DNA from: a virus
Taxonomy: Duplodnaviria; Heunggongvirae; Uroviricota; Caudoviricetes
Direction: 5' to 3' (one strand)
Length of the DNA: 24,683 bases
IMG/VR virus record: IMGVR_UViG_2512047041_000007
Coordinates: 1-24,683 of that record
Shown: positions 1 through 24,683 of the stretch, one piece after another
Numbering within the stretch: the first letter of the stretch is position 1
Layout: every line of letters starts with the position of its first letter
The notes under the pieces: generated by a model
The model's input: the letters and a program-made list of their open reading frames with translations, nothing else
The model's database searches: none
What the model was told of the DNA's origin: nothing
Position numbers and translations under genes: made by a program

Positions 1-219
1 TCAAAGAGAGAGCGCCACCTGTCCTGATTTCATTGGATGCGGCTGAACCGGATTTGACTCTTTTGGCGTTGCAATCGAACGAACAAAAGTTTCATGGGTA
101 ACAAAAGTATGGCTGCAGTTAATGTTCTGGCACTGGTTGTAACGCTCTTTGGTCAATGAAGATACCTGAAAACTGCTGCGAGTATGGGCGGCACTTCCAC
201 ACAGTGGGCAAATCATCAT
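1..219 (-). CDS. ogr: Ogr/B-family zinc-finger late-gene transcription activator (72 aa from the MMICPLCG start; window begins at its stop codon)
   Basis: ORF translation has the Cys4 pattern CPLC...CQNINC and the length of P2 Ogr; sits immediately downstream of gene D as in P2. Homology is from memory. The longer 83-aa ORF (start 252) is an alternative. Confidence 0.8.
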   Translation of the reverse strand: MMICPLCGSAAHTRSSFQVSSLTKERYNQCQNINCSHTFVTHETFVRSIATPKESNPVQPHPMKSGQVALSL

Positions 220-309
220 TTTTCGAGCTCTCCCCATTTTTGCTAAATTCACAATAATGATACCGCATTATTCCATTTTGCAAACTTAAAAGTTCTCCAT
301 TGCGAAGAA

Positions 310-1410
310 TCATTCCATTTCGAAATCATCAATCCTCACTTCAAGCTCCAGACTGGTTGTAAAACCGTTATCCGGGCTGACGGTATGTGTCAGAGTCGTA
401 ATGGTCCATTCCGCATCATCTATCGGCTGTTTAAAACCACTGACCTTCACAGGCATTTCCGTGTAGAGATCTGCCCGCCCTTCTGCCAGTTGTAGCGAAA
501 ATGACGCAACGCCGCGTTGCAGGCGTTCCCACTGCATTTTCGCCGCTCGTTCGGCGTTGCTCCGGTTGGCATAAGTGCGATTAAGTACCAGCACGTTTTC
601 ATCCGTACCCACCAGGTAATCGCCCTGCTTCGCTTCTGGCTCTTTCTTCTGCTTCTTAGTTCTGCGCTTACGCTTCACCGTGGTGCTTTCTTTCTTCGCA
701 GGTTCGCGGGTATGCAACCAGCTGGCAATTACGCCCGTGTAGGCTCCGCGATCTGCCAGGGTAAATCGGTGACTGTCGCCGTCCTTGCGTGTGATAGTGA
801 TCACTGGCAGAGGTTTACCAGTGGCGCTTTTGCCCTGCCCCTGCCGGATGAATAACAGATTGCCATTTTTCACCGACGCGATGGCACCGTACTGTCGCGC
901 CAGCCGCATCAGAAAACTGCCGTCACTCTCATTAGTCTGGTCTATATGCTCCACGGGCTTATCCGACAGGTCTTTACCCAGTGCCATCTTCAGCTTGTGC
1001 CGCGCGGCTATTTCCTTCACCACTTCCCCGACGGTGGTCTTATGCCACGATTTTTCACGGCGGGTATTCAGCGTTTCCCGAAAATCAGCACTTCGCGCCC
1101 GGATAGTCAGGCGGTCCGGTGCGCCAGTGTGTTCAATCTCGTCCACTGTGAATGCCCCTTTCGGGAAAAGCGGCTGCCCCTTCCAGCCCAGCGCCAGCGT
1201 AATAACCGCACCACGGCGCGGCAGCACGATTTTTCCGTCAGCGTCATCCAGCTCCAGATCAAGCTGGTCCGCTTCAAAGCCCCGGTTATCCGTCAGCGTC
1301 AAACTCATCAGGCGGTTATCCAGCACAGTGGTGATATCCCTGCCCTCAATACTGATGCTGAATGCGGGAGTTTTGTTGCCTTTGTTAAGCAGTTCAGAGC
1401 TGAAATTCAC
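310..1410 (-). CDS. D: Tail protein D (late control gene D)
   Basis: 366-aa ORF with a lysine-rich central linker and conserved N- and C-terminal blocks resembling P2 gpD; ATGA start/stop overlap with U. Confidence 0.88.
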   Translation of the reverse strand: MNFSSELLNKGNKTPAFSISIEGRDITTVLDNRLMSLTLTDNRGFEADQLDLELDDADGKIVLPRRGAVITLALGWKGQPLFPKGAFTVDEIEHTGAPDRLTIRARSADFRETLNTRREKSWHKTTVGEVVKEIAARHKLKMALGKDLSDKPVEHIDQTNESDGSFLMRLARQYGAIASVKNGNLLFIRQGQGKSATGKPLPVITITRKDGDSHRFTLADRGAYTGVIASWLHTREPAKKESTTVKRKRRTKKQKKEPEAKQGDYLVGTDENVLVLNRTYANRSNAERAAKMQWERLQRGVASFSLQLAEGRADLYTEMPVKVSGFKQPIDDAEWTITTLTHTVSPDNGFTTSLELEVRIDDFEME

Positions 1411-1892
1411 GACAGCAGCCCTCCCACCGTTTTACTGATATCGCTTAAGGCAGACGTTGCCGTGTCCTGCAGATTATTCAGTTGCGCACTGAGATCACCG
1501 AACATATCGGACAGGGATTCATCCACTCGTTTGAGCGACAGGGTGAACTCAATCCGGCGCGGCATACCGTCGCGGAAAAACTCCGTTTTAGTCTGATTCA
1601 GTCCCTCAATCACATACATGCCGTAAATCGTGCCGCTGCCTTCAATCAGGGGCCATGCTTTCCCCTGTTCTGCCATCTGCTCCAGTGCCAGCAACGACAG
1701 CCTGCCGCCTGTTATTTCCGGCATAAGAACACCGGAAAGCGTCAGCATGTCGTTTTCCGGTCCCAGAAACTGCGTGGACGGACGTCGGTTTACCCGACTG
1801 TTTGCCGCATGTCGCCAGCTGCGTTGATACTGCAGTTCCTGATACGGAACGGTGCGCAGCATAAACACGTACAATCCCAGCACCATCATCAT
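1407..1892 (-). CDS. U: Tail protein U
   Basis: 161-aa ORF in the position and size of P2 gpU; ATGA overlaps with T upstream and D downstream indicate translational coupling. Confidence 0.85.
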   Translation of the reverse strand: MMMVLGLYVFMLRTVPYQELQYQRSWRHAANSRVNRRPSTQFLGPENDMLTLSGVLMPEITGGRLSLLALEQMAEQGKAWPLIEGSGTIYGMYVIEGLNQTKTEFFRDGMPRRIEFTLSLKRVDESLSDMFGDLSAQLNNLQDTATSALSDISKTVGGLLS

Positions 1893-4800
1893 GCGTCGTA
1901 TCCCCCCTGATCGCTGTAGTTACTCCTGGCTTTTGCCTTCAGCCTGCGTTCACGTTCATCAAGCTGGCGTGCCACCTCCCGCGCAATATCCTGCGCACTT
2001 TGTCCTGGCTGCGTCTGAATGATGATCTGCGTCGGTGCCTCAATCCGTTGAACGAGCGGCACAGTGGCTGCGCGACTCACAATTGCTTCTCCACCTTTCG
2101 CGGGAAGTGCCAAAGGGTGCAACGGTGGAAGCTCTGCTGGCGCGGCAGCAACGCCCATCATTCCGGCAACAACGGCAGCCAGTGCAGCTGTATTTCTCCG
2201 GCTGGTCACATTTGCCGGGCCGTTAACAATTTCCGGCCCGTTTTCACCGACGATGCCAAACTGCCCTCGCGGGATATACCCGCCGCTGTCATACATCCCC
2301 GCAAAGCCATATCCCCATGATGGAAAACCACCCGATGGCATCATCACTTTACCGTCTGCATTCACCGTCGCAGGTTGCTGACGCGTCACGCTTTCCGGCA
2401 GTTTTGCCTTTGCGGCCTCTTTACTGACAATGCCGAGCTTCTCCAGCAACCAGGAAACGCCGGATTTCAGGGAGTCCAGCGGATGCATGACCATATTCAG
2501 CCCTTCCGCCAGTGCCTCCCCGAATCGCCGCCCCATTGCCGCTGCACTCTGCAGTTCGGCAGAGGTCGACTTAACGGGCGTCAGCAGATCAGTAAACCAG
2601 CCCCACAGCGCCTGTACTTTGTCGCCAATCCACTGAAACACAGGCTTAAGTGGTTCGAATGCAGCACTGATGGGACCTGCCGCCGCTTTGAATCCTTCCA
2701 CCACGCCACCGAGAAATGCGGTGATGGGTTGCCAGTATTTCCAGACAACCAGCGCCACGCCCGCCAGTGCAGTAACCACAAGACCTATCGGACTGAGCAG
2801 AGCACCTAACAGACCAGATATGGCATACAGGGCAACGCGCAGCATCGCCAGCGGACCAGATGCAAGCACACGAAGCACCGCGCCTGCGGCAGCCAGTCCA
2901 CCGCGCAGTACCGCCAGAGGATTCATAAACATCACAGCAACAGCACGTAAACCGGATAATCCAGACCGCAAAAGTGCAACCGGCGCACCTGCTACAGTTT
3001 TAAGGACATTTCCCGTCAGTGATGCCGTGCGGCGCAAAGACGACAACGGCGCAGTAAGTAAACCTGCGGCGTTGCCCGATGAAGCAAGCCCGCGTCGCAG
3101 CAGTGCCAGTGGTGCGCCAGCCAGCCAGGACAACGCGCTGCTGGTTCGAGTTACTGCTGCCGTAACGGAAGATAACGTTTTGATACCCAGCACAGAGAAT
3201 CCCAGACGGATCACTGCCAGCGGCCCCAGCACTGCAGCCAGCGCCACCGCTAAGGTGCCGAGGCCGACGGTAACCGCAGCCACAACAGCCGATGCTTTCA
3301 TCAGTGTGCCTGTCAGTTCCGGGTTAGCTTCCACCCAGCGACGCAACGCCCCCGTGACGCTTTTCACCGTGTACAGAATATCCATCAGCGGCTGGCGCAG
3401 CGTTTCGCCCAGGCTGCTGAAGGTGTTCTGCGCTCCGGTTTTGACCAGCAACCACTGCGCAGAAAGTGAATCCTTGTTAATGTCGGATTCTTTCTGCATG
3501 GAGCCGAGCGCATCATTGCCCGCTGTCAGTTTTAACTGACGCTGCAGTTCCGGCAGGTTGTTTGCCAGTTTCGCCGCGTCATCGCCAAACTCTTTACCAA
3601 ACAACATAGTCATGGCAGACAGGCGCTTGTCCTGCGGCAGCGCGTTTACCTTCTCCAGCACGCGCTGGATGGTTCCCATCGCATCCTTCGTCATCTGCTT
3701 TTCAATCACTTCAGGATTGAGTTTCAGCAGATTCATCCCTTCAAAGAAACTTTTGCTTTGCATGGTGGCAATGGACAATTCACACACCATCGCGTTTGCT
3801 GCACTGGCTGCAACCTCTGGCGCAGCGCCCAGTGTCAGGAAGGTGGAACCCAGCGCCGCCGCTTTACGATAATCCAGACGGTCAGCCACACCGCCCAGAC
3901 GTTGCATCACATCAATGATGTCTGCCCCTTTCGACATGGCGTTATCATCCAGATAGTTCAGCGCATCACCGAGCTGTTCAATATTGCGGGTGGGGATTTT
4001 GTAGAGCTGGGCGATTTTCCCCAGACTTTCTGACAGTTCATCCGCTGGCAGCTCAAAGGCTGTTGCCGCCTTTGCTGCCGTACTGGCGAAGGCCAGCAGG
4101 TCACGTTTCTGATCTTCCCAACTGTCGTCAGGGTTTGCGACGTTCATGCGCGCGCCACCTTCAACCAGTGCAGCGAAATCCACAGCACCGTTTTCCATCG
4201 GCAACTGTTCGCTGGCAGCCTTGATGGCATCCTGCATTTCATAAAAACGTGCAGTGCGGTTGCCATTATCGTCACGCAGACCATTGACCTGCTTTGCCAC
4301 ACCTTTCATGGCATCTTCCATGCTGGTATAGCTTTTTACTGCCGCCATCACTGGTGCGCCCATTGCCAGCCCTGCAGCCGTGGTGGTGGCTCCGGCACCT
4401 GCAATACGATCACGCACCTCCAGCGAACGGGCATAACTGGCACGCGCTGCATTCATCCTGCGCTGAGCTTCCCCCAGTCGCTTCAGCCGCGCCTCCTGTT
4501 TCGAAAGTTCCTGGTTATAACGTGATGTTTCACGGGCTAAACGGGCAGTTGCTCCCGCATCGTCTTTCGCAGAAATTCCCGCCCGGTACAGTTCAGCACG
4601 CACAAGCGCCGTCTGCTGCTGCAGCTTTTTCTGGCGTTCTTCCAGGCGCTGAACAGCCAGCCGTTGACGGCCCAGAGCAACAACCTGACGTTGCGAAGGC
4701 GGCCCCATCGCTCCCAGTTCCTGACTGAGCAAATTTGCACGCTGGCGGGCATAGTTCAGCCTGTCGCCTAATTTCTGATTTTCTGCCTGCAGCTTTCGGA

Positions 4801-4966
4801 AGCTGTCCAGACTGCTCCCGGCCTGATCAAGCTGCTTTATTGCATCGCGGGATTTTTTGACAGCAGCAGCCAGTTCTCTTGAACTGGCCTGCGCAGATCG
4901 AAATGGGCGGGTGAGCTTGTCAACCGCATTAAGAATGACCTGCAGACGCAGGTTGTTATCACTCAT
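1889..4966 (-). CDS. T: Tail tape measure protein
   Basis: 1025-aa ORF, coiled-coil-rich N-terminus, Ala/Gly/Leu-rich repetitive hydrophobic middle, located between E/E' and U as in P2. Confidence 0.9.
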   Translation of the reverse strand: MSDNNLRLQVILNAVDKLTRPFRSAQASSRELAAAVKKSRDAIKQLDQAGSSLDSFRKLQAENQKLGDRLNYARQRANLLSQELGAMGPPSQRQVVALGRQRLAVQRLEERQKKLQQQTALVRAELYRAGISAKDDAGATARLARETSRYNQELSKQEARLKRLGEAQRRMNAARASYARSLEVRDRIAGAGATTTAAGLAMGAPVMAAVKSYTSMEDAMKGVAKQVNGLRDDNGNRTARFYEMQDAIKAASEQLPMENGAVDFAALVEGGARMNVANPDDSWEDQKRDLLAFASTAAKAATAFELPADELSESLGKIAQLYKIPTRNIEQLGDALNYLDDNAMSKGADIIDVMQRLGGVADRLDYRKAAALGSTFLTLGAAPEVAASAANAMVCELSIATMQSKSFFEGMNLLKLNPEVIEKQMTKDAMGTIQRVLEKVNALPQDKRLSAMTMLFGKEFGDDAAKLANNLPELQRQLKLTAGNDALGSMQKESDINKDSLSAQWLLVKTGAQNTFSSLGETLRQPLMDILYTVKSVTGALRRWVEANPELTGTLMKASAVVAAVTVGLGTLAVALAAVLGPLAVIRLGFSVLGIKTLSSVTAAVTRTSSALSWLAGAPLALLRRGLASSGNAAGLLTAPLSSLRRTASLTGNVLKTVAGAPVALLRSGLSGLRAVAVMFMNPLAVLRGGLAAAGAVLRVLASGPLAMLRVALYAISGLLGALLSPIGLVVTALAGVALVVWKYWQPITAFLGGVVEGFKAAAGPISAAFEPLKPVFQWIGDKVQALWGWFTDLLTPVKSTSAELQSAAAMGRRFGEALAEGLNMVMHPLDSLKSGVSWLLEKLGIVSKEAAKAKLPESVTRQQPATVNADGKVMMPSGGFPSWGYGFAGMYDSGGYIPRGQFGIVGENGPEIVNGPANVTSRRNTAALAAVVAGMMGVAAAPAELPPLHPLALPAKGGEAIVSRAATVPLVQRIEAPTQIIIQTQPGQSAQDIAREVARQLDERERRLKAKARSNYSDQGGYDA

Positions 4967-5030
4967 CGTTGGCCCCGCTTCTCTGAATCGCTTTATACCG
5001 CCATTCCAGCACTTCGGTCAGCGGCATAAC

Positions 5031-5395
5031 GTCAGTAACGGATGGCGGCCAGTGAAAAATGGTGGCGATATCTGCCACCAGATCGTCAACCGTCAGGCTG
5101 TCGGTAAACCGGCAAGCACCGACTTCTTCAACAAAAAAGTGACAACCTCAACCGACATGGCAGTGAGATCTGCCGGGTCCATCTCTGCAATTTCCTGTGC
5201 AGTCAGTGCCGGACTGGAGATGCGGGGGATCACGGTCATCATCGCGTTTACATCCATATCCATAATGGCCTGCAGGCGTGTACCGCGCAGCGCACCGGAC
5301 TGCGGTTTACGCAGCACAATTTCGGTGATTTCTGTTTTACCGCGCTTGATGGGGGTATCCAGTTGAATGGTCTTTTCAGTCTGCTTATCGCTCAT
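5031..5395 (-). CDS. E': Tail assembly chaperone E+E' (programmed -1 frameshift product, about 121 aa)
   Basis: Minus-strand mRNA reads ACU UUU UUG UUG at plus 5129-5140; slipping -1 on UUUUUUG gives an open frame VEEVGACRFTDSLTVDDLVADIATIFHWPPSRY ending at TGA (plus 5031-5033). Translated by hand. Confidence 0.65.
5093..5395 (-). CDS. E: Tail assembly chaperone E
   Basis: 100-aa ORF directly upstream of T, contains the slippery heptamer T_TTT_TTG near its 3' end. Confidence 0.85.
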   Translation of the reverse strand: MSDKQTEKTIQLDTPIKRGKTEITEIVLRKPQSGALRGTRLQAIMDMDVNAMMTVIPRISSPALTAQEIAEMDPADLTAMSVEVVTFLLKKSVLAGLPTA

Positions 5396-5449
5396 TTTGC
5401 TGTCCTGTCAATTGGGTTCTGGCGCGGTATCCCGCGCCGTTCAGATATA

Positions 5450-5965
5450 TCAGAGGCCGAGGGCGTTGCGGTGCGCTTCCATCAGGTCCACACCGTCCAC
5501 AATTTCCACCATGTTGATAAGGTCCACTTCATAGAGCACCTCACCATTGATGGTCAGCTTCGCGTAGCTGTTGGTACTGGTCACTTTGGTGGTGTTGCTT
5601 TCGCCCGTCTTCCACTCGCCGGAATCCACTTCTTTGTGACGTCCACGCACGACAAGCTCCACGGCCTGCACTTCCCCGGTATCGTCACGCTGAATAGAGC
5701 CGGTAAAGCGCAGCTGGATGCCATCCACCGTGGCTTTACCCATCTGTTTAAACAGCAGCAATTCAGTACCACCAATGGAAAATTCTGTATCCAGCGCACT
5801 GTCATCAAGCCCCAGATCCACATCCACCGCACCCGGCATTCCGCCGCCGCGATACTTCTCATATTTGCGGGTAAATTTCGGCAGCGTCAGCGACTCAACG
5901 ATCCCCTGCCAGTTGTTCCCGTCGTTAACCAGGTTCAGGTGTTTTAATTTGCGTGGTAAAGCCAT
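5450..5965 (-). CDS. FII: Tail tube protein FII
   Basis: 171-aa ORF downstream of the sheath gene; size and sequence resemble P2 gpFII. Confidence 0.9.
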   Translation of the reverse strand: MALPRKLKHLNLVNDGNNWQGIVESLTLPKFTRKYEKYRGGGMPGAVDVDLGLDDSALDTEFSIGGTELLLFKQMGKATVDGIQLRFTGSIQRDDTGEVQAVELVVRGRHKEVDSGEWKTGESNTTKVTSTNSYAKLTINGEVLYEVDLINMVEIVDGVDLMEAHRNALGL

Positions 5966-5974
5966 GTTGTCCCC

Positions 5975-7147
5975 TTACGCGCTGACCTGGCTGGCGAAAT
6001 TAACCAGGTACTGATCGGTGATGCGCTGACGCAGCATCAGGTTTTCAAGTGGCGGCACTGGCGTGTAGTCGTAGTCGATGGTGAGTTTTCCGGCTTTCAG
6101 CGTGTCTTTGTCGTTCACCGACTCATCCAGCCAGCAATCACCACCAATGAGATAGCCCTGACTGACCAGGCTGCGCATTTTGGCGCGGATACCTTCGATA
6201 ATGTCGCGGGCCAGCGACGGGTTAAGCGGTTTATCCACCGCCCACATGTGTGCTTCTGCCATCGTGTCCATCAGCACCTGCGCCGTGCGGGTGTAGTTTT
6301 CGAAGGCAAAGAGCGGGTCATCACTCAGGCAGCGGGAACCCCAGAAGCGGAAACCGTCTTTACGCACAAGCGTGGTGACGTCGTTCTGGTTCAGCAGACC
6401 TGCATCGGTTGCCGGGTCCTGCAGATCCCAGAACACATCTGCAGAAATTCCGGTGACACCGTTCACGCCCACGTTGGACAGGCTTTTGTGCCATCCGGTC
6501 TGCTCGTCAATTTTGGCGCGCAGACCAAGCGCACGGGCGGTGGCATATGCCGTTGCTTCGGCATTCAGCACCGTGTCCCAGCCAGTAAAGTCAGGCCAGA
6601 TCAGCATCCCTTCGCGCTGGCTGAAGTTTTCGCGGTAAGTGATCGCCTCCTGCACTGTCTTGCAGCCATACGCTGACAGGTAAGCAAATCCACGCAGGCT
6701 TTGCGCCACGCTCAGCAACTCAGTAGCTACCGCCTTGGTGTCGTGGCCTGGCACGCCGAGAATGCGCGGTTTAACGCCGAGCTGTGACTGGGCAGATAAC
6801 AGGGCTTTCATACCTGTTTTTTTACCTTCAGCAGTCACTGCGCCGATGATATTGGTCGTGGTTTCGTCTTCCGTTTCACCCTGCGGCACACGCACAACAA
6901 TGGTCACGGGTTTTGCCTGGTCAGCGATGGCATCCAGCGAACGGGCCAGAGTACCTGACTCACCCGCTTTACCGCTGGCAGTCAGCACATCAGTGATCAG
7001 CACGGGTTTATTAAGAGGAAACATTTTTGCATCGGCATCATCGCCCGTGCAGACCATACCCACGATGGCGGTGCTCACCGTGGTAATAGATCGGGTACCT
7101 TCGTTGACTTCAACAACGCGCACCCCGTGGTGGTAATCCTGAGCCAT
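5975..7147 (-). CDS. FI: Contractile tail sheath protein FI
   Basis: 390-aa ORF resembling P2 gpFI; first gene of the FI-FII-E-T-U-D operon. Confidence 0.9.
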
Positions 7148-7223
7148 AGTGGCGAACCTCCTGATTGGATTAGGCTTCGCCCTATGTTGAAGTGATTGTG
7201 CCTGACAAACAGCTAAGCGCAGT

Positions 7224-7241
7224 TGTGTCGTTATTCACACA
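7224..7241 (-). promoter_or_regulatory. Candidate Ogr-dependent late promoter element (TGT-N12-ACA dyad) upstream of FI
   Basis: TGTGTCGTTATTCACACA lies about 80-95 bp upstream of the FI start codon; matches the P2/P4 late-promoter activator-site pattern. Confidence 0.5.
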
Positions 7242-7289
7242 AAATAACGGTATTTGTCTGCTTGCAGGGATAATCAACATAATGCTGAT

Positions 7290-7856
7290 TCAGGGGGATT
7301 CATTGATCTTATTTGCCGGAAATTTTCTATAAATGGTAGAAACGCCTACATCAAAAATCAGTGCAATACGCTGTCTTGATTCTCCGGCCTCGAGTAAACG
7401 CCCAATCTGTGCCCACTGTTCGGTGGTCAACTTAGGACGGCGTCCACCTACTCTGCCTTTGGCACGAGCTGCAGCCAGCCCTGCCCTGGTACGTTCAACT
7501 ATCAGTTCGCGTTCCATTTCAGCCAGGGCACCCATGACATGAAAAAAGAAACGGCCCATTGGGGTACTGGTATCAATACTGTCAGTCAGGCTTCTGAAAT
7601 TCACACCACGCTGGCGCAACTCTTCTATCAGCGTAACAAGATGCCGCATACTGCGCCCCAACCTGTCCAGCTTCCAGACAACCAGCGTGTCTCCTGCCGA
7701 TAGTGTCCTGAGTAGTTTTTTCAGCCCCGGTCTGTCGGACTTAGTGCCACTGATTTTGTCCTCAAAAATCTGCTCACATCCCGCGCAGTTCAGTGCATTA
7801 CGTTGCAAATCGGTGTTCTGGTCATTTGTTGACACGCGTACATAGCCAATAAGCAT
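7290..7856 (-). CDS. Serine-recombinase DNA invertase (Hin/Gin/Cin/Pin family)
   Basis: Translation MLIGYVRVSTNDQNTDLQRNAL...GDTLVVWKLDRLGRS...GRFFFHVMGALAEMERELIVERT is near-identical in motif order to Hin/Gin, including the catalytic Ser in YVRVSTxDQ and a C-terminal HTH. Start taken at the third Met of the ORF. Confidence 0.9.
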   Translation of the reverse strand: MLIGYVRVSTNDQNTDLQRNALNCAGCEQIFEDKISGTKSDRPGLKKLLRTLSAGDTLVVWKLDRLGRSMRHLVTLIEELRQRGVNFRSLTDSIDTSTPMGRFFFHVMGALAEMERELIVERTRAGLAAARAKGRVGGRRPKLTTEQWAQIGRLLEAGESRQRIALIFDVGVSTIYRKFPANKINESP

Positions 7857-7883
7857 GATCATCCCCCTGAATAAAAACCGGAG

Positions 7884-8273
7884 ATGATGCCAGTTAGCTG
7901 TTACCTCTGCATTTTCTTAAACGTTGGTTTGGGAGAATTATCTCTGGCTGGCACTGCATCGGGTGTCATTGGCCTGAATGGGTATGTAACGATCCCGTTA
8001 ATTATTTCAGGTTCCCGGAGAACACTGATTATTCAGTGGGGGCAGGCGAGATTTGGTGGGTCTGGTGGTGAAGATGCCGGATATCTTAACGATTTTCCTT
8101 TTGCCTTTCCGTCAGCATGTTATGGAATGATAGTTAGTCATGTGGGGCATACACCTTCAGGCGCAGGAATCCTGTCGGCTTCTGCAATTACATCAAATCA
8201 GTTCCGCGGTTTTTCAAGCATAGCGACTGCTGTAAACGCTGTATTAGGTCGTTATATCGCTATAGGGGTGTAA
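7884..8273 (+). CDS. Alternative tail-fibre C-terminal variable segment, silent in this orientation
   Basis: ORF runs through the crossover site; from the GLGE motif onward it encodes a different C-terminus (LSLAGTASGVIGLNGY...). It has no independent N-terminal domain, so it would be expressed only as an H fusion after inversion. Confidence 0.55.
   Translation: MMPVSCYLCIFLNVGLGELSLAGTASGVIGLNGYVTIPLIISGSRRTLIIQWGQARFGGSGGEDAGYLNDFPFAFPSACYGMIVSHVGHTPSGAGILSASAITSNQFRGFSSIATAVNAVLGRYIAIGV
7912..7937. other. 26-bp invertase crossover site (hix/gix-like), proximal to the invertase gene
   Basis: ttttcttaaacg-tt-ggtttgggagaa: two imperfect 12-bp half-sites around a 2-bp core, same architecture as hixL; its reverse complement shares 14 contiguous bp with the site at 9775-9800. 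Confidence 0.65.
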
Positions 8274-8274
8274 T

Positions 8275-8712
8275 ATGTTTTATAGTCCATCTTTAAACAT
8301 TTTTGTGAATCCTGCACTTAAGGATGATTACATTAATGCAAATTCATGGCCAGATGATGCTCTGGCTGTCAGTGATGATGTTTATAATGAATTTGCAATC
8401 AATACGCCTCCAGATGACAAAATTCGTGTTGCAGGAAAAAATGGATTACCCACATGGGCACTAATACCTCCACCATCACATGAAGAACTTATTCAACAGG
8501 CAGAATCAGAAAGGCAATTATTGCTTAATCAGGCCAACGAATACATGAACAGTAAACAATGGCCCGGTAAAGCCGCTATTGGTCGTCTGAAAAGCGAGGA
8601 ACTGGCGCAATATAATTCGTGGCTGGATTATCTGGACGCACTGGAGCTAGTCGATACTACCGGTGCGCCAGATATTGAATGGCCTACGCCTCCGGCAGTT
8701 CAGGCCAGATGA
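8275..8712 (+). CDS. Alternative tail-fibre assembly chaperone (Tfa'), partner of the silent fibre tip
   Basis: 145-aa ORF starting 1 bp after the alternative fibre segment; C-terminus DTTGAPDIEWPTPP parallels the C-terminus of the minus-strand Tfa (DTSTAPDVIWPELP). Confidence 0.75.
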   Translation: MFYSPSLNIFVNPALKDDYINANSWPDDALAVSDDVYNEFAINTPPDDKIRVAGKNGLPTWALIPPPSHEELIQQAESERQLLLNQANEYMNSKQWPGKAAIGRLKSEELAQYNSWLDYLDALELVDTTGAPDIEWPTPPAVQAR

Positions 8713-9286
8713 CATCCGGCGCGGTGCTGGTATCTGTTGCCGCCACCGCGTCAATGTAATCCAGCACGGCGTTAAGTCGGGTTGTTTCTGCCTGCGTCAA
8801 CTTCCGTCCGGCCTGTAATTTCAGCTGAATCAGACTAATGGAAGCCATTGCTGCATCAATCAGTGACTGGCGCTGTGCTTCTGCCGCGTCTACTGCGGCA
8901 CTATGCTGTGCCTCAGTATCCGTCACCCATTTCTCACCATCCCATTTATCATATGGCGTTAACGGGGCGATAGTGGTTGTATTTTCAGGGTAATCACCCG
9001 GAGCTGTGATTTCTTTCGATTCTCCTGTTTCGGTGCTATAGATGATTTCACCGCGATGGTCTGGCACATATTCCCATGAGTTAAAATCTGCAGAACGGCA
9101 GATTGCATAACCAGCTTTATGTGTAACTGGTGCATCTAAACAAGAACATGCCGGGATACCGACGCCAACCGCAAGATATTCAGTTGATGTGGAAATATAT
9201 TCCCGCGTTTCACCATCATAATTATAAATGGTAATGTCTCCCGCTTTTATGGCAATGAGTTCGTTATTTAATACGGCTTTATTCAT
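8684..9286 (-). CDS. G: Tail-fibre assembly chaperone (gpG-like), expressed orientation
   Basis: 200-aa ORF immediately downstream of H with ATGA-type coupling; conserved Tfa C-terminal motif. Confidence 0.82.
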   Translation of the reverse strand: MNKAVLNNELIAIKAGDITIYNYDGETREYISTSTEYLAVGVGIPACSCLDAPVTHKAGYAICRSADFNSWEYVPDHRGEIIYSTETGESKEITAPGDYPENTTTIAPLTPYDKWDGEKWVTDTEAQHSAAVDAAEAQRQSLIDAAMASISLIQLKLQAGRKLTQAETTRLNAVLDYIDAVAATDTSTAPDVIWPELPEA

Positions 9287-10836
9287 CAGGCAGCCCTCAC
9301 GATATAGTTAAATGCAATATTCCGTGGACGGGTTTCATTTATCCCATATGCTGTTGTTCTCTGATTCCCGACAAAATATCCATTTGGATTAGAAGATACA
9401 GAATAATCATCAAAATCAAGTGGGCTATCAGCACCCGGCGTCAGGCTTGCAATATATCCTCTTCCCATAACTTCTGATGCTGGTATTTCTTTTGTACGAT
9501 AATCACTAACTCTGAAGAGCTGCCCTTGGTGGGTGTGTGATTCCACTCCTCCATTCTGAAGACTTAGCAAGGCACGTACAGCATCAATACCACGCCCGTC
9601 ATCCCAGCCACGAATAAACTCACCACGTAAATCAGGCAATTTATTTGTCGGATAAGCCTTTGCCAGTTCCGGGTATTCTTCAGCAGAAAAAGCGGCACCG
9701 TTGCATTTCAGCCAGCCTGTTGGCGGAGTGGCTGAAGGCCACGGAACAGGCACCCCAACCGGTAATGCAGAGCCTTCTCCCAAACCAAGGTATGTGAGAA
9801 GACCAGCTACATCCTTTCCACTCAAATTGGTAAGCGTATTGTCCAGCGGTTGTTTACCTGCCAGCGCATTAAGCATTGTCGTGGCAAAGTTCGGATCATT
9901 CCCCAGTGCCGCCGCCAGTTCGTTCAGTGTATCCAGTGCAGCAGGTGCAGAACCCACCATTCCTGCAATCGCCGATTTCACAAAAGCCGTAGTGGCAATC
10001 TGTGTATTGTTGACCGACTGCGCCGCCGTGGGGGCTGTTGGCGTTCCGGTGAGTGCCGGACTCGACAACGGTGCTTTTAGTGCCAGCGCATTGTTAATGG
10101 TGGTACTGAAATTCGGATCATTGTTAATGGCTGCGGCTATTTCTTTCAGCGTGTCCAGCGTGGCTGGCGCACCATTAATAAGGGCCGTCAGTGCCGCCTG
10201 TACAAACGCAGTGGTCGCAACCTGCGTGGTATTATTCCCCGCCGCTGGCGTTGGCGCTTTGGGGGTTCCGGTAAATGTCGGGCTGGCTTTTGGCGCGTAC
10301 TGTGAATGCGGGTCCGGTGCGGCAAGATGTTTTGCCATCTGATCATCCGCGTACACCTTCAGCTCCAGTGCCTTGTCATCCACATACTTGCGGGTTGCCA
10401 GCACTACAGCAGGGTCGATTTTCAGGGTGATATTGTCCGTGCTGCTGGTAATCAGCACCATGCGCACGGTCTGAGTGCGCCCGCTACCTTCAGCCAGTTG
10501 CGGCTTATAGCTTTCCGGGCAGTTGCCCACGGCAATCAATGCACCTGACTCATCAAACAGGCCCACTTCACGTATCCACCAACCGCCCTCGTTTTCAGGG
10601 ATCACCTGTTCGGCAATAATCTGGCTGCTGTTCTGCGGGTCGATATAAAGCATATTCAGCGCAGCCCGGCGTTTCTCATTTACCAGTGCCGTCTGCTTTG
10701 CGTCCGGCGTTGGCAATACTCCACCGCCATCGCCCACCGCCATATGGGTAATTTTTAGCGGCACACCGAGCGCGGCGGCGCTGGCAAGTTTCGCCGCGCC
10801 AATATCCGTCAGCAGGGTATAAAATTTTGTGCTCAT
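9286..10836 (-). CDS. H: Tail fibre protein H (constant N-terminal part plus currently fused variable C-terminus)
   Basis: 516-aa ORF with a P2 gpH-like N-terminus, an internal pair of about 50-aa repeats, and the crossover site inside the codons for LTYLGLGE. Confidence 0.9.
   Translation of the reverse strand: MSTKFYTLLTDIGAAKLASAAALGVPLKITHMAVGDGGGVLPTPDAKQTALVNEKRRAALNMLYIDPQNSSQIIAEQVIPENEGGWWIREVGLFDESGALIAVGNCPESYKPQLAEGSGRTQTVRMVLITSSTDNITLKIDPAVVLATRKYVDDKALELKVYADDQMAKHLAAPDPHSQYAPKASPTFTGTPKAPTPAAGNNTTQVATTAFVQAALTALINGAPATLDTLKEIAAAINNDPNFSTTINNALALKAPLSSPALTGTPTAPTAAQSVNNTQIATTAFVKSAIAGMVGSAPAALDTLNELAAALGNDPNFATTMLNALAGKQPLDNTLTNLSGKDVAGLLTYLGLGEGSALPVGVPVPWPSATPPTGWLKCNGAAFSAEEYPELAKAYPTNKLPDLRGEFIRGWDDGRGIDAVRALLSLQNGGVESHTHQGQLFRVSDYRTKEIPASEVMGRGYIASLTPGADSPLDFDDYSVSSNPNGYFVGNQRTTAYGINETRPRNIAFNYIVRAA
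9775..9800. other. 26-bp invertase crossover site inside gene H
   Basis: ttctcccaaacc-aa-ggtatgtgagaa; first 14 bp identical to the reverse complement of the 7912-7937 site, giving an inverted-repeat pair. Confidence 0.65.
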
Positions 10837-11438
10837 GGATTCACTCTCATTGTGTCAATAACATGGACCGCCCCGCCTTCATGCGCGGTGCCACCGGAAA
10901 TAATCGTTTCGTTGATATACGGATAGATCGTGATTTCTTCGCCAAGATAGCTGGCGGCTCCCACCCAATGCGGGCCGCTGGTCTGCAGATTGATGGACAT
11001 GCCGATCATGTGGCGGCTACATGGTTTGGCATCGCTTATCAGTCGCTCAAGTTCCAGATAGGTATCTTCAGTGATGCCCTGGTCCTGCACGCCGATATCC
11101 AGGCGAAACGTGCCCGGTGTTTCTCCGGTCTGCCACAACTCAATAATGCGGATCAGGAATCCGAACGGCTCCACCACCCGCCGCACGGCACTGGTGGTCC
11201 CTTTATGCTGATGAATATAAAAAGCATCCTTCACCACCTGGCGCTTGACGCTTTCTGTCCAGCCCTCGTCCCAGCGATCCACAGAGAACGCCCAGGCGAG
11301 ATAAGGCAGGAAACTGACCGGACAGGTTGCCGGATTCCACAAATCACGAAGCGGCACCTGCAGATCAGAAATCCCGCTGCAGGTTTGCGCCAGTCGGCAC
11401 TCCAGTGGTGTTGAACCCGGTGGCAGCAGACTATTCAT
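10833..11438 (-). CDS. I: Baseplate protein I
   Basis: 201-aa ORF between J and H, P2 gpI-like; overlapping start/stop with neighbours. Confidence 0.88.
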   Translation of the reverse strand: MNSLLPPGSTPLECRLAQTCSGISDLQVPLRDLWNPATCPVSFLPYLAWAFSVDRWDEGWTESVKRQVVKDAFYIHQHKGTTSAVRRVVEPFGFLIRIIELWQTGETPGTFRLDIGVQDQGITEDTYLELERLISDAKPCSRHMIGMSINLQTSGPHWVGAASYLGEEITIYPYINETIISGGTAHEGGAVHVIDTMRVNP

Positions 11439-12339
11439 CCGTTCCTCCGTTGGTTACGCTCCACTGCGTACATGATGCCGCCTGTGTTTTGTTCAGGACC
11501 ACATCCGCCAGAGGAGAAGCCAGCTCCACACGCTGCACCCCCTCAACATGCAGGGCGGCAAAGATGGCGCTACGGCGAATATCCCGACCAAGACGCGTCT
11601 GACTGGCGATGTACTTCTGCAGGCTGGCTTTTGCCGCTGCCATTACCGGCTCTGCTTCCGGTCCAGGATAGAGAAAAATGGTGGCTTCCACGCGATACGG
11701 GATGATTTCTGCGCTGCGAACCGTAAGACGGTCAGCCACCGGGCGGACGTTCTCACTGTTCAGAGCTTTTTCCACCACGTCCAGCAGGTCTTTTTCTGCA
11801 GTTCCATCGCCTTCGCGGCTAAGGACAGTCAGCACCACCTCTGCAGGTGCCGGGCTGGTTGCACTGGCATCCGCCACCCGACCGTCGGCGCTTCGGGCAT
11901 GAAATTCATAAGCTGCAGTTGGCCCCGCAACAGAAAGCCCTTCAAAGGCTGCAGGCACACGCAGGCGCAACGCTTCATCGCTTTCCATCACAGCTGCAAC
12001 GGGCGGCACAGCATCATTATCAGCAGGCGTCACCGTCAGGCGTGTCACGTTGTAGTTGGCAGCGAGCTGGTCAAGATCGCCGCCCATCGCGTAAGCCACC
12101 ATCACCGCCTGCGCGGCTTCGTTAATGCGCTGGCGCAGAAGCAACTCACGGTAAGCGTTCTCCTGCAACAATTTAGTGGCGGGTTCAGATTCCAGTTCCA
12201 GCGTGCGGATCACTGCTTCCTGCTCATCTTTCGGATGAAGCGCCACAAATTCTGCCTTGCGTTCGGCAAGCAGCGTCTCAAAGTCCGGCACATCCACAAT
12301 CTGCGGTGCAGGCAACTGCGAAAGGTCAATCACTGCCAT
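11431..12339 (-). CDS. J: Baseplate assembly protein J
   Basis: Start placed at MAVIDLSQLPAP, which matches the remembered P2 gpJ N-terminus; the ORF extends 13 codons further upstream to 12378. Confidence 0.88.
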   Translation of the reverse strand: MAVIDLSQLPAPQIVDVPDFETLLAERKAEFVALHPKDEQEAVIRTLELESEPATKLLQENAYRELLLRQRINEAAQAVMVAYAMGGDLDQLAANYNVTRLTVTPADNDAVPPVAAVMESDEALRLRVPAAFEGLSVAGPTAAYEFHARSADGRVADASATSPAPAEVVLTVLSREGDGTAEKDLLDVVEKALNSENVRPVADRLTVRSAEIIPYRVEATIFLYPGPEAEPVMAAAKASLQKYIASQTRLGRDIRRSAIFAALHVEGVQRVELASPLADVVLNKTQAASCTQWSVTNGGTDE

Positions 12340-12685
12340 TCTCTGCTCCTGTTGATACGGAAAGGGACACAGGCACACCGTTATTCCGCCGCCCGGTCAG
12401 CTCCACCACCATTGAACCGTCAAAATTGCTGTTGATGGTGATGGAATCCAGCGTCAACCGTGGCTCCCAGCGACTCAGCGCCACATACACTGCCGACATG
12501 ACCTGCAGGCGTAATGCCGGATTTTGTGGCTGATCTATCAGTGCCGACAGCAGGGAACCATATTCCCGGCGGGCAATACGGCTACCCTGCGGTGTCAGCA
12601 GAATGTCCCGCACCGACTGGCGCAGATGATCAATATCAGTAATGACTTTGCCGCTGGTATTGTTCATCCCGCTATAAAGCGTCAT
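12326..12685 (-). CDS. W: Baseplate protein W (gp25-like)
   Basis: 119-aa ORF between V and J, size and position of P2 gpW. Confidence 0.88.
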   Translation of the reverse strand: MTLYSGMNNTSGKVITDIDHLRQSVRDILLTPQGSRIARREYGSLLSALIDQPQNPALRLQVMSAVYVALSRWEPRLTLDSITINSNFDGSMVVELTGRRNNGVPVSLSVSTGAENGSD

Positions 12686-13260
12686 ACCGGGCCTCCGGTT
12701 GTATCGCCGCCTTTCAGGACGCCAGTATGCTGATGCGCATCAACCACGATCCCGTTAGAACTCATCGCTCCGCCGCCCTGGGTAACGCCACCATTGATCA
12801 CCACTTCGCTGTTAATGCGCGTGCGGTCAGCCTCCAGTACAAACTCACTGGTTTTCATGGTGATGTTGTCAGCAGCCTCAATGACCATTGATTTGATGCC
12901 CCTGACATACCAGCGCCCGGTGGCGGGTTCGTATTCAAACCAGCCACCGTCAGGATGTTCTGTCACGCAGGCGTCCGCCGACGTCGACGGTGGTGCGAAC
13001 TGATTCGAATAGACAGCGGGCAGCGCAAAGGCGGTTTCCAGATTGCCGCCCAGACTCAGCAGCACCACCTGCTCACCTTCCGATGGTCGCCACCATGTAC
13101 GGGCATTCCCGGCACGCAGCGTCAGCCAGCTGATCCAGTTGGTTTCAAGCTCGCCCGTTTTCACCCGGCAAAGCCAGTTTTCCCTGTCCACTTCGGTGAC
13201 TACCCCTGTGCGGATCAGGTTGGTGATAAGGCGCATGATTTCGGTTAATTGTGCGTTCAT
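12682..13260 (-). CDS. V: Baseplate spike/hub protein V
   Basis: 192-aa ORF, first gene after a late-promoter dyad, P2 gpV-like. Confidence 0.88.
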   Translation of the reverse strand: MNAQLTEIMRLITNLIRTGVVTEVDRENWLCRVKTGELETNWISWLTLRAGNARTWWRPSEGEQVVLLSLGGNLETAFALPAVYSNQFAPPSTSADACVTEHPDGGWFEYEPATGRWYVRGIKSMVIEAADNITMKTSEFVLEADRTRINSEVVINGGVTQGGGAMSSNGIVVDAHQHTGVLKGGDTTGGPV

Positions 13261-13306
13261 AGGGAAAGGTTGCCATCAGGGGAAGAAAGGCGGCAGTGCT
13301 GCAACT

Positions 13307-13324
13307 TGTATCAGTGCTGATACA
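13307..13324 (-). promoter_or_regulatory. Candidate Ogr-dependent late promoter element upstream of V
   Basis: Near-perfect palindrome TTGTATCAGTGCTGATACAA containing TGT-N12-ACA, 47-64 bp upstream of the V start, in the S-V intergenic gap. Confidence 0.55.
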
Positions 13325-13328
13325 AAGA

Positions 13329-13775
13329 TCACCCCGCCAGCCATTGCAGAATCATGTCGCGGGTCATTGCCTCAACATCATCATTTACACCCAGAAGGCG
13401 ACGCTCTGCGTAACGCACCTCCGGTCCCTTACGACTGACGCGATCTCGCAGGCCGTAATGGTGAACGCGGGCAATGCGCTGCACCTTGCCTTCAAACTGC
13501 ACGCTGGCAGAGTCGGCGCTGGCGGAAGTTTTCAGGTATTTTGTGGTGCGCAGCTTTGCAAACATCTGACGTTTGATACGGCCTTTTTTACTGCGTGCTG
13601 TTACCCGTCGCGGTTCATAACTGCTGCCATCTGGATTGCGCTGCATTCTGATATTTTGCTGCTGTGTCCGGCGTAGTTCCTGCGCCAGCTGGCGCATCAT
13701 GCGGCTTCTTGCGGCTGGCTCCAGATTCGCCAGCAAGGCACTCAGCCAGTCGTCCACTTTCTGCAGTTCAGCCAC
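13329..13775 (-). CDS. S: Tail completion protein S
   Basis: 148-aa ORF, P2 gpS-like in size and position; 8-bp overlap with R. Confidence 0.85.
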   Translation of the reverse strand: MAELQKVDDWLSALLANLEPAARSRMMRQLAQELRRTQQQNIRMQRNPDGSSYEPRRVTARSKKGRIKRQMFAKLRTTKYLKTSASADSASVQFEGKVQRIARVHHYGLRDRVSRKGPEVRYAERRLLGVNDDVEAMTRDMILQWLAG

Positions 13776-14301
13776 GTTTCACCGTCCACATTTCTTCAGG
13801 TTCATCAGGTTCCGCTATAGCTTCAACGCTCGACACACTGCCGTCAGTGCTGACCAGCACACGCTCCGTCAGTTGCAGGTTGAGGCTGATATCACAGACA
13901 TCGTTGCGCAGAATATCCACCTCAAAGGTGAATAGCTTTTCCCGTAACGCCGGGTTATGGTTGAGGCTGATATCACAGACATCGTTGCGCAGAATATCCA
14001 CCTCAAAGGTGAATAGCTTTTCCCGTAACGCCGGGTTATTGATGGCATCGGGCTGGTTATCACGCAGCCACAGCAAAACCGGGGCCATCAGCAGATTCTG
14101 GTCGCCGCTGAAATCCTCAATCACCACGTTCAGGGTGTAGCGGTACTCCCATGACATGGAGCTGGCCCCCGTGGCAACCAGCGAACCGTTATCCACAAAC
14201 AGATGCAGTTTGTCCGGGTTATTGCGGACATAAGGCACCGCTTTATTGAGGGCGTGGCGCAGGGATTGTGGTTTGTTCACTGTTTCGCTCCTGACACGCA
14301 A
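13768..14301 (-). CDS. R: Tail completion protein R, carrying an in-frame 27-aa tandem duplication
   Basis: 177-aa ORF; subtracting the duplicated 27 residues gives about 150 aa, close to P2 gpR. Confidence 0.85.
   Translation of the reverse strand: MRVRSETVNKPQSLRHALNKAVPYVRNNPDKLHLFVDNGSLVATGASSMSWEYRYTLNVVIEDFSGDQNLLMAPVLLWLRDNQPDAINNPALREKLFTFEVDILRNDVCDISLNHNPALREKLFTFEVDILRNDVCDISLNLQLTERVLVSTDGSVSSVEAIAEPDEPEEMWTVKRG
13878..14039. repeat. Perfect tandem direct duplication, 2 x 81 bp, inside gene R
   Basis: Positions 13878-13958 and 13959-14039 are identical base for base; flanking bases differ at both ends. Confidence 0.95.
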
Positions 14302-14533
14302 TAATCATGTCCACTTTGTCTGCACAGACCGCCCAGGCGGCCTCCGTTTCATCCAGCAACGCATTCAGATCACCGTTAGTGCGCGGTGCTGCCTGCTCCA
14401 GCCGACACGGCGTCACTCGCGGACAACCACTGACGGTAAGCTGCACCTCCGGTGAGTGCCGGACGTTCCCGCAGCCGGATAATGTCAGCAGGCAAAGGAG
14501 TATCAGCCCAGTGGCGTAAATCCTCGTTCTCAC
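14243..14533 (-). CDS. lysC: LysC, outer-membrane lipoprotein spanin (Rz1-like), nested out of frame in lysB and overlapping R
   Basis: 96-aa ORF; N-terminal signal peptide with lipobox LTLSGC; Pro-rich mature part; embedded arrangement typical of Rz/Rz1 pairs. Confidence 0.7.
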   Translation of the reverse strand: MRTRIYATGLILLCLLTLSGCGNVRHSPEVQLTVSGCPRVTPCRLEQAAPRTNGDLNALLDETEAAWAVCADKVDMIIACQERNSEQTTIPAPRPQ

Positions 14534-14804
14534 GTTTCAGTTCCTCGATCCGGCGTTGTCGTTGTCTCAGCTGTGCGCTGGTCTGTTCTGCTTCGGCATA
14601 GAGCCGCGCCTGCTCCCGGTTATTGGTTTCAGTCAGAATGGACAGGCTGATAAGCTGGCTGTTGCTCTTTGCCAGTGCCTGGCTTTTGCTCTGCAGCTCG
14701 TTTGCCTGCGTGCTGATGGTCTGGCTGGCATCAGCCAGCCGCCACGTCTGCCAGCCCAGCGCCGCTAGTAATAACGCCAGCACAACCAGCAGCAACCGGT
14801 TCAT
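14376..14804 (-). CDS. lysB: LysB, inner-membrane spanin (Rz-like)
   Basis: 142-aa ORF, N-terminal transmembrane helix followed by a coiled-coil-rich periplasmic domain. Confidence 0.8.
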   Translation of the reverse strand: MNRLLLVVLALLLAALGWQTWRLADASQTISTQANELQSKSQALAKSNSQLISLSILTETNNREQARLYAEAEQTSAQLRQRQRRIEELKRENEDLRHWADTPLPADIIRLRERPALTGGAAYRQWLSASDAVSAGAGSTAH

Positions 14805-15178
14805 GCTGCTACCTGTTGCGCCATCTGATTACGGGTGATCCAGAAGGCAATAACGGTCAGTAGATAAAAGACCAGGGTAATAGCCCACCCCGTCCATGCG
14901 AGACTTACAACAATCAGCAATCGCATCACCCAACTGATAAATACGTTTTCTTTTCGGGTAATTGTCTTCAGCAAAGATGCCCTTAACTCCTGCCAGAGCG
15001 GGCCATTCTGAATTAACGCAGCCAGTGCTACCGGAATTACCGCCCATGTCAGCAAACAGGCTACCCAAACGCCGGACGCTGCCAGTACCGGAAAGATCCC
15101 CTGCGGATACACCATTGCTGCGATTAACAGCGCCATCCATAACATCAGAAACAGTCCGCTGATTAATTTCTTTTTCAT
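14801..15178 (-). CDS. lysA: LysA-like membrane protein (lysis timing)
   Basis: Start placed at MKKKLISG (AGGGAG Shine-Dalgarno upstream, 1 nt after the endolysin stop); multiple hydrophobic helices. The ORF track gives a longer 149-aa version. Confidence 0.7.
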   Translation of the reverse strand: MKKKLISGLFLMLWMALLIAAMVYPQGIFPVLAASGVWVACLLTWAVIPVALAALIQNGPLWQELRASLLKTITRKENVFISWVMRLLIVVSLAWTGWAITLVFYLLTVIAFWITRNQMAQQVAA

Positions 15179-15179
15179 T

Positions 15180-15692
15180 TCAGTTTGCTCCCTGTAAACA
15201 CCAGGCCATCTCCCGCGCACGGCGGTTATCCAGCCCCTGATTAAACACACCTTTTACATAAACCCAGCGCGGCAACTGTCGGCACGCATCCGCCCAGCGC
15301 CGCTGATTGAGCAATTTCACCAGCGTGGAGCTGCAGGCATTGCCTGTCCCCACGTTGAAGGCAAACGACACCACCGAGTCATACACCTTTTGTGGCGGCT
15401 GTTGCTTCACACATCTTTCCAGCGCCCGCTCCACACGCAGCACGTTGGAGATAAGCCCTTCTGCTGCCTGTCGTTCCGTAATGGTTTTGCCGGGAATGAC
15501 GCCCGACGTATTACCAATGCCGTCAGTCCATACACCCGCGCTGCACTGATAGGGCTGCAGACGACAGCCTTCGTAATCGGCAATCAGTTTCAGTCCCTCC
15601 ACGGAGGTGTGAAGCTGCTGAAAACCCGGCAGCGTGGCAGCAATAGCCAGCACGGTCCCGACAAGGCAGCGTTTAACGATTGATGGATTCAT
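15180..15692 (-). CDS. K: Endolysin, T4-lysozyme-like muramidase with a hydrophobic N-terminal SAR-type segment
   Basis: Motif EGCRLQPYQCSAGVWTDGIGNT parallels the P1 Lyz / P21 R catalytic region; N-terminus VGTVLAIAATLPGF is a weakly hydrophobic helix typical of signal-arrest-release endolysins. Confidence 0.85.
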   Translation of the reverse strand: MNPSIVKRCLVGTVLAIAATLPGFQQLHTSVEGLKLIADYEGCRLQPYQCSAGVWTDGIGNTSGVIPGKTITERQAAEGLISNVLRVERALERCVKQQPPQKVYDSVVSFAFNVGTGNACSSTLVKLLNQRRWADACRQLPRWVYVKGVFNQGLDNRRAREMAWCLQGAN

Positions 15693-15888
15693 AGTCCTCC
15701 CGCGAGATCTGCCCGTCGCGCAGAAGCTGGTAGGCTTTGTGTTTGTAGTACCAGTTGATAGCCAGCATCAGCACACCAATCATCAGGCCGCCCAGCGTTG
15801 AGGCATCCTTGATGGACAAATCGCCCAGCCAGACCAGCACAACGGCGATGCAGTACGTGATAAAGGCGCTGATTCGCTCAAGCGTCAT
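15673..15888 (-). CDS. Y: Small holin (two predicted TMDs, pinholin-like)
   Basis: 71-aa ORF immediately upstream of and overlapping the endolysin; two hydrophobic helices and a charged C-terminus. Confidence 0.72.
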   Translation of the reverse strand: MTLERISAFITYCIAVVLVWLGDLSIKDASTLGGLMIGVLMLAINWYYKHKAYQLLRDGQISREDYESINR

Positions 15889-15891
15889 AAT

Positions 15892-16095
15892 TCAGTCCCA
15901 TAGCTGGACGGTCTGCACGGTGGTGGTTGTCGGAATGTCCGGCAGCTCCACCTGCAGCCCGTGAGGTAAAAAGGGGCCATATTCGGCAAGCCCCGGATTT
16001 GCCTTCAGTACCTGCTCCGTGACACCCTGCGTGCGCCCGTAATGACGCCAGCAAAGCGCGTCCACCGTGTCATACTGATGCGCACGCACTTTCAT
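15892..16095 (-). CDS. X: Tail protein X (LysM-like)
   Basis: 67-aa ORF, same length and position as P2 gpX between L and the holin. Confidence 0.8.
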   Translation of the reverse strand: MKVRAHQYDTVDALCWRHYGRTQGVTEQVLKANPGLAEYGPFLPHGLQVELPDIPTTTTVQTVQLWD

Positions 16096-16559
16096 CAGAT
16101 AAGCTCCACTGTGCAGTGCGGCGCGTCCTGTACCCGGCTGATGGCCCAGCGGGCGTCACGCCATAAATCACCGCTGGCTTCCGCCAGTTCCTCGCCCCGC
16201 TTCACACCGGATGCCGTGGCGTCATAGTCCTGGTAACGTTCGTTGAGCATGGCGCGTGCCCAGCAGTAAACCGCGTTGAAATAGTGCTGAATGCGCTCAC
16301 TTTTGCCGTCCAGCTGTTCCGCCGGAACCTCTGCCAGCGAGGCATACCCCAGCATCTGCTGGCATCTGCGAAACTCATACAGCTCTGCGTTGACCTCCGA
16401 AATTGCCGACAGCGCAACCTGCTTTAAACGCGGCTGCGTCACCGTACCGTCAGTGCGCATCACACTGCGGAACTCCGACAGATCCACATCAGGCCAGAAC
16501 GGCGTATTCCTGATGATTTCCGCCTGTTCCGGTGCCTGTTCTGGCGCAACAAACTTCAT
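16095..16559 (-). CDS. L: Head completion protein L
   Basis: P2 gpL-like; start chosen at the ATG preceded by GGAGA (MKFVAPEQ). The ORF extends to a GTG at 16622 that lacks a ribosome-binding site. Confidence 0.78.
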   Translation of the reverse strand: MKFVAPEQAPEQAEIIRNTPFWPDVDLSEFRSVMRTDGTVTQPRLKQVALSAISEVNAELYEFRRCQQMLGYASLAEVPAEQLDGKSERIQHYFNAVYCWARAMLNERYQDYDATASGVKRGEELAEASGDLWRDARWAISRVQDAPHCTVELI

Positions 16560-16654
16560 GCTGCTTTCTCCTGAGATAGAGGGCGGTGGACGGGGTTTTG
16601 ATGTGGCAGTGCCTTTCGCCACCCCGTGCCGCCCGTGCGCGGGGGCACGTTCTG

Positions 16655-17305
16655 TCAGCGGCTGTCATTGCGCAGTCTGCGCTCCAGCTGCTGTTTGTCT
16701 TTTTTCACGCCACAGCGGGGATCGAGCTGTAACGCATGGTTGAGATGATTAAGGGCGGAAGCCGGATTACTTTCACTCAGGACAGCGCCAATCGCTTTAT
16801 GCAGACGCGCCCGTGACTGGTCCGGCATGTCCAGACCGTCTGTCAGCTCCAGCGTCTGCAGCAACAGATCGACATCAAAGCCGGTAGTGGCAAGCATTGC
16901 GCTCTGTGCCGCGTCTGCCATTTCCTCTGCCAGCACGGTTTGCACATTGCGGTTACCCAGCGGCATCACCCAGCCATGACGCAGGGCATGACGCCCGATC
17001 TCCAGCGCCCCGGCATAATCTCCGGCATCAATGCGCCACAGCATCACGTACATCAGCACGTCATCCTGTTGAGCGCCTCCGGCAGCCAGAACACCCTCTG
17101 CCCAGGCGGCGTATTTCGGCAGCAGCTCCACCTTGATTTCCGCTTTTTTGACCGTGGACTGAACGCCCTTGAGACGGCGGCGATCTTCCGCCAGTTGCAG
17201 CAGCATCAGGTCATAGCCCGACGCGTGGCGAACGCTGCCGCCCTCACGGGCGGCCTGTTCAGCCTGAACGCGCAGGCGATGCTGCCGTGCGGGACTCAGG
17301 CTCAT
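16655..17305 (-). CDS. M: Terminase small (endonuclease) subunit M
   Basis: 216-aa ORF downstream of the capsid gene, P2 gpM-like. Confidence 0.82.
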   Translation of the reverse strand: MSLSPARQHRLRVQAEQAAREGGSVRHASGYDLMLLQLAEDRRRLKGVQSTVKKAEIKVELLPKYAAWAEGVLAAGGAQQDDVLMYVMLWRIDAGDYAGALEIGRHALRHGWVMPLGNRNVQTVLAEEMADAAQSAMLATTGFDVDLLLQTLELTDGLDMPDQSRARLHKAIGAVLSESNPASALNHLNHALQLDPRCGVKKDKQQLERRLRNDSR

Positions 17306-17308
17306 GAA

Positions 17309-18367
17309 TTACGCTCCGGTTTCTGCTGCGGCGGCGCTAAAATCGCCAATCTGGATGTTTTCCACCAGTGCAGCGCAGCGGTAGTCCTCAACCACATAGG
17401 CTTCGTTAACGGATTCAAAGTTTTCAATCCGGTCACGTTTCGGGTTGTCGATAACTGAACGGCGGCGGGTGTCTTCCTGCCAGTAAATGGACAGGTTATC
17501 CAGACGGGTGATCAGCAGTGCATTCGGCGGGAAGAACGGCGCACGCACGGCCTGCAGGCCACCCATGCGTTTCTGACTGATGATCATATCGGCAGCCAGT
17601 TTTTCACTGTTTTCCTGCTCTTTGTTGACCAGCGGGAAATACTTGTCAGACAGCAGTTCACGACCGCAAATCACCACCAGATCGTCATCGTCCTGGTAGA
17701 CCACGTCGATAAGCTCATTGACGGCATCCATCACCACAGCGTCCAGGTTGGCATATTCGCCACCTTTACCGACTTTCACCGCGCCCGGTGTGGTTTCACC
17801 GCCCGTGGTGGTGCTGCCCATAACGTGATCCGGTGCATCCTCACGGATTTTCTGCAGCCAGCCTTTGTTCACATCCTGCAGCAGCGGGTTTTCACTACGG
17901 TTGGAGGTTTTCGCACGCTTCACGCCGTTAAAGCCGATCATGATGCGGTCCAGTGCCTGACGTTTCACGATGGCGTCACGGATACGCACCTGGAAATCCT
18001 GAAACTTCGCCCACAGGTCCAGCTTCGCGTAGGTCAGTACCGTGTCAAAGTTGGTCTGCTCGCATTTATATTCCACATCGACCATCAGCGTCGGATCGAC
18101 AGGTTCACGCTCTTTCGCGGTGGTATCAGTGGTTCCGGCAATGGTGCTGCCAACTCCCAACCCCAGCAGCTGACCGGACTGCTCAGTCACTGGCGTGACG
18201 TTAATCAGCGTCAGGAAAGCGGCGGACTGCTGGATCTGGTCTTCCAATGTCTGCTGCACGGACGGCTCTACGGTGAACTTGCTGGACAGTTCTTCAACTG
18301 CCACACCGTTCAGACGCGCCAGTTGCTGCAGATAAGCGTTAAAAGCAAAGCGGGTATTCTTCTTCAT
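17309..18367 (-). CDS. N: Major capsid protein N
   Basis: 352-aa ORF; N-terminal TRFAFNAYL and internal GFNGVKRA/ISQKRMG blocks match the remembered P2 gpN. Confidence 0.92.
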   Translation of the reverse strand: MKKNTRFAFNAYLQQLARLNGVAVEELSSKFTVEPSVQQTLEDQIQQSAAFLTLINVTPVTEQSGQLLGLGVGSTIAGTTDTTAKEREPVDPTLMVDVEYKCEQTNFDTVLTYAKLDLWAKFQDFQVRIRDAIVKRQALDRIMIGFNGVKRAKTSNRSENPLLQDVNKGWLQKIREDAPDHVMGSTTTGGETTPGAVKVGKGGEYANLDAVVMDAVNELIDVVYQDDDDLVVICGRELLSDKYFPLVNKEQENSEKLAADMIISQKRMGGLQAVRAPFFPPNALLITRLDNLSIYWQEDTRRRSVIDNPKRDRIENFESVNEAYVVEDYRCAALVENIQIGDFSAAAAETGA

Positions 18368-18383
18368 CAGGTTTTGTGCTCCA

Positions 18384-19217
18384 TCAGCAATTGGTCAGAG
18401 TGTCAGCGGGGGCGTTACCGCCTGTTGCACGCTGGCGGTAGTCCTGGCGGCTGTCTTCATGGCTCAGCTTGTCCACCAGTTCGTTAAAGGCGGTCTGCTG
18501 TGCCTGCAGGGCAGTCTCCAGCTCAGACAGGCGTTCTTCCTGCTCAGACAGGGATTTTTCGGTGCGCGCACTCAGGTTCTGCTGCTCAGTGGCGACCAGT
18601 TCCACGGCCTTATGCACATCAGAGAACCGGGCGTCATCGGACTGCTCTTTTTTGGTGAACAGCGCCGTGACACGGGCAAACAGGGACGGTTTGTCATCCT
18701 GGATTTCTTCCAGTTCGATCACCGTTTCCTCTGCAGCGGTAAAAAGATTGGCGGGATTCTGCTTGCGGTTTGCCAGCGGGTTATGGGCTGCACTGGCGCT
18801 GAATGTCAGCATTTCAGTGCCCAGACTGGCAGGGTCATCAGTGGCAGCCAGGCCGACCAGGTAGGCTTTGCCCGTATCAGCGAACTTCGGGCTAACTTCC
18901 ATAGATGTGAATAATTTCTGGCCTTTTTTCACCAGTTCCACCAGGGACTCCGTTGGCTCAACGTCGGCATACAGCGCCATCTTGCCTGCCAGCGGACCTT
19001 CCTTGATTTCTTCAGCAAACAGCGCCGTCACCTTGCCGTAGCGGTTAAAGGTGCTGTCCGGCAGATAAGACTTGATGTGCTCAAGGTTAATCAGCGCGGT
19101 ATACACCGCCGGGTTGTAGCTGGCTGCCATCTGTTCCAGCCATTCACGCTGGATTTCGCGTCCGTCGGTGGTGGCACCTTCCACCCCGATGCGAAAACGC
19201 TTTGCTTTCACTGTCAT
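18384..19217 (-). CDS. O: Capsid scaffolding protein O
   Basis: 277-aa ORF, first gene of the O-N-M-L operon, divergent from P. Confidence 0.88.
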   Translation of the reverse strand: MTVKAKRFRIGVEGATTDGREIQREWLEQMAASYNPAVYTALINLEHIKSYLPDSTFNRYGKVTALFAEEIKEGPLAGKMALYADVEPTESLVELVKKGQKLFTSMEVSPKFADTGKAYLVGLAATDDPASLGTEMLTFSASAAHNPLANRKQNPANLFTAAEETVIELEEIQDDKPSLFARVTALFTKKEQSDDARFSDVHKAVELVATEQQNLSARTEKSLSEQEERLSELETALQAQQTAFNELVDKLSHEDSRQDYRQRATGGNAPADTLTNC

Positions 19218-19295
19218 GAGCCGTGCTCCGTTAGAAAAAACTTACTGGAGCCTTATGGTTGCGGTGATGGGGGCAGTGAAACAATGCGCGGTATT

Positions 19296-19313
19296 TGTAC
19301 CGACAACCACACA
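19296..19313. promoter_or_regulatory. Candidate late-promoter dyad in the divergent O/P intergenic region
   Basis: TGTACCGACAACCACACA (TGT-N12-ACA) lies between the O start (19217) and P start (19360); which promoter it serves cannot be decided from sequence alone. Confidence 0.45.
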
Positions 19314-19359
19314 AACCGCAGGCGGGGAAAGCCTTCATTCAAGGTTGTAGGTTTGTGCC

Positions 19360-21126
19360 ATGAACACCACACTGACACCCGCAGATCTCGATCCCCGTCG
19401 GCAGGCCATGCTGCTGTACTTTCAGGGATACCGCGTAGCCCGCATTGCTGAAATGCTGGGCGAGAAAGTTGCAACCGTTCACAGCTGGAAAAAACGCGAC
19501 AAGTGGGGTGACTATGGGCCGCTGGATCAGATGCAGCTCACCACCGCCGCACGCTACTGCCAGCTCATCATGAAGGAGCACAAAGAAGGGAAAGATTTCA
19601 AAGAGATTGACCTGCTGGCGCGCCAGTCGGAGCGCCACGCGCGGATCGGCAAGTTTAACAATGGCGGCAACGAAGCCGACTTAAACCCTAACGTCGCCAA
19701 CCGCAATAAAGGCCCACGCCGTCAGCCGGAAAAGAATGTTTTCACCGATGAGCAGATTGAGAAGCTGGAAGAAATCTTCCATTCCTCCATGTTCAACTAC
19801 CAGCGCCACTGGTGGGAAGCCGGAAAAACCAACCGCATCCGCAACCTGCTGAAGTCACGCCAGATCGGCGCGACCTTTTACTTTGCCCGTGAAGCCCTGA
19901 TTGACGCCCTGCTTACCGGACGTAACCAGATTTTCCTTTCCGCCAGCAAGGCACAGGCCCACGTCTTTAAGCAGTACATCATCGACTTCGCCAAAGAAGT
20001 GGGGGTGGAGTTGAAAGGCGATCCGATGGTGCTTCCTAACGGGGCCACGCTTTACTTCCTCGGCACCAATGCCCGCACGGCCCAGAGTTATCACGGCAAC
20101 CTGTATCTGGATGAATATTTCTGGATACCGAAATTCCAGGAGCTGCGCAAAGTGGCTTCCGGTATGGCTATTCACAAAAAATGGCGACAAACCTATTTTT
20201 CCACGCCATCCAGCCTGACACACAGTGCTTATCCGTTCTGGTCCGGTGCGCTGTTCAACCGTGGGCGCAACAAGGCCGACAAGGTGGACATCGACCTGTC
20301 CCACAGCAATCTGGCCCCCGGCCTGCTGTGCGCAGACGGGCAATACCGCCAGATAGTCACCGTGGAAGATGCGGTGCGCGGCGGCTGTAACCTGTTCGAC
20401 CTTGACCAGTTGCGCATGGAGTACAGCCCGGACGAATACCAGAACCTGCTGATGTGCGAGTTTGTGGACGATCTCGCGTCCGTATTTCCGCTCAGCGAGC
20501 TGCAGGCGTGCATGGTGGACAGCTGGGAAGTCTGGACCGACTTTCATGCACTGGCTCTGCGCCCGTTTGGCTGGCGCGAAGTGTGGATCGGTTATGACCC
20601 GGCAAAAGGTACGCAAAACGGCGACAGCGCCGGATGCGTGGTGGTGGCACCGCCAGCCGTGCCTGGTGGTAAGTTCCGCATTCTTGAGCGTCACCAGTGG
20701 CGCGGGATGGACTTCCGCGCCCAGGCTGACGCCATCAAAAAACTGACCGAACAGTACAACGTGACCTATATCGGTATCGACTCAACCGGCGTTGGTCACG
20801 GGGTTTATGAGAACGTGAAAGCGTTCTTTCCTGCCGTCCGGGAGTTTGTCTACAACCCCAATGTTAAAAACGCCCTGGTACTCAAGGCCTACGACATTAT
20901 CAGCCACCGCCGTCTGGAGTTTGACGCCGGGCACACCGACATTGCGCAGTCATTTATGGCAATCCGTCGCGCTACCACTGCCAGTGGCAACCGCCCGACC
21001 TATGAAGCCAGCCGCAGCGAAGAAGCCAGCCATGCCGATCTGGCCTGGGCAACAATGCACGCACTGTTTAACGAACCGCTGCAGGGCGAGTCCGCCAATA
21101 CCAGCAATATTGTGGAGATTTTTTGA
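19360..21126 (+). CDS. P: Terminase large (ATPase) subunit P
   Basis: 588-aa ORF, P2 gpP-like, followed by Q with a 4-bp overlap. Confidence 0.92.
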   Translation: MNTTLTPADLDPRRQAMLLYFQGYRVARIAEMLGEKVATVHSWKKRDKWGDYGPLDQMQLTTAARYCQLIMKEHKEGKDFKEIDLLARQSERHARIGKFNNGGNEADLNPNVANRNKGPRRQPEKNVFTDEQIEKLEEIFHSSMFNYQRHWWEAGKTNRIRNLLKSRQIGATFYFAREALIDALLTGRNQIFLSASKAQAHVFKQYIIDFAKEVGVELKGDPMVLPNGATLYFLGTNARTAQSYHGNLYLDEYFWIPKFQELRKVASGMAIHKKWRQTYFSTPSSLTHSAYPFWSGALFNRGRNKADKVDIDLSHSNLAPGLLCADGQYRQIVTVEDAVRGGCNLFDLDQLRMEYSPDEYQNLLMCEFVDDLASVFPLSELQACMVDSWEVWTDFHALALRPFGWREVWIGYDPAKGTQNGDSAGCVVVAPPAVPGGKFRILERHQWRGMDFRAQADAIKKLTEQYNVTYIGIDSTGVGHGVYENVKAFFPAVREFVYNPNVKNALVLKAYDIISHRRLEFDAGHTDIAQSFMAIRRATTASGNRPTYEASRSEEASHADLAWATMHALFNEPLQGESANTSNIVEIF

Positions 21127-22160
21127 TGGGAAAGAGTAAGAAGAACCGCGCTGCGTCGACGAAACAGATCCAGCATAAAAGCCAGACTTCAGCCGAAGCA
21201 TTCAGCTTCGGTGATCCCGTTCCTGTTCTGGACCGCCGCGAACTGCTGGACTATGTGGAATGCGTACAGATGGAGTGTTGGTACGAGCCACCCGTAAGTT
21301 TTGACGGACTGGCGCGCACCTTCCGGGCTGCCGTGCATCACAGTTCCCCGATTGCAGTAAAGTGCAACATTCTGACCAGTACCTATATCCCTCATCCGCT
21401 GCTCAGCCAACAGGCTTTTTCGCGTTTTGTACAGGACTATCTGGTATTTGGTAACGCCTACCTGGAGAAACGCACGAACCGATTCGGTGAAGTTATCGCC
21501 CTTGAGCCTGCGCTGGCAAAATACACCCGACGCGGGTTAGACCTGGATACCTACTGGTTTGTGCAATACGGTATGACAACCCAGCCGTATCAGTTCACGA
21601 AAGGCAGCATTTTTCAGCTGATGGAACCGGACATCAACCAGGAGATCTACGGCCTGCCCGGCTATCTTTCTGCCATCCCATCCGCTTTGCTCAACGAGTC
21701 CGCCACGCTGTTCCGCCGCAAGTATTACATTAACGGCAGTCATGCCGGCTTCATCATGTACATGACCGATGCCGCGCAGAACCAGGAGGATGTGAACAAC
21801 CTCCGCAACGCAATGAAAAGCGCCAAAGGTCCGGGTAACTTCCGCAATCTGTTTATGTACTCGCCTAATGGTAAAAAAGACGGACTTCAGATTATCCCGT
21901 TGTCAGAAGTCGCAGCGAAGGATGAATTTCTGAATATCAAAAATGTTAGTCGCGATGACATGATGGCAGCACACCGCGTGCCGCCACAGATGATGGGGAT
22001 AATGCCAAATAATGTTGGGGGGTTTGGGGATGTGGAGAAGGCAAGTAATGTATTTGTACGCAATGAACTAATACCATTGCAAAAAAGATTTGAAGAGTTA
22101 AATGTTTGGTTAAAAGAAAAAGTGATACAGTTCGAAGAATATAAACTTCATTCAAATTAG
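21123..22160 (+). CDS. Q: Portal protein Q
   Basis: 345-aa ORF, P2 gpQ-like in size and position; the last 60 or so codons are markedly AT-rich. Confidence 0.9.
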   Translation: MMGKSKKNRAASTKQIQHKSQTSAEAFSFGDPVPVLDRRELLDYVECVQMECWYEPPVSFDGLARTFRAAVHHSSPIAVKCNILTSTYIPHPLLSQQAFSRFVQDYLVFGNAYLEKRTNRFGEVIALEPALAKYTRRGLDLDTYWFVQYGMTTQPYQFTKGSIFQLMEPDINQEIYGLPGYLSAIPSALLNESATLFRRKYYINGSHAGFIMYMTDAAQNQEDVNNLRNAMKSAKGPGNFRNLFMYSPNGKKDGLQIIPLSEVAAKDEFLNIKNVSRDDMMAAHRVPPQMMGIMPNNVGGFGDVEKASNVFVRNELIPLQKRFEELNVWLKEKVIQFEEYKLHSN

Positions 22161-22166
22161 CTTTAA

Positions 22167-22185
22167 GGCTGCCAGTTTGGCAGCC
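22167..22185 (+). terminator. Possible hairpin downstream of Q (weak terminator candidate)
   Basis: ggctgcca-gtt-tggcagcc, a perfect 8-bp stem; the T-run (cattttag) is about 20 nt further on, not adjacent, so the call is weak. Confidence 0.25.
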
Positions 22186-22289
22186 AGAACCTTTATCGCC
22201 ATTTTAGATAAAAAGCAAAAAATGGATCAGTAATATGAACCGCCCCGGGAATCCTGGAGACTAAACTTCCTGAGAAAGAGGTAAACAGG

Positions 22290-22616
22290 ATGACTAAAAA
22301 TACTCGTTTTTCCCCCGAAGTCCGTCAACGGGCAGTCCGTATGGTTCTGGAAAGTCAGAGCGAATATGACTCACAATGGGCGACAATTTGTTCCATTGCT
22401 CCAAAGATTGGCTGTACGCCGGAGACTCTGCGTGTCTGGGTTCGCCAGCATGAGCGGGATACCGGGGGCGGTGATGGAGGGCTCACCACCGCTGAACGTC
22501 AGCGTCTGAAAGAGCTGGAACGTGAAAATCGTGAACTGCGCCGCAGTAACGATATCCTTCGCCAGGCTTCCGCTTATTTTGCGAAGGCGGAGTTCGACCG
22601 CCTCTGGAAAAAATGA
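22290..22616 (+). CDS. IS3-family transposase OrfA (HTH/leucine-zipper subunit)
   Basis: 108 aa; ends at an A6 run (tgg aaa aaa tga) where OrfB begins in the -1 frame. Confidence 0.9.
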
Positions 22617-23503
22617 TGCCACTGCTGGATAAGCTGCGTGAGCAGTACGGGGTCGGACCGCTATGCAGCGAACTGCATATTGCCCCGTCAACGTATTACC
22701 ACTGTCAGCAACAGCGACATCATCCGGATAAACGCAGTGCCCGTGCGCAGCGCGATGACTGGCTGAAGAAAGAGATACAGCGCGTATACGATGAAAATCA
22801 CAAGGTATACGGTGTGCGTAAAGTCTGGCGTCAGTTGTTACGGGAAGGTATCAGAGTGGCCAGATGCACTGTGGCACGTCTCATGGCGGTTATGGGACTT
22901 GCCGGTGTTCTCCGGGGTAAAAAGGTCCGTACGACCATCAGCCGGAAAGCCGTTGCCGCAGGCGACCGCGTAAACCGTCAGTTCGTGGCAGAACGACCTG
23001 ACCAGCTGTGGGTGGCTGATTTTACTTACGTCAGCACATGGCGGGGCTTCGTCTATGTGGCGTTCATCATTGATGTGTTTGCCGGATACATCGTGGGGTG
23101 GCGGGTCTCATCGTCCATGGAAACGACATTCGTGCTGGATGCACTGGAGCAGGCGTTATGGGCCCGTCGACCGTCCGGCACGGTCCATCACAGTGATAAA
23201 GGTTCTCAGTATGTATCGCTGGCCTACACACAGCGGCTTAAGGAAGCCGGATTACTGGCATCAACAGGAAGTACAGGCGACTCGTATGACAACGCGATGG
23301 CGGAGAGCATCAATGGTCTTTACAAAGCGGAGGTAATACACCGTAAGAGCTGGAAAAACCGTGCAGAAGTGGAACTGGCCACACTCACGTGGGTGGACTG
23401 GTATAACAATCGACGATTGCTGGAAAGGCTGGGCCATACTCCTCCGGCAGAAGCAGAAAAAGCTTATTATGCTTCCATCGGAAACGATGATCTGGCAGCC
23501 TGA
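22613..23503 (+). CDS. IS3-family transposase OrfB (DDE catalytic domain)
   Basis: 296 aa with the integrase-like DDE region (WVADFTY...HSDKGSQY...E); probably expressed as an OrfAB fusion by -1 frameshifting. Confidence 0.9.
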
Positions 23504-23505
23504 GT

Positions 23506-23709
23506 TCACAGATAAAACACTCTCCAGGAAACCCGGGGCGGTTCAGTTAATAAATGAGGTTGAGATGGGTTCAGCTTGTTCCGCAGAATCTGCACATTCA
23601 TGCCAGCACGTTCTGCCAGTTGCACCAGATTGTGGCGCAGTGCGAATGCACGACAGGCTTCATCAAAATGTGGATGTTTGGAAACTTGGTAATCAAACAT
23701 GGTTTTCAA
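23506..23709 (-). pseudogene. cII: 186-type cII gene truncated by the IS insertion (54 native codons, remainder read from the IS inverted repeat)
   Basis: N-terminus [45 protein letters not shown] matches the remembered 186 CII HTH region; the native sequence stops at 23546 where the IS right end begins. Confidence 0.72.
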
Positions 23710-23764
23710 CTCCGAACTTATCGCAAAATCGAACTCAGCGTCTTATTGCGAAAATAGACGTCTA

Positions 23765-23968
23765 TTAAGCAGACAAAGCATCAACAGTCAGAGCAGCCAG
23801 GTTAATCATTACCTTTTCACGTTTTTTGTCTTTACGAAGATGATGACGAGGTAGTCGGCCATCAGCCAACATGTCGTTAATCGTATCAATAGAAAGGCCT
23901 GTCAGTTCGCTATAACGTTCGATTGTGACATGTGGTGTATTCAGAGTAATTGAAATGTTAGGTGTCAT
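23765..23968 (-). CDS. apl: Apl-like excisionase / repressor of the lysogenic promoter (Cox/Apl family)
   Basis: 67-aa ORF upstream of cII and divergent from cI, arranged as in the 186 switch; small basic HTH protein. Confidence 0.78.
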
Positions 23969-24057
23969 AAGGCAACATTCCTTCTAGATATGGCTTGTGG
24001 CGAGCCGTTGTTTGTCGTGATTAGTAGTGAAGGCTCCAAAAGAACACTTCTGGCTCA

Positions 24058-24086
24058 ACTTTAAGATCGCTTTTGGAATCTGTCAA
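24058..24086 (-). promoter_or_regulatory. Candidate lytic promoter pR (sigma70) driving apl-cII
   Basis: On the minus strand: -35 TTGACA (plus 24081-24086), 17-bp spacer, -10 TAAAGT (plus 24058-24063); flanked by direct repeats ttttgga that could be operator half-sites. Confidence 0.45.
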
Positions 24087-24113
24087 CGAATTTTGGATTT
24101 CTTTGGAGGACTT

Positions 24114-24683
24114 GTGGATTTCAATAGCGGCGGTAAGAAAGCCATAGAACGTTTAGTTGAAGCATATGGGTTCGGTACCCGTCAGGCTCTCTGTGATCAT
24201 TTAGGTGTTTCTAAGAGCACCATGGCAACGCGCTATATGCGTGATATTTTTCCAGCAGATTGGGTAATCCAGTGCGCCCTTGAAACGGGCACCTCGCTTA
24301 ATTGGCTAACAACAGGGCATGGTTCAAAGCAAGCATCAGCAAATACAAATACTATAGAAGTAGAAAAATATTTATTGTCTGATGGAGCATTGCAGAAAGA
24401 CGGTTTTTATATTTTTGATAAGGGATTTCTACCCTCTACGTTTAAAAAACCTTTTGTCATCACAGATAACAATTCTGAATTTATTTGTGATAAAGAATTT
24501 GATGATATACGTGATGGTAAATGGGTAATAAGTATTGATGGCGAAATAACGATCCGTGACATTACTCGTTTACCCGGTGGAAGAATCTTCGTCGAGGGTG
24601 GAAACAGAGCCTTCGAATGCAAGATTGAAGACATTGAAATAATTGGTAAAATTATAAGTTTAACAGTCAAGTATGTTAAATAG
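24114..24683 (+). CDS. cI: 186-type CI immunity repressor
   Basis: C-terminal region ICDKEFDDIRDGKWVISIDGEITIRDITRLPGGRIFVEGGNRAFEC parallels the remembered 186 CI. GTG start at 24114 is preceded by GGAGGA and gives about 189 aa; the ORF stays open upstream to a GTG at 24027. Confidence 0.75.
   Translation: MDFNSGGKKAIERLVEAYGFGTRQALCDHLGVSKSTMATRYMRDIFPADWVIQCALETGTSLNWLTTGHGSKQASANTNTIEVEKYLLSDGALQKDGFYIFDKGFLPSTFKKPFVITDNNSEFICDKEFDDIRDGKWVISIDGEITIRDITRLPGGRIFVEGGNRAFECKIEDIEIIGKIISLTVKYVK

Follow-up and report, generated by a model that had tools for sequence, protein, structure and literature searches.

A Pin-type invertible tail-fibre switch in a P2-like Escherichia coli prophage

We read the locus described here as a functional DNA-flipping switch of the Pin type, with a probability of roughly 94%; it lies in a P2-like E. 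coli prophage and exchanges the tip of the tail fibre together with its chaperone. According to this reading, a Pin-type, Fis/enhancer-dependent serine invertase of the prophage would flip a segment of ~ 1.86 kb between two 26-bp sites. Direct support comes from the anatomy of the locus, from the in-frame fusion of the fibre gene and from natural inversion at exactly these two sites (L and R below). The preliminary description, made from the sequence of the analysed stretch (24,683 nucleotides, hereafter the window) alone, had called such a switch, and the call was borne out by naturally inverted forms. Its anatomy was retained apart from the size of the segment, which is 1837 bp between the sites (1861 bp core to core) and not 1.9 kb. 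The system class is ordinary and already described, the locus being an intact counterpart of the e14 Pin system; since such switches have already been published for P2-like E. coli prophages, current understanding is unchanged by it. The features of the switch are as follows:

7290-7856, minus strand: Pin-type serine DNA invertase, 188 aa (Pfam, matches to Gin structures, RefSeq annotation)
7767-7838, minus strand: probable recombinational enhancer, contained in the 5'-terminal part of the invertase gene (two matches to the Fis consensus)
7912-7937, plus strand: crossover site L, invertase-proximal, TTTTCTTAAACG TT GGTTTGGGAGAA, core at 7924-7925
7938-8273, plus strand: alternative C-terminus of H, silent and promoterless in the window orientation (Pfam Gp53-like_C, 1.2e-12)
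8275-8712, plus strand: silent chaperone Tfa', partner of the alternative tip (Pfam Caudo_TAP, 1.3e-32)
8684-9286, minus strand: tail-fibre assembly chaperone of TfaE type, expressed form, equivalent of P2 G (Pfam Caudo_TAP, 3.1e-32)
9286-9774, minus strand: variable C-terminal part of H with a Collar-domain tip, currently expressed form (Pfam Collar, 3.1e-15)
9775-9800, plus strand: crossover site R within gene H, TTCTCCCAAACC AA GGTATGTGAGAA, core at 9787-9788; the minus strand encodes LTYLGLGE
9801-10,836, minus strand: constant N-terminal part of H, outside the segment and unchanged in both orientations (Pfam Phage_tail_fib, 6.8e-65)

In a repeat search, the top-ranked inverted repeat paired 7912-7937 with 9775-9800 (26 nt, 21/26 or 81% complementary, 1837 nt between arms). 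Across the 24.7-kb window the shared 14-nt arm, TTCTCCCAAACCAA, is present in exactly two copies, one on each strand, and the cores (TT at 7924-7925, AA at 9787-9788) agree in inverted orientation. Each site consists of two imperfect 12-bp half-sites flanking a 2-bp core, and this architecture of an inverted pair with like cores is that of DNA-invertase sites. When positions 7000-11000 were shuffled, 5 of 300 shuffles reached an exact inverted repeat of 14 nt whose arms were separated by 100 nt or more, and the repeat by itself is only moderately unlikely by chance. Sites L and R scored 32.3 and 31.5 bits with a half-site matrix, compared to 9.4 bits for the next best 26-mer in the window, a margin that is partly circular because the matrix was built including the window's own four half-sites. 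The same scan found no third full crossover site in the window, and is itself no proof that sites L and R are real. Both sites do agree with the e14 pix sites and with the published consensus quoted in PMC4134206, site L differing from the invertase-proximal e14 pix site by 1 nt. The repeat and motif searches thereby confirmed the two inverted 26-bp sites, 14-nt common arm and matching core of the preliminary description. Its placement of the sites relative to coding sequence was upheld by the reading frames: within H, the residues (L)LTYLGLGE are specified by site R, and the silent plus-strand ORF opens with GLGE, encoded a second time by site L.

The segment holds two convergent cassettes, each composed of a fibre tip and, directly downstream, a single Caudo_TAP (Tfa) chaperone. 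The constant part of the fibre lies outside, with the two opposed C-termini inside and both in frame across the site. The expressed Collar tip resembles the T4 gp37 tip and gp12, and its first ~ 70 residues past GLGE are identical to e14 StfE; the start of its TfaE-type chaperone (93% identical to e14 TfaE) overlaps the stop of H. The Gp53-like tip shows weak similarity to the R-type pyocin fibre tips 6cxb and 6cl5 and 37% identity to e14 StfP, and Tfa' shares 48% identity with e14 TfaP across the C-terminal 117 aa. When 7938-9774 was inverted in silico, the second tip became an in-frame continuation of the constant part of H; the product has 465 aa and a Gp53-like C-terminus, compared to 516 aa in the window orientation, and the second Tfa gene came to lie downstream. 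The inner half-site GGTTTGGGAGAA constitutes the GLGE codons, so that both fusions stay in frame. This 465-aa form is annotated as a phage tail protein in E. coli N32, and the proposed swap of both tip and chaperone by inversion occurs there as a natural form.

The constant part of H, outside the segment, would be read from the phage late (V) operon. Virions made in the window orientation would have the 516-aa fibre, whose tip is of Collar type (StfE-like) and would be folded by the TfaE-type chaperone, and those made in the flipped orientation the 465-aa fibre with the Gp53-like tip and the other chaperone. Given two orientation-dependent fibres, a lysogenic culture would release two particle types with different predicted receptor specificities. 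Judging from the differences between tip domains, host range probably changes with orientation.

Both orientations, which the preliminary description had proposed to look for, are present among sequenced genomes, as seen by comparison between different consensus assemblies. The query flipped in silico matched the RefSeq genome of N32 in one piece, with 100.0% identity over all 3751 nt. The whole window is ~ 99.98% identical to the N32 prophage with only 7924-9791 inverted, and the collinear and inverted alignment blocks overlap within the shared 14-nt arms, including exactly at site L. ZH48 and ZH49, from one source, carry the same prophage with identical flanking proteins at an equal relative chromosome position, and orientation alone differs. 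Their segments are exact reverse complements, the outer half-sites being fixed and the inner half-sites exchanged, and the crossover interval is narrowed to 7 nt (TTGGTTT) with the core included. An orientation-only difference was also read from hit tables for SW071611 versus SW071619 and SW07163. Among similar prophages, 62 records had the window orientation and 53 the flipped one (counting records covering at least 80% of the query in the given orientation). The naturally inverted forms and 7-nt exchange intervals match inversion with exchange at the core dinucleotide, and strands would be exchanged at the central AA/TT of the sites.

The direct data being single consensus assemblies only, these records could also be those of a frozen relic, the database orientations representing old polymorphisms with no ongoing switching. 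We consider this very improbable: prophages 99.98-100% identical are nevertheless opposite in orientation, as are those of sister isolates with identical flanking proteins and the same relative prophage position, and the two orientations stand near 1:1 (62 vs 53). Inversion of tail-fibre segments has moreover been demonstrated experimentally in P2-like and other E. coli prophages (PMC4272514, PMC4134206), with reads about 50:50 within one culture for related prophages (PMC4134206). The chance that orientation differences arose through RecA-dependent homologous recombination between the inverted repeats, or through assembly errors, we put close to nil. Inverted repeats are in principle capable of both, but the identical stretch here measures no more than 14 nt (window) or 7 nt (ZH pair), a length that does not allow efficient recombination by RecA and falls far below what would mislead an assembler. 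The joints also fall at the centre of recombinase-type sites, and one aberrant event used a site with only ATACCTT in common.

That event is a 3.6-kb inversion between site R in H and a quasi-site in the sheath gene, observed in two genomes and breaking both genes:

6182-6207, plus strand: quasi-site inside the tail-sheath gene FI, outside the normal switch, GGCGCGGATACC TT CGATAATGTCGC

AR_0013 corresponds to the window with 6196-9786 inverted (100.000% identity over 3605 nt), with a 7-nt overlap (ATACCTT) at each joint. The aberrant joint was found in 2 of 5426 genomes, and the quasi-site scores poorly by the half-site matrix, ranking 402nd in the window. Use of quasi-sites is typical of serine invertases according to Iida and Hiestand-Nauer (1987), as cited in PMC4134206.

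The adjoining recombinase gene was confirmed as a Hin/Gin-family serine invertase, as first described. Pfam domains Resolvase (2.3e-53, residues 5-137) and HTH_7 (1.5e-15, residues 140-183) correspond to the N-terminal catalytic domain and C-terminal helix-turn-helix of a small serine recombinase of about 190 aa. The protein aligns over its full length with Gin structures 3uj3 and 4m6f (E about 1e-93), with VRVSTNDQ (Ser9) conserved; MLIGYVRVSTNDQ pairs at every residue with wild-type-serine Gin (4m6f), and the motif YVRVSTxxQ with catalytic Ser9 is in place. Identity is 87% to e14 PinE, 79% to P1 Cin, 75% to SfMu Gin and 100% to the protein of phage 500465-1. The preliminary description was prepared to give up the switch if the catalytic serine were mutated or a single orientation supported; the serine is intact and both orientations occur across genome records. 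The start is most likely the ATG at 7856, giving 188 aa as in Gin and agreeing with RefSeq, which annotates a 567-nt version of the same gene in N32. An upstream ATG at 7862 would extend the ORF and is disfavoured by the length of Gin and by the RefSeq annotation. When aligned by eye to Hin residue names, …EQWAQIGRLLEAG… (AQIGRLL) contains the Q-x-x-R-L Fis-contact motif; the invertase-specific Fis contacts in helix 1 of the Hin DNA-binding domain are Gln151, Arg154 and Leu155 (PMC3798978).

Whether this gene or another resident invertase acting in trans (e14 PinE, PinQ/PinR, or a Mu- or P1-type enzyme) does most of the flipping bears on the reading, since Din-family invertases cross-complement and inversions seen in genomes could partly come from other resident enzymes. 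The invertase-proximal site is a single base away from its e14 pix counterpart, with no difference in the inner half-sites; the e14 P segment is inverted by PinQ, an enzyme of the Qin prophage (PMC12529663); and in EC958 the Phi4 invertase is truncated, which implies that an enzyme acts in trans (PMC4134206). A minor role for the prophage's own gene is nonetheless unlikely, as this gene is full length and retains its catalytic serine, helix-turn-helix domain and enhancer sequence, recurs with 100% identity in an independent phage record and has kept its linkage to the segment across thousands of genomes. We infer that the resident invertase drives inversion.

A search of the 5' part of the invertase gene for an enhancer, as suggested in the preliminary description, gave a predicted pair of Fis motifs (7820-7834 and 7772-7786) whose centres are separated by 48 bp, the proximal centre lying 97.5 bp from the core of site L. 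Fis sites in known invertase enhancers are ~ 48 bp apart. The stretch 7767-7838 aligns with cin nt 19-90, annotated in the P1 record as the enhancer of Cin-mediated inversion (56/72 identical to cin, 63/72 to pinE), and candidate Fis motifs occupy equal gene positions (nt 23-37 and 71-85) in the window invertase, Gin, PinE and Cin. At the level of sequence, then, the locus has two Fis motifs ~ 48 bp apart and ~ 100 bp from one site, and the candidate matches the geometry of the Fis-bound 65-bp enhancer of Hin, located about 100 bp from one of its sites, hixL (PMC3798978). Fis probably binds 7767-7838, which would then function as an enhancer, although the stretch is also under coding constraint, and inversion at the locus is presumably Fis-dependent.

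The switch would be a textbook case of bet-hedging, a single prophage yielding particles with two predicted receptor specificities. The lysogen genome would be a mixture of which assemblies record one state arbitrarily, as the 62 and 53 records illustrate. In annotations the silent cassette is entered as a small gene of its own; the true alternative product is the 465-aa fusion. Host-range prediction for P2-like phages and engineered tailocins should weigh both tips. Two further ideas are speculative and, in our judgement, quite improbable: that orientation serves the lysogen as a phase-variable anti-phage defence, if H is leakily expressed, and, separately, that the sheath quasi-site offers a recurrent route to prophage inactivation. 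The former comes to mind because the Collar-type H begins like e14 StfE and is paired with the 93%-identical TfaE; StfE2, a fusion protein made by inversion of the homologous e14 P segment, has been reported to block phage T2 adsorption (PMC12529663).

The preliminary description had held the class to be known, and orthology to e14 Pin together with published inversion experiments in P2-like prophages makes it more so than was stated. The Pin/P-segment of the E. coli K-12 cryptic prophage e14 (pinE, stfE, tfaE, tfaP, stfP/ycfK) shares the layout of the window: constant fibre part, site, tip A, Tfa A, convergent Tfa B, tip B, site and invertase, the latter transcribed away from the segment in both. 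The inner half-site TTCTCCCAAACC and AA core are identical, the proximal outer half-site differs by 1 nt, and the two tfa genes have the same 29-bp tail-to-tail overlap. However, what remains of e14 is defective, and its fibre gene is either short or a pseudogene, whereas the P2-like prophage in the window has a wholly intact late region and a full-length H (516/465 aa). The Collar tip diverges from StfE in the middle (53% identity overall), and the second tips are only 37% identical.

Loci in P2-like prophages of E. coli E2348/69 (Goldberg et al.; PMC4134206) have in common with the window the host species, the kind of prophage, an invertase adjoining fibre genes and 26-bp sites; coexisting orientations were seen by sequencing and, for e14 in strain MGY, also by PCR. 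EC958 Phi2 sites (…TAAACGTT GGTTTGGGGGAA) are close to site L. Cassette content appears to differ from that of the window, and segment length differs as well (2067-3106 bp in EC958). An EPEC locus with three repeats and four variants contrasts with the window, in which only two sites exist.

Mu Gin (S/U, S'/U') and P1 Cin follow the same logic of a constant fibre part and two invertible tips with chaperones, and carry an enhancer in the 5' part of the invertase gene, where that of the window is putative. The invertase gene begins right next to a crossover site, in a register shared with Mu, whereas P1 cin is transcribed towards the segment, with cixL overlapping the 3' end of that gene. The backbones are those of Mu and P1 rather than P2-like, the segments are larger (Mu G segment 3 kb and P1 C segment 4.2 kb, compared to 1.86 kb), and the core dinucleotide is GA in SfMu gix but AA in the window. 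Salmonella Hin shares the invertase family, 26-bp sites and Q-x-x-R-L motif; unlike the window, where coding cassettes are swapped and the invertase lies outside, it flips a promoter (flagellar phase variation) and hin lies within its own segment.

The tail gene order W-J-I-H-G … FI-FII-E-T-U-D matches that of P2, with Pfam Tail_P2_I and sheath domains, and the Peduoviridae complement (Ogr, D, U, T, E, FII, FI … H, I, J, W, V, S, R and lysis genes) is present, capsid and terminase genes being found in the identical N32 prophage. By P2 reference order, the locus lies between the end of the V operon (after G) and pF/FI, which is the Z/fun slot given in the preliminary description; where P2 has a fixed H-G and an unrelated fun(Z) in the G-FI gap, the window has the invertase and the silent cassettes.

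The observation of an invertible tail-fibre switch in this prophage was confirmed, and the interpretation of the locus as a switch was supported. The features concerned are listed below with their strand.

Features of the tail-fibre switch and its neighbours
5975–7147 (−): tail sheath gene FI
7290–7856 (−): serine invertase (Pfam Resolvase, HTH_7)
from inside the crossover site at 7912–7937 to 8273 (+): open frame lacking a promoter, with a Gp53-like domain at its C-terminus
8275–8712 (+): second chaperone (Caudo_TAP), directly after the Gp53-like frame
8684–9286 (−): TfaE-type chaperone
9286–10836 (−): tail-fibre gene H (Phage_tail_fib N-terminus, Collar domain)
beyond H: equivalents of P2 I, J and W

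The best inverted repeat in positions 7000–11000 was formed by the invertase-proximal site L (7912–7937, TTTTCTTAAACGTTGGTTTGGGAGAA) and site R within H (9775–9800, TTCTCCCAAACCAAGGTATGTGAGAA), complementary at 21 of 26 positions with arms 1837 nt apart. The window has exactly two copies of their 14-nt arm, TTCTCCCAAACCAA, one on each strand, and the core dinucleotide is TT in site L and AA in site R, so that the cores are identical in inverted orientation. These results agree with the two inverted 26-bp sites, common 14-bp arm and matching core of the preliminary description. Of 300 shuffles of 7000–11000, only 5 produced an exact inverted repeat of 14 nt whose arms were separated by 100 nt or more. 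Both sites scored highly (32.3 and 31.5 bits) against a half-site matrix of collected invertase sites, while the next-ranked 26-mer in the whole window scored 9.4; as the window's own four half-sites are among those in the matrix, the scores establish no more than the number of full sites, which is two. A multi-site system, such as Min of p15B or the three-repeat EPEC locus, was ruled out on this basis, the scan of the whole window having returned just two full sites. The best single half-site score in the window belonged to a lone half-site at 20800–20813 (−), TTCTCATAAACC, for which the matrix scan found no matching second half.

Reading frames were as had been proposed: LTYLGLGE of H is encoded by site R and GLGE is encoded again by site L. 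Reverse-complementing 7938–9774 in silico gave an uninterrupted H of 465 aa, its final 111 residues encoded by the silent cassette, and a second Caudo_TAP gene lies behind this second tip; the claim that inversion would exchange both the fibre tip (the variable C-terminus of H) and its assembly chaperone, Tfa, was thus borne out. The two chaperone genes converge, and their 3′ ends have 29 bp in common (8684–8712); the same DNA therefore codes for both chaperone C-termini on opposite strands. Reference P2 has the order V-operon terminator, fun(Z), F promoter, FI, which places the invertase and silent cassettes in the fun(Z) slot, as previously suggested. Promoter and terminator counts in 7150–8000 were not above those of shuffles, and the scan gave no promoter that could be assigned to the invertase. 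Two 12-nt arms in perfect inverted repeat, one at the stop and the other at the start of the invertase ORF (ATTCAGGGGGAT at 7288–7299, ATCCCCCTGAAT at 7861–7872), were dropped as a feature, since roughly 0.5 such repeats are expected by chance per 4 kb and the region holds a second perfect 12-mer pair.

Natural inversion was seen in comparisons between Escherichia coli genomes. A 3751-nt query across the switch, with the segment flipped, aligned to the chromosome of strain N32 at 100.0% identity over its full length and in a single piece; in window orientation, the best full-length match in the E. coli collection was 96%, with none near 100%. The window and the N32 prophage were ~ 99.98% identical and in the same orientation over 1–7937 and 9775–21981, with 7924–9791 inverted and the alignment blocks overlapping exactly at the shared arms. 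The predicted 465-aa H is annotated in N32. Elsewhere in the window, a perfect 81-bp tandem duplication (13878–14039, 2.0 copies, 100% match) lies within a P2 R-like tail gene (ORF 13768–14301, −) and yields an in-frame 27-aa repeat (NPALREKLFTFEVDILRNDVCDISLN twice); the unit is present as a single copy in the otherwise near-identical N32 prophage.

A second pair was provided by pig isolates ZH49 and ZH48, in which a related prophage occupies the same relative chromosomal position, with coordinates offset by a constant 396 bp. All flanking proteins are identical, and the segment of one isolate is exactly the reverse complement of the other's; the outer half-sites are unmoved, and the differing inner half-sites GGTTTAAGAGCA and GGTTTGGGAGAA trade places, which confines the exchange to TTGGTTT, core included. 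The half-site difference in ZH49 also implies that ~ 7 nt in common around the core suffices for two sites of one switch. Hit tables showed the same orientation pattern for wastewater isolates (SW071611 versus SW071619 and SW07163), and records with a similar cassette comprised 62 in window and 53 in flipped orientation. Such differences could in principle arise by RecA recombination or misassembly; however, the common identity of 7–14 nt is too short for either, leaving a site-specific recombinase as the only reasonable agent of inversion.

Related prophages carry another silent tip after the other inner half-site, GGTTTAAGAGCA, which codes for GLRA rather than GLGE (3762–3787 of the ZH49 locus, L002, versus window 7912–7937). 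The pairing of a different tip with a different inner half-site implies that cassettes are exchanged as modules. In strain N18-04097 (NZ_CP047277.1), feature names under the match indicate that an IS421 (IS4-like) insertion breaks the homologous fibre/invertase region.

The same prophage in E. coli AR_0013 and OZ546943 displayed a different, aberrant 3.6-kb inversion. Window 6196–9786 is inverted there at 100.000% identity over 3605 nt, the ends being site R and a weak quasi-site in the sheath gene (6182–6207, GGCGCGGATACC TT CGATAATGTCGC), at 2495–2520 and 6090–6115 of this locus (L004). The quasi-site, 402nd in the site scan, has only ATACCTT in common with site R. The inversion carries the invertase gene along, flipped, and splits FI and H, both marked as pseudogenes by RefSeq; its joint was present in 2/5426 genomes. 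Cin is known to recombine quasi-sites that have a matching core (Iida and Hiestand-Nauer 1987, as cited in PMC4134206).

Assignment of the enzyme to the Hin/Gin family of serine invertases held: besides its Resolvase and HTH_7 domains, it aligned over its whole length with known Gin structures (E ~ 1e-93), and on this alignment the catalytic serine is kept, in VRVSTNDQ, with no mutation of this residue. The protein is 100% identical to that of Escherichia phage 500465-1, 87% to e14 PinE, 79% to P1 Cin and 75% to SfMu Gin. The P1 record annotates the Cin inversion enhancer at cin nucleotides 19–90, over which the window gene, without gaps, matches cin at 56/72 and pinE at 63/72 positions. Fis consensus matches occurred at gene nucleotides 23–37 and 71–85 in 4/4 genes (window 7820–7834 and 7772–7786), their centres 48 bp apart. 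Calculated from the degenerate motif, ~ 1 match per 128 nt is expected, and the matches here carry weight solely through their position at the annotated P1 enhancer and their 48-bp spacing. The distance from the proximal motif to the site L core is 97.5 bp, in agreement with the native Hin layout, where the enhancer is about 100 bp from the site (PMC3798978). The invertase also contains Q-x-x-R-L (AQIGRLL), which in Hin contacts Fis. A candidate for the Fis-bound enhancer sought in the 5′ part of the gene was found at sequence level; with a degenerate motif in DNA that is also coding, we infer that inversion may be Fis-dependent.

We assign the mechanism to the Pin/Gin/Cin family with high confidence. 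The window matches the P segment of e14, a defective prophage of E. coli K-12, in layout and parts: its chaperone is 93% identical to TfaE, its Collar tip begins with ~ 70 residues that are the same as in StfE, StfP and TfaP are relatives of its second tip and chaperone, and tfaP/tfaE share the 29-bp tail-to-tail overlap. The e14 sites have an identical inner half-site and core, with the invertase-proximal outer half-site one base off. The window thus represents the Pin system in intact form, within a P2-like prophage. That the class was already known, as the preliminary description held, is clear from DNA invertase labels in phage records with this gene and from two reports. Goldberg et al. 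(2014, PMC4272514) found invertible loci by whole-genome sequencing, and P2-like prophages of E. coli strain E2348/69 carried two of these, with two and four variants; the PCR confirmation described there is of e14 in strain MGY. Forde et al. (2014, PMC4134206) observed a reversed prophage tail-fibre segment in about half of PacBio reads of ST131 strain EC958 and tabulated 26-bp crossover sites very like those of the window. The locus belongs to an already described kind.

Follow-up and report, generated by a model that had tools for sequence, protein, structure and literature searches.

Tail completion protein R (gpR) of phage P2 is a tube terminator that joins the tail to the head; mutant tails have over-long tubes, and in P2 completion mutants the joining of head and tail fails (PMC11784142, PMC11099176). 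The gpR homologue described here, encoded by a prophage of E. coli O7:K1 str. CE10, is a strong match to the same family as P2 gpR (PF06891; UniProt P36933, 155 aa), and the CE10 prophage has the P2 gene order in common, with the lysis cassette followed by R, S, V, W, and J. CE10 gpR is unlike P2 gpR in two respects: it is 170 aa long with an internal 27-residue repeat, in a subfamily whose own length is 143 aa, and the prophage that hosts it cannot replicate.

A gpR gene of Salmonella enterica (GCA_010503415.1, AANXYV010000023.1, 155 aa) carries an independent tandem duplication, likewise in frame, in which a 36-bp unit is present twice (SLNLQLTERVLV x 2; 3314-3390 of locus L003) on a single contig. 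This duplication starts three codons ahead of the CE10 repeat boundary. The Salmonella unit encodes 12 residues and has a 5-bp direct repeat, TCAGC, at its edges, the usual mark of replication slippage in its classic form, which probably explains that duplication; the CE10 unit, in contrast, is longer and has no microhomology.

A perfect in-frame tandem duplication in gpR

The DNA that we analysed is a stretch of 24,683 nucleotides, referred to as the window, and all positions are counted from its first letter unless another record is named. Within it, gpR occupies the position of its counterpart in a P2-type late operon, between lysB/lysC and gpS and followed by the baseplate genes V, W, and J (Table 1). 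The original prediction, made from the sequence of the window, took this gene to be a gpR homologue, and the profile searches bear this out: the product matches Pfam PF06891 (P2 GpR; P2 phage tail completion protein R) with 173.9 bits (gathering cut-off 25; E = 2.2e-51) and phrog_65, "tail terminator," at 1.1e-66. It is identical to AEQ12531.1 / WP_001039940.1, annotated as tail completion protein R (GpR) of E. coli O7:K1 str. CE10; the GTG start is the one indicated by homology to the RefSeq-annotated prophage of E. coli N32, described below. The two neighboring genes are unaffected: the start of gpS overlaps the end of gpR but lies outside the duplication, and lysC, which overlaps the 5' end of gpR, is untouched by it.

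Table 1 Features of the CE10 prophage window discussed in the text.
Feature	Position	Strand	Notes
Serine-recombinase (Cin/Gin/Hin-type) gene	7290..7862	-	adjoins the invertible tail-fibre segment
Invertible tail-fibre segment, 1,837 bp	7938..9774		14-bp inverted repeats at 7924..7937 and 9775..9788
gpS homologue (virion morphogenesis / tail completion)	13329..13775	-	PF05069, 2.3e-42; phrog_26
gpR homologue (tail-tube terminator = tail completion protein R), 170 aa	13768..14280	-	PF06891, phrog_65
Copy 1 of the 81-bp unit	13878..13958	- (downstream copy in gene sense)	second NPALREKLFTFEVDILRNDVCDISLN, running on into LQLTERV
Copy 2 of the 81-bp unit	13959..14039	- (upstream copy in gene sense)	13958/13959 junction = new His codon
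lysC (Rz1-like spanin)	14243..14491	-	PF23793; N32 annotation transferred by sequence identity
IS3-family (IS629/IS1203-like) element, ~1310 bp	22236..23545	+	N32 annotation "IS3 family transposase, programmed frameshift"
Truncated cII-family regulator	23539..23700	-	162 nt left of ~510; "incomplete; missing C-terminus" vs full-length in the intact relative L004

Tandem Repeats Finder reports a perfect 81-bp tandem repeat at 13878-14039 (period 81, 2.0 copies, 100% matches, no indels, score 324), and direct string comparison and translation show that its two units are identical, head to tail, and in frame, just as had been predicted. The period-81 identity ends exactly at 13878 and at 14039 and covers exactly 162 bp. 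Chance cannot account for a perfect match of 81 bases in 24.7 kb of DNA, and no 20-mer of the unit was found elsewhere in the 24.7-kb window. The span 13800-14100 measures 301 bp with two copies and would measure 220 bp with one.

The reading frame is kept because 81 = 27 x 3. Each repeat boundary splits a codon behind its first base, at offsets 241 and 322 from the gene start. The protein has an exact repeat of 26 residues (NPALREKLFTFEVDILRNDVCDISLN), with a new His codon formed at the junction, such that the layout of the 170-aa protein is ...DAIN-NPALREKLFTFEVDILRNDVCDISLN-H-NPALREKLFTFEVDILRNDVCDISLN-LQLTERV.... The claim that 27 residues are duplicated is right for the net insertion; the string quoted in its support has 26 residues, and the His at the junction is new. 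The PF06891 profile and PHROG 65 each match the 170-aa protein in two stretches, with profile positions ~80-106 matched twice.

At the copy-to-copy junction the DNA reads ...CCGGGTTAT/GGTTGAGG... (with longer flanks, ...ACGCCGGGTTAT/GGTTGAGGCTGAT...), where the slash marks the boundary; the outer boundaries of the units read ...CAGTTGCA/GGTTGAGG... at one end and ...GGGTTAT/TGATGGC... at the other. Microhomology at the duplication junction is 0 bp. The start of the unit and the bases just past its end share no short direct repeat of the kind that characterizes slipped-strand (microhomology-mediated) duplication, and at both boundaries hairpins, palindromes, and cryptic repeats were no stronger than in shuffled controls (fold z-scores of -0.5 to +0.4).

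The 170-aa protein is found in a single record

Positions 8768-19280 of the window are the exact reverse complement of CP003034.1 1769641-1780153 (E. coli O7:K1 CE10). Since the match is exact, the duplication belongs to the public record and is not a later introduction. The possibility of a planted or synthetic feature was rejected because the duplication is present in this GenBank record.

The exact 170-aa protein occurs on only 1 contig (CP003034.1) among ~15 billion proteins; the one-copy 143-aa protein, which is the same outside the insertion, is found on at least 1000 contigs by exact-sequence look-up. At the DNA level, a query of 651 bp (13700-14350) corresponds to 570 bp in the records that match it best, and therefore the top DNA matches carry one copy. 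We also searched for the junction itself. With a 44-nt probe centred on it, which cannot seed a megablast match in a one-copy genome, 5,426 complete E. coli genomes gave 0 matches, as did 50,697 phage records. The CE10 RefSeq record is missing from the annotated E. coli collection, so the junction negatives speak for other genomes only. A 44-nt control probe from within the unit matched 734 E. coli records. The exact 32-nt junction had 0 matches in GTDB species representatives, IMG/VR, and JGI metagenomes, and a codon-degenerate junction pattern, which does match the window, had 0 in GTDB representatives and JGI metagenomes.

Among the 5,426 E. coli genomes, 1,043 carry the gene and none of these has a two-copy gpR. 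The original prediction had proposed an alignment with gpR homologues to see whether any carry one or two copies; in this comparison, no other homologue with this duplication turned up among the 470 clusters of homologues or the 770 representatives of the family. We saw no variation in copy number among strains or relatives in the collections searched, the behavior that defines a phase-variable or contingency locus.

Comparison with the N32 prophage

The entire window has a match of 100% identity in the prophage of E. coli N32 (NZ_CM165895.1; isolated from CSF), where the matching stretch is 81 bp shorter; removing exactly 13959-14039 gives the N32 sequence. Its record has a single gpR locus. 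N32 gpR (WP_001039944.1, 143 aa) shares every residue outside the insertion with CE10 gpR and differs in being without the second 81-bp copy. Once one copy is removed, the only differences left between CE10 and N32 are 3 SNPs and the orientation of the tail-fibre segment, which is exactly inverted; there are no further indels in 24.6 kb, and the CE10 consensus is therefore otherwise clean. The proposal that the duplication reflects either a very recent event or an assembly artefact agrees with these data: the allele is in one record, N32 has one copy, and the junction is absent from the collections searched.

The three SNPs, at window positions 1721, 11137, and 19988, are all non-synonymous (window/N32: P58S in a gpU-like protein, L101W in gpI, and F210S in the terminase). 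When they are polarised against an outgroup prophage, 1 is derived in CE10 and 2 in N32. That 3 of 3 are non-synonymous would fit relaxed selection, in a sample of very small size.

The tail-fibre segment, bounded by inverted repeats and adjoined by a serine-recombinase gene (Table 1), lies in exactly opposite orientations in the two prophages; the tail-fibre ORF encodes 516 aa in the orientation of the window and 465 aa in that of N32. The opposite orientations indicate that the host-range switch flipped after the strains diverged, even though the prophage is dead for replication.

The prophage has lost its replication region

In both the CE10 window and N32, homology to an intact relative (L004) is lost past the portal gene and begins again within cII, with the IS629-like element between. 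The terminal inverted repeats of this element match at 23/25 positions, and it stands in place of ~7.9 kb of early genes that are present in the relative; the genes gone from the CE10 prophage are the replication endonuclease, dam, a traR-like gene, fil, and most of cII (Table 1). N32 also carries an ISL3-family element and clbS between cI and int. The late structural genes, the lysis genes, and ogr are still complete.

Because the replication and early region has been replaced by an IS element, the prophage is replication-defective; it follows that a lesion in gpR costs the host nothing. The gpR of the CE10 prophage is very probably under no purifying selection.

Family constraint and expected effect on the protein

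Among the close homologues listed (120 of the 470 clusters), almost all are 141-144 aa long compared to 170 aa here, and the length outliers are due to an upstream start, frameshifted tails, or a lysB-R fusion. The expectation that the duplication lengthens the protein is thus met, with 170 aa against 143 aa in its relatives. The spacing between Q76 and E112 is 37 residues in 56 of 77 diverse relatives (range 31-42) and, by our count, 64 in the window. An exhaustive profile search yielded 770 representatives of the family, and across the 150 that were listed the core is collinear with indels of ~7 residues at most. The PF06891 family is characterized by a single collinear core of ~135 residues in a protein of 141-155 aa, a trait that CE10 gpR does not show. 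Judged by its sequence, CE10 gpR is a member of the family by descent with an aberrant architecture.

The duplicated stretch contains ten positions that are invariant in close relatives: N82, R86, L89, F92, D95, I96, L97, C102, D103, and S105. Given that these ten residues are duplicated and that the length of the family core is nearly fixed, we infer that the 170-aa gpR has likely lost its function or is impaired. AlphaFold models of gpR are poor (pLDDT 47 and 39), and no solved relative was found in the PDB, whether the query was the single protein, a shallow profile, or a deep one. An alternating hydrophobic pattern (FTFEVDIL, CDISLNLQLTERVLV), taken together with these low-confidence models, tentatively suggests that the duplicated stretch runs from a short helix through a strand and a turn into a long strand, of which it covers the first half; if this reading is right, one breakpoint may lie inside a conserved beta-strand. 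One copy of the repeat could in principle loop out, such that the duplication is tolerated. In engineered T4 lysozyme, a tandem repeat is reportedly sometimes tolerated with one copy looped out. An effect on tail completion, as originally predicted, is plausible for the protein and probably has no biological consequence, because the prophage is without its replication region.

Other gpR genes carry lesions as well. A truncated gpR of 115 aa (ENF8990389.1 and others, 9 contigs) diverges after ...CDISLN, continues with PRRKKAPR, and stops; another, of 109 aa, diverges after ...CDIS. These points of divergence lie at the CE10 repeat boundary or two residues from it, which may be a coincidence or may reflect a breakpoint hot spot. 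A gpR of 101 aa has an in-frame internal deletion of ~42 residues (...KLHLF/GLRDNQ...), an example of structural decay in prophages, and further prophage gpR lesions include frameshifted tails and fusions.

Origin of the duplication

Our preferred explanation, to which we assign a probability of about 65%, is a strain-private, recent, neutral in-frame duplication in the already decaying 186/P2-like prophage of CE10. The 81-bp stretch would have been duplicated spontaneously and very recently, during replication or repair, with no short direct repeat involved; a homology-independent route, for example a template switch or staggered breaks that were filled in, would account for this. The duplication would persist since the prophage is dead as a phage following the IS629-like replacement and gpR is free of selection. 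The insertion of 27 residues in the most conserved part of a tube-capping ring protein would leave the terminator impaired or inactive and the host unaffected. We infer both that the duplication is real in CE10 DNA and how it came about, and the figure given above applies to the reading as a whole.

An artefact of assembly or finishing is possible, and we regard it as distinctly less probable than a real duplication. CE10 DNA would then hold one copy, the second having been created in the 2011 assembly by a joining error, whether from contig or read ends that overlapped by 81 bp and were joined end to end without being merged or from a mis-assembled gap-closing read. The junction with zero microhomology would suit a homology-independent duplication and an unmerged contig overlap equally well, and an end-to-end join would also yield copies that are 100% identical. 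The age of the assembly, the confinement of the allele to one record (0/1,043 gene-carrying E. coli genomes), and the single copy in the near-identical N32 prophage speak for the artefact as well. However, the other 24.6 kb are free of indels relative to N32, which argues for a good consensus, and an assembler would have no obvious reason to break a contig here, since the one-copy sequence is non-repetitive and N32 has a single gpR locus. A typical 454 or Sanger read is also longer than the 162-bp array, and lesions of like kind in other gpR genes, the 36-bp duplication and the 42-aa deletion, are real.

The evidence leaves even less room for a functional, selected variant, in which a longer terminator assembles and alters the tail or a tailocin, or in which the locus varies in copy number like a contingency locus; we consider this highly improbable. 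The frame is kept, though this happens by chance 1 time in 3; the late structural genes, the lysis genes, and ogr are intact, and the invertase evidently still flips, a sign that the prophage is still active in part. On the other side, copy number is not polymorphic in the 1,043 gene-carrying E. coli genomes, no other homologue among the 470 clusters and 770 representatives has this duplication, the length of the core is tightly fixed, and the prophage has no replication genes. The zero divergence between the copies, together with the lack of the duplication in the sister strain, would leave no time for selection to act. There is only a slim chance that we have underrated one of two things: a real duplication at a local hot spot of illegitimate recombination in gpR, around ...DISLN/LQLTERV..., within a few codons of which three independent lesions end (the duplications of CE10 and Salmonella, the latter of 36 bp, and the truncated 115-aa allele; n=3), or a 170-aa terminator that still assembles, with altered tails or tailocin-like particles.

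Implications

The CE10 duplication is no new kind of element. WP_001039940.1 / AEQ12531.1 is an aberrant singleton allele that is unfit to represent gpR, and the corresponding spot in CP003034.1 is flagged here as a possible sequence error. The finding carries little biological weight: it adds one lesion, or one sequence error, to a prophage in decay, in a neonatal-meningitis strain used as a reference. For CE10 itself, the analysis shows that its "P2-like prophage" is replication-defective, with a tail-fibre invertase switch that is still flipping.

Follow-up and report, generated by a model that had tools for sequence, protein, structure and literature searches.

An IS629-Type Element at the Site of a Probable Early-Region Deletion in a 186/Fels-2-Type Prophage of Escherichia coli

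Introduction

Adjacent deletions by IS3 have been characterized on reporter plasmids, with some products in which the insertion sequence (IS) is fully preserved beside the deletion and homology at the endpoints is 6 bp or less (Kanai et al., 2022, PMC8860574; Sekine et al., 1994, as cited in PMC8860574). For the related IS629, genomic deletions associated with the element in E. coli O157 have been described by Ooka (2009) and Kusumoto (2011), in the account that PMC9943667 gives of these studies. A further member of the family, IS150, provides the example of the Lenski long-term evolution experiment, in which IS150 insertion followed by recombination deleted rbs (PMC7881107).

The locus discussed here lies in a viral stretch of 24,683 nucleotides (IMG/VR record IMGVR_UViG_2512047041_000007), referred to below as the window. 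Its prophage resembles 186 and Fels-2 (Peduoviridae) in late-gene order, the position of ogr, the 186-type CI repressor, the CP76-type CII and the divergent arrangement of the apl-cII and cI sides of the switch, and the early-gene order fil...A...cos...portal of these phages is seen in its intact relatives. In contrast to 186 and Fels-2, cos and A, with all that lies between, are missing from the window copy. The early region was very probably lost from a 186/Fels-2-type prophage in yneJ through a deletion anchored on an IS terminus. The starting point would have been a prophage of this type (Peduoviridae) integrated in E. coli yneJ, from which about 8.5 kb (7.4-8.5 kb) would have been deleted in an event anchored on the terminus of an IS629/IS1203-type element; the product would be a single intact IS between the last 43 bp of a cargo gene and codon 52 of cII. 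A deletion of this kind is marked by breakpoints that coincide with intact IS termini, by an interval that is contiguous in relatives and by recurrence at the same copy, and all three were found.

Like the IS3 and IS629 adjacent deletions, the events traced here vary in length and have one endpoint exactly at an IS terminus; as with IS3, in which the element is fully preserved in some products, the distal endpoint is without repeat homology. The O157 deletions involve the same IS group (96% identity to O157 IS629/IS1203), whereas the events described below are natural and belong to a phylogroup-F-type lineage of IAI39 relatives rather than to O157 or a plasmid reporter. IEE-stimulated events also differ, since they usually remove the IS, which is always kept intact in the present series. 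The likeness to IS150 and rbs is that one endpoint stays fixed at an IS3-family copy already resident, while the distal endpoint varies between parallel lineages; in that system, however, a two-step route is accepted and the loss is adaptive, whereas here two routes are weighed and the loss looks like neutral decay. The element and the deletion process are both well known, and the locus is a case of ordinary IS-driven prophage decay, not a new kind of system. The specific event itself appears undescribed in the searchable literature.

The Insertion Sequence and its Flanks

The IS3-family element is complete at 1310 bp (22236..23545, plus strand; tgaaccgcc...ggcggttca). Imperfect terminal inverted repeats occupy approximately 22236..22261 and 23520..23545, the left repeat reading TGAACCGCCCCGGGAATCCTGGAGA and the right, as its reverse complement, TGAACCGCCCCGGGTTTCCTGGAGA. 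The element thus has the length of about 1.3 kb and the imperfect repeats starting with TG and ending with CA that define its family, and its boundaries were cross-checked against four other copies of equal length. The transposase is encoded by orfA and orfB (22290..23503, plus strand), which are joined by a programmed -1 frameshift: orfA (22290..22616, plus strand) matches Pfam HTH_Tnp_1, orfB, a DDE/rve-type frame with the Pfam match rve, follows at 22613..23503 on the same strand with an overlap of 22613-22616, and HTH_21 and rve_3 are also among the matches to the transposase (orfA/orfB). An ALIL frameshift pseudoknot is recognized at 22571..22687 (Rfam RF01497, 120 bits), and the PGAP annotation of the N32 record likewise assigns a "programmed frameshift" to the transposase of this IS.

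Against a copy in O157:H7, the window element shows 96.3% identity over 1310 bp (49 mismatches, no gaps), the reference being a genome copy labeled by PGAP as "IS3-like element IS1203 family" and not the ISfinder sequence. In ISfinder usage, isoforms are elements with more than 95% nucleotide identity. Judged by sequence, "IS629-like", the name chosen in the preliminary description of this DNA, is apt. The element is identical (0 differences in 1310 positions) to copies in N32, IAI39, AF57, AR_0013 and ES11, and IS-matching places number 31-40 or more per host genome.

The flanks of the window copy are ata on the left (22233-35) and gtt on the right (23546-48), or aata and gtta in a 4-bp version, and neither the 3-bp nor the 4-bp comparison gives a target-site duplication. 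Re-reading of the IS ends therefore bears out the preliminary statement that ata and gtt form no duplication, and no matching duplication emerged on this re-inspection. Four control insertions of the same IS do carry duplications of 3-4 bp (GAAG in dinD, CTT in nemA, ATA between ydhV and ydhY, and TGT in an O157 terminase gene), which makes their lack at the window copy meaningful: the missing duplication reflects the history of this copy, a deletion, and not the identity of the element.

Junctions with the Portal Gene and the Lysogeny Switch

To the left of the IS stands the intact portal gene, homologous to P2 Q and 186 W (21126..22160, plus strand; 344 aa; Pfam Phage_portal, E 3e-16). Its product, WP_000520381.1, is identical in N32 and IAI39 in the PGAP annotation and shares 99.4% identity over its full length with that of Ecol_224. 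The portal stop codon ends at 22160 and the IS begins at 22236, so the spacing of 75 bp given earlier is exact. Seven IS-free prophages, Ecol_224 among them, match the left flank, these 75 bp included, at 99.8% identity.

Two features share the 75 bp. Directly past the portal stop, a hairpin, GGCTGCCA-GTT-TGGCAGCC, can be read from the sequence at 22167..22185 (plus strand), at the place equivalent to that where P2 and 186 records annotate the terminators tQ and tW. The hairpin has no T-run and was not called by a terminator scan; by its position it would probably function as the terminator of the P-Q operon. Beyond it, the last 43 bp of an AAA-ATPase-like cargo gene (22193..22235, minus strand) are cut off by the left end of the IS. 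The intact cargo gene in Ecol_224 (L003 14494..15744, minus strand) encodes a protein of 416 aa that is a match, at E 2.4e-31, to PDC-S59, a candidate defence family of PADLOC.

To the right of the IS, cII is truncated into a fusion ORF of 64 aa (23506..23700, minus strand), in which the native DNA covers 23546..23700. The fusion joins 52 native cII residues to 12 residues encoded by the IS, out of the 169 residues of a full CII. Native sequence stops after 51 codons and 2 nt, T52 being retained by chance. The Pfam Phage_CP76 match accordingly extends over profile positions 1-46 of 146; a full-length CII of about 169 aa has both an N-terminal DNA-binding part and a C-terminal part, and residues 1-52 are what is left of it. 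PGAP likewise records cII in N32 as a pseudogene without its C-terminus. The start codon is placed at the ATG at 23700 because the start of the product is identical to that of the 169-aa CII of strain S56. The truncation of cII described earlier thus stands, but the cut falls in codon 52 counted from this ATG; the earlier figure of codon 54 was counted from an upstream in-frame TTG at 23709.

The remainder of the switch is preserved. An intact gene of 67 aa in the apl/cox position (23765..23968, minus strand), the first gene of the rightward (lytic) operon, is placed between cI and cII as in intact relatives, and its product is 95% identical to that of Ecol_224. The product has no Pfam match, and its putative function is assigned by position only. 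The 186-type CI repressor (24114..24683, plus strand; Pfam Phage_CI_repr and Phage_CI_C) is intact at 189 aa, as the preliminary description had stated; the protein, WP_001346406.1, is shared with the intact prophage of S56. Over the whole right flank (cII'-apl-cI), identity to the S56 prophage is 99.8%.

The Interval Missing from the Window

On Ecol_224 (L003), the breakpoints map between 14536 and 14537 (cagtaata/tgcaac) and between 23077 and 23078 (ggtgca/gttaataaatg), and the contiguous interval between them, 14537..23077, measures 8,541 bp. In S56, about 7.4 kb separate the portal stop from the same cII breakpoint, so that the lost length is 7.4-8.5 kb depending on the relative used. The interval in Ecol_224 comprises the cargo gene, two small ORFs, a DinI-family gene, the replication endonuclease gene A, dam, a TraR-like gene, DUF2732 and DUF5347 genes, two fil genes and the 3' two thirds of cII. 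The exact gene content of the ancestor is inferred from relatives that differ in cargo, with Ecol_224 fitting next to the portal gene and S56 next to the switch; in relatives, the cargo genes stand between the portal gene and cos.

The cos site in this group of phages is GGCGTGGCGGGGATACGAG, the last six bases of which differ from 186 (...AAAGCAT). It was found in the relatives by short-word BLAST with phage ends and lies inside the interval in both (L003 15871..15853 and L004 7193..7175). The cos 19-mers of P2 and 186 gave no match in the window or the relatives with up to 3 mismatches, and GGCGTGGCGGGGATACGAG gave none in the window with up to 4. At window position 19321, between O and P, a stretch of 13 nt resembles cos but was not taken to be the site. 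The proposal that the early region (the rest of cII, the replication genes and cos) would lie between the two breakpoints of an intact prophage is thereby borne out, as all of these fall within the 8,541 bp of Ecol_224, and the comparison with IS-free relatives that had been recommended has given the interval its limits.

Whether the missing part survives elsewhere can be addressed in N32, a cerebrospinal fluid (CSF) isolate and the only complete RefSeq genome with the whole joint (1 of 5,426). From one end to the other, its prophage is made up of a 5' fragment of yneJ (LysR), ogr, D, U, T, E, FII, FI, the invertase, tail fibres, I, J, W, V, S, R, the lysis genes, X, L, M, N, O, P, Q, the IS, cII', the apl-position gene, cI, a ydcA-like gene, ISEc53, clbS, int and the 3' fragment of yneJ, which is a known prophage integration site (PMC3603311). 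Read end to end between the two yneJ fragments, the N32 prophage contains no replication module, no replication endonuclease and no cos, so the missing functions do not lie elsewhere in the same prophage.

The search was extended with chimeric queries that join the IS end to ATAtgcaac... or ...ggtgcaGTT to the IS start. These reciprocal or pre-deletion junctions, also written GGCGGTTCA-ATATGCAACTTTCGG or TGGTGCRGTT-TGAACCGCC, would each mark the original insertion site. They are absent from 5,426 complete E. coli genomes, N32 included, and a pattern scan of metagenome contigs found none. The absence of reciprocal junctions indicates that the interval was lost and was neither moved by translocation nor collapsed by an assembler. 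At least 23 public contigs, among them several of megabase size, encode the exact 64-aa fusion ORF, and 4 of these contigs are colinear with window 17506..24683 at 99.98-100% identity.

Further Junctions at the Same IS Copy

In IAI39, AF57 and AR_0013, the same prophage occupies the same chromosomal site and contains the identical IS beside an identical left flank. In these genomes, the right end of the IS abuts int, at 17726 in IAI39 and 73 bp further, at 17799, in AF57 and AR_0013 (N32-equivalent, L001 coordinates), with the further loss of cII', apl, cI, ISEc53, clbS and two thirds of int. Loss on the other side is seen in the NCTC assembly GCA_900448115.1, which keeps the cII' junction but has the left end of the IS joined to the tail-fibre gene at window position 9925, a loss of 12.3 kb that takes in the portal gene. 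For one and the same IS copy, there are three right-end and two left-end junctions, all exactly at IS termini. Homology at the distal breakpoints is 0-2 bp, which is the chance level, and an origin by microhomology end-joining was set aside because the distal breakpoints have no consistent microhomology (0-2 bp).

No more than 2 SNPs separate the four complete genomes (N32, IAI39, AF57 and AR_0013) over the 12 kb of flank that they share, and the three with int junctions share one allele relative to N32. The same IS copy has given rise to at least four further terminus-anchored deletions in near-identical strains, and the state of the window (portal, 75 bp, IS, cII') appears as the hub of later deletions at both ends of the IS. 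Further decay is present in IAI39, where the terminase gene contains IS26 and a tail fibre is truncated, and in one assembly from which apl, cI and ydcA are gone beside ISEc53.

Route of the Proposed Deletion

The reading of the joint as an IS-mediated deletion and not a simple insertion, put forward in the preliminary description, is strengthened by this series of three right-end and two left-end junctions at one copy. The series also bears on the idea that the early region was lost by illegitimate recombination or failed excision unrelated to the IS, which would later have landed exactly in the joint. Junctions that are all exact at the termini, five of them in related strains, are not predicted by a deletion independent of the IS followed by insertion, and a later insertion should have left a duplication of 3-4 bp as in the controls, whereas none is present. 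The sole point in favor of this reading is that an IS insertion preceding the deletion has gone unobserved, and it is very improbable, indeed close to refuted. The probability that the joint is an assembly artefact, in which two IS copies flanking an intact early region were collapsed into one, is lower still and practically negligible. IS elements are classic points of collapse in short-read assemblies, and one public scaffold (L017) does contain a run of N inside the IS; however, the identical joint is found in the chromosome-level N32 sequence and in several independent contigs of 0.7-5.4 Mb, including long NCTC assemblies, neither IS-ATAtgcaac nor ggtgcaGTT-IS is found in any complete genome, N32 included, and PGAP records a single cII fragment in N32.

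Given a deletion anchored on the IS terminus, two routes have to be weighed, and the choice between them is a near one. IS3-family transposition follows a copy-out-paste-in scheme, which should by itself regenerate the donor, and the chemistry of direct adjacent deletion is debated (bioRxiv 10.1101/2023.06.07.543989). The chances are slightly better than even that the route was a transposase-dependent adjacent deletion from the IS end, toward which we lean because of at least five events on one copy, a possible 73-bp step and the fact that no two-copy intermediate was found. Somewhat less than an even chance is given to a two-step route, in which a second IS copy inserts in direct orientation, in cII or beside the portal gene, and RecA-dependent recombination then removes the interval together with one copy. 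This sequence of events predicts a hybrid IS with one flank from each insertion, and an intact IS with precise termini and non-matching flanks is what is seen. It requires no unorthodox transposition chemistry, IS150, another IS3-family element, provides a documented case at rbs (PMC7881107), and the many IS places in the host genomes (31-40 or more) indicate active transposition. On the other hand, no two-copy intermediate occurs in 5,426 genomes, each of the five or more events at one copy would need a new nearby insertion in the same orientation, and, if the IAI39 and AF57 deletions were sequential, the step of 73 bp would need a second copy 73 bp away.

Adjacent deletion and two-copy recombination leave the same product, and the sequence does not separate them. 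As to where the IS first landed, the left junction is slightly favored as the original insertion site, because its 8-mer, cagtaATA, was also the target of an independent simple insertion of this IS, between ydhV and ydhY, where ATA is duplicated. Neither the 5,426 E. coli genomes nor the metagenome contigs yielded the state before the deletion, a simple insertion flanked by a duplication, so that the proposed order of events is a reconstruction and not an observation.

The Retained Late Region

The late region of the window (82..22160) extends from ogr to the portal gene through D, U, T, E, FII, FI, an invertase with an invertible tail-fibre segment, H, I and J, and continues with W, V, S, R, the lysis genes, X, L, M, N, O, P and Q. 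It has 96% identity over 96% of its length to 35.5-kb Klebsiella phage records. In N32, this region bears no pseudogene flags, and the proteins from I to Q give full-length alignments to those of Ecol_224. The genes for late morphogenesis and lysis are thus present in P2 order, together with an ogr/B activator, with the reservation that gene R in the window contains an exact in-frame tandem duplication of 81 bp that the N32 record lacks. Below approximately 13,960, the coordinates of the window and of the N32 record are offset by 81 bp, and it was the mapping of annotations between the two below this point that exposed both the 81-bp duplication and an inverted tail-fibre segment. The "complete late-gene set" of the preliminary description is accordingly upheld by annotation, with I to Q at full length, and qualified by the in-frame 81-bp duplication in R.

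Consequences for the Prophage

Of what makes a prophage functional, cos for the terminase and the replication initiator A with its origin are missing. The replication origin lies within gene A in P2 and 186, and since A, with the origin, and cos are gone, the element would be unable to replicate or to be packaged; the deletion explains why the prophage is defective. CII is required only to establish lysogeny, and its loss would be without effect on maintenance. Because an intact prophage has this same CI protein, both repression and homoimmunity would be expected to continue, with the late genes expected to be silent. The 186-type CI is not known to cleave itself and relies on an SOS-controlled antirepressor, whose gene in 186 is close to cos. 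Any SOS-linked gene of the DinI/Tum type was probably lost in the deletion as well. With the region of the antirepressor deleted (a DinI-family gene in Ecol_224), SOS induction would be unlikely and mitomycin C would be a weak test.

P4-type satellites are known in P2 biology to transactivate late genes without replication of the helper. The remnant could in principle be a cassette of genes for capsid, tail and lysis, locked by CI and retained by the host lineage, whether as a helper for a satellite of this type or as a source of tail-like particles. Were this so, the IS-mediated loss of cos and A would be a domesticating step, and purifying selection on the late genes would be expected, together with their expression on satellite infection or loss of CI. 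Such retention is highly doubtful, as the further erosion in sister strains argues for neutral decay over retention.

The joint of portal, IS and cII' provides a lineage marker that can be followed through at least 23 public contigs. The strains also offer a natural deletion series at both ends of one IS629-type copy, in genomes that differ by no more than 2 SNPs in 12 kb. This series shows the speed at which an IS can erode a prophage, and it can be used for the study of adjacent deletions by copy-out-paste-in elements.

Cargo Gene and Possible Target Sequence at the IS Left End

The left end of the IS cuts a cargo gene for a 416-aa AAA-ATPase-like product, of which a 3′ remnant persists at window 22193..22235, and which is whole in the IS-free relative Ecol_224 (14494..15744 of locus L003). 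In relatives, this gene sits between the portal gene and cos. It encodes a protein that hits the PADLOC candidate defence family PDC-S59 with an E value of 2.4e-31. Both the 3′ end of the portal gene and the cargo gene have a high AT content. Of the approximately 1,060 portal-matching genomes, only 11 carry the two at 99% or above.

The 8-mer cagtaata that directly precedes the IS left end (window 22228..22235) also occurs at an insertion in the ydhV-ydhY intergenic region of ES11 (locus L012). The ES11 copy is an identical IS, present as an unrelated simple insertion with ATA as its duplication. Occurrence of the same 8-mer at two sites may mean that the IS prefers particular targets.

A cos-like sequence was considered in the O-P intergenic region, where GGCGGGGAAAGCC (window 19321..19333) provides a 12-13 nt match to the cohesive-end core of P2/186 and is kept in all four related prophages examined. 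This resemblance may be due to chance (BLAST E of about 0.07), and GGCGGGGAAAGCC was rejected as cos, the cos of this phage group being different.

Lysogeny Switch and cI-int Region

Within the region upstream of cI, a promoter-like site on the minus strand (TTGACA-17-TAAAGT, window 24058..24086), which is a consensus match only, at 10 of 12 positions, is directed at the gene in the apl position. This putative promoter agrees with the arrangement in phage 186, where pR and pL face each other.

Just past the right end of the window, the cI-int stretch of the N32 prophage (14800..18125 of locus L001) features a ydcA-like gene, the ISL3-family element ISEc53, and a cargo gene of the clbS/DfsB family that resembles colibactin self-protection genes. 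In GCA_964039635.1, everything between ISEc53 and a point shortly upstream of the truncated cII is missing, namely ydcA, cI, and the apl-position gene.

Tail Genes and Sister Prophages

An invertible tail-fibre segment is observed within window 7290..9800. A serine invertase gene on the minus strand (7290..7862; Pfam Resolvase and HTH_7) is accompanied by 26-nt inverted repeats (7912-7937 and 9775-9800) that bracket alternative tail-fibre C-termini and assembly genes, and the 1.87-kb interval at 7924..9791 is inverted in the RefSeq record of N32 relative to the window. The tail-completion gene R features an exact 81-bp tandem duplication (window 13878..14039; 2.0 copies, 100% match) that keeps the reading frame and yields a product of 170 aa rather than 143; the N32 record does not have this duplication, so the window represents a different, though near-identical, assembly.

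Further IS damage is seen in the sister prophage copies of IAI39 (274..12507 of locus L002) and GCA_900448115.1. The terminase gene of the former carries IS26, with another IS26 adjoining a truncated tail-fibre gene, and the invertible segment of the latter carries IS1 and a second IS3-family copy.

Follow-up and report, generated by a model that had tools for sequence, protein, structure and literature searches.

A 186-type lysis/lysogeny switch, probably surviving as an insertion sequence-deletion remnant, in a P2-family prophage of Escherichia coli N32

The right end of the window analyzed here (the whole stretch of DNA, 24,683 nucleotides) is, with high confidence, a lysis/lysogeny switch of the 186 regulatory type that belongs to a prophage of the Peduoviridae (P2 family) and now persists as the remnant of a deletion caused next to an insertion sequence (IS). 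The window sequence is contained at 100% identity in the chromosome of E. coli strain N32 (NZ_CM165895.1), a CSF isolate. It extends from the stop codon of a gene encoding a late activator of the Ogr/B type to the stop codon of cI (24683), and the stretch between the activator gene and the right-hand part carries a complete set of tail, lysis, and head genes of the P2 family. At the right end, the PGAP annotation lists a portal protein, an IS3-family transposase, a "phage regulatory CII family protein (incomplete)", a hypothetical protein, and a "phage repressor protein CI". The identities of the genes, their order and orientation, the truncation of cII, and the deletion itself are all observed, the deletion by comparison with intact relatives, among them the S56 prophage. 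The features are collected in Table 1.

A preliminary description of this DNA had reported that apl and cII run divergently from cI, an arrangement that was read as the switch of phage 186 rather than the C/cox switch of P2. All these features are present, cI being encoded on the plus strand and the apl-like gene and cII on the minus strand. The assignment to the 186 type is also borne out by the domains of the repressor, by its match to the crystal structure of 186 CI, and by the presence of a CII gene. Coliphage 186 (Eganvirus), with its cI, pR-pL, apl, cII, and pE elements and its Tum antirepressor, shares gene order and orientation with N32, and the N32 region is a known kind of system, a probably heteroimmune member of the well-known family of 186-type switches.

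Table 1. Coordinates of the features of the switch and its surroundings in the window
Feature	Positions	Strand	Evidence
Ogr/B-type late activator gene	4-219	-	PF04606 (5e-22); 54% to 186 B, 51% to P2 Ogr
Portal gene (P2 Q / 186 W homologue), last late gene before the IS	21123-22160	+	tblastn, 64% to 186 W, 60% to P2 Q; PGAP
IS3-family insertion sequence, 1310 bp, OrfA/OrfB with frameshift, at the deletion junction	22236-23545	+	Inverted repeats; Pfam; PGAP
cII pseudogene, the first 51 of 169 codons and 2 nt more, joined to the end of the IS	23546-23700	-	BLASTP; PF06892; junction with S56
Candidate CII-binding inverted repeat, ATGTTTG (23674-23680) and CAAACAT (23694-23700)	23674-23700		186 annotation
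apl-like gene, 67 aa, Cox/Apl-type excisionase-regulator, first gene after pR	23765-23968	-	phrog_575; position; fold
Predicted lysogenic promoter pL, TTGAAA (23950-23955), 17 nt, CAACAT (23973-23978), start near 23985	23950-23978	+	Homology to 186 pL
Candidate Apl operator zone, GT(G/T)-centred direct repeats every 10 bp (23997, 24007, 24017, 24027)	23991-24030		Conservation between N32 and 813R9
Predicted lytic promoter pR, TTGACA (24086-24081), 17 nt, TAAAGT (24063-24058), start near 24051	24058-24086	-	Consensus scan
Candidate CI operators TTTTGGAAT, TTTTGGATT, and TTGTGGATT (at 24071, 24091, and 24112)	24071-24120	+	TTKTGGAWT pattern; 186 position
Shine-Dalgarno GGAGG for cI, 4 nt before GTG 24114	24105-24109	+	Direct reading; TTGGAG kept in IAL7250
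cI immunity repressor, 189 aa, GTG start, N-terminal HTH and C-terminal oligomerisation domain	24114-24683	+	Pfam; PDB; BLASTP; RefSeq WP_001346406.1

The repressor, the Apl-like protein, and the CII stump

The cI gene encodes a protein that matches PF07022 (2.5e-31) and PF16452 (3.4e-29), both of them Pfam families built on 186-type repressors. Over residues 10-183 it also matches the crystal structure of 186 CI (PDB 2FJR; E 1.5e-31), so that the two repressors share the same two-domain fold family, and they are 33% identical along their full length. The repressor C of P2, which has some 99 aa and is unrelated to CI, gave a BLASTP E-value of 1.0 across 17 residues, i.e., no significant similarity. 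The preliminary description had stated that a P2 C-like repressor would speak against its reading, and what the alignments revealed is a 186 CI-like protein. The C-terminus of CI is formed by PF16452 in place of the S24 domain of the self-cleaving repressors of the Lambda/LexA type. The peptidase S24 autocleavage domain (PF00717) scored 16.7 bits in CI, under the cut-off of 23.3 bits, and no stretch of the protein passed.

The cI reading frame is open from either GTG 24027 or GTG 24114 to the TAG at 24683, and its start had been considered ambiguous for this reason. Both GTG codons do lie in the open frame, but the ambiguity can be resolved in silico, and on comparative grounds the start codon of cI is GTG 24114. 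In the heteroimmune relative IAL7250, an ATG aligns exactly with this codon behind the conserved TTGGAG, and the frame upstream of the cI start closes after 11 codons. The RefSeq coordinates of cI (WP_001346406.1) also start at 24114. We have discarded GTG 24027, which has no Shine-Dalgarno sequence, whose ORF would cross pR, and whose extension is not open in IAL7250. The GTG start is one of the differences between the cI gene of N32 and that of 186.

The first gene of the leftward transcript encodes a 67-aa protein that belongs to the Cox/Apl class. It matches phrog_575, described as "Cox-like excisionase and repressor" (2.6e-29), which is also matched by 186 Apl (2.8e-9) and by P2 Cox (4.1e-7); no Pfam domain was found in it. 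The hhalign comparison, which covers the N-terminal strand and the HTH, was weak both ways, with a probability of 31% against 186 Apl and 44% against P2 Cox, and BLASTP was weak against both proteins and did not discriminate between the two. The AlphaFold model of the protein, of moderate confidence (pLDDT 62), has the order strand-helix-helix-strand-strand, and the top PDB folds retrieved with it were those of excisionases, namely Pukovnik Xis (4J2N) and P2 Cox (4LHF), each with a probability of at least 0.99 but with weak E-values (0.03-0.13). A search of the PDB by sequence returned spurious matches to designed repeat proteins and was set aside. The name apl is based on position, PHROG membership, and fold, and not on specific similarity to 186 Apl, which has 87 aa and can barely be aligned with the N32 protein. 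The "Protein ORFa in retron Ec67" is 95% identical to the Apl-like protein of N32, and we presume that the element carrying this retron is 186-like. The Ec67 element differs from the N32 window, in which neither a retron nor a reverse transcriptase is present.

The cII gene had been correctly placed on the minus strand by the preliminary description, but it lies outside the 23765-24683 interval assigned there to the switch, and it is a stump of 51 codons. Read-through from the stump into the IS adds 12 aa. The part that is kept shares 80% identity with 186 CII (residues 1-54) and 98% with the intact 169-aa CII of S56, and it matches PF06892 (1.9e-16) at positions 1-46 of the 146 of the profile. 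A 186-type region includes an intact cII, which is found in S56 and not in N32. The P2 record differs from both in carrying no annotation of cII, pE, or tum.

Predicted promoters and candidate operators

The near-consensus promoter TTGACA-17-TAAAGT aimed at apl, already noticed in the preliminary description, is present on the minus strand and matches the consensus at 10 of the 12 positions. Matches of at least 10/12 are no commoner than chance in the whole 24.7-kb window (three, vs. 2.5 in shuffled sequences), and about 0.014 would be expected per 145-bp cI-apl interval. The -35 hexamer of pR and a TAnnnT -10 are found at the same aligned position in the heteroimmune relatives 813R9 and IAL7250.

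The lysogenic promoter pL had been described as not confidently identifiable, but the alignment with 186 yields an in silico candidate. By homology, pL would be TTGAAA-17-CAACAT at 23950-23978, reading through pR into cI. Its columns align with those of the annotated 186 pL (TTGCGA-17-CATGAT), with an equal 17-nt spacer. The offsets from the ATG of apl are identical to those of 186, the -10 being located at 5 nt upstream and the -35 at 13 nt inside apl, and both hexamers are identical in N32, IAL7250, and 813R9 when these heteroimmune relatives are aligned. Since pL is predicted at the exact 186 offsets, pR and pL would be placed face-to-face, as in 186. The gap between the -10 boxes of pR and pL is 79 bp vs. 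76 bp in 186, and the cI-apl spacer measures 145 nt vs. 129 nt. Calculated from the -10 positions, the predicted convergent transcripts would overlap by about 65 bp. In P2-like phages, face-to-face promoters have been described in both switch types, with a separation of 40-60 bp (PMC7498355), to which the N32 value comes close. A terminator-like hairpin at 23990-24008 (an 8-pair stem with 4 G-C pairs), located in the leader crossed by both transcripts, was considered as well and was assigned to the zone of the Apl sites instead of being taken for a terminator.

Three TTKTGGAWT repeats with a spacing of 20-21 bp extend from the -35 of pR up to the cI start, and they are positioned like the three CI sites of 186 at pR. 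The pattern has four matches in the window (0.9 expected), and three of the four are at pR. These repeats might be the CI operators, an assignment to which we give low confidence. The three-repeat layout was not seen in the heteroimmune relatives IAL7250 and 813R9, and an inspection by eye and by pattern of the FL/FR-like positions and of the region upstream of B/ogr revealed no convincing counterpart. The 186 operator ATTCAC-N5-GTGAAT is absent. Upstream of the Ogr/B gene, a TATCAT -10 aligns with the -10 of 186 pB, and a lone TTGTGAATT is found near this B/ogr -10. Given that the N32 CI is 33% identical to 186 CI and that the promoter and operator sequences are unrelated to those of 186, the phage is probably heteroimmune.

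The candidate zone of Apl operators sits between the predicted start sites of pL and pR. This block is kept between N32 and 813R9, whose Apl proteins are 95% identical and whose CI proteins are just 57% identical. The Apl operators of 186 are 6-bp direct repeats, 10-11 bp apart, located between pR and pL (PMC7498355), and the GT(G/T) repeats of N32 would fit such a direct-repeat layout. On the int side, the att arm has two copies of ACCACCA spaced by 10 bp.

In the candidate CII-binding site, the two half-sites are 20 bp apart centre to centre, and their sequence and spacing are the same as those of the CII site annotated in 186 at pE (23435-23462). This inverted repeat lies inside conserved cII codons, and its conservation may reflect coding alone. 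A good -10 hexamer for pE at the 186 spacing was sought in 23701-23764 and was not found.

The IS junction, the missing early region, and the late module

The terminal inverted repeats of the IS begin TGAACCGCCCCGGG, its products match HTH_Tnp_1 and rve in Pfam, and PGAP annotates it as an IS3 family transposase with programmed frameshift and pseudoknot. Judged from its ends, we take this 1310-bp element to be IS629/IS1203-like. The flanks of the IS are ATA and GTT, i.e., there is no target duplication, as expected for an IS located at a deletion junction. Its left end is found 75 bp after the portal stop codon, and its right end adjoins cII after 51 codons and 2 nt, a junction that could be resolved to the base by comparison with S56.

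The S56 prophage encodes an identical CI protein, and its switch is 99.65% identical to that of N32, but it contains about 7.4 kb between cII and the portal gene. This interval comprises the rest of cII, fil, a DUF5347 gene, DUF2732, a TraR/DksA gene, dam, the gene of replication endonuclease A, and small and cargo genes, the cargo genes being located between A and the portal gene. None of the genes of this interval, the replication gene A and fil included, was found in the window, and neither was a tum homologue. The Fil protein of S56 is 82% identical to that of 186, and its Int is 56% identical to 186 Int and 35% identical to P2 Int. The comparison with S56 indicates that an IS-associated deletion, overlooked in the preliminary description, has removed the early, replication, and SOS-antirepressor genes (about 7.4 kb), and the switch adjoins the portal gene because of this deletion and not because of modular recombination. 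The truncated cII and the deleted early operon also set N32 apart from 186. A search for cos with the P2 19-mer, allowing up to 3-4 mismatches, did not find it in the window, in S56, or in phage 500465-1, so that this result does not speak for a loss of cos in N32.

In the sister isolate AF57, the junction of portal gene and IS is the same, and so is its place in the chromosome (LysR'/yneK/marC), but the IS adjoins a truncated int. Taken together, N32 and AF57 carry nested deletions from one fixed IS end, that of AF57 being the deeper one, into int. In a set of 5,426 complete genomes, the portal-IS-cII' junction occurs in N32 alone. The record of N32 bears the label whole-genome shotgun and has about 29 copies of this IS.

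The preliminary description had also pointed to an SOS-controlled, tum-like antirepressor as something to be looked for elsewhere in the genome. No such gene is present in the window, and its cassette is absent, at megablast sensitivity, from the N32 chromosome record and present in S56. A tblastn search with 186 Tum found no homologue in the window or in the S56 locus, and no LexA box occurs in the window. Within 29 kb of S56 there is one CTGT-N8-ACAG box (CTGTTTATATTTACAG), which is located between gene A and an ORF of 62 aa, in the same orientation, i.e., at the position of p95-tum in 186. This ORF matches phrog_698 (1.2e-37), phrog_8554, and phrog_1993, the three families that are also matched by residues 1-61 of 186 Tum. 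Intact relatives appear, from these matches, to carry a stand-alone Tum-N-like gene under SOS control, in contrast with the Tum-DinI fusion of 186. A chimeric megablast query that joins the N32 switch and the S56 orf62 region matched one place in N32, and two places in S56 and in 10 of the 11 other genomes among the matches listed; therefore, the orf62 cassette is absent from the N32 chromosome at megablast sensitivity. The LexA-box orf62 cassette thus adds to the full cII, fil, dam, A, and the cargo genes that S56 keeps and N32 has lost.

The late module belongs to the Wadgaonvirus-like Peduoviridae. Its DNA is 96-98% identical to that of Escherichia phage 500465-1 (genus Wadgaonvirus) and Klebsiella phage Kp4849-2, an identity at which it is shared with S56 too. 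The presence of a 186-type switch next to a P2-type late module had been interpreted as the sign of a mosaic element, and a recent recombination of a 186-type early/immunity region onto a P2-type late module would indeed account for the foreign composition of cI, whose unusually AT-rich C-terminal domain has 32.7% GC vs. 54.5% in the late genes, and for a best phage match of 75% in the immunity region when the late genes reach 96-98%. Recombination between regulatory and structural regions is, moreover, documented in P2-like phages (PMC3448106). However, we consider this origin unlikely, given that the late proteins show about 40-70% amino acid identity to both 186 and P2 by tblastn with no consistent preference, that the late genes of 186 are themselves labelled P2 homologues in its record, that switch and portal gene touch at the junction of an IS deletion, and that this pairing of switch and late genes recurs in E. 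coli genomes by the hundreds. Of the complete E. coli genomes, 72 carry the switch at an identity of at least 99%, and 624 cover at least 80% of it. Two main regulatory types are known in P2-like phages, and the 186 type is common in E. coli prophages (PMC3448106, Nilsson et al. 2011); together with the 624 genomes and the P2-homologous late genes of 186, this makes the combination found in N32 a standard one. The part of the mosaic claim that stands is a weaker one. The exchange of immunity cassettes among close relatives with near-identical late modules is real, as illustrated by IAL7250, whose identity to N32 is 96.6% across the late genes but 80.5% across the immunity region.

The deletion reading has been weighed against two other accounts of the junction. 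The junction between portal, IS, and cII' could be an assembly artefact that arose when a pair of IS copies was merged into one and the early region between them was left out, as might be suspected from a shotgun-labelled record with some 29 matching places for the IS and from the uniqueness of the junction. Yet AF57 shares the left junction and its chromosomal site but has another, deeper deletion, a pattern to be expected of real IS-adjacent deletions, and at megablast sensitivity the Tum-like region is missing from the whole N32 chromosome record; an artefact is, in consequence, quite improbable. The idea that the switch and the prophage are intact and inducible, the IS being a simple insertion, deserves even less credit. 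It agrees with the integrity of cI, apl, pR, pL, and the whole late cluster with B/ogr, but not with a cII that keeps 51 of its 169 codons, with the lack of a target duplication, with the failure to find gene A, fil, and a tum homologue in the window, or with the loss of the ~7.4-kb stretch from cII to portal of the intact relatives. As for the type of the switch, a P2-type C/Cox switch in which a large ORF has been misread has next to no chance of being right. P2 (Peduovirus) belongs to the same family and also has convergent lytic and lysogenic promoters and a first lytic gene of the Cox/Apl type. In favour of this reading, hhalign rates the Apl-like protein slightly nearer to P2 Cox, and promoters stand face to face in either type of switch (PMC7498355). 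Against it, the repressor contains the two domains of 186 CI and does not significantly match P2 C, and a cII follows apl. The P2-type reading was already refuted by the repressor.

Proposed mechanism and meaning of the remnant

We infer the mechanism of the N32 switch from phage 186, and promoter activity, operator identities, and CI function are predictions for N32. CI, as a two-domain oligomerising repressor, would bind the operators over pR and turn off the leftward transcript of apl and then cII. The silencing of pR would free the weak convergent pL from transcriptional interference, and the pL transcript, starting face to face at about 65 bp from the pR start, would cross pR and reach cI and, beyond the window, int. 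Apl, a small protein of the Xis/Cox fold, would bind the direct repeats between the start sites and at att, acting both as excisionase and as a brake on the two promoters. In the intact phage, lysogeny would be established through the activation of pE by CII acting at the ATGTTTG/CAAACAT site, and the LexA-controlled Tum-like antirepressor would inactivate CI after DNA damage.

The deletion running from the IS has taken everything up to codon 52 of cII, i.e., the C-terminus of CII, fil, the replication genes including A, dam, and the Tum-like cassette. With these genes lost, the N32 element is therefore unable to replicate, to be induced by the SOS response, or to establish lysogeny via CII. 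The expression of cI from pL plausibly still works and would keep pR repressed and the cell immune to homoimmune phages, and the switch remnant can probably confer immunity only. Some observations run against this best explanation: nothing corresponding to the candidate CI operators was seen at pB, at the FL/FR-like positions, or in the relatives; the Apl-like protein is marginally similar in sequence to 186 Apl, and equally so to P2 Cox; and pE has no recognizable -10.

The significance of these results beyond the correct annotation of the region is little. The combination of a 186-type switch and P2-family late genes turns out to be how a large group of enterobacterial prophages is normally organized and does not point to mosaicism, and the start of cI has been fixed, and pR and pL predicted, for the immunity type of N32. 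The comparison of N32 and AF57 illustrates a step-wise decay of prophages via IS-adjacent deletions from one fixed IS end. As a tentative proposal, which we hold possible rather than probable, the remnant may represent a retained, non-inducible immunity cassette (pL-cI, pR, and apl, devoid of CII, the Tum-like antirepressor, and the replication genes) beside a complete late cluster with its Ogr/B activator. If this were true, the remnant would give the host permanent protection from homoimmune Peduoviridae, and it might still serve satellites or co-resident phages as a source of capsids and tails. The intact members of the lineage, in turn, may be induced by the 62-aa LexA-controlled, stand-alone homologue of the Tum N-terminus, which would represent a minimal Tum antirepressor module, and this gene with its LexA box could help to define the minimal antirepressor domain acting on 186-type CI.

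The IS element and the chromosomal flanks of the prophage

The insertion element next to the stump of cII (cII') lacks a target duplication, being flanked by the bases ATA and GTT. In isolate AF57 (L008) the left IS junction is the same as in E. coli N32, but there the IS abuts a truncated int, so that the deletions are nested and run from one IS end. Each terminus of the window falls exactly on a stop codon, that of the late activator gene Ogr/B (1-3, minus strand) at one and that of cI (24681-24683, plus strand) at the other.

On the int side, the phage arm of N32 (L002, around 19090-19110) is the same as that of the intact relative S56 (L006, around 16650), the two being identical up to ...CATAAATGG. 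Past this point, N32 and AF57 run into a truncated LysR-family gene, yneK, and marC, whereas S56, 813R9, and IAL7250 run into rcdA and ybjJ past the int-side arm. These differing flanks mean that either the integration site differs or the chromosome has been rearranged. The ISEc53 transposase and ClbS/DfsB-family genes of N32 are absent from the corresponding position of S56.

Features located in the window and in the related loci
Feature	Locus	Coordinates	Strand	Remarks
Hin/Cin-type serine invertase	Window	7290-7862	-	PF00239 and HTH_7
Tail-fibre C-terminus and tail-fibre assembly genes	Window	7884-8712 and 8684-9286	+ and -	Opposite orientations
IS3-family element	Window	22236-23545		1310 bp; between portal gene and cII'
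LexA box CTGTTTATATTTACAG and 62-aa ORF	S56 (L006)	8997-9244		Box upstream of ORF, both downstream of gene A
ISEc53 transposase gene and ClbS/DfsB-family gene	N32 (L002)	16073-17830		Between int and small ORF downstream of cI

Composition and sites of the cI switch region

The GC content is 32.7% in the part of cI that encodes the C-terminal domain (window 24354-24683) and likewise low in apl (40.7%) and in the spacer (42.1%); the late genes have 54.5%. An antisense promoter-like match (TTAACA-17-TATAAT, 11/12; 24651-24679, minus strand), which may be spurious, falls where the cI 3' end is very rich in AT. A GATC (Dam) site lies in the spacer of the predicted lytic promoter pR, shortly upstream of the -10 (24065-24068). 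Three heteroimmune relatives retain it as GATCGC (alignment A1), and a Dam methylase is encoded by intact relatives.

A Tum-like gene in relatives and the tail-fibre segment

PHROGs 698, 8554, and 1993 are common to the 62-aa ORF of S56 and to the N-terminal part of Tum, the LexA-controlled SOS antirepressor of phage 186. In phage 500465-1 (L007, 4381-5013) a DinI-like gene of its own comes after the homologue of this ORF, an arrangement that resembles a split Tum.

In the late region, the serine invertase gene adjoins the oppositely oriented tail-fibre genes, and the whole segment (7290-9286) looks like an invertible host-range segment.
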